51,528 nucleotides of DNA from an uncultured Actinomycetes bacterium (GTDB lineage Bacteria > Actinomycetota > Actinomycetes > Nanopelagicales > Nanopelagicaceae). The stretch lies in assembly GCA_903898555.1 (NCBI GenBank), contig CAIUFY010000064.1, positions 1 to 51,528 on the forward strand, in the 5' to 3' direction. This document shows, one piece after another, positions 1 through 51,528 of this stretch (positions are counted from its first letter, which is position 1; the number at the start of each line of letters is the position of its first letter). The notes under the pieces were generated by a model. The model saw only the letters and a program-made list of their open reading frames with translations. It was not told the DNA's origin and searched no databases. Made by a program: the position numbers and the translations under genes.

Positions 1-908
1 CTCCACTAGATAAAGAGATTCGAGTCGTCGGTGTAGATATTTCTTTTGTAACATTCCTACGCCGAATCTTTCCTGGAGGTCTGGGCCGCAGAGCAACTCC
101 ACAACACGTCTTGGATTGGTCAACAGTTGCCTCACTCGCTGATTCATCAGGAGTGGTAAAAACTTCGGGATCAAAAACAGCACTTTCCCAACTTCGTCCC
201 GCCGACTTGGCTGACCTCATCGAAGATCTCGCCGGTCGAGAACAAAGTGCACTTATTGAACTCTTGGATCCAGAACTCGCCGCTGATGCACTTGAGGAAA
301 TGGAAGATGAAGAGCTGCAAGGTCTTCTCCGTGGTTTGCCCGAAGAGCGCGCTGCCCAACTTCTAAGTCGGATGGAACCGGATGAATCTGCAGAAGTTCT
401 CCGTGACCTGGATGAAGAGCACAGAGAAGATATCTTGAAGGCCATGGACGCAAAAATGGCAAAACAACTTCGACAACTCATTTCATTTGACGAAACTCTT
501 GCCGGTGGAATCATGACAACACACATGGTGATTGCCCACGAAGGCGACACTGTGGGTGAGGCGTTGCAATTGCTCGTTGAGAGCAGAGATAGAGATATTT
601 CAGATGGCGTTGTGATGGTTGATGCAAAAGGCAAGCTCATCGACCACATTCAAATAATTGAGCTGGTCGCCGCAAAGCCCGGCGATGCGCTGAGCACTCT
701 TATTGGCCCTCCATATCCGACGGCAGTCAATATTGATTCTCCTCTCGAGGAAGTGATTGAAGAATTCTCAAACAACCGTGGTGCATCAATTGTTGTTATT
801 GATGAAAAGGGCAAACCTGTCGGGCGAATCCTCGCCGATGACTTGGTTGATGCCTTGAAACCTGAAGAGCAACATGGATTATCTAAAGGTACGGGTGCGC
901 TTCAATGA
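1..908 (+). CDS. MgtE N-terminal domain / CBS-pair cytosolic protein (5' end outside window)
   Basis: The reading frame is open from the window edge, with no stop before the TTG at 111, so the gene is 5'-truncated. Acidic helical repeats (DLIEDL, ELLDPELAADALEEMEDEE, RMEPDESAEVLRDLDEEHREDIL) are typical of MgtE_N. Two CBS-like repeats follow (IMTTHMVIAHEGDTVGEAL; VIEEFSNNRGASIVVIDEKGKPVGRI). There is no TM segment. Confidence 0.8.
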   Translation, partial: PLDKEIRVVGVDISFVTFLRRIFPGGLGRRATPQHVLDWSTVASLADSSGVVKTSGSKTALSQLRPADLADLIEDLAGREQSALIELLDPELAADALEEMEDEELQGLLRGLPEERAAQLLSRMEPDESAEVLRDLDEEHREDILKAMDAKMAKQLRQLISFDETLAGGIMTTHMVIAHEGDTVGEALQLLVESRDRDISDGVVMVDAKGKLIDHIQIIELVAAKPGDALSTLIGPPYPTAVNIDSPLEEVIEEFSNNRGASIVVIDEKGKPVGRILADDLVDALKPEEQHGLSKGTGALQ

Positions 909-2140
909 CAACGCAACGCAAAATTCGTTTAGCAGCACTTCTATCTGTCATGGGGCCAGGTGTAATCGCCGGCCTCTCAGATGATGATCCTGCCGGTATT
1001 ACGACGTACTCCCAGCTTGGGGCGAAGTTTGCCTATCAAATGTTATGGGTATTAGTTATCTCAACTATCGCGTTGATTCTCTTCCAAGATTTAGGTGCGC
1101 GAATTGGTGTTGTTACTCGTCAAGGCTTGATTGGGCTTGTTCGTCAAAAATACGGTGCTCGCTCGGGAACTTTGAGTGCGGTCGCACTTTTGATCGCAAA
1201 CTTTGGAACTTTGACTGCAGAGTTCGCGGGTATTGCAGCTGCCGGGCAACTATTTGGTTATTCGCGTTTTATCACTGTTCCAGCCGCAGCGCTCATCGTT
1301 TCATTTCTGGTTCTTCGAGGATCTTTCGCTCGTGTTGAGAAAGTATTCTTTGTTTTGTCAGCGGTATTTATTTCATATGTTGTTGCAGGTTTTATGTCGC
1401 ATCCAAATTGGGGTAAAGCTCTTCACGGCGTAGTAGTTCCAACAATGCCATTTACTCACGATGCAATTTATATTGCTACAGCGACTCTTGGAACAACACT
1501 TGCACCCTGGGGTCTGGCATTTATTCAATCGTATGCAGTAGATAAGCGCCTGACTCGCGACGACTTAAAGCTGTTGCGCGTTGATGTTTGGACTGGCTCA
1601 CTTCTTACAGGAATCATTGGATTCTTTGTAATTGTTACCTGCGCAGCAACCCTGAATAAAGAAGGCCAAACAAATATCACCGATGCGGCCCAAGCTGCTC
1701 GCGCACTTGAACCACTTGCCGGAACTCTCGCAAAAGCCCTCTTCGCAGTCGGCCTTGTGGGCGCAGCGCTCCTTGCCGCATCTATCCTTCCTCTCTCCAC
1801 TGCCTACTCGGTGGGCGATTTAACTGGCCAGCCTGCCGCCTTAGATGATGGTCCAAAAGATGCACCGCTTTTCTACGCGACATTTGGCGCAATGACTTTC
1901 TGCGCAGCTGGGCTGATCTTGTTGCCTGGAGTGCCGCTTATTCGAGTTCTTGTTCTTACTCAGATTCTTAATGCGATCCTCCTGTTGCCGCTTTTGTTCT
2001 TTATGTACGGAATCTCGCGCGATACTCGATTGATGGGCGAATATGCATCGACAAAACGGATGCGATTTGTTTACGGTGTCATCATCTCTCTAGTAGCCCT
2101 CTGCGTGGTCGCGCTTCTCTGGTTTACAGTTCATCCTTGA
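905..2140 (+). CDS. NRAMP-family transporter with NRMT-like (Mg2+-type) site substitutions
   Basis: The ATG overlaps the upstream stop (ATGA, 905-908). The protein is polytopic. The NRAMP TM1 region reads GPGVIAGLSDDDPAGITTYSQLGAKFAYQMLWV, with DPGN changed to DPAG. The TM6 region reads GTTLAPW in place of GAxxMPH. Confidence 0.85.
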   Translation: MTTQRKIRLAALLSVMGPGVIAGLSDDDPAGITTYSQLGAKFAYQMLWVLVISTIALILFQDLGARIGVVTRQGLIGLVRQKYGARSGTLSAVALLIANFGTLTAEFAGIAAAGQLFGYSRFITVPAAALIVSFLVLRGSFARVEKVFFVLSAVFISYVVAGFMSHPNWGKALHGVVVPTMPFTHDAIYIATATLGTTLAPWGLAFIQSYAVDKRLTRDDLKLLRVDVWTGSLLTGIIGFFVIVTCAATLNKEGQTNITDAAQAARALEPLAGTLAKALFAVGLVGAALLAASILPLSTAYSVGDLTGQPAALDDGPKDAPLFYATFGAMTFCAAGLILLPGVPLIRVLVLTQILNAILLLPLLFFMYGISRDTRLMGEYASTKRMRFVYGVIISLVALCVVALLWFTVHP

Positions 2141-3024
2141 TGAAACAACAGGACCACTCGGCGCTTCCTCAAGGCCGTGATATTCCCTATTTATTATTAG
2201 GAATCATTGGGATTGGAACTTCTGGTCCGCTAATTGCAAAGAGCACCATGCCAGTCCCCACATTAGTTTTCTGGAGAAACATCATTGGCGCTCTTGTTAT
2301 GTCGCCTTTTGCGATTCGCAATAAAGAGTGGAGAGACCCCCAAAAGCGAAAGCTTGTGGGCCAGTCGGCCTTAGCTGGAGTATTCCTAGCCTTTCACTTC
2401 CTAGCCTTCTTTCTTGCAATGAGATTTACATCAGTCGCCGCCGGTACTGCGCTAGCCGCGCTCCAACCAATATTCGCCGCCACATATGTTCGTTTTAAAG
2501 GTGAACATATTTCAACGACTTCGCTTGTAGGAATGTTCGTAGCATTTGGTTCGGTTTTCGTTATTACGGGTGTCGACTTTGCGCTTTCTATGAGAGCTTT
2601 CGTTGGGGATTTATTTGGTTTGGTTTGCGCTGCTCTTGCCGCAACGTATGTGGGAATTGGTTCGAAAGTTCAACGCGAACTTGCAACTTCGACTTACACA
2701 ACTATTTGTTACGCCGCTTGCGGTGCCACGGTTCTTCCTTTTATTATTTTTGGAAAACTACAATTTATACACTTCTCAAAGGGTGAGTGGTTTCTTCTTG
2801 TCCTCCTCATAATCGGTGCCCAATTCATGGGCCATACACTTTTCAATTTAGTCTTGAAGCGCGTATCGCCTGTTGTTGTTTCTCTTATAGTGTTTTTTGA
2901 AGTACCGGTCGCTGCCGTTGTTGCGTGGATTTGGTTGCACCAATCTCCTTCTGGAGGGTTGTATGTGGGGATTATTGGAATCTTGATAGGTTGTTCAATA
3001 TTTGTAGTAGGTGGAAAGAAATGA
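2140..3024 (+). CDS. EamA/DMT-family transporter
   Basis: ATG 2140 overlaps the upstream TGA (TGATG); a TTG at 2137 is also possible. About ten hydrophobic segments fall into two halves, as in the EamA duplication. The call is based on topology only. Confidence 0.7.
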   Translation: MKQQDHSALPQGRDIPYLLLGIIGIGTSGPLIAKSTMPVPTLVFWRNIIGALVMSPFAIRNKEWRDPQKRKLVGQSALAGVFLAFHFLAFFLAMRFTSVAAGTALAALQPIFAATYVRFKGEHISTTSLVGMFVAFGSVFVITGVDFALSMRAFVGDLFGLVCAALAATYVGIGSKVQRELATSTYTTICYAACGATVLPFIIFGKLQFIHFSKGEWFLLVLLIIGAQFMGHTLFNLVLKRVSPVVVSLIVFFEVPVAAVVAWIWLHQSPSGGLYVGIIGILIGCSIFVVGGKK

Positions 3025-3869
3025 TTGATTTACATACGCACACAAATATCAGCGACGGGACTGATACACCCGCGCAACTTATAAATAAGGCTCTTGCCTC
3101 GGGAATAGAAGTTCTTGCGCTAACAGATCACGACAGCATCGCAGGGTGGGGAGAAGCAGCCCAACATCTTCGTCCCGGTCTTGACCTCGCATTAGGCGCA
3201 GAAATTTCGTGTCAGACTGAGGATGGAATAAGTGTTCACATGCTCGGTTTGCTTTTCGACTCCGAGCATTTGGAGCTCCAAGAGGTATTGGCGCAAACTC
3301 GTGAAAATCGTCATGGTCGCATGGGAAAAATCATCGCGCGAATGAATGAAGCGGGTATTGATATTTCAATGGAGGAAGTTTTATTTCAGCTTTCAGAGGG
3401 CGCGACACTGGGAAGACCTCATTTAGCTGATGCCATGGTTGCGAAAGGACTTGCGAAGAGCAGGGATGAAATCTTCGAAAAGTGGCTTCACAATAATTCG
3501 CCCTATTACGTTGCCCACTATTCACCTACGCCGGAGCGAGCAATTAAGTTAATTAAGGCTGCAGGGGGAGTCGCGGTTATTGCACACCCAATGGCATCTC
3601 TTCGGGGCAGGACGGTTTCAGTTGAGAGCTTCACTTCTTATGTTGAAGCTGGCTTAGATGGAATTGAAGTATTTCACCGCGATCATTCAGCTGATCAAAA
3701 GATTTTACTCACTCAAATTGTAAAAGACCTTGGGATTCTTCGAACCGGCTCAAGTGATTACCACGGAAATGGAAAGCTCAATGAGCTCGGTGAAAATACG
3801 ACCGAACCAGATCAATGGGAAGCGCTAGAAAGCAAAGCATCTGCCCGTCGTGTGGTGAAAAAAGCTTAG
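3021..3869 (+). CDS. PHP-domain phosphoesterase (TrpH/YciV-like)
   Basis: N-terminus MIDLHTHTNISDGT, then LALTDHD, IAHP and SSDYHG, which are PHP metal-ligand motifs. ATG 3021 overlaps the upstream stop (ATGA). The 2925 start in the ORF track lies inside the previous gene. Confidence 0.85.
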   Translation: MIDLHTHTNISDGTDTPAQLINKALASGIEVLALTDHDSIAGWGEAAQHLRPGLDLALGAEISCQTEDGISVHMLGLLFDSEHLELQEVLAQTRENRHGRMGKIIARMNEAGIDISMEEVLFQLSEGATLGRPHLADAMVAKGLAKSRDEIFEKWLHNNSPYYVAHYSPTPERAIKLIKAAGGVAVIAHPMASLRGRTVSVESFTSYVEAGLDGIEVFHRDHSADQKILLTQIVKDLGILRTGSSDYHGNGKLNELGENTTEPDQWEALESKASARRVVKKA

Positions 3870-4120
3870 AGAGCCGTAAACCCAACTCGACGATCTGGTG
3901 AATCTCCAAGTTCAACGAAAGCAATCTTCTTCGCAGGAATTACCGTGCTCTGATTTTTGATATCGGTGATCACAAGTGGCGACTCGTTCTTGAGAGCATC
4001 TTGAACCAATGCAAGAACTTGGTCTGAACTTAGAGCAGTTTCGATTCGAAGTTCATGATTAGAGTCGCTAATTCCGATGCGAACATCGGTGTTCTGAGAG
4101 TCTGATTTCTTTGTAGCCAT
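3866..4120 (-). CDS. DUF3107-family protein
   Basis: 84 aa. The pattern VRIGISDSNHELRIE...PLVITDIKNQSTVIPAKKIAFVELGDSPDRRVGF matches the conserved actinobacterial DUF3107 layout. The 3' end overlaps the convergent PHP gene by 4 nt. Confidence 0.75.
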   Translation of the reverse strand: MATKKSDSQNTDVRIGISDSNHELRIETALSSDQVLALVQDALKNESPLVITDIKNQSTVIPAKKIAFVELGDSPDRRVGFTAL

Positions 4121-4136
4121 AATGAAAGTTTAGTGG

Positions 4137-4742
4137 CTAATCGTGACGAGGAAAACCAGAAATTCCGCGCCATATCTGCCCAGAAACAAGTACAACAGCT
4201 TCTTCGCGCGAAATCTTTTGATCCCGCTCTAGCCAATGTCTGGCAGCTGATTGAACATTTCCAATCAAACCAGTTGCAAGCATCATTGAAACTTCTTTAC
4301 TCATCCCAGTTTCAAGAGAGATGACCGCTGAGAAAGCAGCTGCGCAGTCATACGTCATGCGCGTTAAACGCTCACGAACCTTAGGCTCGATTGCCATATC
4401 GCTCTCAAAGAGAAGTCGAAATGCTTCGCCTTCGTGATTTATAAAATCAAAATAGGCAGCAACCGTTGCAGCTACCCGGTCACCGTTGTCAGTCTTTGAC
4501 GCAACTGCCTTTTGAATGTCAAAAAGAAGTGAATCGATGTGCAGGTCTAAAACTGCGAGGTACAGATCTAACTTCGATGGAAAGTGTTGGTATAAAACCG
4601 GCTTGCTGACGCTGGCTCGGTCGGCAATCTCATCCATAGGGGCGGAGTGATACCCCGCTTGGGTAAAGACCTCTAGCGCGGCGTTGAGCAGTTGAGCTCG
4701 ACGTTCATCGCGAGGTAAACGGTTTTTTGAGTCAGTAGTCAT
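4137..4742 (-). CDS. TetR-family transcriptional regulator
   Basis: N-terminal HTH region RRAQLLNAALEVFTQAGYHSAPMDEIADRASVSKPVLYQHFPSKLDLY. Start reassigned to ATG 4742 (MTTDSKN...). The gene is divergent from mshB. Confidence 0.85.
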   Translation of the reverse strand: MTTDSKNRLPRDERRAQLLNAALEVFTQAGYHSAPMDEIADRASVSKPVLYQHFPSKLDLYLAVLDLHIDSLLFDIQKAVASKTDNGDRVAATVAAYFDFINHEGEAFRLLFESDMAIEPKVRERLTRMTYDCAAAFSAVISLETGMSKEVSMMLATGLIGNVQSAARHWLERDQKISREEAVVLVSGQIWRGISGFPRHD

Positions 4743-4808
4743 TAGGGGAATCGTATGGTCATAAGCAGGAAATTGCACCTGTGTATGCAGAACCACCAAA
4801 ATAGCCTC

Positions 4809-5675
4809 ATGACAACCCCATCCCGCCGAGCGCTGCTTGTTCATGCCCATCCAGATGACGAAACAATCAATAACGGGGCAACTATGGCCATGTACGCCGC
4901 CGCGGGCGTAGGCGTCACCTTGGTGACGTGTACTCGAGGCGAAGAGGGCGAAGTCCTTGTTCCAGACCTATCTCACCTAGCAAGCCACGCAAATGACGAG
5001 TTAGGGGTTCACCGCGAAACTGAATTGGCAAACGCAATGAACGCTCTTGGAGTGAGTGACCACCGATTCCTCGGAGCGCCCACAAAGAAGTATCGCGATA
5101 GCGGAATGATGGGAAAAGAACCTAATAATCGCCCTGATGTCTTTTGGCAGGCAAATGTGGATGAAGCAGCAGAAGAATTAGTAAAAATAATTTTGGAGAT
5201 TAAGCCGCAAGTATTGGTGACATACGATGAATTTGGTGGATACGGACATCCTGATCATATTCAGGCGCACCGCGTTGCTATGAGAGCTGCTGAATTGGCA
5301 GCACCTCAATGGGAGATACAAAAGATTTATTGGAACACAATGCCAAAATCCATCATCCAGATGGGTATAGAGAAAATGAAAGAAATTGGCTCTGATTTCT
5401 TTGGCGTTGAAAGTGCAGATGACCTTCCATTTGCGAAAGATGACTCTTTTGTAACAACAAGAATCAGTGCCCCTACATTTGCTAAAAATAAAATCGAAGC
5501 CATGAAGGCTCATCCGACTCAAATAACTTTGGATGGACCCTTCTTCGCTTTATCTAACAACTTAGGTGTTGAAGTTCTTGGAGACGAGTACTACACACTC
5601 GTCAAGGGAGAAAAGTCTGCGCCGTTTGATAGCGAAGGTCGAGAGACTGACTTATTTAGCGGAGTCGAGTCCTAA
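4809..5675 (+). CDS. mshB: GlcNAc-Ins deacetylase MshB (LmbE/PIG-L family)
   Basis: [10 protein letters not shown] and [12 protein letters not shown] zinc-site motifs of the LmbE family. The size is about that of MshB. ATG 4809 immediately precedes the conserved N-terminus. Confidence 0.8.
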
Positions 5676-7046
5676 GCCCAATATTTGATCTAGCGTTAAG
5701 AAAATTGCAACCTTAATCGAAGCGTCAACGGATATATCTTTTTCTAGCGCACGTAATTTCACTAGCGCACGCGGAAAGTCAAAATCATTTCTAATCAGAA
5801 CTAAGAAATCTTCGATATCAACACCGATGGCTGGTGTGCCCCACTCGGAAACTCTCAGCCTCCATCTTTTAATTGTTTTGTCCGCTGCTCGGATTGCATC
5901 CCACGATAAATCTAATTGATTGCGGTATTTACTCTCTAAAAAGGTGAGTCGAAGAGAAAGTGGGTCAAATCCCTTCTCAATCACATCGGAGACAAGCAGA
6001 ACATTTCCAGAGCTTTTCGACATCTTTTTGCCCTCAAAAAGGAGATGTTCTCCATGAAGCCAGTGGGAGACAACCTCTCGATGTGCAACTGAATTAGATT
6101 GCGCCCGCTCGTTCTCGTGGTGCGGAAAGCGAAGATCGATTCCTCCGATATGTAAATCAACGCGGCGGTCTAGGTATTTCATCGACATTGTTGAACATTC
6201 GATATGCCAGCCAGGAAAACCTTTGCCCCATGGTGAGTCCCACACCATTTCATCTCGGTCGCCGGCGCTTTTCCATAACGCCCAATCGGCATGAAATCTC
6301 TTCTCGCCATCGTCTACGTAGTCATATCGATGCCCAGGCTTAAGTGCATCAAGGCGATTCCCGCTTATGGCTCCATAAGAATCAAATTTTTCTGCAGAGA
6401 AATAAACTGAGTTGTCCGCTCCGACGTATGCAAACTCGTTTTCGATTAACGTCAAAATCATCTCTTGCATGAGCGAAATAGATTCACTTGCTCTAGGGGA
6501 ATGATCAGCATGTGCAATATTGAGGCGAGTCAAGTCCTTGAAAAAACGCTCTTCATAATCTCTAGCGATTTCGATTGGACTACGTTTTTCGATAGCTGCT
6601 TCTTCTAGTAATTTGTCTTCAAAGTTTTCGGACATGTGTCCGACATCGGTAATATTTTGCACGACGCATGGATGCCAACCATCAAATTTGAGAATTCTGG
6701 CCACAAGGTCTGGAAGAAGAAATGTCCTCAGATTTCCAACATGTGCGTCTCGATAGACCGTCGGGCCGCAACAGTAAATGTGGACTCTCTTGCCTACGCG
6801 TGCGCAGATTTCCTCAACTTCTCTTGATTGAGTGTTGTAGAGGCGTAGCCCAGTCCCCGTTTGGGTTGACGGGATGAGCTTCCATAAAGCGACTCGACTT
6901 GGATCAAAAGATGCCAGTTCCCCTGACTTCTTTCGAATACTTGTCTCGGTTTCCAGAGTGCCAAGGATGTCTCGAAACCCACCGTCTTCGGCAAATAGGC
7001 GCACCGAGACCTTTGAGCCAATTGCATCCAATCCGGGCAGTTCCAT
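5652..7046 (-). CDS. mshC: CysRS/MshC-family cysteine ligase lacking an anticodon-binding domain, probably MshC, with an extra N-terminal domain
   Basis: Class-I synthetase core motifs: [37 protein letters not shown]. Only about 125 aa follow KMSKS, as in MshC. The gene is adjacent to mshB, with convergent 24-nt overlapping 3' ends. The core motifs resemble CysRS more than M. tuberculosis MshC, so the assignment is tentative. Confidence 0.6.
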
Positions 7047-7160
7047 ACAGGAATTTAAGCCTATTTACTGGGCAGTGACGAATGATGCTTGAAAGGTGTC
7101 CTCAAAATGACCAATATGAGTTTAGAATTTGAGCCTTACACATAATATTTGGGAGAAGCC

Positions 7161-7481
7161 ATGACCTACGTAATCGCAGAGCCTTGCATCGACGTTAAGG
7201 ACAAGTCCTGCATCGAAGAGTGTCCAGTTGATTGCATTTACGAGGGTAATCGAATGCTTTATATCCAACCCGACGAGTGTGTGGATTGCGGAGCATGCGA
7301 ACCAGTCTGTCCCGTTGAAGCGATTTACTATGAAGATGATGTACCTGCGCAATGGAAAGAATTCCGCGGCGCTAACTCAGAGTTCTTTGTAGAAATTGGT
7401 TCTCCTGGCGGTGCAAGCAAAGTTGGAGTTACAAATTCTGATCACACGATTGTTGTTGCAGTTCCGCCCAAGTCGAATTAA
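7161..7481 (+). CDS. fdxA: 7Fe ferredoxin (3Fe-4S + 4Fe-4S)
   Basis: MTYVIAEPCIDVKDKSCIEECPVDCIY...CVDCGACEPVCPVEAI is the classical FdxA-type cysteine pattern. GGGAGA lies upstream of ATG 7161. Confidence 0.9.
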   Translation: MTYVIAEPCIDVKDKSCIEECPVDCIYEGNRMLYIQPDECVDCGACEPVCPVEAIYYEDDVPAQWKEFRGANSEFFVEIGSPGGASKVGVTNSDHTIVVAVPPKSN

Positions 7482-7490
7482 GGAATTCAA

Positions 7491-8564
7491 CTGAAACTTC
7501 CAGATTTTCCGTGGGACACCCTTGCCCCCTTTGGGGAAAAAGCTCGGTTACACCCGGATGGAATAATTGATCTTTCAGTTGGAACGCCAGTTGACCCAAC
7601 GCCAGAATTTATTCAAGAAGAGTTAATTCGCGCATCCAATTCTCCTGGATACCCCCTCACAGTCGGATCTCCTGATTTGCGAATTGCTATGCGAAATTGG
7701 GCGCAAAGAGCTCTTGGCGTAACTGGCGAATTTGATGTTCTTCCAACAATTGGCTCAAAGGAACTAGTTGCTTGGTTACCGACTTTCTTGAAATCAAAAA
7801 GCGTGAATTACCCAGAGATTGCCTATCCAACCTATTTGGTTGGCGCGCTGATTGCGCAAGCGCAAGCAACTCCAGTGGGAATTTCTCCAGCAACGTGGAA
7901 AAAGGCCGATTTAACTTGGATTAATTCACCATCGAATCCGACAGGCCGAGTTCATTCCCGTGAAGAACTTCAGGCAGCTATCGATTTCAGCCGAAAGAAC
8001 GGCGCTGTCCTTGCTTCCGATGAGTGCTATTTGAATTTTCCTTCGACTGGTAAAACTGCGCCAATCTCAATTCTCAGCGTCGCCGCCGGAGATAACAAAA
8101 ACCTTTTGTCAGTTGTATCCCTCTCTAAGAGAAGTAATCTTGCTGGTTATCGGGCGGGTCTGATTGTCGGAGATGTTCAATTAATTTCCCAAATACGTGA
8201 GATTCGAAAGCATGCGGGAATGTTGGTTCCTGGACCTGTTCAACGAGCAATGGCTGTTGCACTTGGAGATGAGGTTCATGTCGCAGAGCAAGCAGCACGG
8301 TATGCCGCACGCCGGGATGTACTTCGTCCAGCGCTTGAAAGTGCCGGTTTTTCAATTGAATTTACAGATGCAGGGCTATACATATGGTGCACCCGAAAAG
8401 AAAGTGATTGGGATTCAATTACTTGGCTTGCTGATCGCGGAGTCCTAGCCACTCCCGGACGCTTTTATGGTGAAGCAGGTTCACAACATATTCGCGTAGC
8501 GCTAACTGCCACCGACGCACAGATTAAAAACGCCGCAATCAGAATTGCTTCCACGCATGTCTAA
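7491..8564 (+). CDS. dapC: Succinyldiaminopimelate aminotransferase (class I aminotransferase)
   Basis: The conserved N-terminus LKLPDFPWDTLAPFGEKARLHPDGIIDLSVGTPVDPTP lies upstream of the first ATG/GTG/TTG at 7677. The PLP-lysine region is SLSKRSNLAGYR. The start is inferred at CTG 7491, preceded by AAGGA; ATT 7485 is an alternative. Confidence 0.75.
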   Translation: MKLPDFPWDTLAPFGEKARLHPDGIIDLSVGTPVDPTPEFIQEELIRASNSPGYPLTVGSPDLRIAMRNWAQRALGVTGEFDVLPTIGSKELVAWLPTFLKSKSVNYPEIAYPTYLVGALIAQAQATPVGISPATWKKADLTWINSPSNPTGRVHSREELQAAIDFSRKNGAVLASDECYLNFPSTGKTAPISILSVAAGDNKNLLSVVSLSKRSNLAGYRAGLIVGDVQLISQIREIRKHAGMLVPGPVQRAMAVALGDEVHVAEQAARYAARRDVLRPALESAGFSIEFTDAGLYIWCTRKESDWDSITWLADRGVLATPGRFYGEAGSQHIRVALTATDAQIKNAAIRIASTHV

Positions 8565-9576
8565 ACAAATTACTTCCGCCATTCTCCTCGTTGGAGGAAT
8601 GGGCACGCGCATGCAACCTCTTACCTATTCAACTCCCAAGCCAATGTTAAAAGTGGCAGGAATTCCCTTTACAGAGCATCAAATTGTGAAGGCACGCGAA
8701 GCTGGAATTACAGAGATTGTTTTAGCAACGAGCTTTATGGCAGAAATATTCGAGCCCTATTTCGGCGATGGCAGAAATTTTGGATTGAAAATTTCTTACG
8801 CTGTGGAAGAAAGTGCGCTAGGTACCGGTGGCGCAATCCGAAATGCTGCATCGAAATTGACTGGCACAGGACCGGTAGTAATCTTCAATGGCGATGTCTT
8901 GAGTAGCCACAACCTTGAAGATCAAATGGAATTCCATATCGATAACTCAGCAGATGTAACTCTTTATCTTACGCAAGTTCCAGATGCTCGCGCCTTCGGT
9001 GTAGTTGAATTTGATGAAGAAAATCGCATCTCATCTTTCAATGAAAAGATGGAAAATCCACCTACAAATGTCATTAATGCAGGTTGCTACATTTTTAATC
9101 GAGAGATTATTGATTCAATTCCAGAGAACAAAGTAGTTTCTGTGGAAAGAGAAACTTTCCCAACACTTTTGGAAAACGGTGGTCGCGTCTTTGGGTTTGT
9201 AGATTCCAATTATTGGCTTGACATTGGAAATCCCGGCGCACTCCTTAAAGCAACGAGTGATTTAATTTCTGGTGTTGCAACTTCTAGTGCCTTCACCGCT
9301 GCACTTCGTGATGGACGAGTTTATCGACGTGATTTTTCGCTCGCACATGGAAAAAATATTGTTTTTGAGGAACCCTCAACTCAAGATTCAGGTTGCTTTA
9401 TCGATAACAGTGCAGTAATCGGATCTCAGTCGACACTTACTCGCTGCATCATTGGTGAAGGTGCTGTAATCGGTGAAAAAGCAGTATTAATCAATACTTT
9501 TGTGGCACCTGGTTTTTCGGTCCCTGCTGCAACTCTTGCAGAAAATGCATTCTTGGGATTTTCCCTAAATAAATGA
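8557..9576 (+). CDS. Mannose-1-phosphate guanylyltransferase / NDP-sugar pyrophosphorylase
   Basis: AILLVGGMGTRMQPLTYSTPKPMLKV is the nucleotidyltransferase signature. The C-terminus has left-handed beta-helix-like repeats. ATG 8557 overlaps the dapC stop. The position matches Rv3264c next to whiB2. Confidence 0.8.
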   Translation: MSKQITSAILLVGGMGTRMQPLTYSTPKPMLKVAGIPFTEHQIVKAREAGITEIVLATSFMAEIFEPYFGDGRNFGLKISYAVEESALGTGGAIRNAASKLTGTGPVVIFNGDVLSSHNLEDQMEFHIDNSADVTLYLTQVPDARAFGVVEFDEENRISSFNEKMENPPTNVINAGCYIFNREIIDSIPENKVVSVERETFPTLLENGGRVFGFVDSNYWLDIGNPGALLKATSDLISGVATSSAFTAALRDGRVYRRDFSLAHGKNIVFEEPSTQDSGCFIDNSAVIGSQSTLTRCIIGEGAVIGEKAVLINTFVAPGFSVPAATLAENAFLGFSLNK

Positions 9577-9605
9577 CTGAACATTTGGCGACAAAGTCCC
9601 AAATT

Positions 9606-9680
9606 CGTGTGTAATTCTTTAGAAAAATAGACCAATCTGGACTTGACGCGGAGGGGGTTACACGCGTGTAATTCTCCTTA
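9606..9680 (+). promoter_or_regulatory. Imperfect direct repeat in the whiB leader/promoter region
   Basis: CGTGTGTAATTCTTTAGAA begins at 9606 and CGCGTGTAATTCTCCTTAAGAA begins at 9663. They share GTGTAATTCT (9609-9618 and 9666-9675), 57 bp apart, within the 173-bp untranslated region upstream of whiB. Confidence 0.3.
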
Positions 9681-9749
9681 AGAAGCCCGGGGGTAACCTG
9701 CGGGGCCGCTAGCGTGAAAGCCAATCTAGCCATAACTAGGAGTTTGTTT

Positions 9750-10046
9750 ATGACAGAACGCAAGAGCGACCTTTCCTCAGTTGCGACCTCTTTTTCGACC
9801 TTCCCAGCAGCATCAGATGGTGGCGTAGAACTTTCTTGGCAGGAGCGCGCATTGTGTGCGCAAACCGATCCAGAAGCATTCTTCCCTGAAAAAGGCGGCT
9901 CAACCCGCGAGGCAAAGAGAGTCTGTCTTTCTTGCGACGTCCGTGGAGAATGCCTTGAATACGCTCTTGGACACGATGAGCGCTTTGGTATTTGGGGTGG
10001 TCTTTCTGAGCGTGAACGTCGTCGTTTAAAGCGCCGATCAGCTTAA
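9750..10046 (+). CDS. whiB: WhiB-family (WhiB2/WhmD-type) Fe-S transcription factor
   Basis: WQERALCAQTDPEAFFPEKGGSTREAKRVCLSCDVRGECLEYAL...GIWGGLSERERRRLKRR contains four Cys, the GIWGG turn and a basic tail. AGGAG lies upstream of ATG 9750. Confidence 0.9.
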   Translation: MTERKSDLSSVATSFSTFPAASDGGVELSWQERALCAQTDPEAFFPEKGGSTREAKRVCLSCDVRGECLEYALGHDERFGIWGGLSERERRRLKRRSA

Positions 10047-10053
10047 TAACTGG

Positions 10054-10073
10054 AGCCTTGACGGCTCTTTCTA
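10054..10073 (+). terminator. Weak hairpin plus T-tract after whiB
   Basis: GAGCC-ttgac-GGCTC followed by TTTCT, 8 nt after the whiB stop. The stem is only 5 bp. Confidence 0.3.
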
Positions 10074-10085
10074 TAGGCTCGTTGA

Positions 10086-13000
10086 ATGGCAGATAAGTTC
10101 TTTGTAACCGCAGTCATCGTCACCCACGATGGCGCAAGATGGTTACCTCAAGTTATTGCCGCAATCGGTTTTCAATCTCGAAAAGTTGAGCGCATTGTCG
10201 CCGTCGATACTGGATCTTTAGATAACTCAGTAAAACTTATTAAGGCCTCTGGTATTCCCTGCTTAGTAGAACAGCGCGACATGGGTTATGGCGATGCAGT
10301 TGAACATGCATTGGAACTAACTCCAGCTGTTGATGAAAATGAATGGATTTGGTTAATCCATGATGATGTTGCGCCTGACAAAGATGCGCTCGCGCGATTG
10401 CTTGCAGCAGTTGAAGATCGCCCTCAAGTTGCAATAGCCGGTCCTAAACTTCGAGGTTGGTATGACCGTGATCATTTGCTTGAGGTTGGAGTATCTATTG
10501 CTTCCAACGGTGCGCGATGGACCGGACTTGAACGTCGCGAGCAGGATCAAGGACAACACGATGGGGTTCGTGAAGTACTAGCAGTGAGCACTGCGGCCTC
10601 AATAATTCGAAGAAGTGTTTATGAAGAACTAGGTGGGCTTGATACAAACTTGGCACTCTTTCGCGATGACGTTGATTTAGGTTGGCGCGCACATGTAGCC
10701 GGACATTCTGTCATCGCTGTTCCAGATGCCATCGCCTATCACGCGGAAGCTTCATCCTCCGAGCGGAGAGCTGTCGACGTATCTGAAGCATTCCTGCACC
10801 GCCCACTCATGTTGGATCGCCGCAATGCGGCTTACGTGCTTTTAGTGAATTCATCTTTCTGGGCTTTGCCTTGGATTTCACTTCAACTCTTAAGTTCGGG
10901 AATCACGCGCGCCGTAATTAATTTGCTCGCAAAGCTTCCAGGTTATGCCGGCGATGAAATTGCAGCCGTTGCACTTCTGCTCGTTAACCCAAAAGAGATT
11001 TTCCAAGCACGTCGATATCGCAAGAAAAAGCGCTTGTTGTCCTCACGAATCATTCGAAAATTTATTCCGCCTCGATCTTCACAATTGCGAATGACAATTG
11101 AGCGAGCAGCAAGCACAATTTCGAGCGCAATTCGGCCGAGCGAATACGAGGACAGCTCTGGAATTGCTCACTCGTATTCAGATATTGGGGTTATCACTGA
11201 AAGCTTTGACGACCCGGAGTTAGTTGTCGTCAAAGAAGTTCCACTGTGGAAAATTATTGGTAAGAATCCACAGTTCATTCTCTTCTTTGGAATTACCGTC
11301 ATTTCAATTCTTGCAGCGAGAAATCGTCTCGGGGAGTTGTCTGGCGGAGCTCTTGCAATTGCTCCACGAAGCGGTCTTGCTTTGCTTGGTCAATACGCGC
11401 AGTCTTGGCACATAGTTGGCATGGGCTCAGCTGCAACTACGCCACCTTGGGTTCCGTTGTTGGGGCTTGCGAGTGTGGTGACAGGTTTTAATCTGCCACT
11501 TTTCATAACCCTTCTCTTTACTTTTACGCCTGTTCTAGCCTTCTACATATTTTTTAGAGTCCTAACAAGACTTGGCTCGTCAAAGAGATACGCCCTGATT
11601 GGCGCAGGAATTTATGCGTTTTCTCCAGTGCTGTGGGCATCTATAAATCAAGGACGGCTTGGAACAATTGCAATTATTTTGATTGCTCCGTCTCTTTATT
11701 TTATTTCCCCATTTACTCGCGATAACGAGAGAGCAAGTTGGCGACGTATTTTTGCAATTTCATTGTTAATAGGAATTTTCTGTGCTTTTAATCCCGTGAT
11801 TTTATTAGGTTGGTTATTTCTTCAAGGAGCACGTTTTACGGTCAACCTTTACGAACTTCGCCATCATTACCGAGAGCTAGGAATTCAAAAGCTTCTTTTC
11901 TCGCCAGAAGCAGAACCTATAAAGCGCCGCTTTGCGCTTCTTGTTACGCCATGGCTCATAACAGCGCCTTGGTCAGCTTCGATGATTTTGCACCCAACTC
12001 AATTCTTTCTTGAAGCTGGGATTCCTGTTCTTTCAGGAAGTCGGTGGTCTGAGTTTCTTGCAAATCCCGGAGGCGCAGGTTCCCCTCCACTCTGGCTCAT
12101 ATCCCCAGTGCTGCTATTTGCATTAGCAGCCTTTACGATCGACAAATTGCGCACATCGAGTTTGATGGCTACGTCAGTCATTGCAGTGGCTATTGCGCTT
12201 AGTTCTTTTACATTGCAAGGTCATGGAAGTTCATCAAATATTTGGACTGGGCCCATCATTGCTATAGCAACGGCACTACTTGTTCCAGGAGTGTTGTTGT
12301 ATGCAGAAGAATTCATTCCAAAGTTGCGAGAAATTCCTCTAGGAAAGCGTCACTTGGTCACTGGTTTTATTTCTGTAATAACTGCACTTTCGTTGATAGG
12401 AACTCCTATTTGGGCCATATCTGGCGGAGCACAATCATTGGTGCGGGCAAATCAAAGCCAAATTGTTCCAGCATTCGTTTCGGCTCTTGCAGATACTCCT
12501 GCTAGACCAAAAACAATAGTTATAAATACAATCAATGGCCAAGTAATGTATGAAATATCGCGGGGAACCGACGTGCAACTCGGTGGCGCGGATGTTTCGG
12601 TAGCCCCTCCTCGTGAAATCGTATTGGCGATGAATGATTTAGTTACCGGATCGGGAATTGAGTCGGCAAAGACTTTTGGGCATTTTGGGATTCAATACAT
12701 ATTTTTAAAAACACTTAGCAATACTTCCCTGATCAGAATTATTGACGGAAGCGGGGGCTTCACTCGCATGTCATCAACTGCTAACGGAATTGTATGGAAA
12801 GTGGTTGGAGCCTCACCTCGTGTTCTCTTTATCGGCAACGACAAATCGACCCAAACGATTGCATCTACAGACTTCAGCGCAGAAGCGGATGTGCCGCAAG
12901 GTGGCATGGTTGTTATTGCTGAGAAGTATGATCAAGATTGGCGCCTTCTTCTTGACGGGCAAAGAGTTCCTCTTCAGCATGCCGCAAACGGACTTCCAGT

Positions 13001-13160
13001 CTTTACGATTGCACATGCAGGGCGTGTAACAGTTCTTCATGATGGGACGCTTCACCGCACACTCTTGTCACTTCAACTCATCATTGTTCTGGCTGTCACG
13101 GTCTTGGCGCTGCCTGCTGGTAGGCGCCGACGCGAAGTCCCGATAGAAGAGTTGGTCTAG
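10086..13160 (+). CDS. Family-2 glycosyltransferase fused to a large polytopic membrane domain
   Basis: The N-terminal GT-A domain reads VTAVIVTHDG...VDTGSLDNS...WLIHDDVAPD...AASIIRRSVYEELGGLD...FRDDVDLGWR. More than ten hydrophobic segments follow, then a C-terminal extracytoplasmic region and a terminal TM. 1024 aa. Confidence 0.8.
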   Translation: MADKFFVTAVIVTHDGARWLPQVIAAIGFQSRKVERIVAVDTGSLDNSVKLIKASGIPCLVEQRDMGYGDAVEHALELTPAVDENEWIWLIHDDVAPDKDALARLLAAVEDRPQVAIAGPKLRGWYDRDHLLEVGVSIASNGARWTGLERREQDQGQHDGVREVLAVSTAASIIRRSVYEELGGLDTNLALFRDDVDLGWRAHVAGHSVIAVPDAIAYHAEASSSERRAVDVSEAFLHRPLMLDRRNAAYVLLVNSSFWALPWISLQLLSSGITRAVINLLAKLPGYAGDEIAAVALLLVNPKEIFQARRYRKKKRLLSSRIIRKFIPPRSSQLRMTIERAASTISSAIRPSEYEDSSGIAHSYSDIGVITESFDDPELVVVKEVPLWKIIGKNPQFILFFGITVISILAARNRLGELSGGALAIAPRSGLALLGQYAQSWHIVGMGSAATTPPWVPLLGLASVVTGFNLPLFITLLFTFTPVLAFYIFFRVLTRLGSSKRYALIGAGIYAFSPVLWASINQGRLGTIAIILIAPSLYFISPFTRDNERASWRRIFAISLLIGIFCAFNPVILLGWLFLQGARFTVNLYELRHHYRELGIQKLLFSPEAEPIKRRFALLVTPWLITAPWSASMILHPTQFFLEAGIPVLSGSRWSEFLANPGGAGSPPLWLISPVLLFALAAFTIDKLRTSSLMATSVIAVAIALSSFTLQGHGSSSNIWTGPIIAIATALLVPGVLLYAEEFIPKLREIPLGKRHLVTGFISVITALSLIGTPIWAISGGAQSLVRANQSQIVPAFVSALADTPARPKTIVINTINGQVMYEISRGTDVQLGGADVSVAPPREIVLAMNDLVTGSGIESAKTFGHFGIQYIFLKTLSNTSLIRIIDGSGGFTRMSSTANGIVWKVVGASPRVLFIGNDKSTQTIASTDFSAEADVPQGGMVVIAEKYDQDWRLLLDGQRVPLQHAANGLPVFTIAHAGRVTVLHDGTLHRTLLSLQLIIVLAVTVLALPAGRRRREVPIEELV

Positions 13161-13164
13161 AGCT

Positions 13165-14496
13165 ATGAAAATACGTTCGCTTTGGAAAAATTCTCGCAAT
13201 GAATTCGATGTAAGAATTCTTGGCATTAGTTCAATACTTTTAATTGCGTTCGCAATCTCATATGCAGCTCCAGTTGCGCAACAAGATCGCACAACGCAAA
13301 CTGATTTTCCTGCCACGGTTTGTCCGGCGAAATTAGGCGATGGTGCAACGACAGCGTTTCTACCAAAGTATGGAACTTCCGTGCGCCACGTTGCAAAAAA
13401 ATCAATTTCGTTCTACAGATCTAGAAGTAGTACTGAAAACATCGTTGGTAGTGCACTTCTCGTGGACAGTAATCCGGGAACAACCTTTGCTCTAAATAGT
13501 TCATCAAACGGTTTAGGAACAGTAATCTGCGAATCTGGAAATGCAGACCAATGGTTTGTAGGGTCATCTGGCGGAATCACTAGTAAAGCTCAATTAGATA
13601 TTGTGAATAGCGGCCTAAGTCCCGCATTGGTCGATATAACGCCGTATTCCTCGAAGCAGATGCTCCCTGTAGTTTCAGTCGCTGTTCCGGCAAACTCTGA
13701 CCGAGCGATTTTGGTAGACGCAATTGTGCCTGGAGATGATTCGGTTGCACTTCATGTTGTTACCCGAACAGGTCGTGTAACAAGTTACCTCTTTGATGCA
13801 CGAAAAAAGGGTTTGAAGTCCTTAGGATCAGATTTTGTTAATTCGCAAGCAATTCCTTCAAAGCATTTGGTAATCCCAGTAATCCTTCAATCCTCTAGCG
13901 GCAAGATCGCGTCAAGTATTCGGTTCCTAGTTCCAGGTAGCATCGATGCAAATATCAAACTAACGCTGAATTCAGGCGACGGTTCTTTCACTCCAGTTGG
14001 TTTTGATGGATTGGTTGTTCCACACGGAAAGGTTCTTGACTTACCTCTGACCTCATTGACCTCCTCGACTCCTATGTCGATTAGTGTTGATTCTGATCAA
14101 CCGCTTGTTTCTTCGGCGTTGACCCAATTTGCGGGTAATGACTTTGCCTGGTCGGCCGCGGTATCGCCATTCACGACAGTTTCACTCAATTTCACCGGGC
14201 TTAATCCTAAGTTTGTCTTCACTGGCACCGATATAAAGGTTCAAGTCAGCTGGAAAAGCTCCACTGGAAAGGGTTACAGCGCTCGCATAAGTGGGAGCGA
14301 TATCGCCTTTTGGAATCCAGATCGCGCAGGCGTTAAAACAATTTCCTTTGTAAACCTTTCCAAAAAGTCGGTTTACGGGGGAGTAATAATTAGAAATACT
14401 TCCGGCGCCAAGATTGGGTATCTGCCACTCTCTGCGGGTGCAAGTTTGGAAAAATCTTCACTTCCATTGGTCGACGTTCGAAGTCTTTCGCGCTGA
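13165..14496 (+). CDS. N-terminally anchored secreted protein, DUF5719-like
   Basis: There is a single N-terminal TM (ILGISSILLIAFAISYAAPV) and a Ser/Thr/Val-rich beta-type sequence. The position between the large GT2 gene and the DUF3499 gene matches the conserved actinobacterial arrangement. The family call rests on context and composition. Confidence 0.55.
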   Translation: MKIRSLWKNSRNEFDVRILGISSILLIAFAISYAAPVAQQDRTTQTDFPATVCPAKLGDGATTAFLPKYGTSVRHVAKKSISFYRSRSSTENIVGSALLVDSNPGTTFALNSSSNGLGTVICESGNADQWFVGSSGGITSKAQLDIVNSGLSPALVDITPYSSKQMLPVVSVAVPANSDRAILVDAIVPGDDSVALHVVTRTGRVTSYLFDARKKGLKSLGSDFVNSQAIPSKHLVIPVILQSSSGKIASSIRFLVPGSIDANIKLTLNSGDGSFTPVGFDGLVVPHGKVLDLPLTSLTSSTPMSISVDSDQPLVSSALTQFAGNDFAWSAAVSPFTTVSLNFTGLNPKFVFTGTDIKVQVSWKSSTGKGYSARISGSDIAFWNPDRAGVKTISFVNLSKKSVYGGVIIRNTSGAKIGYLPLSAGASLEKSSLPLVDVRSLSR

Positions 14497-14536
14497 AATC
14501 CACGATATTTACCTCACGACGCGATAACCTCTCAAT

Positions 14537-14905
14537 ATGAGAAGTGTTCAGAGGACCGGTCGCACCTGTTCGCGTGCCAGTTGCCGATCTGCTGCGAGTA
14601 AGACACTTACTTATGTATATGCCGATTCGACTGCAGTACTCGGACCGTTAGCAACTTTTGCAGAGCCTCACTCGTACGATCTATGCCTCCAGCACAGTTT
14701 GACGCTCACTGTTCCCAATGGTTGGAACGTGATTAAGCACGAGCCTGAAGGTGAAAACTTTGGACCGAGCGATGATGATTTGATGGCGATTGCAGATGCC
14801 GTCAGAGAAGTTGCTCAGTCATCTACCCAGGAAAGCGTGGCTCAGAGTGCTTCGCAACAGGAAATAGGCCGCCGAGGACATTTGCGAGCTCTTCCTTCTA
14901 ACTAA
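14537..14905 (+). CDS. DUF3499-family protein
   Basis: CSRASCRSAASKTLTYVYADSTAVLGPLATFAEPHSYDLCLQH is the Cys-containing N-terminal motif typical of DUF3499 (Rv3258c-like). The gene lies upstream of the phosphomannomutase gene, as in other actinobacteria. Confidence 0.75.
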   Translation: MRSVQRTGRTCSRASCRSAASKTLTYVYADSTAVLGPLATFAEPHSYDLCLQHSLTLTVPNGWNVIKHEPEGENFGPSDDDLMAIADAVREVAQSSTQESVAQSASQQEIGRRGHLRALPSN

Positions 14906-14951
14906 TTTTTCTTTTCTTTGAATTGAACTAGCAAACCGGTAAGTTTGGAAT

Positions 14952-16319
14952 ATGTTCACACGCGAATTTCTCGACACAATCATGAAGGCTTACGACGTAC
15001 GTGGCTTGGTAGATGAAGAAATTACACCTGACTTTACATTTGCACTTGGAGCGGCATTTGCACAATTTCTGATGGAGGAGCGCGAACCTGCGACAGTAGT
15101 GATTGGCGAAGATATGCGTCCGTCCTCCCCTCTACTTGCTCAAGCATTTGCAGACGGAGTGACTTCTCAAGGATTTGATGCAATTCGCATTGGTTTGGCT
15201 TCCACGGACATGGCTTACTTTGCTTCAGGAAAACTTAATCTGCCAGGGGCGATGTTTACTGCCAGCCATAATCCCGCGGAATACAATGGAATCAAACTCT
15301 GCAAGAGTGCTGCGCGTCCTATCGGACAGGAAACAGGACTTCGCAGAATTCGCGATCTCATTGTTGAAGGTGTTCCACTTTCAACTCGCGCGATGGGCAG
15401 AGTAACTGAAGAAGATATGTTGACAGATTATGTTGACTTCTTGCTTTCGATTTTCGGCGCCGAACTTACTTCGGCAGAGAGAAGATTGAAGGTTGTAATT
15501 GATGCCGGAAATGGCATGGCCGGTCATACAGCTCCTGCAGTAATGGCAAAGCTAAATGTTGAAATGATTCCAATGTACTTTGAACTCGATGGAACCTTTC
15601 CTAATCACGAAGCGAATCCCATCGATCCTGCAAACGTAGCTGATTTACAGAAGGCAGTTAAAAAACACAAAGCCGATATTGGTCTTGCATTTGATGGCGA
15701 TGCAGATCGTTGCTTCCTAATTGATGAAACGGGTGCGATAGTCACACCTTCCACTCTTACCTCACTTATTGCAGTGCGAGAGTTGAAGCGCAAGCCTGGA
15801 TCAGCTGTCATCTACAACTTAATCTCATCAAAGGCTGTTCCTGAAGTCATCACCGAAAATGGCGGAAAGCCGATTCGTTCGCGTGTTGGCCACTCATACA
15901 TTAAAGCGATGATGGCGGAAACCGGAGCTGTCTTTGGCGGCGAACATTCTGGACACTTCTATTTTTCTGATTTTTGGCGCGCAGATTCAGGGATGCTTGC
16001 TGCGCTCTTTGCGCTGGCAGAACTTGCTGGAAGCAGTAAGTCTCTATCGGAACTTCTCAAACCTTATAATCGATATGTTGTGAGTGGAGAAATTAATACT
16101 CGAGTTGCAGATGCACAGGCGTCACTTAATTTGATTCGGGAATCTTTCAGACAAGATTATGAAATTGACGAACTTGATGGAGTCACGGTGAGCGCTGACG
16201 AATGGTGGTTTAACGTCAGGCCTTCAAACACAGAGCCACTCCTACGCCTAAATGTGGAGGCGAATAATGAGGCTACGCTGAAGATTGTCAGGGAAAAGGT
16301 CCTCGAGCTCATCGGGTAA
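14952..16319 (+). CDS. Phosphomannomutase/phosphoglucomutase
   Basis: KAYDVRG, the active-site loop [13 protein letters not shown], the metal loop FDGDADR and GGEHSGH. Confidence 0.9.
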
Positions 16320-16368
16320 ACTTGGCAGCATAATCAACCGAAGCCTCGGATATTTTTTAGGAGCACCC

Positions 16369-17646
16369 GTGTCTGTACAAGCAGCCGTTTCACACGACAT
16401 TGCAAATCCCGCACTAGCCGCCGAAGGCAAGAAGCGTATTGAGTGGGCAGGTCGCAATATGCCTGTTCTTCAACAAATTAAAGAGCGTTTCGAAAAAGAA
16501 AAACCTTTCGTTGGAATTCGTATTGCAGCATGCATGCACGTAACAACAGAGACAGCGAATCTCATGTTGGCACTGAAGGCTGGTGGAGCAGAACTTGCTT
16601 TGTGCGCATCGAATCCACTTTCAACTCAAGATGACACCGCAGCAGCGCTTGTCCATGAATATGGCCTTTCTGTATTTGCACGAAATGGCGTTGACCGTGA
16701 TGGATATTATTCACATCTAAATTCTGCATTGGATATTAAGCCAGATTTCGTTTTTGACGATGGCTGCGATTTGGTAAACACACTTCACACAACTAGAACT
16801 GAATTAATTCCTGGAATTATGGGCGGTTGCGAAGAGACCACTACGGGCGTAATTCGACTTAGCCAGATGTCTAAAGATGGTGCGCTTAAGTTTCCTATGA
16901 TTGCTGTTAATGACACTGACACAAAGCATATGTTTGATAATCGTTTTGGTACTGGTCAATCCACCCTCGATGCAATTTTCCGCGCAACAAATCAACTTAT
17001 CGCCGGTAAAGTTTTCGTTGTTGCTGGTTTTGGATATTGCGGTAAAGGAGTAGCTGAACGTGCAAAGGGAATGGGCGCGGATGTCGTTGTTCTTGAAATT
17101 GATCCAACAAAGGCACTCGATGCGTTGATGCAAGGTTTCCGCGTTCTTCCAGCACTCGATGCTGCAAAAATCGGAGATGTCTTTATTACAGTAACCGGTA
17201 ACCGCGATGTTCTTCGTGATGAACATTTCAAGGTTATGAAAGATGGAGCAATTTTGGCTAACTCTGGCCACTTTGACATTGAAATCGATGTCGCCTGGTT
17301 AGAACAAAATGCAAAGCAAAAGAATTCGAAAATTCGTCATCAGACAGATGAGTACGTCATGGAAAATGGCAACCGTCTACTTCTCATTGCAGAAGGTCGT
17401 TTAGTTAACCTTGGAGCAGCAGAAGGCCACCCAGCTGCCGTGATGGACATGTCTTTCTCAGATCAAGCGCTTACAGCAGAATATCTATTGAAAGCTGCAA
17501 AGGATTTGGCTCCCGGTCTACATAACGTGCCTACTGAAATTGATAAAGAAGTTGCGCGATTGAAACTCGCAAGCATGGGCGTTGATATTGATGTTCTGAC
17601 TCCTGCGCAGGAGCTTTACCTAAACTCTTGGGAACACGGCTCCTAA
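16369..17646 (+). CDS. ahcY: Adenosylhomocysteinase, short (insertion-less) form
   Basis: [26 protein letters not shown], and the NAD fold [13 protein letters not shown]. Start reassigned to GTG 16369, preceded by TAGGAG. About 425 aa. Confidence 0.9.
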
Positions 17647-18335
17647 TGCCACTCATTATGGTCGTTGACGACGACCAAGATTTAGCGGAGATGTTGGGAA
17701 TTGTTCTCAATGGTTCTGGTTTTGAGGTAGACCTTGTTAATAATGGCGACAGCGTCATGGATATTTTCCGCGCCAATGTCCCAGATCTAGTCCTACTAGA
17801 TGTGATGCTTCCGGGAATCGATGGAATTGAAGTGTGCCGTTTGATTCGCCAGGAATCCATGGTTCCAATCGTTATGTTGACTGCGAAAGGCGATACCCAC
17901 GATGTTGTTCTTGGGCTTGAAGCCGGCGCTGATGACTATATGGTCAAGCCTTTCAACCCTTCAGAACTTGTTGCTCGTCTTAAAGTTCGCCTTCGCAGAA
18001 CAGTTTCAGAGCCAATCACCTCGCTGCGAATTGGAGACTTGGCCGTAGATCAAGTCGCACACACAATTGCTCGTGATGGAAAATCAATTCCGCTTACTCG
18101 CTTGGAGTTTGATCTGCTCGTTGCTCTAGCAAAGGAACCGGGTCGAGTATTTACTCGCGAAGCGCTTCTAAGTGAGGTGTGGGGATATCAGCACGCAACT
18201 GACACACGTCTTGTAAACGTGCACATTCAACGTCTTCGCTCGAAGATAGAGCGCGATGCTGATAATCCTGAGCTAATCCTTACGGTTCGCGGCGTTGGAT
18301 ATAAAGCTGGGACTGCAGGAACATCTGAAAAATGA
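17646..18335 (+). CDS. mtrA: OmpR-family response regulator MtrA
   Basis: The ATG overlaps the ahcY stop (TAATG). IMVVDDDQDL, DLVLLDVMLPGIDG, MLTAKGD, DDYMVKPF, and a winged-helix C-terminus (LTRLEFDLL...VRGVGYK). Confidence 0.9.
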   Translation: MPLIMVVDDDQDLAEMLGIVLNGSGFEVDLVNNGDSVMDIFRANVPDLVLLDVMLPGIDGIEVCRLIRQESMVPIVMLTAKGDTHDVVLGLEAGADDYMVKPFNPSELVARLKVRLRRTVSEPITSLRIGDLAVDQVAHTIARDGKSIPLTRLEFDLLVALAKEPGRVFTREALLSEVWGYQHATDTRLVNVHIQRLRSKIERDADNPELILTVRGVGYKAGTAGTSEK

Positions 18336-19900
18336 ATAGGCTACTTCGTAGCTGGCGCAGATCAATTCTTGTCCGAACTTCAGGAATTACATTAGCTCTT
18401 TCCACTCTGCTCATCTTCGTAGTTGGAAGCTTGTTATCAAATCAAATTAGCAGCGGTGTCTACCGTGAAAAAATGAGTGCATCAGTTTCCGAAGCTGATT
18501 CGCTCTCGAACTATGCCCAAGGTCAATTAGATGCCACAACATATAGGACTGATCTAAAACTTAAAACGGTAATTGACAATATTTTCCACGTTGAAGATGT
18601 AAATGCGAATGTCATCCAACGTGAAGTAATTCTTTTACCAACCCCAAAGACGGCGCTAAAGTCCAATCAGTATCAAGGCAGCTCAAACTTTCTAGATTTT
18701 TCAATTATTGATTCGAAATTTCGGCAAGAAGTTAGAGACCATCCAAATATTCAATCTAAATACCTAACGATTAAATATTTGAATGGCATTCAGGTGCGAG
18801 GCATTGTCGTCGGGTCGACAATTACAATTCCCAGCAACGCCGTGTATGAAATCTATTATCTTTTTCCACTTACTCAACAGCAGCAATTGATTGGGTTGAT
18901 TGAGGCGTTGTTGTGGATTTCAGGCGCCGTCTTGATTCTTCTCATTGCCCTCATCACGTGGTACGTCACAGGACGCATCGTCTTGCCAGTGCGAGAAGCG
19001 GCTGAAATTGCCGAAGAGCTAACGGCAGGTGACCTAGGTCGACGTTTGGCGGTGCGCGGAGAAGATGAACTTGGCCGGTTAGCAATTGCCTTCAATGAAA
19101 TGGCTCTTTCTCTGCAACAGCAGATTTCGAGGCTTGAGAACCTCTCCAGACTTCAACAGCGTTTCGTCTCTGATGTTTCGCACGAACTTCGTACGCCTCT
19201 CACAACTATTCGCATGGCTTCACAAGTGCTTTTCGATGCTCGCCATAATTTAGATCCTGCATCAGCCCGAAGCGCAGAGCTACTCATTGCCCAGATTGAG
19301 CGCTTTGAAACTCTTCTGACGGATTTATTGGAAGTGAGCCGATTCGACGCAAGAGCCGCTATTTTAGAGATGCACGAAGTTGATATCACGAACTTGGTAA
19401 GGCAAGTTTCTGATCAGCTTCATGCTCCAGGCGACCTTCGCATAGATGCACCGCAATTTCCTGTGACAGCTCACGTCGATCCACGACGCATTGAGAGAAT
19501 TCTTCGAAACCTAATCTCAAACGCAATTGATCACAGCGAAGGCCGAGGAGTAGTAATTCGTATTGCACAGTCAGATCACGAAGTCGGCGTGGGAGTACGA
19601 GATTACGGAATTGGATTTAGTGAACGTGAAGGCGAACGCCTCTTTGACCGTTTTTGGCGAGCAGATCCCTCTCGATCTCGCCTACGCGGTGGAACGGGAC
19701 TGGGCCTAGCTATTGCTCTAGAAGATGCGCAACTTCATGAGGGAACATTGAAAGCATGGGGACGACCAAGCCTTGGTGCACACTTTGTTCTTACCTTGCC
19801 CAAATCTCCAGGTATTCCAATTAGTTCAGAACCAATTGCAGTTATCCCGGATGATGCACCCTCCACAGCTCTCTTTGAATTGGATACGGACGACATTTAA
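18332..19900 (+). CDS. mtrB: Sensor histidine kinase MtrB
   Basis: ATGA overlap with mtrA. Two TM segments flank a roughly 150-aa external domain. HAMP, then H-box FVSDVSHELRTPLT, N-box NLISNAIDH, G-boxes DYGIGF and GGTGLGLAI. Confidence 0.85.
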   Translation: MNRLLRSWRRSILVRTSGITLALSTLLIFVVGSLLSNQISSGVYREKMSASVSEADSLSNYAQGQLDATTYRTDLKLKTVIDNIFHVEDVNANVIQREVILLPTPKTALKSNQYQGSSNFLDFSIIDSKFRQEVRDHPNIQSKYLTIKYLNGIQVRGIVVGSTITIPSNAVYEIYYLFPLTQQQQLIGLIEALLWISGAVLILLIALITWYVTGRIVLPVREAAEIAEELTAGDLGRRLAVRGEDELGRLAIAFNEMALSLQQQISRLENLSRLQQRFVSDVSHELRTPLTTIRMASQVLFDARHNLDPASARSAELLIAQIERFETLLTDLLEVSRFDARAAILEMHEVDITNLVRQVSDQLHAPGDLRIDAPQFPVTAHVDPRRIERILRNLISNAIDHSEGRGVVIRIAQSDHEVGVGVRDYGIGFSEREGERLFDRFWRADPSRSRLRGGTGLGLAIALEDAQLHEGTLKAWGRPSLGAHFVLTLPKSPGIPISSEPIAVIPDDAPSTALFELDTDDI

Positions 19901-19918
19901 TTTTGCCACTCTCATCCA

Positions 19919-20500
19919 ATGGGAGAATTATTAGAGTTGCTTTTTCCTAGCGAGAAAACTGTCGAGTGGACTTCGGTCATTAAGAATACTTTTAATGGAA
20001 TCCCACTTTTTTCCTCCTCATACTATTGCGCGCAAAATATGAAAATCATTCTTGGAGCCAAGGAAGATAACGATCTGCGGGCTAGAAAGATCTTGGCTCG
20101 GGCAATTGCACTTCATATCGAGGAGCCAAGCCTCATCGTCCCAATCCCTTCGAGTCCAAGAGCGAATCGAAGTCGAGGCTACGACCATTCAGCGCTACTC
20201 GCTAAGGAAGTCGCAAAACTGACCGGCGGCGTTGTTGGCCAAATTTTGAAGGTCAATCGAAAAATTAAGGATCAAACCAGACTTGATTCAGCCTCCAGGT
20301 TCATCAATCTATCTGGCGCTTATTCGCTCATCGCCGGGAATTACCCAGGCGAGCGGGTTGTTCTAATTGACGACCTGGTGACCACAGGAGCCTCAATGCT
20401 TGAGGCCATAAGAGTGCTTGGAGGAGCTGGTTTAACGCCTAATCGGGCGGTTTCTGCCTGTATAGCCACCCATCACTTACCCAATACGATTAGCACCTAA
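19919..20500 (+). CDS. ComF-family phosphoribosyltransferase-like protein
   Basis: PRTase PRPP loop VVLIDDLVTTGASMLEA. The N-terminal region lacks the paired CxxC zinc finger usual in ComF. The position matches Rv3242c upstream of secA1. Confidence 0.75.
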   Translation: MGELLELLFPSEKTVEWTSVIKNTFNGIPLFSSSYYCAQNMKIILGAKEDNDLRARKILARAIALHIEEPSLIVPIPSSPRANRSRGYDHSALLAKEVAKLTGGVVGQILKVNRKIKDQTRLDSASRFINLSGAYSLIAGNYPGERVVLIDDLVTTGASMLEAIRVLGGAGLTPNRAVSACIATHHLPNTIST

Positions 20501-20561
20501 CTTTGAGTCCGTTACTTTTAGTCCGTATGCGACTAGTAGGCCAGTTTAAGAAAGAGGAACA

Positions 20562-23228
20562 GTGTCAGTTCTAGACAAGATTCTTCGCGCAGGCGAAGGT
20601 CGTGCCATTAAGGCTCTTGAGAAGATTGCAGCAGAAGTAAATACTTTCGAATCGAAGATTTCTGCCCTCAGCGATGAAGAACTTAAGGGACAGACTGAGC
20701 GCTTCCGGGCCCGACTCGCCAATGGCGAGGCGTTGGATGACTTACTTCCAGAAGCATTTGCGACTGTTCGCGAAGCAGCACAGCGCACCCTTGGACAGCG
20801 TCATTACGACGTTCAACTTATGGGTGGAGCAGCTCTACACAAGGGCAATATCGCCGAAATGCGTACTGGTGAAGGAAAGACCCTTGTCTCCACTTTGCCT
20901 GCATACCTAAATGCGCTTACCGGCCTCGGAGTTCACATTGTTACAACAAATGATTATCTTGCAGAGCGCGATAGCGAGTGGATGGGCCGTATTCACCGTT
21001 TCCTAGGTCTCAAAGTTGGAGTAATTCTTTCCAACATGTCTCCAGCTGAACGCCGCGAACAATATGCCGCTGACATTACTTACGGAACAAATAATGAATT
21101 TGGTTTTGATTACCTTCGAGACAATATGGCTTGGAGTTTGGAAGATTGCGTACAACGTGTTCACAATTTTGCAATCGTCGATGAGGTTGACTCAATTTTG
21201 ATTGATGAAGCCCGTACTCCACTGATCATCAGCGGTCCGGCTGACAAGGCAACAAAGTGGTATCAAGAATTCGCGATTATCGCCGAGAAATTAACTCGCG
21301 ATGTTCATTATGAAATTGATGAAAAGAAGCGCACAATCGGAATTCACGAAGAAGGCGTAACAAAGGTTGAAGAGCTGCTTGGAATAGAAAATTTATACGA
21401 GTCAGTCAATACTCCGATGATTGGCTTCCTCAATAACTCAGTACGTGCGAAAGAACTTTTTAAGAAAGATAAAGATTACGTCGTCATGAGTGGCGAGCTT
21501 TTAATTGTTGATGAGCACACGGGGCGCGTTCTTTCAGGTCGCCGTTACTCAGAAGGCCTACACCAGGCACTTGAAGCAAAAGAAAGAATTGAAATTAAGG
21601 ACGAAAATCAAACTCTTGCAACAATTACGTTGCAGAACTACTTCCGTCTATACAAAAAGCTTGGTGGCATGACAGGAACTGCCATGACAGAAGCTGCTGA
21701 ATTTATGCAGATTTATAAGCTGGGCGTCATTCCAATTCCTACAAATAAAGAATCCCAACGTGCCGATCAGGCTGATTTAATTTATAAAACTGAGCTGGGC
21801 AAGTTTGAAGCAGTCGCAAATGATATTGCCGAACGACACAAAAAGGGTCAGCCAGTATTGATTGGTACCGTTTCCGTAGAAAAATCAGAAGAGCTATCCG
21901 CACTTCTCAAGCGTCGCGGTATTCCTCATGAAGTTTTAAATGCGAAGCATCACGAGCGCGAAGCTTCCATAATTGCACGCGCAGGAACGCTTGGCGCGGT
22001 AACTGTTTCGACAAATATGGCTGGTCGCGGAACCGACATTATGCTCGGTGGAAACCCTGAATTTATGGCAGATTTCGAAATTCAGCGTCGCGGTTATAGC
22101 CCTGTCGATAACCCAACTGAGTACGAATCATCTTGGGCTCCAGAACTTGCAAAGCAAAAAGAAGCTGTGAAGAAACAACATGAAGAAGTGATTTCTCTTG
22201 GCGGTTTGTACGTTCTGGGAACAGAACGTCATGAGTCTCGCCGTATCGATAATCAGCTTCGTGGTCGTTCTGGTCGCCAAGGCGATCCTGGTGAATCTCG
22301 CTTTTACCTTTCACTGCAAGATGATTTGATGCGTCGATTCAATTCAGGGCTTGTAGAGCGATTCCTGAGCGCAGCAGGTTTACCTGAAGATATGCCAATC
22401 GAATCCAAAATGGTCTCGAACGCAATTAGGTCTGCCCAAACCCAGGTTGAATCTCTTAACTTTGAAATGCGTAAAAATGTTTTGAAGTATGACGATGTCA
22501 TGAACCGCCAGCGTGAAGTTGTGTACAGCGAACGCCGTGAAGTTCTTGAAGGTCGCGATATTAAAGATCAAGTCCAGGAATTCATGGTTGAGACACTCAG
22601 TGCTTATGTCACAGGTGCGACTAGCGAAGGATATGCCGAAGATTGGGACCTCGACACTCTTTACACGGCGCTAAAAGCTCTCTACCCAATTTCATTCACA
22701 TTTGATCAACTCGTCGCTGAAGTTAGCGGCAAGGCTGGGTTAGATCATGATTTCATTTTGAACCGTGTAATAGATGATGCACGCGGTGCCTATGCCGCTC
22801 GCGAAGAGTCACTCGGATCAGAAGTTATGCGAGAACTTGAGCGAAAAGTCTTGCTTCAGGTACTCGATCGCAAGTGGCGTGAACATCTTTACGAAATGGA
22901 TTATTTGCAAGAGGGAATCGGGCTGCGTGCTATGGCGCAGAGAGATCCACTTGTTGAGTATCAACGTGAGGGCTACGACTTATTTGCTGCGATGATGGAT
23001 TCAATTGCCGAAGAAATGATTGGATTCCTTTTCCACGTTGAAGTAAACGTGCAAAACGATGAAATCGAGGCAAAGGGTTTAGCAACTCCTCCTAAGCAGG
23101 AACAACAACTTCGTTACACAGCAGCTGATGTTGATGGAACGGCAGTTGAATCGGGTGGAACATCACGAAACGCACCTTGTCCTTGTGGTTCAGGCCGCAA
23201 ATTCAAGCGTTGCCATGGTGCTGCTTAA
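20562..23228 (+). CDS. secA: Preprotein translocase ATPase SecA
   Basis: GTG start after [15 protein letters not shown] Walker A, the [19 protein letters not shown] motif, [10 protein letters not shown], and a C-terminal zinc motif [14 protein letters not shown]. Confidence 0.97.
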
Positions 23229-23232
23229 GAAT

Positions 23233-23781
23233 CTATAACAAATCGAGTTTGGTACAAAGCCAACGTTTATCGACGCCTTCAAATCGCATTACAAGTGACC
23301 GTACTCTTTGATCGAATTTCAAAGTGGCGGTCACTTCTGCTATCCCGTCTAGCGGTTGGGAAATATAGAGTTTTCGAATCTTCGGAAGCGGTTTCCAAGT
23401 ACCTGCGTCTTTTAGAAGCCCGCCATAAACAATTCGATGGCTCCACTTTGCCAATTGTTGAACAGGCCTCTTTCCACCATATGCCTCGACAACGCTGACA
23501 ACAAATATTCCAACCCATTCTTCAAGATCTGGAAGTTCTGAAAGAGGTGATGGTTTTCTTCCAGAATCAACATCGAGTTCCTCGCCTTCTAAATAATCAG
23601 GCGTAGGCACAAGATAAAGTTTTGGAATCTTGGGAACGGTTGGTGGGAAGGTAATTGGGCGGGAGTAAAGATCGAGGAGTGGTTCATGCCAACCGTTATG
23701 AGCCCTTGGAACTGACTCACTCCCATCTTGGAAAGAAACAGGTCGTGCAATAACTCTTCGAATCGCAGTATCTTCGCTCAT
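23233..23781 (-). CDS. Rv3235-family protein
   Basis: VVEAYGGKRPVQQLAKWSHRIVYGGL...ISQPLDGIAEVTATLKFDQRVRSLVMRFEGVDKRWLCTKLDL matches the conserved Rv3235-family core found next to secA in actinobacteria. The start is uncertain: ATG 23781 is chosen and the ORF stays open up to TTG 23934. Confidence 0.65.
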   Translation of the reverse strand: MSEDTAIRRVIARPVSFQDGSESVPRAHNGWHEPLLDLYSRPITFPPTVPKIPKLYLVPTPDYLEGEELDVDSGRKPSPLSELPDLEEWVGIFVVSVVEAYGGKRPVQQLAKWSHRIVYGGLLKDAGTWKPLPKIRKLYISQPLDGIAEVTATLKFDQRVRSLVMRFEGVDKRWLCTKLDLL

Positions 23782-23919
23782 AGGTGGAGTTTTGTGACAG
23801 TCCGCGCCAATCTCATCAGCCAAAAGGATGAGATTTATTGGAGTAACAATCTGTACAAATCTAGCAATGGGTGTGGATAGAAGAATTCGGTTTGAGGGAA
23901 TTTGGGTTATCCATCTCCC

Positions 23920-24516
23920 ATGAATGATCTTCAAACTTTGATGCAGAGGTACTCGCGCCGATTCTTGGCCGTTGGAATCCTTTTAATTTCTCTACTCGCA
24001 GCCGTAGCTCTTGCGGGACAAGCCGACAGCTCTGTATCAATGTGGAGCGCCAAATATTCGCTCTCTTCTGGCGAGAAAGTTAAAGAAAGTGATCTCGAAG
24101 TTGTAAGAGTTTCTCTTAAAAAGCAGGCACCACAGTATTTTTCGAGTAAGGCCCTGCTAGTCGGAAGCTATTTTACAAAAGCAATAAGTCAAGGTGAACT
24201 CATACCTGTAAGTGCAATCACAAAACTTGCTCCAGGAACTTTCTCCAAAGAAGTCCCCGTGGGAATTGCAAAGAGCGATTTGCCAAGCGGTTCAAAAGTG
24301 GGAGATCTGGTTGACCTGTATTCCATTCCTTCAAACGATCCAAACGCAAAGAGCTCGCTAGTAATTTCTAGAGTGACAATTTCTGCTATCGATTTAAATT
24401 CACAAAATATGGGCGGCTCAATAAATGTGCTTTTTCGCATCGACAGCAAAGCGGTTTTGTCGATAACGGATGCCATTGCAAGCGGAAGAATTGTGGTGAT
24501 TAAGAATGCGTTCTGA
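23920..24516 (+). CDS. Membrane-anchored SAF-domain protein (CpaB/RcpC-like)
   Basis: An N-terminal TM (FLAVGILLISLLAAVALAG) is followed by a SAF-like segment (SLSSGEKVKESDLEVVRVSL...GSYFTKAISQGELIPVSAI). The start is ambiguous (TTG 23902, ATG 23920 or ATG 23941). Confidence 0.6.
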   Translation: MNDLQTLMQRYSRRFLAVGILLISLLAAVALAGQADSSVSMWSAKYSLSSGEKVKESDLEVVRVSLKKQAPQYFSSKALLVGSYFTKAISQGELIPVSAITKLAPGTFSKEVPVGIAKSDLPSGSKVGDLVDLYSIPSNDPNAKSSLVISRVTISAIDLNSQNMGGSINVLFRIDSKAVLSITDAIASGRIVVIKNAF

Positions 24517-25510
24517 GATTCCGCAAATACAAGTTATTACAGCGATAGGGGAAGCTGACCTTGAAGATTATGTGGCTCAGCTTCTATTCTCGCAAGGGTG
24601 GAGCATCATCTTTAGGGCCTTCGATTGGATCTCGCTTACCGACTTTATGGGTTCGCGCTCGACCGAATTGCGAACTGTGGTTGTTTATACGACTGATATT
24701 TCTGGCTTTACCTCAGATTCACTACTGAAGTTTGGAAGCCCTACCGTAAGTTTCATATCTCTTGATGAGACACCTAAGAGTGCTCACGAGATTATGCAGA
24801 AGATTCGAACTCAACTTCGGCTTCCAATGATTCAGTCGACCGTTTCAATAAGTCAGGTATCGAAGAATTCTCCGGAAATTCAAGAAAAACAAAAGAGTTT
24901 GATACTCGTGACAGGAAGCTCTGGCGCCCCAGGCAAGACAAAATTTGCTCTCGCGATAGCCGACTATTTGAGTTCTATGAGAAAGGTCACTTTGGTTGAT
25001 ATCGATTTTCGATCAACTCCACTTCAGAGCTACGAGCCAGCTAATAATTTCTCAATCGTTTCATTGAGTCCACTGGAGAAGCCCACGCAGATGCCAGATC
25101 TAGATAAGAAGGAACTCTTGATTGTAGATGCGGGAGTTCTTCCCCCCATTCGAGAAGTTGTTGATGATCGCCGATGGGTTGCATTGCTCTTGAATCACAT
25201 CCTGGAAACCTCCACTCATCTTGTCTATGTCTGCCAGTCAACGAAACAAAGCTTGATGCAGCTAGACCAATTCAAAAAGGAAATTACGTCGTTGACTAAG
25301 AAGATCCCAGTTACTTACATCTGCATATCTGTAGGGCAGTCAGGGGAACTTCGCAAGGCACAGGCGGCGTTCACAAAGCTCACGGTGGGGGAGCAAAGTT
25401 TCATCCTTGGGCAAGGAAAATTGGGTCTGCAAAGCGATGGGTTTCTCGATAACTTTCTCGCCTCGGGTAAGAAGAAAGAGATTGGTACTATCGCTTCCTC
25501 ACTCCTATAA
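24506..25510 (+). CDS. CpaE/ParA/MinD-like P-loop protein with N-terminal receiver-like domain
   Basis: Overlaps the SAF gene by 11 nt. Walker A-like LILVTGSSGAPGKTKFALAIA, then VTLVDIDF and LLIVDAG. The first 120 aa or so have an alternating beta/alpha pattern resembling the CpaE pseudo-receiver. Confidence 0.6.
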   Translation: MRSEIPQIQVITAIGEADLEDYVAQLLFSQGWSIIFRAFDWISLTDFMGSRSTELRTVVVYTTDISGFTSDSLLKFGSPTVSFISLDETPKSAHEIMQKIRTQLRLPMIQSTVSISQVSKNSPEIQEKQKSLILVTGSSGAPGKTKFALAIADYLSSMRKVTLVDIDFRSTPLQSYEPANNFSIVSLSPLEKPTQMPDLDKKELLIVDAGVLPPIREVVDDRRWVALLLNHILETSTHLVYVCQSTKQSLMQLDQFKKEITSLTKKIPVTYICISVGQSGELRKAQAAFTKLTVGEQSFILGQGKLGLQSDGFLDNFLASGKKKEIGTIASSLL

Positions 25511-25543
25511 AGTTTAATAATTTACTCGGGAAAGGTTGAGTGG

Positions 25544-27025
25544 ATGACATCCCCACGCATTGAAGCTGCATATGCTCAAACCGCTCTCAGCCCTGAGGAT
25601 AAGGACCGACTCTCTGAACTTATAGCTGAATGGCAGTTGCTTTCAGATCTTTCATTTGCAGATTTAATTTTGTGGGTACCAAAGCGGAAGGATTACCAAA
25701 GTTGGCCCCAGGGCTATATTGCAGTTGCTCACATTCGCCCAACAACAGCGGCAACAGTTTTTGCCTTTGATGTAATCGGTGATGAACTAAATTGGGGCGA
25801 TAACCCCCGGCTTGATCAAGCACTCTCGCAAGGTGAGATTGTTAGAGATACAGAGCCAGAGCAGGTCGGTGAACTTCTCATAAAAGAGGAAACGGTTCCA
25901 GTTTTGTACAACGGTCACATAATTGCCGTTATCTCTCGCCACCGTGATGCGGTCCAGATGCGCTCGGCATCACGTCTTGAAATTAACTATCGCGAAATAG
26001 CTCACAAAATTTATCGAATGGTTGCAGAAGGAACTTTCCCAATCCAAAACAGCATCTATCGCGCTGAATCAGCTCCACGAGTTGGTGATGGACTCATCCG
26101 ACTAGATCCAAACGGTTCGATTGTTTACGCGAGCCCAAATGCTCGTTCTGCCCTAAGTCGAGGCGGCTGGGAAGTAGAGCTAGAAGATCACATATTTGGC
26201 GGAGTACTTGAAGCTATTGCCTCCGGCGGCGGCGAGGCAACTGATGAGACTTGGTCGGCAATCTTCAGCGGCAAGAATCTTCGACGAACAGATTTAGACA
26301 ATAGTCGAGCCATCCTAGATCTTTTGATTATTCCTCTTATCGAAGATGGGGATCGTATTGGTGCGGTTGTCCTTGTTCGAGATGTAACAGAGCTTCGACG
26401 TCGTGATCGCGCTCTTCTTACGAAAGACGCAACGATTCGTGAAATTCACCATCGCGTGAAGAACAATCTACAAACCGTATCGGCGCTATTGCGATTGCAA
26501 TCACGTCGAGTAGAGGATCCTGAAGCGTCTCAGGCACTTGCTGAAGCGGTTCGCCGAGTGGCTTCTATTGCCATTGTTCACGAAACGCTTTCCACAAGCT
26601 CTGCTGAAACAGTGCTCTTTGATGAGGTTTATGATCGAATAATCCATAATGCGATTGAACTGAGTGTGCGTCCTGTGAGATTGATGAAAACCGGAAATTT
26701 TGGGGTTTTCGGCGCGCAACAAGCAACTCCATTAGCCCTTGTCATCACCGAACTAATTCATAATTCGCTCGAACATGGTCTTGCAGTTTCAGGCGATCTT
26801 CTTCACGTTGACGTTGAAGTAGGTGAAGAAAACATCATTGTTAAAGTTATTGATAACGGCGTTGGACTTCCAAGCGGTTTTACCTTTGAAAGCTCATCGA
26901 ATCTTGGCTTGCAGATAGTTCGAACGCTCACAGAGAATGAACTTAAGGGCACCATTAAGCTCTCAAGAGTCGGAAACGAAACTCAGGCGATACTTACATT
27001 CCCTGCAAGGAAAGACTCTCTATAA
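25544..27025 (+). CDS. pdtaS: Soluble HisKA_2-type sensor histidine kinase, PdtaS-like
   Basis: The H-box is TIREIHHRVKNNLQTVSALLRLQ. The ATPase motifs are ELIHNSLEH, DNGVGLP and LGLQIV. A roughly 290-aa N-terminal sensory region has no TM segment. Confidence 0.8.
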   Translation: MTSPRIEAAYAQTALSPEDKDRLSELIAEWQLLSDLSFADLILWVPKRKDYQSWPQGYIAVAHIRPTTAATVFAFDVIGDELNWGDNPRLDQALSQGEIVRDTEPEQVGELLIKEETVPVLYNGHIIAVISRHRDAVQMRSASRLEINYREIAHKIYRMVAEGTFPIQNSIYRAESAPRVGDGLIRLDPNGSIVYASPNARSALSRGGWEVELEDHIFGGVLEAIASGGGEATDETWSAIFSGKNLRRTDLDNSRAILDLLIIPLIEDGDRIGAVVLVRDVTELRRRDRALLTKDATIREIHHRVKNNLQTVSALLRLQSRRVEDPEASQALAEAVRRVASIAIVHETLSTSSAETVLFDEVYDRIIHNAIELSVRPVRLMKTGNFGVFGAQQATPLALVITELIHNSLEHGLAVSGDLLHVDVEVGEENIIVKVIDNGVGLPSGFTFESSSNLGLQIVRTLTENELKGTIKLSRVGNETQAILTFPARKDSL

Positions 27026-27604
27026 AGTAAAAGGTGGATAATCATCAGTTACTAGCGCAACTGAGTATCCATAAACACGGTTCCAATATTCGATGGTTCC
27101 AAGGACTGTATTTGCGGCCCACTCAGGATATGTACCACTGATTGAGGTTGAGATCCATGCAAATAACGTCAAAACCAATGAGAGCAGAAGATAAATCGCT
27201 CCGACGATGTAAAGAGGGATAGCGAAGATCCACTTAACTAGTGGAAGCCCACGGCTTAATTTCTTACCGCCTTCAACATCTGGAAAAATCACAGAAATAT
27301 TGGGATTTCGCTCGATAGATGGGAATTCATCTGTGAGCAGAAGAGCGTAGGCGGCAACGCGCGTGGAAAGTTCAATCATCGCGTGATTAAAAGTGAGTGC
27401 GTAACTTGGGTACACGCCTCTAAATAGAAGAGTCATCATCACAGGAACGCTGACCACTACTGTGGTGAAACCCCAATGTGACATCTGCGAGAACATCGCA
27501 ACAAAAACCACAGGTGGCGCAACCAAAATCCAACGAAAGAAAACAGTCTGGCGATTTCGGTTTGTAAGCGATACTTCAATGTTTGTTTCTATTTGAATAC
27601 TCAT
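27020..27604 (-). CDS. DUF4389-family membrane protein
   Basis: RQTVFFRWILVAPPVVFV near the N-terminus, several TM segments, and a C-terminal YWNRVYGYSVALVTDDYPPF motif characteristic of DUF4389. Confidence 0.7.
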   Translation of the reverse strand: MSIQIETNIEVSLTNRNRQTVFFRWILVAPPVVFVAMFSQMSHWGFTTVVVSVPVMMTLLFRGVYPSYALTFNHAMIELSTRVAAYALLLTDEFPSIERNPNISVIFPDVEGGKKLSRGLPLVKWIFAIPLYIVGAIYLLLSLVLTLFAWISTSISGTYPEWAANTVLGTIEYWNRVYGYSVALVTDDYPPFTL

Positions 27605-27613
27605 AGGGAGATT

Positions 27614-28360
27614 CTAAAGGTTTACTTCCCCTAGTGCTTGAAGAATGTCCGGTGCTACCACCGGATTATGGCTTCTCCTAGCGATCTTTCCCGCCATAGA
27701 GTGCATTTGAACCGCCTTGAAGACAACTTCCTGCGCTTGCGCAATTCCAGTTGGTTTCCAGCTCGCCAACATTGAACCAATGATTCCGGCCAAGATGTCG
27801 CCAGATCCAGCCGTCGCGAGCTCTGTTCCGCCAATTTCATCAATTCTCTGCGGCAGTCTTGGCGCCGCAACTATCGTCTTTACGCCTTTCAAAACAAGTA
27901 TCGCACCAAGTTCATCAGAAATTCGTTGTGCAGTTTCGTAGCGACTTCCAAGGGAGTATCCCAAATACTTTAATTCGCCTTCATGTGGCGTTAATACTGT
28001 AATTGGATTTCTCTTTACGTCGACGAAAGCTATGGCGGCGCTATCTAGGACTAAAGAAATATCGCGCGGAATATTTGAAATTCTTGGTGAACCTGGTCCA
28101 ACTACAAGTGCATCTAGTTTTTCATCATGCCAATCTAAAACGCTTACAACATCTGGATATGTACTCGTCACAATTTTCGTGATTGATTTGAATTCGCTTA
28201 AGTATTTAACATATCCCGCTCCACCACGTCGCGCACCACCTAGACTAAGTATTGCCGCACCTGGGAATTTTTCACTCCCGGCACTTACTCCTACGACTCC
28301 GCGGGTGTACTTATTTGCATCTATAGGAAGATCTGCCAAATACTTTGGTCGCTTGAACAT
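27614..28360 (-). CDS. nnrD: ADP-dependent NAD(P)H-hydrate dehydratase (YjeF C-terminal type)
   Basis: KYTRGVVGVSAGSEKFPGAAILSLGGARRGGAGYV, LTPHEGE, VLKGVKTIV, TAGSGDILAGIIG. No epimerase domain is present. Confidence 0.85.
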   Translation of the reverse strand: MFKRPKYLADLPIDANKYTRGVVGVSAGSEKFPGAAILSLGGARRGGAGYVKYLSEFKSITKIVTSTYPDVVSVLDWHDEKLDALVVGPGSPRISNIPRDISLVLDSAAIAFVDVKRNPITVLTPHEGELKYLGYSLGSRYETAQRISDELGAILVLKGVKTIVAAPRLPQRIDEIGGTELATAGSGDILAGIIGSMLASWKPTGIAQAQEVVFKAVQMHSMAGKIARRSHNPVVAPDILQALGEVNL

Positions 28361-28473
28361 GAGACTATTCTAATTTGCGAGAGAGCCGAGGGCTACCACT
28401 TATAAGGTCTTAATGTGTTGAGCAGCACGCCTTCTTTGACCAACTTTGAACTTTTCGCCTTGCATCGCAGGCA

Positions 28474-28479
28474 TAGTAT
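28474..28479 (+). promoter_or_regulatory. Candidate -10 hexamer for a leaderless oxidoreductase operon
   Basis: TAGTAT (TANNNT type) ends 6 nt before the GTG start at 28485. No Shine-Dalgarno sequence precedes that start. Confidence 0.25.
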
Positions 28480-28484
28480 GAACT

Positions 28485-29075
28485 GTGTTTCAAATCCGAA
28501 TCCACGGACGAGGTGGGCAGGGTGTAGTTACCGCCGCCGAGTTATTGAGTGTTGCCGCATTCCTAGATAAACAACATGCACAAGCTTTTCCGAGCTTTGG
28601 TTCTGAAAGAACTGGCGCACCTGTTGTTTCCTTCTGTCGAATTAGTGAAAATCCAATTCGCCTTCGAGAACCCGTTCTTGAACCTGATGCAATTCTTATT
28701 CAAGATCCAACCCTGTTGCACTCCATTGATGTCTTTTCTGGCGCCAAGAGCGATGGTTACATGATCATTAATACAACAAAGTCTTTTGCTGAACTTGGAA
28801 TTGATGAGTTCGTCTCATCCAGACCAGCAAATCGCAATTTCATAGTGCCTGCCTCGGATATTGCGTTGAAACATGTAGGTCGACCAATGCCAAATGCAGC
28901 GCTACTTGGAGGCTTTGCTGCCGCCACCCAGAAGGTAACGCTTGCCAGTGTTGTTGCTGCTATTGAAGATAGGTTCCCAGCAAAAATTGCTGCGGGAAAC
29001 GTCGCCGCCGCAACCGAAGCTTATGAATTTGTCATAAACGAACTTAAAGAGGTAACTAATGTTGCAACAAATTGA
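28485..29075 (+). CDS. porG: 2-oxoacid:ferredoxin oxidoreductase, gamma subunit
   Basis: IRIHGRGGQGVVTAAELL is the gamma-subunit signature. About 196 aa. Confidence 0.85.
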   Translation: MFQIRIHGRGGQGVVTAAELLSVAAFLDKQHAQAFPSFGSERTGAPVVSFCRISENPIRLREPVLEPDAILIQDPTLLHSIDVFSGAKSDGYMIINTTKSFAELGIDEFVSSRPANRNFIVPASDIALKHVGRPMPNAALLGGFAAATQKVTLASVVAAIEDRFPAKIAAGNVAAATEAYEFVINELKEVTNVATN

Positions 29076-30315
29076 AGGCTCTAAGGCGGTTGCTGAAACG
29101 ATTGCCGCGTGTATGCCTGATGTGGTTTGCGCGTATCCAATTTCTCCTCAAACTCATATAGTCGAAGCGCTGGATGAACTAACTCGCTTAGGAAAAATTG
29201 GTAATTGCCAATTCGTAAATGTGGAATCTGAATTTTCTGCTATGTCCGTGGCGATTGGAGCCTCTGCGACTGGCGCCCGCACTTACACCGCAACAGCGAG
29301 TCAAGGCCTCCTCTTTATGGTGGAGCCTGTTTACAATGCATCAGGTTTGGGCCTACCAATTGTTATGACGGTTGCAAACCGCGCCATCGGTTCACCTATA
29401 AATATTTGGAATGATCAAAGTGATTCAATGAGCCAACGCGACTCTGGTTGGATTCAGTTGTACGCGCAAGACAATCAGTCAGCTGCCGACCTTCATATTT
29501 TGGCCTTTCGATTAGCAGAAGAGCTTTCACTTCCCGTAATGGTATGTATGGATGGATTTATTCTGACTCACGCAATGGAGGAGATTGACGTTGCAGATAT
29601 AGATCTTGTACAGAAATATCTTCCAAAATTCGCGCCGCGACAAGTTTTGGATCCACAAGATCCTGTCTCCATTGGTGCAATGGTGGGGCCTGAAGCATTT
29701 ACGGAAGTTAAGTATTTGGGCCATTTCAAGCAACTAAAAGCCCTTGAAATTATTCCTGAACTTTCCGAGCAATTTGAAGAGGTCTTTGGAAGACCTGCAG
29801 CCGGTCCAGATGATTACAAGGGGCTTGTTACAAAATATCACCTTGAGGATGCAGAAGTTGTTTTGGTTGCGCTTGGGTCGGTCCTCGGAACTATAAAAGA
29901 TGCTGTTGATGAACACCGCAAAAATGGAATAAAGGTTGGCGCTATGGGAATTACTTCCTTTAGACCATTCCCATTAGATGAGGTGCGAAAGTCGCTTAAG
30001 CACGCGCAAAAGATCGTTGTTGTAGAACGCGCTTTTGCTCCCGGCGTAGGTGGCATCGTCTCTTCGAATATTCGCACAGCGCTAAGCGCGATTGATATCA
30101 AAATAAATACGGTAGTGGCAGGCCTTGGCGGACGTCCGATAACTTTGAAGTCGATTAGTGAGTTAGTGGACAAGGCTTTGTACGGCTCACTTCCAGAGTT
30201 TTCGTTTATGGATTTGGATGTCGAGTTGGTTGAACGCGAACTTGAGCGAAATCTATTGACGAGACGATCAGGTCCAATGGCCGAAAACCTTTTGAAAGAT
30301 TTGGGAACACGATGA
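29059..30315 (+). CDS. porA: 2-oxoacid:ferredoxin oxidoreductase, alpha subunit
   Basis: EGSKAVAETIAACMPDVVCAYPISPQTHIVE and SEFSAMSVAIGASATGARTYTATASQGL. AAGAGG lies upstream and the gene overlaps the gamma gene by 17 nt. Confidence 0.9.
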   Translation: MLQQIEGSKAVAETIAACMPDVVCAYPISPQTHIVEALDELTRLGKIGNCQFVNVESEFSAMSVAIGASATGARTYTATASQGLLFMVEPVYNASGLGLPIVMTVANRAIGSPINIWNDQSDSMSQRDSGWIQLYAQDNQSAADLHILAFRLAEELSLPVMVCMDGFILTHAMEEIDVADIDLVQKYLPKFAPRQVLDPQDPVSIGAMVGPEAFTEVKYLGHFKQLKALEIIPELSEQFEEVFGRPAAGPDDYKGLVTKYHLEDAEVVLVALGSVLGTIKDAVDEHRKNGIKVGAMGITSFRPFPLDEVRKSLKHAQKIVVVERAFAPGVGGIVSSNIRTALSAIDIKINTVVAGLGGRPITLKSISELVDKALYGSLPEFSFMDLDVELVERELERNLLTRRSGPMAENLLKDLGTR

Positions 30316-31307
30316 GTACTCCATTAAAGTTTTATCAAGTCGGTTCATTTGCAGTTGGAAATCGTCTTCTAGGCGATGAGCAGCTTTCAGTTCAGTCTCG
30401 CTCCGACCGCACAAATTCCCTTACTTCGGGTCACAGAGCTTGCCAAGGTTGCGGGGAAGCACTTGGCGCTCGTTATGTCATGGACGCGGCCATGGCTGCA
30501 ACTGATGGAAAAGTAATTGCAGTAAATGCCACAGGCTGTCTCGAAGTTTTCTCAACCCCGTACCCAGAAACTTCTTGGCGGCTGCCATGGATGCATTCAC
30601 TCTTCGGAAATGCAGCACCGGTTGCAACTGGTGTGGCCTTCGCGCTTAAGGCGCAGGGACGCTCAGATATTCGAGTCGTTGCTCAAGGTGGTGACGGAGG
30701 AACCGTTGATATTGGGTTTGGTCCACTTTCTGGCATGTTTGAAAGAAATGATGATGTGCTTTACGTCTGTTATGACAATGAGGCGTATATGAACACGGGA
30801 GTCCAACGTTCGGGAGCAACACCTCCAGCCGCAAGAACAAATACCACTCATGCTGTTGGTGAAAATCCCGGAGCATCGTTTACTCAAGGCAAGAATCTTC
30901 CGAAGATCGCTATGGCTCATGGAATTCCTTATGTCGCTACCGCATCTGTATCTGATTTGCATGACCTCGAAGAAAAAGTTACAAAAGCAATGAGCATGCA
31001 TGGTGCCCGTTATCTTCACGTCTTAGTTCCTTGCCCATTAGGTTGGGGAACGCGCAGTGAGGAAACCATTAAATTGGCTCGTTTAGCGACTGAGTCTGGT
31101 CTCTTCCCGGTTTATGAAGCCGAAGACGGGGTAGTTACTGCCACAAAGAAGATTCGCAAACAAGTCCCTGTCGATGAGTACTTGCAGATTCAAAAGCGTT
31201 TCTCGCATCTCTTTGGTCCAAAAGGAAATCCTGAATTAGTGAAAGCTATCCAAGAGATTGCGAATCGTAATATTGCTGAGTTTGATTTATTAGGAGAGGC
31301 TCAATGA
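30312..31307 (+). CDS. porB: 2-oxoacid:ferredoxin oxidoreductase, beta (TPP) subunit
   Basis: GHRACQGCGEALGARY and the TPP motif QGGDGGTVDIGFGPLSG...CYDNEAYMNTGVQRS. ATGA overlap with the alpha gene. Confidence 0.9.
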   Translation: MSTPLKFYQVGSFAVGNRLLGDEQLSVQSRSDRTNSLTSGHRACQGCGEALGARYVMDAAMAATDGKVIAVNATGCLEVFSTPYPETSWRLPWMHSLFGNAAPVATGVAFALKAQGRSDIRVVAQGGDGGTVDIGFGPLSGMFERNDDVLYVCYDNEAYMNTGVQRSGATPPAARTNTTHAVGENPGASFTQGKNLPKIAMAHGIPYVATASVSDLHDLEEKVTKAMSMHGARYLHVLVPCPLGWGTRSEETIKLARLATESGLFPVYEAEDGVVTATKKIRKQVPVDEYLQIQKRFSHLFGPKGNPELVKAIQEIANRNIAEFDLLGEAQ

Positions 31308-32923
31308 GTAAGCCATTTGCAATTACGCTAAATATCGGATCTTCACTTGCCAACCACACAGGTTCGTGGCGAAGTGAGAGACCCGTCTACGTAAACCGCA
31401 TGCCGCCTTGTAATAACGCATGTCCAGCTGGCGAAGATGTCCAAGGTTGGCTCTACGAGGGCGAATCTGGCAATTATGAGCAAGCATGGAGAAATCTTGT
31501 TAGGGATAATCCATTTCCAGCGATTATGGGAAGAATTTGTTATCACCCATGTCAGACTGCATGTAACCGTGCAGATGTAGATGAGGCTGTCGGAATCAAT
31601 TCTGTGGAGCGCTTCCTTGGCGATCAGGCCATAGATAAAGGTTGGCAATTTACTGCCCCAACAACAAAAAGTGGTCGCAGAATTCTAATTGTTGGTTCAG
31701 GACCTTCTGGATTATCTGCGGCATATCACCTTGCAATGAAAGGTCACGAAGTCGTCATTCGCGAAAGCGCAGCAGAACCTGGCGGAATGATGCGTTACGG
31801 AATTCCCGCATACCGACTTCCTCGAGAAGTGCTCGATGCAGAAATTTCTCGCTTGGTTAATATCGGCGTGCGAATTGAATGTAATACAAAAGTTGAAAAT
31901 CCTGAGAGCGCTATCAAAGATGGATTTGATGCTGTCTTCCTTGCAATTGGAGCTCACTTAGGAAAGCGCGCTTACATCCCTGCAGGCGACACTGTTCGAA
32001 TTCTTGATGCGGTATCGGTTCTTCACATGACAGCGGATGGAGAGCCACCATTATTAGGACGAAGTGTGGTCGTGTATGGCGGAGGAAATACGGCCCTTGA
32101 TGCAGCGCGTACTGCTAAACGCCTCGGAGCATATGAAGCGATAGTTGTTTACCGTCGTACTCAAGAAAAAATGCCGGCTCACGCAAGTGAATTAAAAGAA
32201 GCCCTTGAAGAAGGCATTGTGATGCGTTGGCTTTCCACCATCGCATGGGTGAATTCTGGCGCTGTCACTATCGAGCGCATGGAACTAGATAGCGCGGGCA
32301 TGCCGCAACCAACAGGGGAGTTTGAATCCCTTCAAGCTGATTCCGTTATTTTGGCCCTTGGACAAGAGGTCGACCTAAGTATTGTCGAGGGAATCCAAGG
32401 CATAACCATTGACGATGGAGTTATCGAGGTAAATGAATTCCTCATGACAGGGAGGGACGGAATTTTCGCTGGTGGAGACGCGGTTCCTGGCGAAAGAACT
32501 GCAACAAATGCAATCGGTCATGGAAAGCATGCAGCGCGAGCAATCAACTCTTGGCTTGAAGGACAAACTTTTGTTCATGCTCCACGTCCAGAATTGGCAA
32601 GTTTTGATCGACTTAACACTTGGTATTACTCGGATGCACCGAAGAAGGTCCGACCTAAGTTAGATGCCGCAAGGCGTGCAGAGAGTTTTGCAGAGGTGGT
32701 TCAAGGCTTGGATGAAGCAACTGCGCTATTTGAAGCAAGGCGCTGCTTATCCTGCGGAAACTGCTTTGGTTGCGACAACTGTTTTGGCGTCTGCCCGGAC
32801 AACGCTGTCATAAAGCTCGCTGACGGAAAGTACGAGATAAATCTCGACTACTGCAAGGGCTGTGGAATCTGTGCAAACGAATGCCCGTGTGGAGCCATAG
32901 ATATGGTGCCTGAACGTTCGTAA
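31304..32923 (+). CDS. Delta-subunit ferredoxin with an inserted GltD/NfnB-like FAD/NAD(P)H oxidoreductase module
   Basis: ATGA overlap with the beta gene. PorD-like N-terminus TGSWRSERPVY. GltD-type Cys motifs CNNACPAGE and RICYHPCQTACNR. Two dinucleotide folds (ILIVGSGPSGLSAAYHL, VVVYGGGNTALDAA). The C-terminus has 2x[4Fe-4S] (CLSCGNCFGCDNCFGVCP, CKGCGICANECP). Confidence 0.8.
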   Translation: MSKPFAITLNIGSSLANHTGSWRSERPVYVNRMPPCNNACPAGEDVQGWLYEGESGNYEQAWRNLVRDNPFPAIMGRICYHPCQTACNRADVDEAVGINSVERFLGDQAIDKGWQFTAPTTKSGRRILIVGSGPSGLSAAYHLAMKGHEVVIRESAAEPGGMMRYGIPAYRLPREVLDAEISRLVNIGVRIECNTKVENPESAIKDGFDAVFLAIGAHLGKRAYIPAGDTVRILDAVSVLHMTADGEPPLLGRSVVVYGGGNTALDAARTAKRLGAYEAIVVYRRTQEKMPAHASELKEALEEGIVMRWLSTIAWVNSGAVTIERMELDSAGMPQPTGEFESLQADSVILALGQEVDLSIVEGIQGITIDDGVIEVNEFLMTGRDGIFAGGDAVPGERTATNAIGHGKHAARAINSWLEGQTFVHAPRPELASFDRLNTWYYSDAPKKVRPKLDAARRAESFAEVVQGLDEATALFEARRCLSCGNCFGCDNCFGVCPDNAVIKLADGKYEINLDYCKGCGICANECPCGAIDMVPERS

Positions 32924-33002
32924 GTCAGTGGGGCAGACCTCTTGCGCTTAATCTCAAATGGGTAGACTATAACCAGGTTCAAGCTTTAGCGAGGGGGGAT
33001 TG

Positions 33003-33428
33003 ATGAAAATCGAGTCACTGATTTCCGGGAAAAAAGTTGCGACTATTTCACCAAGTGCGAGTGTGCACGATTTAGTTTCATTGCTGGAAACTCATCACAT
33101 CGGAGCCCTTATCGTTTCGCGAGATGGAATTCAAATTGATGGAATAGTTTCAGAACGCGATGTCGTTCGCGCGATGCCTTCCAAGATAAATCAACTGGTT
33201 GATTTGCATGTCAGAGACTTGATGACTGTCGAAGTCATTAGCTGCACATCGCAAAGCACTGTTGCTGAAATCATGAATGCTATGACAGAAAATCGAATTA
33301 GACATATGCCGGTTGTCGACATCGACGGCAATCTCCTATCCATCGTCTCAATTGGCGACTTAGTCAAGGCTCATATTCAAGAACTTGATTCAGAGCGGGT
33401 TGCCCTCCGGGAATACATCACACACTGA
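33003..33428 (+). CDS. Stand-alone CBS-pair protein
   Basis: Two CBS repeats (VHDLVSLLETHHIGALIVSRDGIQIDGIVSERDV; VAEIMNAMTENRIRHMPVVDIDGNLLSIVSIGDL). GAGGGGGG lies 4 nt upstream of ATG 33003. Confidence 0.8.
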   Translation: MKIESLISGKKVATISPSASVHDLVSLLETHHIGALIVSRDGIQIDGIVSERDVVRAMPSKINQLVDLHVRDLMTVEVISCTSQSTVAEIMNAMTENRIRHMPVVDIDGNLLSIVSIGDLVKAHIQELDSERVALREYITH

Positions 33429-33503
33429 GCACCAACTGAGTCCCACCTCACTTTTTTCGTTTAGTACTCGTGGGTACGCTTTTTGTGGGTCAGAATTGCG
33501 CCC

Positions 33504-34916
33504 ATGACAAAGACGCTACCGAAGATCATCCAAGGTGGCATGGGCGTCGCCGTTTCGAACTGGGAATTGGCAAAGGCCGTCTCAACCCACGGTGGTATGG
33601 GTGTTGTCTCCGGCACTGCAATTGATGCCGTCTTGATCCGTAGATTGGAAAGCGGGGATGCCGGCGGGCATGTTCGCCGTGCGCTTGCCGCATTTCCAAA
33701 TCAGGAAACGGCTAATGCAATAGTTGAAAAGTATTTTATTGAAGGTGGAAAAGAAAAGACTGAATCTTTTTCAAATGCTCCAAAACTTCTCATAAATGCT
33801 CATCGCCATTCCAATGATTTACTAATTCTTGGAGCATTCGTCGAAGTATGGCTCGCTAAAGAAGGCCACGATGGGCAAGTTGGAATCAACTTTCTTGAAA
33901 AGATTCAGATGGGTTCTGCGGCTGGAATTTTAGGTGCGATGCTCGCGAATGTTGATTATGTAATTATGGGGGCAGGAATTCCTCGCGAGATTCCGCGATT
34001 TATTACTGAAGTTTCCCAAAAGAAAAGTAGCTACATCACTGTTGATATTGTGAATGGTGATTCTCAACGCATCACCATCGATCCTTCCGAATTTGTAGAT
34101 ATTTCTAAGATTGAATTTGTTCGACCAATGTTTTTGGCAATCATCATTAACGATGTACTTGCTGCTTATTTGGCACGTGATGAATCAAGTCGTCCAGATG
34201 GCTTCATTATTGAAGGACCTTCGGCTGGCGGCCACAACGCTCCACCGCGAGGAAAGATTGAATTTGATGCAGAAAACGAGCCGATCTATGGCCCGCGTGA
34301 CCTTGCGAATCTGGAGAAGATGGTTAAGTACGGATATCCCTTCTGGCTTGCTGGTGGCTTTGGAGCGCGCGGCAAATTAAAGGATGCGCTTGCACTTGGA
34401 GCAGAAGGCGTGCAGGTTGGAACTCTCTTTGCACTGTCGAATGAGTCAGGATTTACTGACGAAATTCGCAATCAGATTCTTGGAACTCTTGCTGATGGAA
34501 CTTTTGAAATCCATACAGATATGAAGGCGTCTCCAACTGGTTTCCCAATCAAGATTGTTAATTTGCCTGGAACTACTGCTCTTCCCGAGGTATTCGCAGC
34601 TCGACCAAAGCTTTGCGACATGGGATATCTTCGTGAGCCAATCATGCTTAAGAGCGGAAGAGTTGATTACCGCTGTCCGAGCGAACCTGAGATTCCTTAC
34701 CTGAAGAAAGATGGAACTATTGAAGAGACCGAAGGGCGTAAATGCCTGTGCAACGGGTTGTTTTCAAATATTGGCTTAGGTCAACACCGCCGGGATGGTT
34801 ACGACGAGGCCCCAATTGTCACTCTGGGCTCCGATGTTGACGGCTGTAAAGAGCTCATAAAACTCCATCCAAATGGTTGGAGCGCTTCGCTAGCAATGGA
34901 CTTTATCGCCGAATAA
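33504..34916 (+). CDS. Nitronate monooxygenase-family FMN oxidoreductase (long form)
   Basis: LPKIIQGGMGVAVSNWELAKAVSTHGGMGVVSG and FIIEGPSAGGHN are NMO/2-nitropropane dioxygenase family motifs. Start reassigned to ATG 33504. Confidence 0.75.
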   Translation: MTKTLPKIIQGGMGVAVSNWELAKAVSTHGGMGVVSGTAIDAVLIRRLESGDAGGHVRRALAAFPNQETANAIVEKYFIEGGKEKTESFSNAPKLLINAHRHSNDLLILGAFVEVWLAKEGHDGQVGINFLEKIQMGSAAGILGAMLANVDYVIMGAGIPREIPRFITEVSQKKSSYITVDIVNGDSQRITIDPSEFVDISKIEFVRPMFLAIIINDVLAAYLARDESSRPDGFIIEGPSAGGHNAPPRGKIEFDAENEPIYGPRDLANLEKMVKYGYPFWLAGGFGARGKLKDALALGAEGVQVGTLFALSNESGFTDEIRNQILGTLADGTFEIHTDMKASPTGFPIKIVNLPGTTALPEVFAARPKLCDMGYLREPIMLKSGRVDYRCPSEPEIPYLKKDGTIEETEGRKCLCNGLFSNIGLGQHRRDGYDEAPIVTLGSDVDGCKELIKLHPNGWSASLAMDFIAE

Positions 34917-35012
34917 GAACCATTCGTTTGAATCTCTGCGAGATGGATACTATTAAACCTGTAGAGACCGCCTACCAACAACGATGAATATCCATTATTC
35001 AAGGAGTCCTTA

Positions 35013-35282
35013 ATGCCAAGCCAGACCGTAGTTGTAGGTAGCAAAGTTGGACTTCATGCACGACCTGCGTCTCTGCTTGTAAAGGCTTCGAGTGGATCGG
35101 GGCTTTCGGTAACAGTTGGGAAACCCGGAGAGAAGGCGGTTAATGCTGCTTCGCTCCTTTCGGTTTTAGCCCTTGGAATTCAAAACGGTGACACCGTCCA
35201 AATAACAGTCTCCGACGGAGCAAGCGCCGACGCCTTGTTGGCCCAGCTAATAGAAATTGTTGCCACCGACCAAGATGAATAG
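35013..35282 (+). CDS. ptsH: Phosphocarrier protein HPr
   Basis: GLHARPAS (His15 site) and AASLLSVLALG (Ser46 region). 89 aa. AAGGAG RBS. Confidence 0.9.
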   Translation: MPSQTVVVGSKVGLHARPASLLVKASSGSGLSVTVGKPGEKAVNAASLLSVLALGIQNGDTVQITVSDGASADALLAQLIEIVATDQDE

Positions 35283-36918
35283 TCTTGTAGGGATTGGAGT
35301 TTCTCCTGGAGTTGCTGTCGGCAAAGCGTGCCGGATTGCACAGATCACTTCAGTCGGACCAATTCCTGCAACACCACGGAAAGTTTTTGATTCACTTAAT
35401 TTAGTAGTTGCCGATTTAGAGCGAGCCGCAAAAACCGTTGAACTCGATATCGTGCGAGATGTATTAGGCGTTCAAGCCATGATGGCTTCTGATCCGGCAC
35501 TGATTGAAGCGATTGGCGCAAGGCTCAGTCAAGATATTGAGTACAAAGATGTTCGTCCAGATATCATCGATTCTTTTCGTGGTTTTAAAACAGCGCTTTC
35601 TGCCCTTGGCGGCTATTTTGCTGAGCGGATTGTTGATCTTGATGACATATTGAGCCAGCTTTTAAATAAACTTGCAGGAACCGAACATCAACTAATAAAT
35701 CTTGCAGAACCCAGCATTGTTATCGCCGATGAGCTCACACCGTCAGATACGGCGCACATTAATCTAAATTATGCCCTCGCCCTTGTTGTAGCAAAGGGCG
35801 GTCCCACCTCACATGCGGCAATTGTCGCTCGCGGACTTGGTATCCCGGCAATTGTCGGTTGCAAAAGAGCGCTAGAGATTGAAGATGGATCAGTTCTTCT
35901 TGTAGATGGCAGGCAAGGGAAAATCTATATTGATCCAAAGGCTACGGAAGTGGAATCAGCACAACTGCGCGAAGAAGCGTTAAGGGCCCGGGCAGCAGCA
36001 GTAGTCGGTCCTGGCCGACTAAAAGATGGATCTCACATCACACTTCTTGCAAATGTTAGTGATGTAAACGGAGCCATAGAAGCGGCAGCAGCCGGGGCCG
36101 ATGGAATTGGTCTTTTGCGTACAGAGTTGCTCTTTATTGATTCGACATCGGAACCAACAGTAGAAGATCAAGTTGCAACATATAAGAAAATATTTGATCT
36201 TATGCAAGGGCGCCGAGTTATTGTAAGAACTCTGGATGCGGGAAGCGACAAACAAATTCCATATTTGAATTCCAGTAAAGAACAAAATCCTGCCCTCGGC
36301 ATTCGAGGATGGCGCTTAACTCGCACTCATGATGCAGTGCTGGAGCGTCAACTTGAAGCAATTTCAAAAGCAGCAGAAGGGATTTCTCTTGAACTTTGGG
36401 TCATGGCCCCGATGGTTAGCACTCCAGCGGAAGCAAATGACTTTGCGACCAGAGCGCGAGCATTGGGAATCAAAAAAGTTGGAGTGATGATTGAAACTCC
36501 TGCGGCAGCAATCCATGCAGAGAAAGTCCTACTTGAAGTTGATTTTGGTTCTATAGGCACAAATGATTTAGCCCAATATGTAATGGCATCTGATCGAATG
36601 GATTCAAGACTTTCAGATTTGGCTACGACATGGAATCCAGCTGTTCTTCGAACAATTCAGATTGCATGTGAAAGTGCAAATAAACTAAACAAGACAAATG
36701 GTGTTTGTGGTGAAGCAGCTTCTGACCCTTATCTTGCCGCAGTTCTTTTGGGCTTAGGAGTAACTTCGCTTTCAATGGTGCCAAGCGCGATTGCAGAAGT
36801 GCGCGAATTTCTCTCGACTTTAGATTTGGCTACCTGCGTTGAAGTCGCCACACTCGCTCTGAATGCAGACAGCGCGCAAGAAGCAGAATCCTTAGTTAAG
36901 GAAAATCTTCAACGATGA
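35275..36918 (+). CDS. ptsI: PEP-protein phosphotransferase (PTS enzyme I)
   Basis: GIGVSPGVAVGKA N-terminus, phospho-His loop GGPTSHAAIVARGLGIPAIVG, PEP-utilizer C-domain (GLLRTELLF, FGSIGTNDLAQY). ATG 35275 overlaps the ptsH 3' end by 8 nt. Confidence 0.9.
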   Translation: MNSLVGIGVSPGVAVGKACRIAQITSVGPIPATPRKVFDSLNLVVADLERAAKTVELDIVRDVLGVQAMMASDPALIEAIGARLSQDIEYKDVRPDIIDSFRGFKTALSALGGYFAERIVDLDDILSQLLNKLAGTEHQLINLAEPSIVIADELTPSDTAHINLNYALALVVAKGGPTSHAAIVARGLGIPAIVGCKRALEIEDGSVLLVDGRQGKIYIDPKATEVESAQLREEALRARAAAVVGPGRLKDGSHITLLANVSDVNGAIEAAAAGADGIGLLRTELLFIDSTSEPTVEDQVATYKKIFDLMQGRRVIVRTLDAGSDKQIPYLNSSKEQNPALGIRGWRLTRTHDAVLERQLEAISKAAEGISLELWVMAPMVSTPAEANDFATRARALGIKKVGVMIETPAAAIHAEKVLLEVDFGSIGTNDLAQYVMASDRMDSRLSDLATTWNPAVLRTIQIACESANKLNKTNGVCGEAASDPYLAAVLLGLGVTSLSMVPSAIAEVREFLSTLDLATCVEVATLALNADSAQEAESLVKENLQR

Positions 36919-38678
36919 GAAGAGATATCCAAGCGTTGCGAGGTTTTTCAATACTTGTAGTGCTTCTTTACCACGCCCAGTTTGGCTGGTTGCGAGGCGG
37001 TTTTCTCGGCGTTGATATCTTTTTTGTGATTTCAGGATTTGTGATTACCTCCAAGCTGATGGAAGGTGAAGGAACTTTCGGCAAGCAAATCAAGGAATTT
37101 TACATTCGACGAGCAAAACGTATTTTGCCGGCCAGTCTCACAGTCACACTCCTTACATCAATCTTTGCAATTTTGTTCTTGCCTGCGATATCTCGAAGCA
37201 GGTTCTCCTTGGAGGCGCTTTCTTCTGCTCTATTTTCGGCGAATCTCAATTTTGCCCGTGTTGGAAATGACTACCTTAATCAGTCACTTGATCCATCCCC
37301 TTTTCTGCATTATTGGTCACTTGGCGTTGAAGAGCAGTTTTATTTGCTCTGGCCAGTGCTTTTTCTTTTAATTTATCGAAAAAAGCGCGCCCTTTTACTT
37401 CCGACCCTTCTCCTAACCGCGGCTTTTGGAATTTGGTATACCTCCATCAACCCAGTTAGTTCTTTCTATCTGCCTTTCTCTAGATTTTGGGAGTTCTTTG
37501 CTGGCATTATTTTGGCAATGAATCCACAGTTATATCTTTCTGCGCGCTTTCGTAAACTTGGCGCTCTTGTGGGTTGGGGAATTATCACTTTCTCCGTATT
37601 CTGGGTCAGCGTAAATGACGCCACTCCTGGCTTTAAGACCGTGATTGCAATCGTTGGAGCAATGGTGGTTTTGCTTTCCCGCGTGGAGGTTAAACCTCAA
37701 TTCGTACTGCCTTGGCTCGGGGACTACTCTTTCTCGCTTTATTTAGTGCATTGGCCGGTAGTTGTTTTCTTTTTGGATAGAAATAGCAGACTAAGCGGAA
37801 TAAACAAGATGGAAATCATCGCTTTATCGCTACTCCTCTCGCTGGCACTTACTCGTTTTGTGGAAAAGCCATTCAGATATCGGAAGAATTTATCTCTATC
37901 ACTTCCAAAGTGGGGAGTTGTGATCCTTGTTGGAAGTTTCTTGAGCTATGGAGCTCTCGCCGCAAGTGCGACGTCATCTGTTAAGTTCGATAAATCCGTT
38001 CCAGCAACGTATTCAAATGGATGTCATCTGAATTTTGGGGTGGCCTGGCCGACAAAGCCATGCATATTTGGTGATTCGACTAGTTCCAAGGAAATTATTC
38101 TCGCAGGAGATTCTCACGCGGCTCAATGGTTTCCGGCACTTGAGAAGATTGCAATAAGTCGCCACTTGAAATTAGTTAATCTGACAAAGTCTTCATGCCC
38201 AGCCACAATTCTTGAAACTACAAGAAACGGAAAATTCGATTCATCTTGTGCGATTTTTCAAATTAAATTGGTAACAAGAATTAATCTAGATAAACCCGAG
38301 TTTGTCTTTTTCTCAGATTTTACGGAGTATCAGTACCCACTTCGCAAACAAATTGGAAGTTACGAAAAATCTTGGACTTCAGGTCTCTCGACATTCCTTA
38401 ATCAAATTTCAGCACCTGTTATTTTCTTAGGTGATACGCCAAAGCCAACAAGTGCTATGAAGAGCTTCTCTGTTGCTAGATCAGCCACAACTTTGGCAAC
38501 TCGCGCACTTATAAAGAAGCTTGGAATCGCGTATATCGATACATCGTCTTGGCTCTGCAAAACAACCTGTTCCTCAACGTTTATGGGCGTGAATACATAC
38601 CGGGATGCTTCTCATATCAGCGTTTCTACCGCTGATAATTTGGTGAAAACTCTCGAAGCGGCGGTTCCATTTCCATGA
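36915..38678 (+). CDS. Acyltransferase-3 (OafA-like) membrane O-acyltransferase with C-terminal SGNH-like domain
   Basis: MRRDIQALRGFSILVVLLYHA and HYWSLGVEEQFYLLWP are AT3 motifs. About 10 TM segments, then a roughly 230-aa extracytoplasmic domain (ILAGDSHAAQW). ATGA overlaps at both ends. Confidence 0.85.
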   Translation: MRRDIQALRGFSILVVLLYHAQFGWLRGGFLGVDIFFVISGFVITSKLMEGEGTFGKQIKEFYIRRAKRILPASLTVTLLTSIFAILFLPAISRSRFSLEALSSALFSANLNFARVGNDYLNQSLDPSPFLHYWSLGVEEQFYLLWPVLFLLIYRKKRALLLPTLLLTAAFGIWYTSINPVSSFYLPFSRFWEFFAGIILAMNPQLYLSARFRKLGALVGWGIITFSVFWVSVNDATPGFKTVIAIVGAMVVLLSRVEVKPQFVLPWLGDYSFSLYLVHWPVVVFFLDRNSRLSGINKMEIIALSLLLSLALTRFVEKPFRYRKNLSLSLPKWGVVILVGSFLSYGALAASATSSVKFDKSVPATYSNGCHLNFGVAWPTKPCIFGDSTSSKEIILAGDSHAAQWFPALEKIAISRHLKLVNLTKSSCPATILETTRNGKFDSSCAIFQIKLVTRINLDKPEFVFFSDFTEYQYPLRKQIGSYEKSWTSGLSTFLNQISAPVIFLGDTPKPTSAMKSFSVARSATTLATRALIKKLGIAYIDTSSWLCKTTCSSTFMGVNTYRDASHISVSTADNLVKTLEAAVPFP

Positions 38679-39826
38679 CTTCACAAAATAATTTTGATGC
38701 AATCGTCATTGGCGCAGGAATAGTGGGAGCAACGACTTCCTTGGCGCTGACAAAAGCGGGTCTTCGAGTCTTGGTGCTTGATCGCGGCCCTGTCGCTGGA
38801 GGCACAACCGGAGCGGGTGAAGGAAATATTCTCGTCTCAGATAAAGAGCCTGGGCCTGAATTGGAATTGGCTCTCATGTCTCGAGATTTATGGTTTGAAC
38901 TCGGTGATGATGTTGGGGATTCTTTCGAGTTAGAAGCAAAAGGTGGAGTTGTTGTATCTCGAGGCGACGACACTGCTCTACGCGATTTTGCGAAAAGACA
39001 GCAATCTGCAGGTGTTAATGCCCAGTTAGTTGACGGTAACGAACTAAGGAAGCTTGAGCCGCATTTAGCCCCAGGAATGAATTCTGGAGCCTTCTATCCC
39101 CAGGATTCGCAGTGCCAGCCAATGCTTGCCGCTGCTCAGATTCTAAAGCGAGTGCGCGAACGCGGTGGGATTGTTAAAACCGGGACAATGGTGACTAAGT
39201 TTGTGATTGTTTCGAATCGAGTCAAGGGTGTTGAAACTTCCGAAGGCATATTTAACGCCCCAACCATTGTGAATGCAGCAGGAACATGGGCAGGGGAGAT
39301 ATCAAAACTTGCTGGCTCATTCCTGCCGATTGCACCCAGAAAAGGTTTTATTTTAGTAACAGCTCCTATGCCACAAATAATCAACCACAAAGTTTATGAT
39401 TCAGATTATGTTGCGAACGTTGCAAGCGGTGAAGCCGATCTTCAGACATCTACTGTCGTTGAGGGCACTCGATCTGGAACTATTTTGATAGGCGCAAGCC
39501 GCGAGAGGGTCGGATTCGACGGAAGTATGAACATCGATGTTCTCCGCCGCCTAGCTGCGCAAGCAACATCTCTCTTTCCAATACTTCGAGATGTGCAACT
39601 TCTGCGGGCTTATCGCGGATTTAGACCTTACGCGCCGGACCATCTTCCTGTCATCGGTGAAGATTCCCTTATTGCAGGACTCTGGCATTCTGCTGGACAT
39701 GAGGGTGCTGGCATAGGTTTAGCACCGGGAAGTGCCCGTCTGCTTACCGAGCAAATTACAGGCAGATCCTCATTCATGGATGCTTCTCCATTTTCACCGC
39801 GTCGTTTTCAAGGCGGTTCTGCATGA
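38675..39826 (+). CDS. FAD-dependent DAO-family oxidoreductase (beta-like subunit of a heteromeric D-hydroxyproline/opine-type dehydrogenase)
   Basis: FDAIVIGAGIVGATTSLALTKAGLRVLVLDRG Rossmann motif, and GHEGAGIGLAPGS near the C-terminus. HcnC/LhpB/SoxB-like. The function is inferred from the operon. Confidence 0.75.
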   Translation: MTSQNNFDAIVIGAGIVGATTSLALTKAGLRVLVLDRGPVAGGTTGAGEGNILVSDKEPGPELELALMSRDLWFELGDDVGDSFELEAKGGVVVSRGDDTALRDFAKRQQSAGVNAQLVDGNELRKLEPHLAPGMNSGAFYPQDSQCQPMLAAAQILKRVRERGGIVKTGTMVTKFVIVSNRVKGVETSEGIFNAPTIVNAAGTWAGEISKLAGSFLPIAPRKGFILVTAPMPQIINHKVYDSDYVANVASGEADLQTSTVVEGTRSGTILIGASRERVGFDGSMNIDVLRRLAAQATSLFPILRDVQLLRAYRGFRPYAPDHLPVIGEDSLIAGLWHSAGHEGAGIGLAPGSARLLTEQITGRSSFMDASPFSPRRFQGGSA

Positions 39827-40077
39827 AGCGTCCAGAAAAGTCTTTAGCTTTTACATTTAATGGAGTACGAATCGAAGCGATTGAAGGGCAAACAATTGCC
39901 GCCGCTCTCCTTGCCTCCGAGATAAACGTTTTAAGAAAAACGCGATTAAAGAATGAACCAAGATCTATCTTTTGCGGAATTGGAATTTGCTGGGATTGCG
40001 TTGTCACGGTGAATGGTGTTACAAACCAGCGCTCATGTCTCATTGAGGTTGTCGAAGGAATGGTTGTGAGCTCATGA
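39823..40077 (+). CDS. Small (2Fe-2S)-binding subunit (HcnA/SoxA N-terminal type)
   Basis: 84 aa. FTFNGVRIEAIEGQTIAAALL...FCGIGICWDCVVTVNG...SCL. ATGA overlaps on both sides. Confidence 0.75.
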   Translation: MKRPEKSLAFTFNGVRIEAIEGQTIAAALLASEINVLRKTRLKNEPRSIFCGIGICWDCVVTVNGVTNQRSCLIEVVEGMVVSS

Positions 40078-41378
40078 TTGCAATCGTTGGAGCCGGGCCT
40101 GCCGGACTTTCTGCCGCTGTTGCCGCAGCAAAGCTCGGCCAACAAGTTATTTTGATTGATTCCTCCCCCCGGCTAGGTGGTCAGTACTGGCGCCACTTAC
40201 CCAGCAATTGGGGAGTAGGAAGACCGCCATATTTTGCAAAAGCCCAAGAACTCTTCGATGAAGTCTTATCTAATCCGCTGATTACGCGTTTCTCCAACGC
40301 ACATGTCTGGCAAGCCGAGAAGAAGGCCGAGCAATTCAACCTTTACGTTGTACGAAATGGTGTCGAGGAAATCGTTAAAGCCGAGAAAGTTATTTTGGCG
40401 ACTGGCGCATACGACCGCGCCCTTCCATTTCCTGGGTGGGATTTGCCTGGAGTTATGACGGCTGGCGCAGCACAATCAATGCTGAAGTCCCATGGCGTTC
40501 TTGTTGGAAAGAAGTTTGTTATTGCAGGAACGGGGCCATTTCTGTTGCCAGTAGCTACGGGACTCGCGGCGGCTGGGGCCGAAGTTGTTGGTTTATACGA
40601 GGCCAATAATCCGCTTCGATGGATTTTGAATCTACACGGTTTGATTTTGAATCCATCAAAAATTCGAGAAGGTATATATTTCTTGAAGAAACTTCGTAGT
40701 CTGGGAATAAAAGTTCATTACGGAAAAGAAATTCAATCCGCCGTTTCTGATGGAGTACTTGTTGATGGCAAAAAAATTGAATGTGACACCGTAGCAATTG
40801 GATCTGGATTTGTTCCCGAGCTTTCTCTCGCAGGGATTCTTGGCGCAAAATTGAAAGTGGGAGCAGATGGAACTGTTGTCGTAGATGTTGATCAAAACCA
40901 GCAGACAAGCATCCCTGGACTTTATGCAGCGGGGGAGTCGACTGGAATCGGTGGTTCATCCCTTGCAGTGCTAGAAGGAGAAATCGCTGGTTCAACGAGA
41001 AAAGGGAAAAGACTTGCTCGTTGGAGAGCACAAGTTTTTGCGACGGGACTACAACGCGTGTATCCCGTTTCAAATAAATGGCAGTCCGCCTTAACTCCCC
41101 AAACAATTCTTTGCCGGTGTGAAGAAGTTTCACTCGCCGATATTCATGGGGCAATTGATGAACTTGGTGCGCAAGACGGTCGTTCAGCAAAGCTCTTTAC
41201 TCGAGCCGGGATGGGGCTTTGCCAAGGCCGAGTCTGCGGGCGAAATGTAAGTGAAATTGTGGCCTGTCACTTGTCCCGCGATCTCACTGCTGAGGAGCGA
41301 ATTAACACGGCACAGCGCCCATTAGCTGCCCCCATCTCATTAGGTGAACTGGGCGATGGATTAGAGAAGAACTTCTAG
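40074..41378 (+). CDS. FAD/NAD(P)-binding oxidoreductase subunit with BFD-like [2Fe-2S] domain (HcnB/OoxA/LhpF-like)
   Basis: IAIVGAGPAGLSAAVAAAKLG, a second fold FVIAGTGPFLLPVA, GLYAAGE, and a C-terminal CRCEEV...GLCQGRVCG motif. Confidence 0.75.
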   Translation: MIAIVGAGPAGLSAAVAAAKLGQQVILIDSSPRLGGQYWRHLPSNWGVGRPPYFAKAQELFDEVLSNPLITRFSNAHVWQAEKKAEQFNLYVVRNGVEEIVKAEKVILATGAYDRALPFPGWDLPGVMTAGAAQSMLKSHGVLVGKKFVIAGTGPFLLPVATGLAAAGAEVVGLYEANNPLRWILNLHGLILNPSKIREGIYFLKKLRSLGIKVHYGKEIQSAVSDGVLVDGKKIECDTVAIGSGFVPELSLAGILGAKLKVGADGTVVVDVDQNQQTSIPGLYAAGESTGIGGSSLAVLEGEIAGSTRKGKRLARWRAQVFATGLQRVYPVSNKWQSALTPQTILCRCEEVSLADIHGAIDELGAQDGRSAKLFTRAGMGLCQGRVCGRNVSEIVACHLSRDLTAEERINTAQRPLAAPISLGELGDGLEKNF

Positions 41379-41391
41379 TTATTGTTTGGGA

Positions 41392-42294
41392 ATGACAAAC
41401 TCGGGAAATAATCCATGGAACGGCATCCTTACAGCCACAGCAACACCATTCAAGAGTGATCTTTCTATTGATTACGATAAATATGCAGAACATGTGCAAT
41501 GGCTAGCTGCAAATGGCACACATGGCGTTATTCCAAACGGTTCACTCGGTGAGTACCAAGTTCTTACGGCTGAAGAACGCGCTCGTATGGTCGAAGTTGC
41601 TGTTGCTGCTGCACCTAAAGGATTCCACGTTGTCCCAGGAGTAGGCGCATATGGTGCAGGAGAGTCTGTTCGTTGGACTGAGCAAGCGGCGGAAAATGGT
41701 GCTGCTGCGGTTATGTTGCTTCCACCAAATGCTTATCGTGCAAATGACGATGAAGTTGTTGCTCACTACAAAGAGGTCGCAAAAGTAGGAATTCCAATTA
41801 TTGCCTACAACAATCCATTCGACACAAAAGTTGATTTAACACCCGCCCTCGTTGGTCGAATTGCCAATGAAGTTCCTGGAGTAGTTGCAATCAAGGAATT
41901 TTCTGGCGACGTCCGTCGAATCTGGCAGATTAAGAAATCTGCTCCACGAATCGATGTGATTGTTGGAGCTGATGATGTTCTTCTCGAACTTTCAACAGCG
42001 GGAATTAGCGGATGGATTGCAGGATTTCCGAATGCACTTCCAGCTGAATCAGCAGCGCTTTATAACGCTGCAATTGCCGGAGATTACAAAACTGCTGCAC
42101 CGATGTATGCAGCCCTGCACGATCTCTTCCATTGGGATTCGCAGAAGGAATTTATTCAAGCAATTAAGTTAGCTATGGATTTATTAGGACGTTACGGCGG
42201 ACCAACACGTTTGCCTCGCTTGCCTCTTCCTGCTGCTGACCAAGAAAAGATAAAGCGTGAAGTTGCAGCAGTGAAGGAATACTTCGGCAAATGA
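41392..42294 (+). CDS. DapA/DHDPS-family lyase, probably pyrroline-4-hydroxy-2-carboxylate deaminase
   Basis: GILTATATPF...GTHGVIPNGSLGEY...YNNP...VAIKEFSG (Schiff-base Lys context). The function is inferred from hydroxyproline-operon context. Start reassigned to ATG 41392. Confidence 0.7.
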   Translation: MTNSGNNPWNGILTATATPFKSDLSIDYDKYAEHVQWLAANGTHGVIPNGSLGEYQVLTAEERARMVEVAVAAAPKGFHVVPGVGAYGAGESVRWTEQAAENGAAAVMLLPPNAYRANDDEVVAHYKEVAKVGIPIIAYNNPFDTKVDLTPALVGRIANEVPGVVAIKEFSGDVRRIWQIKKSAPRIDVIVGADDVLLELSTAGISGWIAGFPNALPAESAALYNAAIAGDYKTAAPMYAALHDLFHWDSQKEFIQAIKLAMDLLGRYGGPTRLPRLPLPAADQEKIKREVAAVKEYFGK

Positions 42295-43295
42295 TTGATA
42301 GCTTGCGGACCGTCACCACAGTTGAGACTCACACAGAAGGCATGCCAACGCGTGTTGTGACCTCTGGTGTTGGTGACATCCCTGGCAAAACGATGTTCGA
42401 AAAGCGCCTGTATTTCATGAAGAATTTGGATTACCTACGCGAATGGTTGATGTTTGAACCTCGAGGTCATAGCGCAATGAGTGGTGCGATACTTCAAAAG
42501 CCGACCCGTCCCGATGCTGATTGGGGAGTTGTCTACATTGAGGTTTCAGGGTGTCTTCCAATGTGTGGGCACGGAACAATTGGTGTTGCCACAGCGTTAG
42601 TTGAAAAGAAAATGGTGGAGGTCGTTGAGCCAATAACGACAATTCGCTTGGATACGCCGGCAGGGTTAGTTGTCGTAGATGTAAAAGTTAAGGATGGCAA
42701 GGCTGAGAATGTCACCATTATTAACGTTCCTTCATTTTCCTATGCTCTAGATCAAGTAGTTAATGTTCCGGGTCTCGGGGAATTGAAATATGACATGGCC
42801 TATGGTGGAAATTTCTACGCAATCGTCCCAATCGAACGAGTCGGTATTGAATTTAAACGCGAGAATGGTCAAAAACTTCTTGACCTTGGCCTGCTAATTT
42901 GTGATGCAATAAATGAACAAAATCGGCCGGTACATCCAGAAAATCCAGATATTGCCATCTGTCACCATATTGATTTCATCGCACCTGGTGGTAATTCACT
43001 TCATTGGAAGAATGCGATGGCTATTCATCCAGGTTGGTTCGATCGTTCGCCATGTGGAACAGGAACAAGTGCGCGCCTTGCTCAGATGGTTGCTCGTGGT
43101 GAATTTAAAGAGGGTGATGTACTCATAAATGAGTCGTGGATTGGATCGCACTTTGAAGGAAGAATTGCAGAGCGGACAAAAGTTGGAAATTTCGATGCAG
43201 TCATTCCACTAATCACAGGGCGTGCCTGGGTTATGGGCGAAGCAACGTGGCTATTGGATCCAACAGATCCATTTCCAAATGGATTTATTGTTTAG
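42291..43295 (+). CDS. Proline racemase-family enzyme, Cys/Cys type (4-hydroxyproline 2-epimerase)
   Basis: EPRGHSAMSGA. The first catalytic Cys is in LPMCGHGTIG and the second in DRSPCGTGTSAR. Having both Cys argues for an epimerase or racemase rather than a dehydratase subtype. Confidence 0.85.
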   Translation: MIDSLRTVTTVETHTEGMPTRVVTSGVGDIPGKTMFEKRLYFMKNLDYLREWLMFEPRGHSAMSGAILQKPTRPDADWGVVYIEVSGCLPMCGHGTIGVATALVEKKMVEVVEPITTIRLDTPAGLVVVDVKVKDGKAENVTIINVPSFSYALDQVVNVPGLGELKYDMAYGGNFYAIVPIERVGIEFKRENGQKLLDLGLLICDAINEQNRPVHPENPDIAICHHIDFIAPGGNSLHWKNAMAIHPGWFDRSPCGTGTSARLAQMVARGEFKEGDVLINESWIGSHFEGRIAERTKVGNFDAVIPLITGRAWVMGEATWLLDPTDPFPNGFIV

Positions 43296-44781
43296 TACGA
43301 ATTCCATTTACTAATCTCTCCAAGCTCAATGGATTTGAGTCCTTGAGTCCATCTGGAAGAAAAGCGTCAGGCATTCCTTGATATGAAACCGGGCGCATAA
43401 AGCGATAAATCGCATCTGTTCCGACCGAAGTTGTATGCGAGGAAGAGGAAGGCCACTGTCCGCCATGTTGCATCGCAGCAGTGACAGAAACTCCAGTAGG
43501 GAATGCGTTCCAAATTACACGACCAGCTTTTTCGGCGAGAATCGCTAGAAGCCCTTTCACATCATCATTTTCAGTTCCATGAATAGTCGCAGTGAGCTGA
43601 CCTTCAAGGGAAGAAGCTATCTCTTCAAATTTCGATTCTTCAGCGATAGCAATCACTGAAGTCGGCCCGAAATGTTCTTCAAGAAGCTCTGGATTCGCCG
43701 CGACGGTCTGCCATTCGGCGATGAAGAAGGTCGGCGTGACTGCCAATCCCGCATCCGCGGTGTTAGCGCTTATTGCCTTTACTGACCCCAACTTAGTTAG
43801 CGTTGAGATTGTTGACGAATAACGATCTGCAATTCCTTTATTGAGCAGCGGGCCAACGGTCAGAGTGCTTAGATATTTTTCTACCTCTGCCAAGAATACT
43901 TCTGCGTGAGATTTAGGAACAACAAAGAATCCAGGTTTCGTGCAGAACTGGCCAGACCCCATAAGGGCAGAATCAATTGCACCCTTAACAAGCGCTTCAT
44001 TTCGCTCGGCTATTGCAGATGGTGTGACAAATACAGGATTAATTGCGCCCATCTCTGCAAAGACTGGAATAGGCACTTCGCGTTTAGCTGTCAGTTCCAT
44101 AAGCAACTTACCAACTGCGCCAGAACCAGTGAACCCTACGGCTGTAATTTTTGGATGCTCAGCAAGCCAATGGGTTATCTGAGGATCATTTCCTTCGACA
44201 AGTGAGAAAAGTTCCTTCGGCTGGCCCGAATCTGCAATTCCCTTTTGAATGGCGGCAAAAACTGCTCTTGAGGTGTTTGGGTGAGAAGGGTGCGCCTTTA
44301 GAACAACGGCGCAACCGGCAGCAAGCGCACTTGCAGAGTCTCCACCAGCGGTCGAGAAAGCCAGTGGAAAGTTGCTTGCAGCAAAAATAGCTACCACTCG
44401 GAGCGGCTGATTTATTTTGCGAATATCAGGGCGTGGTCCCATTCCGTAAGCAGGATCGGCGCGATCAATCTTTGGATCCAAGAAGGCGCCTGAAGCGACT
44501 AATTCTGCGAATGTATTGATTTGAAAAACTGTGCGAGTGAGTTCGCCGTTAATGCGAGCCTCTGGAAGGCCAGATTCTTGCATTGCGAGGGGGACAATCT
44601 TCGCCCGGTCAGATTCGATTGCCAATGAGATATTTCGCAGTAATTGAGCGCGCTCGGCTGGCGAGAGCAGGGGAGCGTTGGCTGCTTCAATTGCGGCGGC
44701 AACTTCAGATTGTGAAGCGTTCTGGATCTCTGGTCCGAATTCTTCGGCCGTATGAGGGTTAACTGCGCGAAAAGATGTCAT
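43285..44781 (-). CDS. NAD(P)+ aldehyde dehydrogenase, probably alpha-ketoglutarate semialdehyde dehydrogenase
   Basis: ALDH superfamily: FTGSGAVG, the catalytic-Glu context FAEMGAINP, and the catalytic-Cys context SGQFCTKPG. Convergent with the epimerase gene, overlapping it by 11 nt. The substrate is inferred from context. Confidence 0.75.
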   Translation of the reverse strand: MTSFRAVNPHTAEEFGPEIQNASQSEVAAAIEAANAPLLSPAERAQLLRNISLAIESDRAKIVPLAMQESGLPEARINGELTRTVFQINTFAELVASGAFLDPKIDRADPAYGMGPRPDIRKINQPLRVVAIFAASNFPLAFSTAGGDSASALAAGCAVVLKAHPSHPNTSRAVFAAIQKGIADSGQPKELFSLVEGNDPQITHWLAEHPKITAVGFTGSGAVGKLLMELTAKREVPIPVFAEMGAINPVFVTPSAIAERNEALVKGAIDSALMGSGQFCTKPGFFVVPKSHAEVFLAEVEKYLSTLTVGPLLNKGIADRYSSTISTLTKLGSVKAISANTADAGLAVTPTFFIAEWQTVAANPELLEEHFGPTSVIAIAEESKFEEIASSLEGQLTATIHGTENDDVKGLLAILAEKAGRVIWNAFPTGVSVTAAMQHGGQWPSSSSHTTSVGTDAIYRFMRPVSYQGMPDAFLPDGLKDSNPLSLERLVNGIRTKQ

Positions 44782-44798
44782 GCGCAGAATCTAACAGG

Positions 44799-45374
44799 TC
44801 AGCCAGAGGTACTGGTTGCAGTCCTTACGTTGGCACGCGTAACAGTTACGGATATTGCATCGGAGATATTTCTATTGCCAGGGGCTCCAGCCGTGGTGGA
44901 GTGATATTGGCACTGGACTGAAATCGTGGCTAGCGGCGCCAAAGTAAAGGTCACTGCCGCTGAATTCGTTGAGGCGTTTGTATTTGTCAGCATATTTGTA
45001 AGAACTCCGGTGTTGCAGGTTCCAGTAGCACTCCACGTTCCTGCCACCGTACCACTCACCCGGCAGTAATTAAGAAGAACGGTGTATGCATTTGTACCAC
45101 TTGTCGTTGTGGTTGTCTGTCCTAAAGTGAAGGAAAGAGTTTGTAAAGTGCCCGTATTGGTAATTGTGAAGTAAGAACCTTTTGCAGCCGCCGTATCTCG
45201 AATAACCGGATTAACGGTGGTGACTGAGGGAACAACTTTCCAGGAACCTGAGCCGATCAACTGTGGAATTGAATTAGTTGCCGTGCCAACATTTGTTGCA
45301 TTAGCAAAAGCAAGGCCGAAGCAGTTGAGTATTACGACTACAACTGCTGCGGCCTTCTTTGTTCTCTTCGACAT
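44799..45374 (-). CDS. Secreted Thr/Ser/Asn-rich protein, divergent paralogue of the upstream TasA-like protein
   Basis: Signal peptide MSKRTKKAAAVVVVILNCFGLAFA|NAT. The mature N-terminus TATNSIPQLIGSGSW parallels ATNVTPQVIQSGTL of the upstream protein. There is a Cys-X17-Cys pair (YCRVSG...GTCNTG). No LPXTG motif and no C-terminal anchor. Confidence 0.6.
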   Translation of the reverse strand: MSKRTKKAAAVVVVILNCFGLAFANATNVGTATNSIPQLIGSGSWKVVPSVTTVNPVIRDTAAAKGSYFTITNTGTLQTLSFTLGQTTTTTSGTNAYTVLLNYCRVSGTVAGTWSATGTCNTGVLTNMLTNTNASTNSAAVTFTLAPLATISVQCQYHSTTAGAPGNRNISDAISVTVTRANVRTATSTSG

Positions 45375-45388
45375 GGCTACTTAACTAA

Positions 45389-46078
45389 TTAGCCGTTCGT
45401 TACTGAGGCATTGCGTTGGGTTGTACGAATCTTCCAGTTAATGCTTGCAGAAAGTCCCTGAATAGTTCCGCCAGGTAGCGTTCCATTTGTCACTGTTTCA
45501 GCAATAGATGCTGGAAGAGTGAGTGTGAATTTCAAGTAGGTAGTCGTAGAAGCTGGCACAGTGCCTGTAAACAATGTGAGTTCAACTCCTCCACCTGTTG
45601 TTGTATTCATTGTGGAAAGCGCTGTGTTTGACGCTGTGGTCGCTGTAGTTGTGCCTGAACAGGTTCCTGCAGGCATTGCCCATGCTACGGAACACTGAGT
45701 GACACTTACCGTTAATCCTTTTGATGCGCTGGTTGTCAGCAGCGTTGAGGCAGTCGCGGTGTCGTTAATAGACAAGTAGAAATTCTGCGCAGGCATTGTT
45801 CCGGTTGTCACACCAACGGCAAAGTTCAGCGTATCTCCGGGTGCCATTGCTGAAACGGTCGAAGTAAAACCACTAGATCCAGCATTCGCTGCGGTAATCA
45901 ACGACAACGTTCCTGACTGAATAACCTGAGGCGTTACATTTGTCGCAACGGCATCTAAGTTTGCGGAAGCAGCAGTAGACGCCACTGTGATTCCAACGGT
46001 GCCAACTACGGCGACAATTGTAATTTGCGCAACCGTTCTGGCGAAAAGATTCGTTGAGGTCATGAGGGACTTAAGCAT
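45389..46078 (-). CDS. Secreted TasA/camelysin-like protein (candidate fibre subunit)
   Basis: The signal peptide ends TAASA|NL. Three motifs align with B. subtilis TasA: VIQSGTLSLITAAN (TasA TFASGTLDLSAKEN), MAPGDTLNF (LKPGDKLTK) and TIQGLSASINWKIRTTQRN (KYQGNSIKLQFSFEATQWN). There is a Cys-X13-Cys pair. The start is taken at ATG 46078, which overlaps the peptidase stop (ATGCTTAA); ATG 46099 and ATG 46063 are also possible. Confidence 0.65.
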   Translation of the reverse strand: MLKSLMTSTNLFARTVAQITIVAVVGTVGITVASTAASANLDAVATNVTPQVIQSGTLSLITAANAGSSGFTSTVSAMAPGDTLNFAVGVTTGTMPAQNFYLSINDTATASTLLTTSASKGLTVSVTQCSVAWAMPAGTCSGTTTATTASNTALSTMNTTTGGGVELTLFTGTVPASTTTYLKFTLTLPASIAETVTNGTLPGGTIQGLSASINWKIRTTQRNASVTNG

Positions 46079-46736
46079 TTTCTCTCTTTTCTGCTTCATA
46101 TAGGTGGGGGGAAGTGATGGCTTCTTTGTGCTTCTTATCTTCTTTGCGGCGCTTTACGAGGATATTTGACACGATGATTACGTTGAAGATCACAAGGACG
46201 AAGAGTCCAATGAGTTTTCCACGCGTAGAACTAAGAGCACTTACGACATAACCAAGATTTGGGATTGTCTTGACTACCTTTCGAACCGGGGAGTTAAGCC
46301 CAATATCAACTGGCTTATCAGCAACAGGGTTGCTATCTCCCTTTGTTGTAATGGTTAGGGCAGTGGTTGTGGTGCTAAGTGATTGAATTCTGTGTGATTG
46401 GAGCGTCCAGTTCTCTGGATTAACTAGCATTACAACGTCATTTGGTTGCAAAGTGGAAGCTGTGACAACCTTTGCAACAATCATGTCGCCTGGGTTAATC
46501 GTGGGGCGCATGCTTCCGGTCGTAACGGTATGAATTGATATCCCAAAGTAAGAGGACATAACTGCCGGCCCAACAAGTGCAACCGATACGCTGATCACGA
46601 AAGCAATGTTTAAGACTCTTGCCCATCGTTGACGAGCTAGCGTTCCGTTGTCGCGTCTATCTGCAATCGTTCCTACGCGCTGACGGCGTTCAACGAACTC
46701 GTTTGTCGCAGCGTCTATAGGACGTTGATTTTTCAT
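46071..46736 (-). CDS. Signal peptidase I, archaeal/ER (SipW) type
   Basis: TTGSMRPTINPGD (nucleophile Ser box), LQSHRI (His box of Ser/His-type S26 peptidases), TKGDSNPVAD (GDN box). An N-terminal TM plus a C-terminal TM with a basic tail, as in SipW. Confidence 0.8.
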   Translation of the reverse strand: MKNQRPIDAATNEFVERRQRVGTIADRRDNGTLARQRWARVLNIAFVISVSVALVGPAVMSSYFGISIHTVTTGSMRPTINPGDMIVAKVVTASTLQPNDVVMLVNPENWTLQSHRIQSLSTTTTALTITTKGDSNPVADKPVDIGLNSPVRKVVKTIPNLGYVVSALSSTRGKLIGLFVLVIFNVIIVSNILVKRRKEDKKHKEAITSPHLYEAEKRENA

Positions 46737-46781
46737 TGGATAAACGTACGGTCTAACCTCAAGCGCGACACGAGAGTTCTT

Positions 46782-46796
46782 GGGGGCAATCCCCCC
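46782..46796 (-). other. Short GC hairpin between the regulator gene and the peptidase gene
   Basis: GGGGG-caat-CCCCC(C) on the + strand, which reads GGGGGG-auug-CCCCC on the transcript. No U-tract follows. Confidence 0.3.
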
Positions 46797-46799
46797 GTG

Positions 46800-46817
46800 G
46801 TTACTTGCGAGTTACTT
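46800..46817 (-). promoter_or_regulatory. Direct repeat GTTACTT-N4-GTTACTT (11-bp register) upstream of the peptidase operon
   Basis: GTTACTT occurs at 46800-46806 and 46811-46817 (AAGTAAC on the coding strand). This is 64-81 nt upstream of ATG 46736 and just downstream of the LuxR-type gene stop. Confidence 0.3.
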
Positions 46818-46825
46818 TGTAAATT

Positions 46826-47497
46826 TTAAATGAAGGACATCGCGCGCAGATACTTCATCGCAGCTGTCACTCGACGATTTGTAAGCTCTGACGCTGGTTC
46901 TACATCGAGCAAACTAGACGCAGCTGCGATTGTTCGCTCAACTGCTTTTGCTGAAATCCCACACGCTTTGCCAATTGCAGCGTTGCTCATGCCAGCTGCC
47001 ATCAGACGCATAACTCGGTGTTGTTGTGGGGAAAGCAGACCTTGGTAGTTTGCTTCAGTTAGAGCTTCTTCAAGCAAAGATGAGTCCAATTGAGCTTTTC
47101 CTTGATAGGCAGCTTCTAACTCAGCTAAGACAAGCTGAGGTGATCGGGTTGGCTTATTTAACCAATAGCAATTGTTAAAGAGAGCAGCAACCAGACCTTC
47201 CTTTGTTAATACAGGATTTTCCCGCTCAGACATAAACACAACGGGAATAGTTGGAAATGTCTTTCGTAACTCGAGTGCGGAAACGAGTGCATCGGTCCGA
47301 CGCAAAGAGTCCATATCAATCAAGATGAGATCGGCCTCAAACTTTGTTGCCTTTTCAAGGTAATTATCCGTCGCAACAACCATCGCGCTTACTTCAAATC
47401 CCGGCGCGGTTTCAAAACCCTTTGCAATGAATGAACCCATTCCAGCGCGGAACTGGTTCTCTAGGATCAGGATCTTCTTAAGCATTTTCTTATCCAT
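46826..47497 (-). CDS. Orphan NarL/LuxR-family response regulator with degenerate acidic pocket
   Basis: Receiver: KILILENQ (the DD pair replaced by EN), DLILIDMD (Asp retained), VVFMS, YWLNKP (Lys retained). C-terminal LuxR HTH: LSPQQHRVMRLMAAGMSNAAIGKACGISAKAVERTI. Start at ATG 47497 or ATG 47485. Confidence 0.8.
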   Translation of the reverse strand: MDKKMLKKILILENQFRAGMGSFIAKGFETAPGFEVSAMVVATDNYLEKATKFEADLILIDMDSLRRTDALVSALELRKTFPTIPVVFMSERENPVLTKEGLVAALFNNCYWLNKPTRSPQLVLAELEAAYQGKAQLDSSLLEEALTEANYQGLLSPQQHRVMRLMAAGMSNAAIGKACGISAKAVERTIAAASSLLDVEPASELTNRRVTAAMKYLRAMSFI

Positions 47498-47507
47498 CCT
47501 CTCGTTC

Positions 47508-48182
47508 TCACGCTTCCTTTCTATCATTCCTCGAAAGTCTTAGGTATTCAAGGACCACGAGCATTCTGAGGCTCTTTTCGTTGGAATGTGGCTCAATACC
47601 AAGCGCTTTAGCTATGAGAGAGATATGACGTTCAATGGCTTTTATCGAGAGATCGCACCTTCCGGCAATTGCCTTATTGCTAAGGCCATCGGCAAGGTAT
47701 TGGACAATTGTTAGCTGGACAGAGTTGAGCCCTCCAAAGGAATCTTCAAGCCCCTGCAAATCCTGCATGATGTCGTCTGGCAGCGAGACGCTGCCCCTAA
47801 TGGCGCTTCCTACACTTTCAAGGAAGGTGTCACCGTTATCAACACTTGGATTGAGCCAATAAGCCGAACTTGCAATAGGAGTTAACCGATTAGCAAAACT
47901 AAATTGTGGCAAATTTTTTCTCGCCGTGAGAATAAACGGTAGAAGTGGCGCAATTTGGCGCAAGTTATTTCGAATGTCCAGAGCATGACTTGGCTTCACC
48001 GAATCAATATCAATAATTATTGCGCCAGGCCAAATCAAGCGGTACGCCTGGATAGCATCATCTTCAGGTGCAAATTTTAAATACTGCCTACTTCTTACAT
48101 CCGGTGCGTATGTCGCGATTAAGCCATCGATATACGTCGGTGAAATTGGGTTGGCAATAACAAGCAATAAATTATTCTCCAT
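47508..48182 (-). CDS. Orphan LuxR-family regulator with pseudo-receiver domain
   Basis: Receiver-like: LLLVIANP (no acidic pair), AIIIDID, FILTA, YWLNPS (conserved Lys missing). LuxR HTH: LNSVQLTIVQYLADGLSNKAIAGRCDLSIKAIERHI. GGAGGG lies 4 nt upstream of ATG 48182. It is a paralogue of the downstream gene. Confidence 0.75.
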   Translation of the reverse strand: MENNLLLVIANPISPTYIDGLIATYAPDVRSRQYLKFAPEDDAIQAYRLIWPGAIIIDIDSVKPSHALDIRNNLRQIAPLLPFILTARKNLPQFSFANRLTPIASSAYWLNPSVDNGDTFLESVGSAIRGSVSLPDDIMQDLQGLEDSFGGLNSVQLTIVQYLADGLSNKAIAGRCDLSIKAIERHISLIAKALGIEPHSNEKSLRMLVVLEYLRLSRNDRKEA

Positions 48183-48199
48183 ACTACCCTCCGCTAGTA

Positions 48200-48234
48200 T
48201 TTAGATAATCTGTCATGGCAAATAATTATCTAAA
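48200..48234. promoter_or_regulatory. Perfect 10-bp inverted repeat in the regulator promoter region
   Basis: TTTAGATAAT (48200-48209), a 15-nt spacer, then ATTATCTAAA (48225-48234). It lies 18-52 nt upstream of the LuxR-type gene start and contains TANNNT-like hexamers. Confidence 0.4.
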
Positions 48235-48258
48235 CCCTCATTGCACGGGGGAATATTT

Positions 48259-48273
48259 GGGGGTGTATCCCCC
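48259..48273 (-). other. Short GC hairpin after the EAL gene
   Basis: GGGGG-tgtat-CCCCC, 12 nt downstream of the stop at 48286. A second G5 run at 48247-48251 allows alternative pairing. There is no clean U-tract. Confidence 0.3.
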
Positions 48274-48285
48274 TAAGTTAATTAA

Positions 48286-50562
48286 TTACGCGTGGAGAGA
48301 TTGGGAATTCTTAAAATCTCTAACCCAACCCCAGAAGTTGACCTCTGGAAGTGGCGGCGAGTACAAGAAGCCTTGAACTCTTGTGATTCCTGAATCTACG
48401 AGGAACTTCTCTACCTCAACAGACTCAACCCCTTCAGCCACAACTCTCAGCTTCAAATTATCGGCCAACTGTTTTATATCAAGGATAAGTTGACGATCCA
48501 TGCTCGTTCCAGCCCCAGGTATCAAGAAGGACCTATCAATCTTAAGAACGCTAATTGGCAAACTATTAACCTGTGAAAGGTTTGAATAACCAGTACCAAA
48601 ATCATCAATCGCAATGACAAAATTACTTGCTTTCAACTTACGCAATTGCTGAAGTGCAATATCGCCATCCGTGAGTGAGTGTTCAGTGATCTCTATGGAG
48701 ACATCGGTGGCGTCAACATTGAGTTTTTGGACCGATTCCATTAATTTGTCGGCAAAGTCGCTTCGACGAATTTGGGAGGCTTCCACATTTATTCCGACTC
48801 TAAAGCTGTCTAAGCTCAATTCTTCCTGAAAGAGCCTCGCATTTGCTCTGAAGCGAAGAGCACTTTCAATAATCCAGTCGCCAAGTTCAATTTCAAGGTC
48901 GTGATCGCTAACTTTGGAAAGGAATTCATTTGGAAGCAAAACCCCATAACCAGGTCGATTCCAACGAATAAGCGCTTCACCACCCATTACTTGATTCGTG
49001 CTTAATTCGATAACCGGCTGAAAATAAAGTTCAAATTCATTTAATTTAAGCGCTTGGCGAATAGCGAACTCTTCGGCTAGTGATTCGACATATTCTTGGC
49101 CTTGCACTTCTGAATAGATTGCAAAACCTGCACGAATTTGTCTATTTGCAATGTTGAGGGCGATTGCACCGTGGTGTATCAATTCTGATGGATTGAACTC
49201 TGCAGGTGCGTACACAACCAAGCCGATGGTAAATGTTAAATTCAATTCAATATCACTGTGATGAGTAGTGAACTGCATATCTGATTGAAGTGCCAGGGCC
49301 TTGGCTCGTGCTTGAGCTTCATTTGCTACGGGGCTGATAAAGACAAACTCATCAGAATTGAGCCGAGCGACCAAATCCTCACTTGAACTCAGCTTATTCA
49401 TTCTCGATGCAATCTCGGTCATAACTGAATCGCCAAACTCAAAACCCATTGAATCGTTTATTCGATGAAATCTGTCTACATCAATAAAGAGTGCCGCAAG
49501 CATTTTCTCGCTAGTGCCAGCTTGATTTGAAAGAGCGATGGACAACCCTCGCTCGTTCAAGAATCCTGTGAGGAAATCATGGCTGGCGCGATATTCAGCT
49601 TCCACAAATAGTCTCAGTCTGGACTGATGTTGTTTTATTGCATCCGCAAATCGCGCTCGGACTAGCTTCGATGCTATTTCTTCTAGCCCCGCGTCAACGG
49701 GAAATTCAATTTTGTATGAATCACCAGAGGCGCTAACCCGTAAGGCGGCGAGAGACAATTCTTTTTGCAATCTCTTTTCAAATAAGTTAGCAAAATCGGA
49801 GCTAGTGAGTGCAGTCAAATGCATTTCTGTAATCCAGCTCTGGAAGCGGTCCATTGCCCTTGATATCTCAAGCATCTGGGTGGCGCTGTTGAGTTTAAGT
49901 TGTTCCTCTTGAAGGATAAATTTCGCTTTTCTGAATGCAATTGCCAGATCGCGCACAAGCCAAACTAGGAGAATTAGCCCCGCCAGAATGGTAATTAGCA
50001 AAATTCCGCTTTGATAAAATTCCGAACGCGTTCGATTTTGAACTACTTTATTTACTTGCTTCAAGCTCTCCTCTTGAATTGCCTTACTCATACGTCTAGT
50101 TTCGGTTAAGAATAAATCATAATTTGGTCTTAGTTTGTTAAACGCAGAAGTACGCCCTGACAACGGTGTTGTGGAGTTGGCGATTATGAACTTATCAATT
50201 TCTTCAAGTTTCGCTTTATAGGAATTTGTCATTGCATCATACGTTGGATTTCCGTTAACCAACTTAACTTGGAGACGTTGCCCAAGAAGTGCTCGAGAAA
50301 TTTCAACATCTCGAATAACTACCTCGCCACGTACCCAATCTTCAATTATGAGCGCTAAATTGAAACTTTCTCGTTGAGAGTAAGCAAGGGATGCGGCATC
50401 ATTTGATTCAGCAAGGATAGACAATTTTTCAACTTGATGGGGTGTAGAAGAGTAGACAGACCATCCAGCCAGAGATCCAATTCCGATTGTTGCAACGATG
50501 AGTAGCGCAACTTGGCCAACCCTAATCTTTAAAAAGGAGGCACTTCGGATTCGATCAATCAT
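48286..50562 (-). CDS. Membrane sensor with degenerate GGDEF and intact EAL domain (predicted c-di-GMP phosphodiesterase)
   Basis: Two TM segments (VALLIVATIGIGSLAGW; ILLITILAGLILLVWLV) flank a roughly 150-aa external domain. The GGDEF-like domain reads RLNSDEF (GG changed to NS), and the RxxD site reads SSED. The EAL domain has EALIRW, INVE, EITEH, DDFGTGYS, KIDRSF, AEGVES and QGF. Confidence 0.85.
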   Translation of the reverse strand: MIDRIRSASFLKIRVGQVALLIVATIGIGSLAGWSVYSSTPHQVEKLSILAESNDAASLAYSQRESFNLALIIEDWVRGEVVIRDVEISRALLGQRLQVKLVNGNPTYDAMTNSYKAKLEEIDKFIIANSTTPLSGRTSAFNKLRPNYDLFLTETRRMSKAIQEESLKQVNKVVQNRTRSEFYQSGILLITILAGLILLVWLVRDLAIAFRKAKFILQEEQLKLNSATQMLEISRAMDRFQSWITEMHLTALTSSDFANLFEKRLQKELSLAALRVSASGDSYKIEFPVDAGLEEIASKLVRARFADAIKQHQSRLRLFVEAEYRASHDFLTGFLNERGLSIALSNQAGTSEKMLAALFIDVDRFHRINDSMGFEFGDSVMTEIASRMNKLSSSEDLVARLNSDEFVFISPVANEAQARAKALALQSDMQFTTHHSDIELNLTFTIGLVVYAPAEFNPSELIHHGAIALNIANRQIRAGFAIYSEVQGQEYVESLAEEFAIRQALKLNEFELYFQPVIELSTNQVMGGEALIRWNRPGYGVLLPNEFLSKVSDHDLEIELGDWIIESALRFRANARLFQEELSLDSFRVGINVEASQIRRSDFADKLMESVQKLNVDATDVSIEITEHSLTDGDIALQQLRKLKASNFVIAIDDFGTGYSNLSQVNSLPISVLKIDRSFLIPGAGTSMDRQLILDIKQLADNLKLRVVAEGVESVEVEKFLVDSGITRVQGFLYSPPLPEVNFWGWVRDFKNSQSLHA

Positions 50563-50565
50563 TGA

Positions 50566-51096
50566 CTACGCGATCTCGACCGATCGCAAACTCCAGTTCC
50601 ATGCATCTAGGTTAGTGAACCATTTACTCGAAGTATTGAATACGAGGCGGATAGGGCCACCTGCGTCCATAGGAATTGGAGCGTTGTTCAGAGAAACGGC
50701 AAGCAAGGCTTGGTTATTGAAAAAATCCTTTGCAGTGGCTTTAAATGCATAATCATTTAGGGCCACGGTATTCAATGAAGCGTTTTGAGCAATTTTCAAT
50801 GAGTCGAAAAGACTCTTGAAATTCACGACTCCAAATGTCTGCTTGGCCTTTACGAATGGCTCCTGAATTGTGATTTGAGACGTTCCAAGATCTCTCAACT
50901 GTTTCATGGTGAAGTTTATGGTGCTGGCGCCTTTAATAGTTAGAACTATGTCGCTATCAGCAGGGGGAGAAACCTTAAAACCACTTCCGTAAGGGTTCTT
51001 GGATGCGGTTGGAGTTGGTGATGCTTTTGGTTGAGCAGCACCCCCGCACGCAGATAAGAGAAGCACAGCAAGCAACACAGGGATTATTCGTTTCAT
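50566..51096 (-). CDS. Lipoprotein with sulfite-oxidase/YedY-like (molybdopterin-domain-like) sequence pattern, no Moco cysteine
   Basis: Lipobox LLLSAC|GG. LTIKGAS..TINFTMKQLRDLG...FGVVNFKSLF...ALLAVSLNNAPIPMDAGGPIRLVF follows the Oxidored_molyb pattern, but the Moco-binding Cys position is not conserved. ATG 51096 lies 4 nt after the upstream TGA and is preceded by GAGGAA. Confidence 0.55.
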   Translation of the reverse strand: MKRIIPVLLAVLLLSACGGAAQPKASPTPTASKNPYGSGFKVSPPADSDIVLTIKGASTINFTMKQLRDLGTSQITIQEPFVKAKQTFGVVNFKSLFDSLKIAQNASLNTVALNDYAFKATAKDFFNNQALLAVSLNNAPIPMDAGGPIRLVFNTSSKWFTNLDAWNWSLRSVEIA

Positions 51097-51100
51097 CTTG

Positions 51101-51528
51101 TCAGCTTTCCTCTTCATTGTTTAGATAGAGAATACTTGCAAATTTCTCCAAGTATTCTCCGTATTGCTTGGCATATTCGGCAGGAAGAATTGTAGGAATT
51201 CCAATTTCGGCTGAGAGCGAAAGAGCGGCTCTATCAGCTAGGACTGGCTCATCGCTTCTGTCCCAATCAATTGAAGAAGAAGATCGAATCAAAAACGTTG
51301 GTCGTAGCTCTTCGATGAGCTGGACTTCAAATGGTTTATCAAAGAGGCTTCCAAGAGCGATTGTGGCGTTGCCATGCCCAATAATTTCTCTTGCGATGGG
51401 AGTTCCATCAAGAGTTCGAGAATCAAGATTAACTACGCTCACCACTTTAAATTTCTTGCTTACAAGCTCAGTGATTGAATCAACAAGAGACAAGGTGTTT
51501 GCTCGATCAGAGCGGCTTGTTGCTGCTA
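51101..51528 (-). CDS. Hypothetical protein (5' end outside window)
   Basis: The frame is open to the window edge, upstream of TTG 51493. The tail is acidic (LNNEEES). I recognise no family. It is tightly linked to the lipoprotein gene. Confidence 0.45.
   Translation of the reverse strand, partial: AATSRSDRANTLSLVDSITELVSKKFKVVSVVNLDSRTLDGTPIAREIIGHGNATIALGSLFDKPFEVQLIEELRPTFLIRSSSSIDWDRSDEPVLADRAALSLSAEIGIPTILPAEYAKQYGEYLEKFASILYLNNEEES

What the first reader, a model, noticed from the sequence alone, without database searches (positions are those of the whole stretch)
28474..32923. Four-subunit-type 2-oxoacid:ferredoxin oxidoreductase whose delta ferredoxin carries an inserted GltD/NfnB-like NAD(P)H-FAD module
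Seen: four overlapping genes (17 nt, ATGA, ATGA). The first three are the gamma, alpha and beta subunits, with GRGGQG, YPISPQT, and CQGCG plus GDGG...YDNEAYMNTG motifs. The gene in the delta position encodes 539 aa rather than a small ferredoxin. It keeps the PorD-like start TGSWRSERPVY. It then has GltD-type Fe-S motifs (CNNACPAGE, RICYHPCQTACNR) and two dinucleotide-binding folds. It ends with a 2x[4Fe-4S] domain (CLSCGNCFGCDNCFGVCP; CKGCGICANECP). Inference: electrons from 2-oxoacid oxidation could pass within one complex to NAD(P)+, or NAD(P)H could drive reductive carboxylation, without free ferredoxin. This would be a functional analogue of the eukaryotic pyruvate:NADP+ oxidoreductase fusion, built from different parts. 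It is unexpected in an actinobacterium, where two-subunit KorAB-type enzymes are the usual OFOR. The operon may be leaderless (TAGTAT 6 nt before the GTG).
Basis: partly seen in the sequence, partly recalled or inferred. Interest (0 to 1): 0.6.

Follow-up and report, generated by a model that had tools for sequence, protein, structure and literature searches.

The report
Pyruvate-type oxidoreductase with built-in NADPH module
A freshwater actinobacterium carries a four-gene iron-sulfur enzyme for oxidising pyruvate-like keto acids in which an NADPH-binding flavoprotein is spliced into the small ferredoxin subunit, so electrons probably go straight to NADP+; the design is widespread and catalogued, but I found no biochemical study of this form.

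Summary
Four overlapping genes (28485-32923, + strand) encode Por-type gamma, alpha and beta subunits and a 539-aa fourth protein.

New detail on the fourth protein:
- Residues 4-32 match residues 3-31 of a solved PorD (9bt4_G). Residues 486-537 match PorD 32-83. A 453-aa module therefore sits exactly between PorD residues 31 and 32.
- The module is a circularly permuted GltD/NfnB-type flavoprotein, as in StnC and DsrL. All eight NfnB cluster ligands and the NADP(H)-specifying YRR motif map onto it. They are invariant in 82 homologues.

Most likely it is a ferredoxin-independent 2-oxoacid (probably pyruvate):NADP+ oxidoreductase.

- The cassette is native to Actinomycetota, though patchy: 26 of 150 genomes in the family.
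- It occurs in at least 600 species and matches NCBIfam NF009410.
- NADPH-driven carboxylation is thermodynamically unlikely.
- A purified precedent exists, the 2-oxoglutarate:NADP+ oxidoreductase of Azoarcus evansii. It is built on a KorAB core.

I found no biochemical study of the Por-type form. This scan has already found the same design on other DNA several times. Verdict: a new variant of a known kind, of moderate interest.

The parts
28474..28479 (+). TAGTAT, a -10-like TANNNT hexamer that ends 5 nt before the GTG start of the first gene. It is a candidate promoter for a leaderless transcript.
   Evidence: Sequence. A TANNNT hexamer lies 5-6 nt before the same GTG in five relatives of the same family, although their upstream DNA is otherwise not alike. 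The sigma-70 consensus scan found nothing here. No RNA data were available.
28485..29075 (+). Gamma subunit (PorC-like, 196 aa). It is the CoA-binding domain III of OFORs and carries GRGGQG.
   Evidence: Pfam POR, E 2e-37. TIGR02175 PorC_KorC scores 191.7 bits against a cut-off of 81. PRK08534 (pyruvate Fd OR gamma) scores 205, below its cut-off of 225.
29059..30315 (+). Alpha subunit (PorA-like, 418 aa): domains I and II, the TPP pyrimidine side and the substrate pocket.
   Evidence: Pfam POR_N plus PFOR_II. PorA_Arch scores 427.8 bits, below its cut-off of 550. The best solved relative is Methanosarcina PFOR alpha, 9bt4_B, E 5e-108. D. africanus positions T31, R114 and I123 align to S29, R108 and I116.
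30312..31307 (+). Beta subunit (PorB-like, 331 aa): TPP diphosphate binding and the proximal [4Fe-4S] cluster (CQGCG...).
   Evidence: Pfam TPP_enzyme_C, E 2e-21. PorB PRK11865 scores 334.9 bits, below its cut-off of 405.
31304..32923 (+). Chimeric delta subunit (539 aa): a PorD split by an NADPH flavoprotein.
   Evidence: NF009410/PRK12771 matches over the full length at 736.7 bits, cut-off 516. AF2 model: pLDDT 80, pTM 0.79. The best fold matches are StnC 8oh5_C and Nfn-ABC 9bov_A, TM 0.75.
31313..31399 (+). Delta residues 4-32: the N-terminal arm of PorD, presumed to dock on the alpha/beta core.
   Evidence: The only PDB hit of the first 40 residues is PorD 9bt4_G residues 3-31, E 1.7e-4. 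PorD_Arch profile positions 6-31 match at E 2.5e-4. G20, W22 and R23 are invariant in 82 sequences.
31400..31642 (+). Delta residues 33-113: the GltD-type Fe-S domain. It supplies C36 and C87 to the distal cluster. It supplies C40, C79, C83 and E102 to the proximal cluster.
   Evidence: Pfam Fer4_20. The alignment to T. maritima NfnB 4ylf_B places these residues on C47, C100, C51, C90, C96 and E117. The ligand list comes from PMC7596348. All are invariant.
31679..32524 (+). Delta residues 126-407: the FAD domain with the NADP(H) domain embedded in it. Motifs: GSGPSG, GGGNTA and YRR (283-285).
   Evidence: Pfam Pyr_redox_2, E 4e-28. Y283-R284-R285 align to NfnB Y310-R311-R312, the 2'-phosphate site according to PMC7596348. 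They are invariant in 82 sequences.
32654..32758 (+). Delta residues 451-485: the permuted segment. In NfnB and GltD it is the N-terminus. It supplies C481 and C484, the other two ligands of the distal cluster.
   Evidence: HMMER aligns delta 451-485 to residues 12-46 of 5jca_L, and delta 457-485 to residues 15-43 of 4ylf_B. C481 and C484 fall on C39 and C42. The order matches StnC 8oh5_C residues 101-573.
32759..32914 (+). Delta residues 486-537: the PorD 2x[4Fe-4S] ferredoxin core (C487, C490, C493, C497, C517, C520, C523, C527).
   Evidence: Matches 9bt4_G residues 32-83, E 1e-17. TIGR02179 positions 25-77 score 60.7 bits against a cut-off of 60.05. All eight Cys are invariant.

Best explanation
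The four genes encode one complex, (alpha-beta-gamma-delta')n. It is a Por-type, thiamine-diphosphate-dependent 2-oxoacid oxidoreductase whose acceptor is NADP+ rather than free ferredoxin.

Proposed path. The first step follows from family membership, the rest are inferred:
1. Pyruvate (most likely) is decarboxylated on TPP at the alpha/beta interface. The acyl group goes to CoA, which is bound by gamma.
2. The two electrons leave one at a time through the beta-subunit [4Fe-4S] cluster.
3. They pass to the two clusters of the PorD-like core of delta' (residues 486-537).
4. They step to the distal GltD-type cluster. Its ligands come from both ends of the insert (C36, C87, C481, C484). C484 lies only three residues before the first PorD ligand, C487.
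5. They move on to the Glu-ligated proximal cluster (C40, C79, C83, E102).
6. They collect on FAD, which hands a hydride to NADP+ (YRR motif).

The PorD N-terminal arm (residues 4-32) is kept and probably anchors delta' to the core. Because the permuted flavoprotein begins and ends at one cluster, it can sit in a loop of PorD as a plug-in.

The reaction has the same driving force as an NAD-linked pyruvate dehydrogenase, but it yields NADPH. In this 1.47-Mb genome it is an accessory enzyme beside AceE-type PDH, an E1-alpha/beta-type complex, OdhA and a KorA-type OFOR.
For: - Subunit identities.
- PorD is split exactly at residues 31|32. Delta 4-32 matches 9bt4_G 3-31, the only PDB hit (E 1.7e-4). 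Delta 486-537 matches 9bt4_G 32-83. PorD_Arch profile positions 6-31 and 28-84 are matched by the two ends.
- No stand-alone PorD reaches the cut-off anywhere in the genome.
- All eight T. maritima NfnB cluster ligands and the YRR motif map residue for residue (with the ligand list and YRR role from PMC7596348).
- All 16 cluster ligands, YRR and both GxGxxG/A motifs are invariant in 82 homologues from three phyla that share only 63-84% overall identity.
- porC-porA-porB lies directly upstream on the same strand in all 80 related loci as far as the contigs reach. All three genes are seen in 66 of them.
- No other neighbour is shared by more than 6 of the 80 loci, so the four genes are the unit.
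- Stop/start overlaps of 17, 4 and 4 nt suggest co-translation.
- The fold model matches StnC. In that solved complex the same permuted module passes NADPH electrons through its two clusters to further Fe-S clusters, without bifurcating (PMC10482914).
- Precedent: the Azoarcus evansii 2-oxoglutarate:NADP+ oxidoreductase has a subunit placed among GltD/NfnB homologues (PMC10134865). A KorAB-linked cluster of that build sits in a Rhodocyclaceae genome. Its 606-aa flavoprotein has the same domain order and is 32% identical to delta'.
- Pyruvate as substrate: the Por models outscore the Vor, Pad and oxalate models for all three subunits. The pyruvate-contacting positions are kept.
Against: - There are no biochemical data for any member of this Por-type family in the searched literature.
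- PorA, PorB and PorC scores all fall below NCBIfam's equivalog cut-offs, so the substrate is not settled.
- The genome already has PDH, OdhA, an E1-alpha/beta complex and a KorA-type OFOR. No metabolic gap points to this enzyme.
- I could not measure cluster-to-cluster distances. Model coordinates are not exposed and no multimer model is available.
- The proximal cluster keeps the Glu ligand typical of bifurcating NfnB, not the Lys of non-bifurcating StnC (PMC10482914). More complex flavin chemistry is therefore not excluded.
- The host is presumably an aerobe, and OFOR clusters are often oxygen-sensitive.
- No expression data exist for this stretch.
Confidence: 0.65

Rival explanations
1. 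The wiring to NADP+ is the same, but the physiological substrate is another 2-oxoacid, not pyruvate. Candidates are 2-oxoisovalerate and other branched-chain or aromatic 2-oxoacids from amino-acid catabolism, or 2-oxoglutarate.
For: - Alpha, beta and gamma all score below the PorA, PorB and PorC equivalog cut-offs: 427.8 vs 550, 334.9 vs 405 and 205 vs 225.
- The Vor models still score well, at 295 and 279 bits.
- The genome already has an AceE-type PDH for pyruvate.
[quoted passage not shown] I infer the match from the four-gene count and did not check it by sequence.
Against: - The Por models are the best hit for all three subunits.
- The Pad models score far below their cut-offs: 255 vs 700, 195 vs 700 and 135 vs 300.
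- The closest solved enzyme is a pyruvate:ferredoxin oxidoreductase, E 5e-108, against 7.5e-55 for oxalate OR and 4.6e-16 for 2-oxoglutarate synthase.
- The pocket positions equivalent to T31, R114 and I123 are S, R and I.
- The genome also has an E1-alpha/beta complex and OdhA for the other substrate classes.
Confidence: 0.2
2. The enzyme runs in reverse, or reversibly. NADPH reduces the Fe-S chain and drives reductive carboxylation of acetyl-CoA to pyruvate, making it an NADPH-dependent pyruvate synthase.
For: - OFOR chemistry is reversible in principle (PMC13768988, abstract).
- GltD, DPD and StnC modules normally carry electrons from NADPH into Fe-S chains (PMC8097209, PMC10482914).
- The cassette occurs in autotrophs such as Gallionella and Sulfurisoma.
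Against: - From established redox potentials, pyruvate/acetyl-CoA+CO2 lies near -500 mV and NADP+/NADPH at -320 mV. The reverse reaction is uphill by roughly 35 kJ/mol.
- No energy-coupling partner is conserved with the cassette.
- The host is a streamlined heterotroph-type genome with PDH.
Confidence: 0.05
3. The FAD of delta' bifurcates or confurcates electrons as in NfnB. The complex would then couple 2-oxoacid oxidation and NADP(H) to a third redox partner, such as free ferredoxin or flavodoxin, or an NfnA/PyrK-like protein encoded elsewhere.
For: - All NfnB cluster ligands are kept, including the Glu on the proximal cluster. That Glu is thought to keep the cluster at very low potential, and non-bifurcating StnC has Lys there (PMC10482914).
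- A protein with a DHODB_Fe-S_bind domain is encoded on another contig (C115).
Against: - No NfnA-like gene lies in or beside the cassette in any of 80 loci.
- The C115 protein may simply be PyrK.
- 2-oxoacid to NADP+ is exergonic on its own, so bifurcation is not needed.
- DsrL proteins of the same build act as plain NAD(P)H:acceptor oxidoreductases (PMC7596348).
Confidence: 0.05
4. Delta' is not the electron outlet. The complex still reduces a free ferredoxin or flavodoxin from the PorD core. The NADPH flavoprotein then serves another purpose, for example keeping or restoring the clusters in a reduced, active state in an oxygen-exposed cell.
For: - The host lineage lives in oxic lake water, inferred from the homologues' names.
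- Other ferredoxin-like ORFs exist in the genome, at C65 and at window 7176-7331.
- The PFOR review describes redox-dependent protection and activation in some PFORs (PMC13768988).
Against: - This is a heavy, strictly conserved 453-aa insert with every catalytic motif invariant.
- Its distal cluster is sequence-adjacent to the PorD cluster. That looks like a main electron path, not an accessory one.
- The KGOR precedent reduces NADP+ catalytically (PMC10134865, citing Ebenau-Jehle 2003).
Confidence: 0.05

Closest known systems
2-Oxoglutarate:NADP+ oxidoreductase (KGOR) of Azoarcus (Aromatoleum) evansii, Ebenau-Jehle, Boll and Fuchs 2003, J Bacteriol 185:6119. Cited through PMC10134865, because the paper itself could not be opened.
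   Same: - It is an OFOR that reduces NADP+ through an extra iron-sulfur flavoprotein subunit of the GltD/NfnB group.
- A KorAB-linked cluster of this build in a Rhodocyclaceae genome (L081) has a 606-aa flavoprotein with the same order of parts: Fer4_20, FAD/NAD(P), an 'RCxxC' segment and a C-terminal dicluster domain.
   Different: - KGOR has a two-subunit KorAB-type core, not Por gamma/alpha/beta.
- Its substrate is 2-oxoglutarate.
- The flavoprotein is only 32% identical to delta' and falls below the NF009410 cut-off, at 412.8 vs 516 bits.
- It has no clear PorD arm.
- The L081 cluster carries an extra thioredoxin-reductase-like gene.
- I could not show by sequence that L081 is orthologous to the purified enzyme.
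Four-subunit pyruvate:ferredoxin oxidoreductase PorABCD (solved: Methanosarcina acetivorans, PDB 9bt4)
   Same: - Alpha matches at E 5e-108.
- The beta and gamma families are the same.
- Both halves of PorD are present and contiguous in register: 3-31 and 32-83.
   Different: - Delta is not an 85-aa ferredoxin. It carries a 453-aa NADPH flavoprotein between PorD residues 31 and 32.
- The gene order is C-A-B-delta', not C-D-A-B (PMC13768988).
- Scores fall below the Por equivalog cut-offs.
- The presumed acceptor is NADP+, not ferredoxin.
StnC of the Sporomusa ovata StnABC transhydrogenase (PDB 8oh5) and the related Nfn-ABC (9bov, 9n5u)
   Same: - It is the best sequence and fold match to the insert, E 3e-91 and TM 0.75.
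- It has the same circular permutation, with the 'RCLxC' segment after the flavin domain.
- Its FAD takes or gives NADP(H) electrons through two [4Fe-4S] clusters to further clusters, without bifurcation (PMC10482914).
   Different: - StnC is fused to NuoG/FdhF-like domains and works with StnAB, not with an OFOR.
- Its proximal cluster has Lys170 where delta' has Glu102.
DsrL, the NAD(P)H:acceptor oxidoreductase of dissimilatory sulfur metabolism (PMC7596348)
   Same: - The domain order is identical: N-terminal two-cluster domain, FAD domain with embedded NAD(P) domain, a linker of about 100 aa, and a C-terminal two-cluster ferredoxin domain.
- The YRR motif marks the NADP(H)-using forms.
   Different: - DsrL partners with DsrAB.
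- The authors excluded look-alikes whose genes adjoin pyruvate/ketoisovalerate:ferredoxin oxidoreductase genes, and this is such a case.
- DsrL has Ser or Thr at the NfnB Cys39 position, while delta' has Cys (C481).
   Same: The overall reaction would be the same: pyruvate + CoA + NADP+ with no free ferredoxin.
   Different: From established knowledge, PNO is a one-chain PFOR fused to a cytochrome-P450-reductase-type FMN/FAD module. Here the core has four subunits and the NADPH module is a GltD/NfnB-type Fe-S flavoprotein. The two solutions are unrelated.
Phenylglyoxylate:NAD+ oxidoreductase PadEFGHI of Azoarcus evansii
   Same: It is a Por-like OFOR core linked to a pyridine nucleotide. The alpha, beta and gamma subunits give secondary hits to PadG, PadI and PadE.
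   Different: - Scores are far below the Pad cut-offs.
- PadF (delta) is a plain 78-position ferredoxin model, so the NAD module is a separate subunit.
- The enzyme has five subunits.

Membership tests
Four-subunit Por/Vor-type 2-oxoacid:ferredoxin oxidoreductase | Alpha subunit with POR_N and PFOR_II domains; beta with the TPP_enzyme_C domain; gamma with the POR domain | tested here: met
   Pfam E-values run from 2e-21 to 4e-65. TIGR02175 scores above its cut-off.
Four-subunit Por/Vor-type 2-oxoacid:ferredoxin oxidoreductase | Delta is a separate small (about 80-105 aa) 2x[4Fe-4S] ferredoxin subunit | tested here: not met
   Both PorD halves are present, but 453 aa separate them inside a 539-aa protein. 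No stand-alone PorD is found in the genome.
Four-subunit Por/Vor-type 2-oxoacid:ferredoxin oxidoreductase | Scores above the NCBIfam equivalog cut-offs for pyruvate synthase PorA, PorB and PorC | tested here: not met
   427.8 vs 550, 334.9 vs 405 and 205 vs 225. These are still the best-scoring models for each subunit.
Four-subunit Por/Vor-type 2-oxoacid:ferredoxin oxidoreductase | Free ferredoxin or flavodoxin is the physiological acceptor | not testable with these tools
   This needs enzyme assays.
NCBIfam NF009410 (PRK12771) 'NAD(P)-binding protein' subfamily | Full-length match above the curated cut-off | tested here: met
   736.7 bits against a cut-off of 516. Residues 12-537 match profile positions 26-565 of 566.
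Azoarcus-type 2-oxoglutarate:NADP+ oxidoreductase (KGOR) | Two-subunit KorA/KorB core (gamma domain fused to alpha) | tested here: not met
   Here gamma and alpha are separate Por-type genes. The KGOR-like locus L081 has a 636-aa KorA with POR and POR_N fused.
Azoarcus-type 2-oxoglutarate:NADP+ oxidoreductase (KGOR) | Extra GltD/NfnB-group Fe-S flavoprotein subunit with a C-terminal dicluster domain | tested here: met
   The domain order is the same as in the L081 flavoprotein, at 32% identity. KGOR is placed among GltD/NfnB homologues in PMC10134865.
Azoarcus-type 2-oxoglutarate:NADP+ oxidoreductase (KGOR) | Catalytic reduction of NADP+ by a 2-oxoacid plus CoA | not testable with these tools
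   This needs enzyme assays. The YRR motif is only a predictor (PMC7596348).
NfnB / NfnAB transhydrogenase | Eight ligands for two [4Fe-4S] clusters (7 Cys plus 1 Glu), FAD, and an NADPH site with YRR | tested here: met
   All map one to one onto T. maritima NfnB numbering, but in circularly permuted order. All are invariant in 82 sequences.
NfnB / NfnAB transhydrogenase | Partner NfnA ([2Fe-2S] plus FAD, PyrK-like) encoded alongside | tested here: not met
   None lies in the window's cassette or in 80 related loci. The only DHODB_Fe-S_bind hit above the cut-off is on another contig.
DsrL | DsrL domain order (Fe-S domain, FAD/NAD(P), linker, C-terminal ferredoxin domain) | tested here: met
   compared with the description in PMC7596348.
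DsrL | Gene not linked to pyruvate/ketoisovalerate:ferredoxin oxidoreductase genes (an explicit criterion of PMC7596348) | tested here: not met
   The gene overlaps porB by 4 nt. The linkage holds in 80 of 80 loci.
Phenylglyoxylate:NAD+ oxidoreductase PadEFGHI | Scores above the PadE, PadG and PadI equivalog cut-offs | tested here: not met
   135 vs 300, 255 vs 700 and 195 vs 700.

The most novel reading that the evidence does not exclude
The NfnB-like flavin of delta' keeps the Glu-ligated, very-low-potential proximal cluster of bifurcating NfnB. It might therefore be a true bifurcating or confurcating centre. The complex would then couple 2-oxoacid/acyl-CoA+CO2, NADP(H) and a third partner. 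That could make pyruvate synthesis from NADPH feasible, or conserve the roughly 180 mV otherwise lost, in aerobic freshwater and soil bacteria.
Probability: 0.05. Interest if true: 0.85.

Novelty: new variant of a known kind. Interest (0 to 1): 0.5.

Why it matters
If the prediction holds, many aerobic and facultative bacteria have a second, overlooked way to turn pyruvate-type keto acids into acyl-CoA. It would be an Fe-S/TPP enzyme that makes NADPH directly, with no lipoate and no free ferredoxin. The carriers include some abundant freshwater acI-type Actinomycetota, soil Solirubrobacterales, Streptomyces, Rhodoferax, Gallionella and Accumulibacter.

This bears on three things:
- Metabolic models currently book these genes as 'pyruvate:ferredoxin oxidoreductase' plus a stray 'glutamate synthase small subunit'.
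- It affects how NADPH budgets of streamlined plankton are estimated.
- The construction is a clean example of modular enzyme evolution. A circularly permuted flavoprotein has both ends pinned by one Fe-S cluster, so it can be plugged into a loop of a ferredoxin.

The 2026 PFOR review (PMC13768988) and the 2021 review of GltD-like Fe-S flavoenzymes (PMC8097209) do not mention this class.

Tried and rejected
- **Expression and transcript start.** The look-up of sequencing runs (kind rna) listed no RNA holder for window:28300-33000. I therefore did not lay reads and have no expression or start-site evidence.
- **Key paper.** Ebenau-Jehle 2003 could not be opened by DOI or by PMC225024. What I say about KGOR rests on PMC10134865 and on my own recollection. 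I give no subunit sizes as fact.
- **Structure.** Model coordinates are not exposed. I could not measure Cys-Cys or cluster distances, or check that the PorD arm packs on the PorD core.
- **Promoter and terminator scan.** The consensus scan of 28200-33600 gave fewer or no more sites than shuffles, and nothing at the operon ends.
- **Conserved neighbours as a clue to substrate.** None is shared by more than 6 of 80 loci. NAD(P)HX dehydratase upstream and HPr/Enzyme I downstream are therefore probably coincidental.
- **Literature.** Searches for a biochemical study of the Por-type form found none. Two searches failed on term syntax.
- **Recent transfer from Proteobacteria.** Rejected. The window's delta' nests among actinobacterial sequences, and the GC content of the operon matches the rest of the window.
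- **Delta' as a stand-alone DsrL- or GltD-like enzyme.** Rejected, given the 4-nt overlap with porB, the linkage in 80 of 80 loci and the absence of any other PorD. The genome's ordinary GltD-like gene is elsewhere, at C66, with 31% identity.

Full report
**1. The observation**

The ORF listing gives four + strand genes:
- 28485-29075: 196 aa, GTG start.
- 29059-30315: 418 aa.
- 30312-31307: 331 aa.
- 31304-32923: 539 aa.

All quoted motifs are in the translations.

Pfam finds POR in the first gene, POR_N plus PFOR_II in the second and TPP_enzyme_C in the third. In the fourth it finds Fer4_20 (33-113), Pyr_redox_2 (126-407) and a 4Fe-4S dicluster domain (486-534).

NCBIfam ranks the pyruvate-synthase models PorC, PorA and PorB first for the three core subunits. 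All three score below the equivalog cut-offs: 205 vs 225, 427.8 vs 550 and 334.9 vs 405. The fourth protein matches NF009410 (PRK12771, 'NAD(P)-binding protein') over its full length at 736.7 bits, cut-off 516.

It ends 5 nt before the GTG at 28485.

**2. The fourth protein is a PorD cut in two**

- The last 52 residues (486-537) match residues 32-83 of the solved delta subunit of Methanosarcina acetivorans PFOR, 9bt4_G (E 1e-17).
- I searched the first 40 residues alone against all PDB sequences. The only hit is the same chain, residues 3-31 (E 1.7e-4).
- The two ends also match PorD_Arch profile positions 6-31 and 28-84.
- Delta' is therefore PorD with 453 residues (33-485) inserted exactly between PorD residues 31 and 32. 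That point lies between the N-terminal arm and the first Cys of the ferredoxin core.
- No stand-alone PorD reaches the TIGR02179 cut-off anywhere in the 1.47-Mb, 94.6%-complete genome.

**3. The insert is a circularly permuted NfnB/GltD-type flavoprotein**

HMMER against the PDB aligns delta' 34-421 with the NfnB large subunits 5jca_L and 4ylf_B. It also gives a second small alignment:
- delta' 451-485 aligns to residues 12-46 of 5jca_L;
- delta' 457-485 aligns to residues 15-43 of 4ylf_B.

So the stretch that opens NfnB comes last in the insert. The same order is colinear with StnC (8oh5_C residues 101-573) and Nfn-ABC (9bov_A). It also fits the DsrL description in PMC7596348.

PMC7596348 lists the T. 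maritima NfnB ligands: Cys39, 42, 47 and 100 on the distal cluster, and Cys51, 90, 96 and Glu117 on the proximal cluster. Counting along the alignments gives this mapping:

| NfnB (T. maritima) | delta' | Cluster |
|---|---|---|
| C39 | C481 | distal |
| C42 | C484 | distal |
| C47 | C36 | distal |
| C100 | C87 | distal |
| C51 | C40 | proximal |
| C90 | C79 | proximal |
| C96 | C83 | proximal |
| E117 | E102 | proximal |

NfnB Y310-R311-R312 holds the 2'-phosphate of NADPH and marks the NADP(H)-using DsrL-2 forms (PMC7596348). It aligns to Y283-R284-R285.

Two consequences follow. Both are inferences:
- The insert begins (C36) and ends (C481, C484) at the same cluster. Its two ends must therefore meet in space, which is what an insertion into a loop needs.
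- C484 lies three residues before C487, the first ligand of the PorD core. The distal flavoprotein cluster should therefore sit next to a PorD cluster.

Across 82 homologues from three phyla, at 63-84% overall identity, all of these are invariant: the 16 cluster ligands, YRR, both dinucleotide-fold motifs, and G20, W22 and R23 of the PorD arm.

An AlphaFold2 model of delta' (46-sequence alignment, pLDDT 80, pTM 0.79) finds StnC, Nfn-ABC and NfnABC as best fold matches (TM 0.73-0.76), then NfnI, Xfn, GltD and DPD. The linker 443-467 has low confidence. I could not obtain coordinates, so I measured no distances.

**4. The four genes are one unit, and a common one**

- The search for homologous proteins returned thousands of relatives. 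Full-length ones at 67% identity or more are named 'NAD(P)-binding protein', or by JGI '2-oxoacid:acceptor oxidoreductase delta subunit'. They come from Nanopelagicales, Thermoleophilia, Miltoncostaeales and Burkholderiaceae.
The 80 best come from:
  - Actinomycetota: Streptomyces, Georgenia, Gleimia, Actinomyces, Frankiaceae, Solirubrobacterales.
  - Alpha-, Beta- and Gammaproteobacteria: Rhodoblastus, Bradyrhizobium, Rhodoferax, Rubrivivax, Gallionella, Sulfurisoma, Accumulibacter and others.
  - One Bryobacteraceae genome.
- In every one of the 80 loci porB lies just upstream on the same strand. In the 66 loci with enough DNA, porC-porA-porB are all there in that order.
- No other neighbouring gene family is shared by more than 6 loci.

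**5. Place in the host and in Actinomycetota**

- The window has about 46% GC throughout, and the operon does not stand out.
- The genome is small (1.47 Mb), and close homologues are labelled Nanopelagicaceae or Nanopelagicales. I infer an acI-type freshwater actinobacterium.
- In its GTDB family the cassette was found in 26 of 150 other genomes. It is concentrated in a few genera: 8 of 9, 10 of 13 and 2 of 2. In the window's own genus it is in 2 of 13.
- In an even sample of the phylum it was found in 6 of 400 genomes. Only three candidates per genome were scored there, so this is a lower bound.
- A FastTree of 83 delta' sequences, rooted on the KorAB-linked relative, puts all Pseudomonadota and the one acidobacterium in one clade (support 90). 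The Actinomycetota lie outside it. The window's gene sits with other actinobacterial genes (Georgenia, Thermoleophilia, Gleimia). The outgroup branch is long, so the root is uncertain.
- A same-genus genome (G137) carries a 63%-identical copy at another place. That copy belongs to a different actinobacterial sub-lineage.
- In two same-genus genomes, synteny with the window stops right after the PdtaS-type kinase gene at 27025.

The cassette is thus an accessory trait inside Actinomycetota. It is not foreign to them.

**6. What the host already has**

- An AceE-type pyruvate dehydrogenase E1, above its cut-off.
- Three E2 catalytic domains, one of them inside a 1278-aa OdhA-like frame.
- An E1-alpha/beta-type gene next to an E2 on contig C170.
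- A second, KorA-type OFOR on C135.

No missing pathway step points to a substrate.

For pyruvate speak these points:
- The model ranking.
- The closest solved relative: M. acetivorans PFOR alpha at E 5e-108, against 7.5e-55 for oxalate oxidoreductase and 4.6e-16 for 2-oxoglutarate synthase.
- D. africanus PFOR positions T31, R114 and I123 align to S29, R108 and I116. That these residues contact pyruvate is my recollection of the D. africanus structure papers.

I put pyruvate at a little over one half, given that the wiring is right.

**7. Mechanism**

Shown:
- the domain content;
- the split PorD;
- the permutation;
- complete and invariant ligands and motifs;
- the strict four-gene linkage.

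Inferred: the electron path runs TPP, then the beta cluster, then the two PorD-core clusters, then the distal and proximal flavoprotein clusters, then FAD, then NADP+.

Direction: with pyruvate/acetyl-CoA+CO2 near -500 mV and NADP+/NADPH at -320 mV (textbook values), oxidation is downhill by about 35 kJ/mol. That is the same as for NAD-linked PDH. The reverse would need an energy input that nothing in the cassette supplies.

StnC shows that this module can act as a plain two-electron/one-electron converter between NADP(H) and an Fe-S chain (PMC10482914). Delta' keeps Glu at the proximal cluster, where StnC has Lys170. A bifurcating role is therefore not excluded, but no NfnA-like partner is linked.

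**8. What is known**

- The 2026 PFOR review lists one-, two-, four- and five-subunit forms and does not mention a flavoprotein-bearing delta.
- The 2021 review of GltD-like Fe-S flavoenzymes does not mention OFOR-linked forms.
- The DsrL study explicitly discarded DsrL look-alikes whose genes adjoin pyruvate/ketoisovalerate:ferredoxin oxidoreductase genes. The linkage has been seen but not studied.
- A Rhodoferax ferrireducens genome paper calls a four-gene cluster (Rfer_2184-87) 'phenylglyoxylate:acceptor oxidoreductase' by homology. This is probably the same cassette, but I did not check that by sequence.
- The functional precedent is the NADP+-reducing 2-oxoglutarate oxidoreductase of Azoarcus evansii. 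PMC10134865 places its subunit with NsoC among GltD/NfnB homologues.
- In a Rhodocyclaceae genome I found a cluster of that build: a 606-aa flavoprotein, a 346-aa thioredoxin-reductase-like protein, KorA and KorB. The flavoprotein has the same domain order as delta'. It is 32% identical and scores 412.8 bits on NF009410, below the cut-off.
- PadEFGHI, the NAD+-linked phenylglyoxylate enzyme, has a plain small delta, PadF.

**9. Leaderless start**

The GTG at 28485 is the first in-frame start, and it aligns with position 1 of the PorC models. There is no Shine-Dalgarno-like sequence before it. TAGTAT ends 5 nt upstream.

In five relatives from the same family the gene also starts GTG-TTY-CAA. 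A TANNNT hexamer ends 5-6 nt before that start: TAGTAT, TACGCT, TAGCAT, TACTCT and TAGGAT. The remaining upstream DNA differs between lineages. This fits a leaderless transcript. It stays unproven, because no RNA run holds the stretch.

**10. Earlier notes of this scan**

The same design has been reported on other genomes many times: look-alike stretches in 48 windows (further notes). Follow-up agents reached the same reading and also named KGOR as closest known. Two of their hints led me to checks that I then ran here:
- 'rearranged' flavoprotein: the permutation test;
- 'noticed in the literature, related to DsrL': the DsrL paper.

**11. Verdict**

The enzyme is a new, biochemically untested variant of a known kind, the NAD(P)+-linked OFORs. 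It is common and already catalogued under a generic name. Interest is moderate.

Noticed in passing
window 27614-28360 (-): An NAD(P)H-hydrate dehydratase gene (Pfam Carb_kinase, E 1e-35) is transcribed divergently from the operon, 124 nt from its start. It is a repair enzyme for damaged NAD(P)H beside a presumed NADPH-making enzyme. This is probably coincidence, since neighbours are not conserved in other loci.
   Followed up: partly
window 25544-27025 (+), and onward to about 38700: A PdtaS-type histidine kinase (GAF_PdtaS, HisKA_2). In two same-genus genomes, synteny with the window ends right after this gene. None of the next nine window genes is found downstream there. The region that holds the operon therefore looks like a flexible island.
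   Followed up: partly
window 35013-36918 (+): HPr (89 aa) and PTS Enzyme I (553 aa) overlap by 26 nt. I saw no Enzyme II gene beside them. I did not examine what a PTS stub does in a streamlined actinobacterium.
   Followed up: no
window 33000-34916 (+): A CBS-pair protein (142 aa) and a long NMO-family protein (477 aa; only residues 234-340 match the nitronate monooxygenase model) follow the operon. In the closest relative (G095) the NMO-like gene follows delta' directly, with no CBS gene between them.
   Followed up: partly
L085 (G137:C42), delta' at 6115-7728 (-): A genome of the window's own genus carries the same four-gene cassette at a different place. Its delta' is only 63% identical to the window's and belongs to another actinobacterial sub-lineage. 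The cassette seems to have entered or persisted in this genus twice.
   Followed up: partly
L081 6918-12526 (+) (Rhodocyclaceae genome G001:C31): A KGOR-like cluster: a 606-aa permuted GltD-like flavoprotein, a 346-aa thioredoxin-reductase-like flavoprotein, KorA and KorB, downstream of a 3-hydroxyacyl-CoA dehydrogenase gene. The flavoprotein has I-R-T where delta' has Y-R-R, so its nucleotide preference may differ.
   Followed up: partly
own genome contigs C17, C132, C135, C156, C170: A 1.47-Mb genome encodes five 2-oxoacid-oxidising systems: AceE-type PDH, an OdhA-like fusion, an E1-alpha/beta complex, a KorA-type OFOR and the cassette studied here. That is a notable redundancy for a streamlined genome.
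   Followed up: partly
window 36915-38678 (+): An acyltransferase-3 domain fused to an SGNH domain (587 aa) overlaps the Enzyme I gene by 4 nt. This type usually O-acylates cell-envelope glycans.
   Followed up: no
window 24506-25510 (+): A 334-aa ORF with no Pfam match at E<=1e-5. It is conserved (40-47% identity) and syntenic with the kinase gene in same-genus genomes.
   Followed up: no

Follow-up and report, generated by a model that had tools for sequence, protein, structure and literature searches.

TasA-type fibers have been studied experimentally in Bacillota only, with distant relatives in Archaea. The closest described system is the tapA-sipW-tasA operon of Bacillus subtilis (TasA fiber, PDB 8aur; monomer, 5of1). 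It combines a two-transmembrane (TM) signal peptidase of the ER/archaeal type, encoded beside its substrates, with the Sec-exported jelly-roll protein TasA, which carries SGTL-x-L, PGD, and QG...Q motifs, and with an accessory secreted protein, the Ig-like TapA. The donor strand of TasA corresponds to its first 11 mature residues, and the N-terminus of TapA resembles that strand (PMC9674648; PMC10151520). The sipW-tasA/calY locus of Bacillus cereus (cf. bioRxiv 10.64898/2026.02.22.707290) encodes a SipW-type peptidase and two TasA paralogs but no TapA, and CalY1 and CalY2 are full-length camelysins similar to TasA in size. The archaeal AbpA bundling pili, AbpX, Tafi, and cannulae likewise have a jelly-roll fold and assemble by donor strands; the AbpX and Tafi loci also encode a signal peptidase of the TIGR02228 type, as well as minor or tip components.

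Homologs carrying PF12389 are readily identifiable in Actinobacteriota (PMC9245690), and according to a 2026 preprint, Actinomycetota belong to the central TasA cluster. A first-pass annotation of the DNA described here had known of no characterized example in Actinomycetota and had considered such a system unexpected in a streamlined, presumably free-living cell. In view of these reports, and of the NCBI naming of actinobacterial proteins as TasA or CalY family, this was overstated. Within the literature accessible to us, a search found no experimental study of an actinobacterial TasA homolog.

We analyzed a 51.5-kb stretch of DNA from a freshwater actinobacterium, hereafter the window. Three co-oriented genes on its minus strand, with the coordinates of the first-pass annotation, encode a signal peptidase, a major secreted protein (protein 2), and a short secreted protein (protein 3) (table 1). 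Like the B. subtilis operon, this trio places a two-TM ER/archaeal-type peptidase beside its putative substrates and includes a TasA-like protein with the three motifs as well as an accessory secreted protein. The mature segment preceding SGTL is of similar length, 13 residues in TasA and 15 in protein 2. Unlike in B. subtilis, the peptidase gene comes first, followed by those of the major and accessory proteins, a shortened TasA paralog takes the place of the Ig-like TapA, both secreted proteins share a conserved Cys...Trp...Gly-x-Cys element, and the regulatory neighbors comprise LuxR-type proteins and c-di-GMP enzymes. As in B. cereus, a SipW-type peptidase is associated with two TasA paralogs without TapA; unlike there, the second protein forms part of a family of its own, has ~40 fewer residues, and is devoid of the most strongly conserved block. 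With the archaeal systems, the trio has a predicted jelly-roll fold in common and would share donor-strand assembly; unlike them, it includes neither a DUF5305 accessory protein nor a 10-TM peptidase. The archaeal filaments are also much more distant (7ueg at rank 36, E 0.09, in a Foldseek search with the protein 2 model). What is new here is an uncharacterized actinobacterial trio of a known TasA kind, whose short partner is a TasA-derived family without a Pfam or NCBIfam model.

Table 1. Features of the trio and of its upstream region, in window coordinates
Feature	Coordinates	Strand	Basis or characteristics
Short TasA-derived secreted paralog (protein 3), 191 aa	44799..45374	(-)	hhalign
Major TasA-family secreted protein (protein 2), 229 aa	45389..46078	(-)	Homologs, profile, predicted fold
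Signal peptidase I of the ER/archaeal (SipW, S26B) type, 221 aa	46071..46736	(-)	TIGR02228
G5-N4-5-C5 inverted repeat, within the 89 nt that separate the regulator 2 and peptidase genes	46782..46796	(-)	
LuxR/GerE-type regulator 2, atypical receiver-like N-terminal domain	46826..47527	(-)	GerE E 1.7e-7
LuxR/GerE-type regulator 1	47508..48182	(-)	GerE E 1.5e-6; HTH like DevR/DosR, EL222
Second G5-N5-C5 inverted repeat, just past the GGDEF-EAL stop, upstream of regulator 1	48259..48273	(-)	
Membrane GGDEF-EAL protein, 758 aa	48286..50562	(-)	EAL 6.9e-56, GGDEF 9.9e-28
Small lipoprotein-like protein (LLSAC lipobox), weak Oxidored_molyb domain, between two c-di-GMP genes	50566..51117	(-)	PF00174

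A conserved trio and its signal peptidase

The three ORFs are real genes, as judged from homologs ranging from 99% down to ~40% identity and from conserved synteny. The stop codon of the peptidase gene overlaps the protein 2 ATG (ATGCTTAA) and 14 nt separate the genes of proteins 2 and 3, both as first described. Gene callers place the start of protein 2 upstream, at 46099, giving a protein of 236 aa. The shorter form starting at 46078 is preferred, because its Met is kept in all close homologs, the extension before it varies or is missing, and a purine-rich AAGAGAGAAA lies 5' of this Met. Promoter and terminator scans gave signals at or below the shuffle background and did not delimit the operon, and Rfam identified no RNA family in the 51.5-kb window. 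An aldehyde dehydrogenase gene (43285-44781) lies just 17 nt downstream. We rejected it as part of the trio: it groups with the hydroxyproline-type catabolic genes beyond (Pro_racemase, DHDPS, and FAD oxidoreductases), and unrelated genes are found instead in L013, L015, and the other loci of our comparison.

The first-pass annotation had proposed to look for the cassette in related genomes. The peptidase-major-short trio recurs in all eight related Actinomycetota loci examined, from lineages of 45-74% GC that include Arthrobacter bambusae and an Acidimicrobiales metagenome-assembled genome (MAG).

The peptidase had been read as an S26 enzyme of the Ser/His ER/archaeal type with TM anchors at both ends, and both points hold. 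It scores 58.3 bits against TIGR02228, above the cutoff of 51.85. Against TIGR02227, the model of the bacterial LepB type, whose assignment would have spoken against this reading, it reaches 28.5 bits, under the cutoff of 47. The GSMRPT, SHRI, and KGDSNPVAD motifs are at residues 74, 114, and 132, and S75, H115, and D134/D140 within them are invariant among 10 peptidase homologs. Hydrophobic segments lie at residues ~41-66 and 173-195. The score against Pfam Peptidase_S26 is slightly below the cutoff (21.0 for 22.9) and that against the SipW equivalog model NF046067 far under it (64 bits for 190). By type and context, the enzyme is SipW-like, yet on these profile scores it is no SipW equivalog.

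In the window as in the eight related loci, the peptidase gene is directly upstream of the TasA-family gene, with a start/stop overlap in several of them. Were the enzyme the general signal peptidase of the cell, its adjacency to two secreted proteins would be incidental, and the window indeed contains no second signal peptidase. However, the ER/archaeal rather than LepB type of the enzyme, its association with a TasA-family gene in 8/8 loci across distant Actinomycetota, and the recovery of only 11 homologs by a word-based search, unlike what a universal housekeeping enzyme would give, make such a role very improbable. The peptidase is instead predicted to be an enzyme dedicated to the neighboring secreted proteins.

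Two TasA-related secreted proteins

Protein 2 has a predicted signal peptide (residues 1-39) with a cleavage site between ASA and NLDAVATN (ASA and N at residues 37-40). The three motifs described as framing TasA are all present, VIQSGTLSLITAAN at residue 52, APGDTLNF at 79, and IQGLSASINWKIRTTQRN at 206, and the TasA versions quoted in the first-pass annotation match the PDB TasA sequence in the HMM alignment. Unlike TasA, protein 2 fails PF12389 and NF046066 directly. More generally, neither form of the protein (45389-46078 or 45389-46099) matched any Pfam or NCBIfam model at E <= 1, direct scans of protein 3 were likewise without a match, and the family assignment of the secreted proteins was therefore made through homologs. 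Most of the 152 homologs of protein 2 carry PF12389 (TasA/camelysin, Peptidase_M73), and several are named TasA or CalY family. Among 47 aligned homologs, 28 matched PF12389 (best E 5e-14) and 18 matched NF046066, the TasA model (best E 1.5e-9). The proteins named TasA family or CalY family by NCBI, from A. bambusae, Micrococcaceae, and Acidimicrobiales MAGs, are 38-48% identical to protein 2 and encoded in the same cassette. These relatives pass PF12389, whereas the low-GC freshwater clade has diverged below the thresholds.

Searched against PDB sequences, the protein 2 family profile has TasA (5of1 and 8aur) as its top matches, with marginal E values of 0.035-0.04, in an alignment that pairs the SGTL(S/D)L, PGD, and QG...Q motifs. 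The AlphaFold2 (AF2) model of protein 2 (pLDDT 76.9, pTM 0.70) has the expected TasA-like jelly-roll fold. In Foldseek, the TasA fiber chain 8aur_A ranks first and is the sole match at E <= 1e-3 (E 3.6e-4, prob 1.00); the TM-score to 8aur is modest (0.46), with ~10% identity in the structural alignment. Generic jelly-roll folds (viral capsid, TNF-like, CBM) are matched as well, weakly. The HMM similarity to TasA/camelysin that had been anticipated is thus found through homologs and the family profile, without a direct match of the window protein. Together with the predicted fold, it supports the assignment of protein 2 to the TasA/camelysin superfamily.

As first annotated, protein 3 is a shorter paralog of protein 2. 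The two families align with an hhalign probability of 96.5%, rising to 98.4% (E 8.8e-15) with a deeper alignment, and give reciprocal HMM cross-matches, which supports a distant paralogy at the sequence level. The protein 3 family comprises 89 representative clusters at E <= 1e-3, and its members are encoded downstream of the TasA-family gene in 8/8 loci. We found no Pfam or NCBIfam model for it, and its profiles retrieved nothing meaningful from PDB sequences. Protein 3 lacks LPxxxETxxNGxxPxxTIQG, the most conserved internal block of protein 2. Retained are an N-terminal segment that matches that of protein 2 in length and pattern, the Cys...Trp...Gly-x-Cys element, and, at the C-terminus, the R-x-A-T-x-T-N/S-G tail. 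The best Foldseek matches of its AF2 model (pLDDT 71.6) are generic jelly-rolls (birnavirus VP2, CD40L, and CBMs), none of them at E <= 1e-3, and TasA is absent from the top 50.

Cleavage of protein 3 between AFA and N, as initially proposed, is not borne out by conservation. In the family, A22 is unconserved, A24 is nearly invariant, and A26 is invariant. Because of this conservation, and because it is in register with A37-S-A39/N40 of protein 2, cleavage after residue 26, between ANA and T27, is probably the correct prediction. The distance from the A-x-A site to the S/T-G motif is then 15 residues in both secreted proteins, in the window as in loci L007 and L015.

Both proteins are rich in Thr, Ala, and Ser (22, 13, and 10% in protein 2; 20, 12, and 9% in protein 3), in agreement with the first-pass annotation. 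One Cys-X13-17-Cys pair had been attributed to each. This is correct for protein 3 (C104-X15-C120), which has a further, unconserved C155, but not for protein 2, where the spacing is shorter (C129-X10-C140). Several N-x-S/T sequons are present as claimed, five in protein 2 and three in protein 3. As composition predicts an estimated ~4.1 and ~4.6, respectively, they are not enriched, and we rejected them as a feature. Models of the TapA and SipW-cognate signals (TIGR04087-04090, NCBIfam), including the TIGR04088/04089-type models proposed as a check, matched neither secreted protein of the window at E <= 1 and none of 47 protein 2 and 51 protein 3 family members at E <= 0.01.

A candidate fiber module

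Our results concern the structure of the genes, the families to which their products belong, the predicted fold, and the conservation of the trio and of a regulatory block. At this homology level, the earlier interpretation of the locus is borne out, and we consider it fairly probable that the trio is a TasA-type extracellular fiber module, with fibers that would form, by analogy, through donor-strand exchange. Both secreted proteins would take the Sec route, on signal peptides that are unusually long or atypical. The co-encoded membrane-anchored Ser/His peptidase would cut after A-x-A: in the 229-aa protein between ASA and N, in the 191-aa protein most likely between ANA and T. Mature protein 2, a jelly-roll of 190 residues, would be the major subunit. 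On the model of B. subtilis TasA, it may polymerize outside the cell, its first ~11-15 residues (NLDAVATNVTPQVIQ) acting as a donor strand that enters the beta-sandwich of the following subunit. Protein 3 would most likely serve in sub-stoichiometric amounts as an accessory subunit, be it initiator, terminator, or anchor, in the role of Bacillus TapA/CalY.

Several observations count against a fiber module. The window protein has no direct HMM match, the profile E value is 0.035, the TM-score 0.46, and the fold matches of protein 3 are generic. The first 11 mature residues (40-50) of protein 2 as a whole are of average conservation (mean column identity 0.63 vs. 0.60 for the rest); L41, A43, and A45, invariant or nearly so in the family alignment, are the only indirect evidence for a donor strand. 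The short distance to the aldehyde dehydrogenase gene also counts against the module, as do the lack of promoter or terminator signals above background and the lack of an anchor, which leaves cell attachment unexplained.

Part of this evidence would suit two jelly-roll proteins of the TasA superfamily that do not polymerize; exported by means of a dedicated peptidase, they would function as monomers, at the surface or secreted, such as adhesins, wall coat, or binding proteins. The N-terminal segment is not unusually conserved, and the fold is a generic one, viral capsid, TNF-like, and CBM folds being matched equally well by protein 3 and weakly by protein 2. The TasA monomer is stable and soluble (PMC9674648), and a planktonic cell with a genome of ~1.3-1.6 Mb has no obvious need of a biofilm matrix. 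However, all experimentally studied members of the superfamily cited make donor-strand filaments (TasA, AbpA, AbpX, cannulae, Tafi, and threads). Moreover, the strict association of the major protein and a shorter paralog that has both termini in common is the pattern of major and minor subunits, and the linkage to c-di-GMP genes suits a matrix or adhesion function. We therefore regard monomeric proteins as unlikely, while giving them a real chance.

A pilus attached to the cell, as the archaeal bundling pili are, in place of a fiber shed into the matrix, with the short paralog at its base or tip and a function in cell-cell or cell-particle attachment, appears less likely again. It draws on the same homology evidence as the fiber module: archaeal AbpA pili are made of TasA homologs (PMC9245690), 7ueg is among the weak fold matches of protein 2, and particle attachment would suit a planktonic cell. 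Conversely, as the first-pass annotation had reported, neither secreted protein has an LPXTG motif or a membrane anchor, no C-terminal hydrophobic segment being present. The mature proteins also lack a lipobox, and no sortase or anchor gene occurs within the trio in the eight loci. Such a pilus would be a variant of the fiber module, and sequence alone does not separate the two.

A fiber module in these organisms would have several implications. The trio is compact and conserved across Actinomycetota, and it is kept together with c-di-GMP and LuxR-type genes in a freshwater genome of 1.3-1.6 Mb that occurs in many metagenomes from lakes. This suggests that streamlined planktonic actinobacteria retain a regulated means of making surface or matrix fibers, with a bearing on how such cells aggregate, attach to particles, and are defended against grazing or phages in lakes. 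The trio also represents a minimal three-gene system for the heterologous reconstitution of a TasA-type fiber.

Linkage to c-di-GMP and LuxR-type genes

In the low-GC freshwater relatives, a conserved GGDEF / Oxidored_molyb / GGDEF-EAL / GerE / GerE block lies upstream of the trio. It is still in this position where the identity of the major protein is down to 42%, whereas the genes downstream of the trio change. Among the loci compared, the GGDEF/EAL/LuxR linkage was seen in the freshwater clade only. The small lipoprotein-like protein scores 27.6 bits against PF00174 (cutoff 24), and its position is kept in L001-L006 and L015. The GGDEF-EAL gene, whose position is conserved in L001-L007 and L015, encodes a protein with a degenerate GGDEF signature (NSDEF) and an intact EAL motif (EALIRW, DDFGTGYS), which argues that it is probably a c-di-GMP phosphodiesterase. 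The two LuxR-type regulators are paralogs (27% identity, E 5e-22). In regulator 2, the Response_reg domain is under the cutoff and the best PDB relatives are RcsB and VraR.

The location of the trio directly downstream of these two paralogous regulators and of c-di-GMP turnover genes suggests that fiber production is switched by c-di-GMP in the freshwater lineage. A more specific scenario is possible, if on the doubtful side: the protein 3 family might be an obligatory TasA-derived initiator or terminator that replaces TapA, in a fiber switched on by a dedicated c-di-GMP/LuxR circuit in streamlined freshwater Actinomycetes, giving regulated aggregation or particle attachment.

We rejected a structured leader upstream of the peptidase gene, as the whole spacer folds no better than shuffled sequences (z -0.84). 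The G5-N4-5-C5 inverted repeat in this spacer has two matches in the 51.5 kb, for 0.04 expected. Both copies are conserved in L007 and L009, the one next to the peptidase gene despite diverged flanks, and the one upstream of regulator 1 is partly conserved in L015.

TasA-family protein, signal peptidase and short paralogue

The three minus-strand ORFs of the cassette are tightly packed (table). The stop codon of the peptidase and the ATG of the major protein at 46078 overlap as ATGCTTAA, and the major-protein and short-paralogue ORFs are spaced by 14 nt. For the major protein, 46078 is a better start than 46099, as its Met is kept in all close homologues, the upstream extension is variable or absent, and a purine-rich AAGAGAGAAA lies just 5'. 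The motifs quoted in the first-pass annotation are all present where it placed them, and the TasA motifs given there for comparison correspond to TasA as aligned from the PDB.

Coordinates of the cassette and of the other features discussed
Feature	Coordinates	Strand	Characteristics
Surface polysaccharide locus (putative)	10086-14496		1024-aa family-2 glycosyltransferase, then DUF5719 protein
Hydroxyproline/proline-type catabolic cluster	38675-44781		Aldehyde dehydrogenase, Pro_racemase family, DHDPS family, two FAD oxidoreductases, small 2Fe-2S protein
Short-paralogue ORF	44799-45374	-	191 aa
Major-protein ORF	45389-46099	-	236 aa; 229 aa from ATG at 46078
Peptidase ORF	46071-46736	-	221 aa
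Inverted repeat	46782-46796		GGGGG-N(4-5)-CCCCC
Regulator 2	46826-47527	-	LuxR/GerE; paralogue of regulator 1 (27% identity, E 5e-22)
Regulator 1	47508-48182	-	LuxR/GerE
Inverted repeat	48259-48273		GGGGG-N(4-5)-CCCCC
GGDEF-EAL protein	48286-50562	-	GGDEF signature degenerate (NSDEF); EAL (EALIRW) and DDFGTGYS intact
Small lipobox (LLSAC) protein	50566-51117	-	Weak Oxidored_molyb domain (27.6 bits)
729-aa GGDEF gene	~51101-51528		Cut by window end

The major protein opens with a predicted signal peptide of 39 residues (ending ASA|N), beyond which no hydrophobic segment was found. Taken alone, it matches no Pfam or NCBIfam model. Most of the 152 homologues retrieved by database search carry PF12389 (Peptidase_M73/camelysin), and several from Arthrobacter, Micrococcaceae and Acidimicrobiales are named "TasA family" or "CalY family." Among 47 aligned homologues, 28 match PF12389 (best 5e-14) and 18 the NCBIfam model NF046066, "biofilm matrix protein TasA." The best PDB sequence matches of the family profile are TasA (5of1, 8aur) at a marginal E value of 0.035; the two line up at the motifs SGTLxL, PGD and, C-terminally, QG...Q. 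The AlphaFold2 model is an all-beta sandwich (pLDDT 76.9, pTM 0.70), whose top Foldseek match, and the sole one at E<=1e-3, is 8aur_A, the cryo-EM TasA fibre subunit (E 3.6e-4, prob 1.00, TM 0.46). From the HMM matches of the homologues, the profile comparison with the PDB and the match to 8aur_A, we place the major protein, as a divergent member, in the TasA/camelysin superfamily. The likeness to TasA and camelysin proposed in the first-pass annotation is thus borne out by homologues and fold, with the qualification that the TasA-camelysin models reach the protein through its homologues and not directly.

The peptidase passes TIGR02228, the archaeal/ER-type signal peptidase I model (58.3 vs. 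a curated cutoff of 51.85). It fails the LepB-type model TIGR02227 (28.5 vs. 47), so that it does not classify as a LepB-type enzyme, and it is far under the cutoff of the Bacillus SipW equivalog (64 vs. 190). S75, M76, P78, H115, R116, G133, D134, N136 and D140 do not vary when the peptidase is aligned with nine homologues encoded at related loci; they correspond to the Ser/His/Asp set of the archaeal/ER peptidase type. Kyte-Doolittle windows reveal two hydrophobic segments, one ahead of the catalytic part and the other at the C-terminal end, the same layout as in SipW. The initial reading of a Ser/His archaeal/ER-type enzyme with two anchors therefore holds. By these features the peptidase is SipW-like in type, topology and context, and is not a SipW orthologue.

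For the short paralogue, only nine close homologues were found by a word-based search; a profile search of 1.84 billion representatives yielded 89 clusters at E<=1e-3, nearly all of 160-200 aa. None of 51 aligned family members has a meaningful Pfam or NCBIfam match. Its relationship to the major protein, claimed earlier, is supported by profile-profile comparison with the TasA-like family (96.5%; 98.4%, E 8.8e-15, 148 columns with a deeper alignment) and by the HMMs of the two families, which match each other's members. A joint alignment shows what the two have in common: the A-x-A site, the length of the N-terminal segment that runs up to an S/T-G-x-W/L motif, a Cys...Trp...Gly-x-Cys element that is invariant, and the tail R-x-A-T-x-T-N/S-G at the C-terminus. 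Absent from the short paralogue is the LPxxxETxxNGxxPxxTIQG block, where the major protein is most highly conserved. Its AlphaFold2 model is a jelly-roll (pLDDT 71.6) that matches generic jelly-rolls only.

Three details required correction. Across the short family A26 is invariant and A24 nearly so, while A22 is unconserved; this favours signal-peptide cleavage at ANA|T over AFA|N as first annotated, and ANA|T is in register with the major-protein site ASA|N. The Cys-X13-17-Cys pair ascribed to both proteins applies to the short one (C-X15-C, plus a third, unconserved Cys), the major protein having C-X10-C. As for the N-x-S/T sequons, the five and three found are about the chance count for compositions of 20% Thr and 6-8% Asn.

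Conservation of the three-gene module

The assembly collection contains near-identical copies of the short paralogue in 97 sample blocks; their contigs come from lake metagenomes (sample series GROS21), reach 1.30 and 1.56 Mb and have the same gene order as the window. In GTDB, the locus is present on two MAG contigs. We compared eight further loci encoding major-protein homologues: five of 45-48% GC (L007, L013, L014, L015 and L017), in which this protein is 42-71% identical, and those of Arthrobacter bambusae (L010, 64% GC), an assembly labelled Burkholderia sp. RS01 (L016, 66% GC) and an Acidimicrobiales MAG (L012, 74% GC). All eight encode an S26-type peptidase (169-231 aa), a TasA-family protein and then a 173-200-aa protein matching the short-family HMM (E 4e-63 to 5e-15). 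The trio is therefore a conserved actinobacterial module, of which the short paralogue is a constant partner.

Among the loci compared, and apart from L016 (GCA_039748055.1, JBDLAK010000007.1), the named records carrying the trio are all Actinomycetota, the rest being unassigned metagenome contigs. Proteobacteria are nearly completely devoid of TasA homologues (Wang et al. 2022, PMC9245690), and the L016 trio could reflect contamination, mislabelling or horizontal transfer. In A. bambusae (L010; 3137-3841, 7339-12531), the trio adjoins a phage-type integrase, an extra 130-aa ORF, a Trypsin_2 protease and a 1031-aa protein with CarboxypepD_reg/SpaA-like Ig repeats, a hint that in this genome the module may belong to a mobile island that also encodes other surface proteins.

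The first-pass annotation named no characterised example from Actinomycetota and considered such a cassette unexpected in a streamlined, presumably free-living cell. A PF12389 survey of GTDB had already found TasA homologues readily identifiable in Firmicutes, Actinobacteriota, Chloroflexota, Fusobacteriota and Patescibacteria (Wang et al. 2022, PMC9245690). In a 2026 preprint, the central TasA cluster includes both Bacillota and Actinomycetota, and TasA-superfamily genes are described as frequently linked to a signal peptidase I and minor/tip components (10.64898/2026.01.04.697558); higher-GC relatives are already annotated "TasA family" by NCBI. The cassette would thus not surprise a specialist. 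Our literature search found no experimental work on any actinobacterial TasA member. Modestly new are the recognition of the window clade as having drifted below the TasA family models, the constant downstream partner as a TasA-derived family devoid of any model, and the coupling, within the very small genome of the freshwater clade, of c-di-GMP/LuxR genes with the trio.

Upstream c-di-GMP/LuxR block and proposed assembly

In the freshwater low-GC clade, a conserved gene block lies ahead of the trio and encodes a GGDEF protein, a small Oxidored_molyb-like lipoprotein, a GGDEF-EAL membrane protein and two LuxR/GerE regulators. This block is retained in L015 despite a major protein only 42% identical and different downstream genes, which argues for a functional link with the trio. 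The degenerate GGDEF and intact EAL and DDFGTGYS motifs suggest that the GGDEF-EAL protein is a phosphodiesterase whose GGDEF domain is regulatory and whose N-terminal region is a membrane/extracytoplasmic sensor. The lipobox protein, encoded between the two GGDEF-containing genes in L001-L006 and L015 as in the window, may be an extracytoplasmic sensory partner of these enzymes. The coding regions of the regulators overlap by 20 nt; both proteins have atypical receiver-like N-terminal domains, an I-D-x-D-S acidic stretch and, right before the linker, a (C/A)-Y-W-L-N motif, whose position, we presume, is loosely reminiscent of the c-di-GMP site W[FLM][TS]R in regulators of the VpsT type.

The pattern GGGGG-N2-6-CCCCC is matched just twice in the 51.5-kb window, where 0.04 matches are expected by chance. 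The matches occupy the cluster's two intergenic gaps, one right after the GGDEF-EAL stop and the other right after that of the second LuxR gene, ahead of the peptidase gene, and both read GGGGGAT..CCCCCAA on the coding strand. They are kept in two related loci (L007 and L009) though the flanks diverge. These inverted repeats may be U-less terminators splitting the cluster into three transcripts, or LuxR operators.

In Bacillus subtilis TasA, the first 11 mature residues (28-38) extend out of their own subunit to complete the following subunit's beta-sandwich, with F29, I32 and F39 making hydrophobic contacts and the C-terminal tail forming a second interface; the TapA N-terminus resembles a donor strand and is thought to give the first one (PMC9674648; PMC10151520). 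The mature N-terminal segment of the major protein is of comparable length; its L41, A43 and A45 are invariant or nearly so and are followed by SGTLSL, aligned with TasA SGTLDL. The short paralogue retains both termini of the major protein without the internal block. Based on these features, and going beyond the observed homology, fold and synteny, we propose that both secreted proteins would be exported by Sec and cut at A-x-A by the co-encoded peptidase, that the major protein would polymerise by donor strand, that the short paralogue might act sub-stoichiometrically as initiator, terminator or anchor, and that the LuxR/c-di-GMP block would govern expression. Over-confidence in this route is tempered by the conservation of the first 11 mature residues, no higher than the protein average (0.63 vs. 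0.60), by the modest TM-score to TasA and by the short-paralogue model, which is not TasA-specific.

Other genes of the window

Elsewhere in the window are core genes typical of Actinomycetes (GT2 and DUF5719, PMM, AdoHcy hydrolase, SecA and an OmpR-type response regulator/histidine kinase pair, which we take to be probably MtrAB-like). The glycosyltransferase and DUF5719 genes, flanked by a sugar-1-phosphate-type nucleotidyl transferase (PF00483 NTP_transferase) and a phosphomannomutase, may form a surface polysaccharide locus; nothing in our analysis ties it to the cassette. Downstream of the cassette, the aldehyde dehydrogenase gene begins 17 nt past the short-paralogue stop. It was rejected as part of the module, since it belongs to the catabolic cluster and other lineages do not keep it alongside the trio. 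An Acyl_transf_3/SGNH protein gene adjoins this cluster.

Follow-up and report, generated by a model that had tools for sequence, protein, structure and literature searches.

Does a freshwater actinobacterium, abundant and with a genome of ~1.3-1.6 Mb, carry a dedicated switch for making extracellular fibres? The question is raised by a tight run of minus-strand genes at positions 44799-51528 of a 51,528-nt stretch of DNA analysed as a whole (the window). The initial annotation described a self-contained nine-gene locus joining c-di-GMP sensing, LuxR-type regulators, a SipW-type peptidase and TasA-like fibre proteins. Inspection of the window's open reading frames gave eight genes filling the run; a count of nine would have to take in the aldehyde dehydrogenase at 43285-44781, part of the hydroxyproline genes. 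The window edge cuts the cyclase gene, so the locus is incomplete and not self-contained inside the window. Two sizeable gaps only were found, as described (46737-46825, 89 nt; 48183-48285, 103 nt), and the proposed gene functions held (EAL and GGDEF proteins, two GerE/LuxR regulators, an S26/SipW-type peptidase and a lipoprotein). We read the run as a conserved cluster on the chromosome that makes TasA-type extracellular fibres under certain conditions and is coupled to its own local c-di-GMP module, and give this reading a probability of roughly 55%. From the window edge, the gene order is cyclase, lipoprotein, phosphodiesterase, luxR-B, luxR-A, sipW, TasA-like and second TasA-like:

51101-51528, minus strand: 3' end of a diguanylate cyclase gene, the last 141 codons of a 729-aa gene, frame open to the edge
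50566-51117, minus strand: PruR-like lipoprotein, 176-183 aa, lipobox LLSAC (Pfam Oxidored_molyb and lipoprotein signal)
48286-50562, minus strand: membrane c-di-GMP phosphodiesterase, 758 aa (Pfam EAL, E = 6.9e-56; GGDEF, E = 9.9e-28)
48183-48285, minus strand: intergenic region upstream of luxR-B, with palindrome GGGGGATACACCCCC at 48259-48273 and a -10-like AATTAT at ~48222-48227
47508-48182, minus strand: LuxR-B, 224-aa NarL/LuxR-type regulator with a degenerate receiver (Pfam GerE, E = 1.5e-6)
46826-47527, minus strand: LuxR-A, 219-233-aa NarL/LuxR-type regulator with a degenerate receiver (Pfam GerE, E = 1.7e-7)
46737-46825, minus strand: sipW promoter region, with palindrome GGGGGGATTGCCCCC at 46782-46796 and a -10-like TACGTT at 46743-46748
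46071-46736, minus strand: SipW-type (archaeal/ER-type) signal peptidase I, 221 aa, two transmembrane segments (TIGR02228)
45389-46099, minus strand: TasA-family secreted protein, 236 aa, presumed major fibre subunit (homologues and fold match)
44799-45374, minus strand: second, divergent TasA-like secreted protein, 191 aa (profile-profile comparison and synteny)

At the output end, the peptidase scored 58.3 bits against TIGR02228 (cut-off 51.85) and fell under the cut-off of the SipW equivalog (E = 1.3e-17). Its translation reads GSMRPT (Ser75), SHR (His115) and KGDSNPVAD, with hydrophobic segments at 37-68 and 170-197. A direct Pfam match was not found for the 236-aa protein; its 385 homologues (40-47% identity, E ~1e-25) include many with PF12389 or named 'TasA family protein'. 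Searching PDB folds with its AF2 model (pLDDT 75.6, N-terminal segment disordered) returned the TasA fibre 8AUR first (E = 1.2e-5) and the archaeal bundling pilus 7UEG third. Similarity to B. subtilis TasA is remote (profile E = 0.4 against 5OF1; TM-score 0.44 against 8AUR). Two Cys and an LxAxAxN segment that follows the signal peptide are invariant. The 191-aa protein matched nothing in Pfam or NCBIfam and has only 11 relatives among 1.8 billion representatives. Profile-profile comparison joined it to the TasA-like family (probability 97.1%, E = 5.7e-11), and syntenic orthologues follow the TasA gene in the related loci L007, L008, L012 and Pseudarthrobacter L011. It is presumed to be a minor, tip or nucleator subunit.

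These proteins could instead be monomeric or surface-bound, for example a protease of the camelysin kind or part of an envelope or coat, and have no more than the fold and the dedicated peptidase in common with fibre subunits. The Pfam name is indeed Peptidase_M73 (camelysin), some homologues carry the name 'spore coat-associated protein N', and the likeness to proven fibre formers is distant. We regard a non-fibre role as very unlikely, given that the predicted mature protein starts with the invariant alternating LxAxAxN segment, which the monomer model leaves disordered, as expected of a donor strand. The leading structural matches, a fibre protomer and a pilus, also argue against it, as does the paralogous minor subunit, which parallels tasA/calY and tapA, where a minor subunit is encoded in the operon.

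Among known systems, the Bacillus subtilis tapA-sipW-tasA and B. cereus sipW-tasA-calY operons likewise place an ER/archaeal-type peptidase beside a major and a minor TasA-family protein. The 236-aa protein is predicted to share with Bacillus TasA a jelly-roll protomer with a free N-terminal strand. Sequence likeness is remote, however (~10% identity in structural alignment), and the locus lacks the TapA-like protein of the B. subtilis operon. The host here is an actinobacterium, in which genes for c-di-GMP enzymes and for two atypical NarL/LuxR regulators lie alongside; the Bacillus tasA operon is under SinR/SinI/Spo0A control. Archaeal and bacterial TasA-superfamily loci (AbpA bundling pili, AbpX) share with the locus a TasA-like subunit accompanied by a TIGR02228-type peptidase and minor subunits, but the locus protein, unlike AbpX, groups with the TasA-proper cluster. 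The initial annotation listed SipW/TasA fibres for Firmicutes and archaea; in an actinobacterium such genes are no novelty, being already annotated in members of Actinomycetota such as Pseudarthrobacter and Acidimicrobiales. The sipW-tasA-tasA2 core is also found in Pseudarthrobacter, without the regulatory genes. TasA homologues in Actinomycetota and c-di-GMP enzymes near bacterial AbpX-like loci are reported in a preprint (bioRxiv 10.64898/2026.01.04.697558), which does not describe this regulator pair, palindrome or PruR-like input.

The input end begins at the window edge. We rejected the ORF at 51101-51493 as a separate 130-aa gene; in near-identical contigs it belongs to a gene for a 729-aa GGDEF protein, of which it encodes the C-terminus. 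The full-length gene is present in L001 and L013-L017, at 97-100% identity over the common part. It encodes a GAF-like N-terminus (GAF_2 was matched in the L008 orthologue only), a GGDEF domain (Pfam E = 1.9e-38) and a C-terminal domain of ~210 aa for which a Pfam search gave no match. The RIGGDEF motif is intact and preceded by an RPVD I-site, and RPVD-x5-GGDEF is kept in five orthologues. A PilZ-containing, cellulose-synthase-like glycosyltransferase adjoins the cyclase gene in two relatives (L007 and L020), which fits a module for matrix control.

The phosphodiesterase has two transmembrane segments (hydrophobic at 8-37 and 181-211) enclosing an extracytoplasmic loop of ~143 aa. In the remainder of the protein, a degenerate GGDEF domain (NSDEF) precedes an intact EAL domain. 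NSDEF or SSDEF replaces GGDEF in four of five full-length orthologues, and because of this degeneracy the enzyme is predicted to act as a phosphodiesterase only. All six EAL proteins examined carry EALxR, and most carry DDFGTG, E(I/V)TE and EGVE. The adjacent lipoprotein had been called a co-sensor; a more exact identity is a PruR-like pterin-binding protein. It scored 27.6 bits against Oxidored_molyb (cut-off 24), and its family profile retrieved four solved PruR structures first from the PDB (7KOS, E = 1.4e-8, then 7KOM, 7RKB and 7KP2). ALNDYA is invariant across the family and corresponds to N102/Y104, the pterin-contacting residues of PruR (PMC11194511). By sequence, it is a PruR homologue with a degenerate sulfite-oxidase (SUOX) pterin-binding fold; it probably binds a pterin and probably partners the phosphodiesterase outside the cytoplasm. 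Lipoprotein and membrane sensor part occur together in L007, L012, L020 and L023; in L008 the lipoprotein is absent and the EAL protein is soluble (271 aa).

This pair resembles PruR-DcpA, a pterin-responsive c-di-GMP switch of Agrobacterium tumefaciens (PMC11194511, PMC4488946). Both systems have a small secreted SUOX-fold protein without the Moco cysteine, its gene directly upstream of one for a two-transmembrane GGDEF-EAL protein with an outside loop of ~140 aa, and the pterin-contacting Asn and Tyr (ALNDY) are kept. The differences are several. PruR-DcpA is known in the literature only from Proteobacteria, whereas this host is a monoderm actinobacterium, and the free periplasmic PruR of Agrobacterium is replaced by a lipoprotein. 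The PW motif of PruR is PF here, and the WX7E motif of DcpA is absent. Unlike that of DcpA, the GGDEF domain is degenerate, resembling V. cholerae VC1934.

Between input and output lie the two regulators, which are 27% identical over 161 aa. In alignment, the LuxR-B receiver lacks the conserved acidic pocket and lysine (A-N replaces the DD pair, and there is no K at beta5). LuxR-A reached just 19 bits against Pfam Response_reg, under the cut-off. Its family is discrete (~100 clusters at E <= 1e-45, then a fall to 1e-10). Across 36 members KAVERTI and LSPQQHRVMRL are invariant, the DNA-recognition helix with them, and D71 and K125 are not conserved. The recognition-helix core KA(V/I)ER-I is common to both regulators. 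VpsT of Vibrio cholerae and CsgD of E. coli are comparable LuxR-type matrix regulators with atypical receivers; they too combine a receiver-like domain with a LuxR helix-turn-helix, have no cognate kinase and are associated with matrix genes and c-di-GMP enzymes. The locus differs in having two paralogous regulators in tandem and an 8-residue insertion in the helix-turn-helix, and DNA binding here is predicted. The LuxR-A model has a generic NarL-type fold, with VpsT at rank 24 among its fold matches. We looked in both proteins for the VpsT W[F/L/M][T/S]R motif and helix-6 extension and found neither, and recognised no c-di-GMP-binding motif.

Each gap contains, as first noted, a G5-loop-C5 inverted repeat (GGGGGGATTGCCCCC and GGGGGATACACCCCC). 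They are the only two occurrences of GGGGG-N3-7-CCCCC in the 51.5-kb window; shuffles expect 0.02, and 0/100 reached two. The repeat element assigned to each gap is also present, as a direct AAGTAAC repeat in gap 1 and a perfect 10-nt inverted repeat in gap 2 (TTTAGATAAT/ATTATCTAAA, 48200-48209/48225-48234), but is not conserved in L012 and L007. TACGTT lies at -12 to -7 relative to the sipW ATG, and no Shine-Dalgarno sequence precedes the gene, so its mRNA is probably leaderless. Upstream of sipW, a -10-like TANNNT hexamer (background rate 0.008 per position) and the first G of the run are 46-48 nt apart in 13/13 loci, including four of Nanopelagicaceae type. Upstream of luxR-B, TAGGGGG is kept in L012, L007, L008 and L021-L023, and here too an xANNNT hexamer keeps the offset, at 46-51 counted from the first G. 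The palindrome recurs upstream of the cyclase gene. Its stem bases are invariant across loci and its loops vary, so covariation cannot tell a DNA site from an RNA hairpin. We read it as a candidate activator site and not a terminator because the hexamer spacing is fixed and is shared by the Nanopelagicaceae-type loci, which carry the same regulator family. There the module follows luxR-A homologues with other genes downstream, which ties the element to the regulator family. The fixed distance to the -10-like hexamer likewise supports the earlier proposal that the regulators may act on the peptidase promoter.

A different account would make the elements RNA hairpins, U-tract-less terminators or attenuators that divide the cluster into three transcription units. 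Each element does lie just past a stop codon, the stem of the copy that precedes the cyclase gene reaches 9 bp and has a U-run nearby, and an invariant stem with variable loops suits a hairpin as well as a palindrome. We think it unlikely, since the stem is just 5 bp in the two gaps with no U-tract, the sipW gap folds no better than shuffles (z = -0.39), and occurrence nowhere else in 51.5 kb argues against the genome's usual terminator. Distance to the downstream hexamer is fixed within 2 nt in the 13 loci, whereas that from the upstream luxR-A stop codon ranges over 19-58 nt. Upstream of luxR-B in L007 and L008, moreover, the G-run keeps its position though the C-arm is 25-27 nt away. An Rfam search of the luxR-B upstream region gave no family match. 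What speaks against a palindromic activator site is the sipW upstream region of L008, which lacks the C-arm. The DNA-site reading has a parallel in Mycobacterium tuberculosis, where NarL-family DosR, a phosphorylated response regulator with a kinase, binds the G-rich 5-4-5 palindrome GGGAC-N4-GTCCC. The locus GGGGG-N4-CCCCC has the same 5+4+5 geometry and, again in an actinobacterium, a putative NarL/LuxR-type binder, but its half-site sequence differs.

In the mechanism we propose, the cytoplasmic GAF-type cyclase with its I-site would make c-di-GMP, the membrane phosphodiesterase would degrade it, and the PruR-like, probably pterin-binding lipoprotein would read the phosphodiesterase's extracytoplasmic loop; the three would jointly set the local c-di-GMP level. 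LuxR-A and LuxR-B, independent of phosphorylation, would bind the palindrome as homo- or heterodimers and activate the sipW promoter, which is probably leaderless and in which the palindrome is centred near position -52. Autoregulation would come from the similar sites upstream of luxR-B and the cyclase gene. The signal could pass to the regulators by direct c-di-GMP binding or by contact with the cyclase or phosphodiesterase as 'trigger' enzymes, both being possible. SipW would then cleave the unusual signal peptides off both TasA-like proteins. The major subunit would polymerise extracellularly, its N-terminal LxAxAxN strand serving in donor-strand exchange, with the 191-aa paralogue as a minor, nucleating or capping subunit. 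The cluster thus suggests that 'free-floating' freshwater actinobacterial cells may switch on a sticky matrix.

The initial annotation named failure of co-conservation as its own refutation. We surveyed the neighbours of LuxR loci, counting only where the contig reaches, and they are kept wherever contigs do so. Every locus with an orthologue of the second LuxR (59-99% identity) has the paralogous LuxR, an upstream EAL gene and downstream SipW and TasA-like genes, and luxR-B is always directly upstream of luxR-A in the TasA-type loci found. The same order occurs in six lineages (the window with L013-L017, L012, L007, L018-L020, L021-L023 and L008), as identity falls from 99 to 59% for LuxR-A and to as little as 35-47% for TasA. 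LuxR-A is the cluster's most conserved protein: its identity is 86% in L007 (TasA 72%) and 63% in L008 (TasA 47%).

This survey bears on a further account, in which the cluster makes fibres but its regulators are blind to c-di-GMP. LuxR-A would then activate surface-structure genes generally in freshwater Actinomycetes, in response to some other cue or simply through its own abundance; the two c-di-GMP enzymes would belong to its regulon or act post-transcriptionally on export, assembly or a polysaccharide synthase. We hold this to be possible, if doubtful. In four Nanopelagicaceae-type loci, LuxR-A family members and the palindrome precede giant collagen-like proteins, not TasA, and adjoin an OmpR-type two-component system, and no gene for a GGDEF or EAL protein lies within 9 kb. 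LuxR-A therefore need not be a c-di-GMP receptor, and these loci, with the missing VpsT motif and extra helix, weaken the original claim that the LuxR proteins respond to c-di-GMP. The palindrome upstream of the cyclase gene and the PilZ-bearing glycosyltransferase in L007 and L020 also suit blind regulators. Against this, cyclase, phosphodiesterase and both regulators are contiguous in every TasA-type locus across deep divergence, which is hard to account for without a functional link. LuxR-B, moreover, occurs with c-di-GMP genes and could be the responsive partner.

No tRNA is present in the 51.5-kb window, in line with the initial annotation. A compositional check, which had been called for, found no clear anomaly. 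GC content is 0.450 in the locus and 0.465 in the remainder of the window, and the tetranucleotide distance of the locus falls inside the window's own range.

The 44799-51528 segment is densely filled with minus-strand open reading frames, interrupted by only two sizeable gaps (46737-46825 and 48183-48285). We count eight genes rather than the nine of the initial annotation; its two gaps were both recovered, each carrying a G5/C5 inverted repeat, at 46782-46796 and 48259-48273. The outermost reading frame stays open as far as the window edge, and in near-identical metagenome contigs it forms the end of a 729-aa GGDEF protein, hereafter the cyclase.

Genes of the cluster, in coordinate order
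44799-45374, minus strand: second TasA-like protein, 191 aa
45389-46099, minus strand: TasA-like protein, 236 aa
46071-46736, minus strand: archaeal/ER-type signal peptidase I (SipW), 221 aa; TIGR02228 58.3 bits against a cut-off of 51.85, SipW model E 1.3e-17
46826-47527, minus strand: GerE/LuxR regulator LuxR-A, 233 aa; Response_reg match sub-threshold only
47508-48182, minus strand: GerE/LuxR regulator LuxR-B, 224 aa; GerE, without a Response_reg match
48286-50562, minus strand: GGDEF and EAL protein (the phosphodiesterase), 758 aa; domain search
50566-51117, minus strand: lipoprotein, 183 aa; partial Oxidored_molyb match
51101-51493, minus strand: end of the cyclase gene

The complete order is visible in contigs L013-L017, which share 94-100% protein identity with the window over the locus. 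It runs from a rhodanese-like gene, directly before the cyclase gene, through a G5-N4-C5 hairpin, the cyclase (729 aa), the lipoprotein, the phosphodiesterase (758 aa), a gap, LuxR-B, LuxR-A, a second gap, SipW and the TasA-like proteins of 236 and 191 aa to an aldehyde dehydrogenase of the hydroxyproline cluster. The window also holds mtrB and secA and belongs to an uncultured freshwater population of the class Actinomycetes whose contigs reach 1.56 Mb. The aldehyde dehydrogenase gene (43285-44798) starts 17 nt past the stop codon of the 191-aa gene and shares its strand, a junction that recurs in loci L012 and L007. Because no terminator-like site lies between these two genes, read-through from the fibre operon into the aldehyde dehydrogenase is possible. 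Elsewhere in the window, upstream of phosphomannomutase and the mtrB-secA region, 10086-13160 encodes a 1024-aa protein with a weakly glycosyltransferase-like N-terminus (MftF-like, E 3.5e-11, far under the cut-off).

As the cluster's best-conserved protein (86% and 63% identical in L007 and L008, against 72% and 47% for TasA), LuxR-A served as the probe for related loci. The search yielded one species-representative genome (L012) and seven metagenome loci; L007 and L008 came from earlier look-ups. Throughout these loci (LuxR-A identity 59-99%), LuxR-B and an EAL protein precede LuxR-A, and SipW with one to three TasA-like genes follows it wherever the contig reaches. The co-conservation expected if the segment is a single locus, as initially proposed, is therefore found for LuxR-B, EAL, LuxR-A, SipW and TasA-like genes in all loci, contig permitting. 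L008 encodes a soluble EAL-only protein and lacks the lipoprotein; the membrane sensor part and the lipoprotein are both present in the other four loci with full-length orthologues. The surroundings of its cluster differ as well: at this most divergent TasA-type locus (L008:3848-4609, minus strand), a heliorhodopsin gene and a UbiA-family prenyltransferase gene adjoin the cluster, and the rhodanese-like gene lies on the opposite side relative to the genome of the window, a sign that the cluster was relocated or inverted. Another lineage (L021:2833-6113, L022:3335-5733 and L023:6872-9270) carries two or three TasA-like paralogues after sipW, with 35-41% identity to the window protein, in place of one major and one short paralogue.

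In this population, LuxR-A variants turn up on roughly the same number of contigs as SecA or phosphomannomutase, and by these contig counts the cluster is apparently a core feature there. A mobile-island origin was rejected: the window contains no tRNA, the locus displays no clear compositional shift, and relatives at 81-83% aldehyde dehydrogenase identity share its flanks. The initial annotation had judged a mobile origin unsupported on the evidence of the window alone.

The signal peptidase exceeds the curated TIGR02228 cut-off, as does its Pseudarthrobacter counterpart (64.5 bits). Its translation contains GSMRPT (S75), SHR (H115) and GDSN...D, together with two hydrophobic segments that form membrane anchors; we take S75 and H115 to be the catalytic residues of a Ser-His (not Ser-Lys) peptidase. 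The sipW gene overlaps the start of the tasA-like gene, an arrangement kept in all related loci. The 236-aa protein has no direct Pfam match at E <= 0.1, and its kinship emerged from its 385 homologues, many of which, in Pseudarthrobacter and Acidimicrobiales among others, bear PF12389 or the name 'TasA family protein' (phmmer 1e-25 to 1e-28). TasA was also the top PDB profile match, over SGTLxL...PGD...N.G and QG...W...TQ, at an E value of only 0.4. An AF2 model (pLDDT 75.6; residues 24-50 under 50, a disordered N-terminal stretch) placed the TasA fibre protomer 8AUR first in Foldseek, at E 1.2e-5 and a TM-score of only 0.44, with the archaeal bundling pilus 7UEG third. The sequence comparisons point to detectable homology to the TasA family (PF12389 / Peptidase_M73). 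An LxAxAxN strand right after the signal peptide and two cysteines are invariant in the 236-aa family. The 191-aa family is small, with 11 representatives in 1.8 billion proteins, and is a divergent TasA-like paralogue, which hhalign aligns to the TasA-like family with 97.1% probability (E 5.7e-11). We propose that these proteins would assemble into fibres through donor-strand exchange. The 191-aa gene contains, in its signal-peptide region shortly past the start codon, a 25-nt inverted repeat (45303-45365; 80% complementary, spacer 13 nt).

The initial annotation named Firmicutes and archaea as the known bearers of SipW/TasA fibres; such proteins are already annotated in Actinomycetota, for instance in Pseudarthrobacter and Acidimicrobiales. 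Pseudarthrobacter possesses the sipW-tasA-tasA2 triad, with the regulatory genes absent, so an actinobacterial TasA-type operon is no novelty. A 2026 preprint reports TasA in Actinomycetota and c-di-GMP enzymes near some bacterial TasA-superfamily loci (bioRxiv 10.64898/2026.01.04.697558). At the Pseudarthrobacter locus, a 131-aa Hpt-domain (histidine phosphotransfer) protein follows the triad (L011:11320-11715) and an OmpR-type two-component system lies upstream at a distance, which suggests a different regulatory input onto the same output module.

Upstream of the regulators, the cluster encodes enzymes of c-di-GMP turnover. The cyclase carries RPVD-x5-GGDEF in five orthologues, comprising the active-site motif and the I-site (GG[D/E]EF and RxxD), and its N-terminus is GAF-like by orthology with the L008 protein. 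In the phosphodiesterase, two transmembrane segments (hydrophobic 8-37 and 181-211) flank a loop of ~143 aa, and the EAL domain contains EALxR, E(I/V)TE, DDFGTG and EGVE. All six EAL proteins examined keep EALxR, and most keep the remaining EAL motifs; the GGDEF motif is degenerate (NSDEF, as here, or SSDEF) in four of five full-length orthologues. From these motifs the locus is predicted to supply one c-di-GMP maker and one breaker. The cyclase N-terminus, its C-terminal ~210-220 aa and the phosphodiesterase outside loop gave no Pfam match, to degenerate EAL or any other known domain, even at E <= 10, and such a domain was rejected for all three. In L007 and L020, the cyclase gene has a divergently transcribed neighbour, a glycosyltransferase-2 gene that includes a PilZ domain (L007:342-2621 and L020:6-1994, both minus strand; 759 aa, cellulose-synthase-like, PilZ E 1.4e-6). 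This gene is absent from the window and from L013-L017, so we discarded it as a neighbour of the locus in the window's genome. The end of the cyclase gene contains, at 51128-51159, a perfect inverted repeat of 11 nt, GAGAATACTTG / CAAGTATTCTC, whose loop measures 10 nt; situated 10-40 nt upstream of the lipoprotein start codon, it may affect translational coupling.

The lipoprotein, previously labelled a co-sensor, can be placed more precisely. Pfam Oxidored_molyb is over its cut-off, and the best four PDB matches of the family profile are all PruR structures (7KOS E 1.4e-8, 7KOM 1.9e-8, 7RKB 3.9e-8 and 7KP2 4.6e-7). The sequence ALNDYA shows no variation among five orthologues and lines up with the ALNDYV of 7KOS, which holds the pterin contacts N102 and Y104 in A. 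tumefaciens. At the position of the PruR Pro-Trp motif there is an invariant Pro-Phe (EPFVK), with the aromatic residue kept and the cysteine absent. We therefore regard the lipoprotein as a PruR homologue with a SUOX fold and no Moco cysteine. PruR is a periplasmic SUOX-fold protein whose gene lies directly upstream of that for DcpA, a two-transmembrane GGDEF-EAL protein; tetrahydromonapterin-bound PruR shifts DcpA to c-di-GMP degradation, and attachment is limited (PMC11194511, PMC4488946). The present pair resembles PruR-DcpA in operon position (the lipoprotein gene is directly upstream of the 758-aa gene, 3 nt apart), in outside-loop length (~143 versus 138-150 aa) and in the pterin-contacting Asn and Tyr. 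It differs in having PF for PW, in being a lipoprotein and in its partner's lack of WX7E. We searched the outside loop for this DcpA-type motif and rejected it: no invariant W-X7-E occurs there, W34 is not conserved and has H at +8, and the invariant W76 has R at +8. Pterins, through putative binding to the lipoprotein, would be the outside cue of the cluster. PruR systems in the literature are described from Proteobacteria only, and a possible, testable extension of pterin-PruR signalling to monoderm bacteria follows.

The two regulators combine a receiver-like domain with a LuxR HTH. Foldseek matched the LuxR-A model best to VraR, LiaR, RcsB and NarL (E 3e-8 to 1e-6), and Pfam Response_reg scored 19 bits against a cut-off of 30. 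In LuxR-A the acidic pair is replaced by E23-N24, and neither D71 nor K125 is conserved among 36 family members (consensus WLNQP; N at position 71 in the L008 protein). LuxR-B degenerates further, with A-N for the acidic pair and no Lys. No histidine kinase gene occurs in the cluster at any TasA-type locus. The unconserved pocket and the missing kinase gene set both proteins apart from canonical NarL/FixJ response regulators, and we classify them as phosphorylation-independent NarL-type regulators. They share this property and their domain layout with VpsT, on which, along with CsgD, the initial annotation had modelled c-di-GMP control through the LuxR pair. That analogy fails at the ligand site: in an alignment with VpsT (3KLN), the W[F/L/M][T/S]R motif is replaced by AQLDSS in LuxR-A and VSLPDD in LuxR-B, and the 9-residue helix-6 extension is a gap in both. 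A VpsT-type c-di-GMP site was accordingly rejected. We propose that c-di-GMP may modulate the regulators directly or via the cyclase and phosphodiesterase. The LuxR-A family is sharply bounded, with ~100 clusters at E <= 1e-45 and the next matches at 1e-10, and its named members are freshwater Actinomycetes, Candidatus Nanopelagicaceae among them. The recognition helix of this family reads KAVERTI without variation, and a related helix, KAIERHI, is found in LuxR-B.

The G5-loop-C5 pattern occurs nowhere in the 51.5-kb window outside the two gaps, against 0.02 copies expected from shuffles, so the observation is real and non-random. The cyclase gene also has a palindrome before it, the third of the locus, which falls beyond the window edge. 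Before sipW, G5-6-N3-5-C3-5 is found in eight of nine loci, with the G arm alone in L008, and all nine have a TANNNT hexamer at a distance of 46-48 nt from the initial G (background 0.008 per position). The distance from the luxR-A stop codon to the element varies from 19 to 58 nt among loci. In the window, the hexamer is TACGTT at -12 to -7 of the sipW ATG, and no Shine-Dalgarno sequence precedes the gene. TANNNT at such spacing without a Shine-Dalgarno sequence is the arrangement of leaderless actinobacterial mRNAs. Before luxR-B, TAGGGGG is kept and xANNNT hexamers stand at the same offset. Searches of both gaps for a riboswitch or other known RNA returned no Rfam match at E <= 1, and their RNA folds were not clearly better than shuffles. 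The fixed, promoter-linked hexamer spacing, together with the Rfam and folding results, argues for an activator site and against a terminator. We read the element as a site for upstream activation with its centre near -52; the protein that would bind it is most likely LuxR-A, alone or together with LuxR-B. This putative 14-bp operator of a new phosphorylation-independent NarL-type regulator family is testable. Its stems are invariant, so covariation is uninformative on DNA versus RNA. The hairpins reported for each gap thus stand as non-random features. The accompanying repeats do not stand as conserved elements, as neither the AAGTAAC direct repeat nor the 10-nt inverted repeat is kept in L012 or L007.

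More distant relatives of LuxR-A accompany other cargo. In four Nanopelagicaceae-type loci (L024, L025, L027 and L028; LuxR-A identity 46-50%), a G5-N4-C4-5 palindrome with TANNNT at an offset of 46-48 stands just after luxR-A, and the next gene encodes a giant secreted Gly-X-Y (collagen-like) protein. The palindrome is unique within the locus in L024, L025 and L027 and has a second copy inside the luxR-A gene in L028. None of the four loci has a GGDEF or EAL gene within 9 kb. Because of them, it is a serious possibility, for LuxR-A itself, that the fibre stays and the regulators are uncoupled from c-di-GMP; this is the main rival to the coupled reading.

We tentatively put at roughly 0.3 the joint reading that couples them: LuxR-A and the palindrome promoter would constitute a 'surface-structure switch' found across the lineage of streamlined freshwater Actinomycetes, whose cargo can be exchanged (TasA fibres here, collagen-like proteins in Nanopelagicaceae/acI), and which is coupled here to a c-di-GMP circuit with a PruR-like pterin-binding lipoprotein sensor. 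If true, PruR-type pterin/c-di-GMP input would have its first example outside Proteobacteria, and some of the most abundant 'obligately planktonic' lake bacteria would conditionally build an extracellular protein matrix on an excreted redox-active metabolite. Streamlined freshwater Actinomycetes are seen as free-living plankton with minimal regulation. A regulated fibre cluster of conserved and apparently core status would open aggregation, attachment to particles or hosts, and defence against grazers or phages in lakes to genetic study. We know of no c-di-GMP link to TasA-type fibres established in Bacillus, and the possible route from c-di-GMP to such fibres is directly testable here.

The cluster comprises eight conserved genes with a TasA/SipW output, a cyclase/phosphodiesterase pair with a PruR-like partner, two NarL-type regulators and a promoter element. 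The original observation is thereby partly confirmed and its interpretation partly supported. All components come from known families; the wiring and the host are new, and no new kind of machine is involved. What merits follow-up is the combination of a PruR-like input, a c-di-GMP enzyme pair, two atypical regulators in tandem, a palindrome promoter and TasA output. That acI bacteria use the regulator-promoter cassette again, with collagen-like proteins, strengthens the case.

The Nanopelagicaceae-type loci have further features (L024:3156-10712, L025:9001-18183, L027:9001-13424 and L028:9001-18633). An OmpR-type two-component system and a methyltransferase precede LuxR-A, and the collagen-like proteins measure 970, 1197 and >2959 aa. 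Paired ~220-aa single-pass membrane proteins also follow in L024 and L025; no Pfam domains are on record for these or for the collagen-like proteins of the four loci. A 52%-identical LuxR-A homologue at L026:8099-14684 is divergent from a LuxR-B-like gene and has no c-di-GMP genes within 9 kb. Its G/C palindromes are imperfect only (for example, GAGGGTTAGCCCCC), and the locus encodes an SGNH hydrolase and then three secreted proteins of 228, 318 and 561 aa without known domains.
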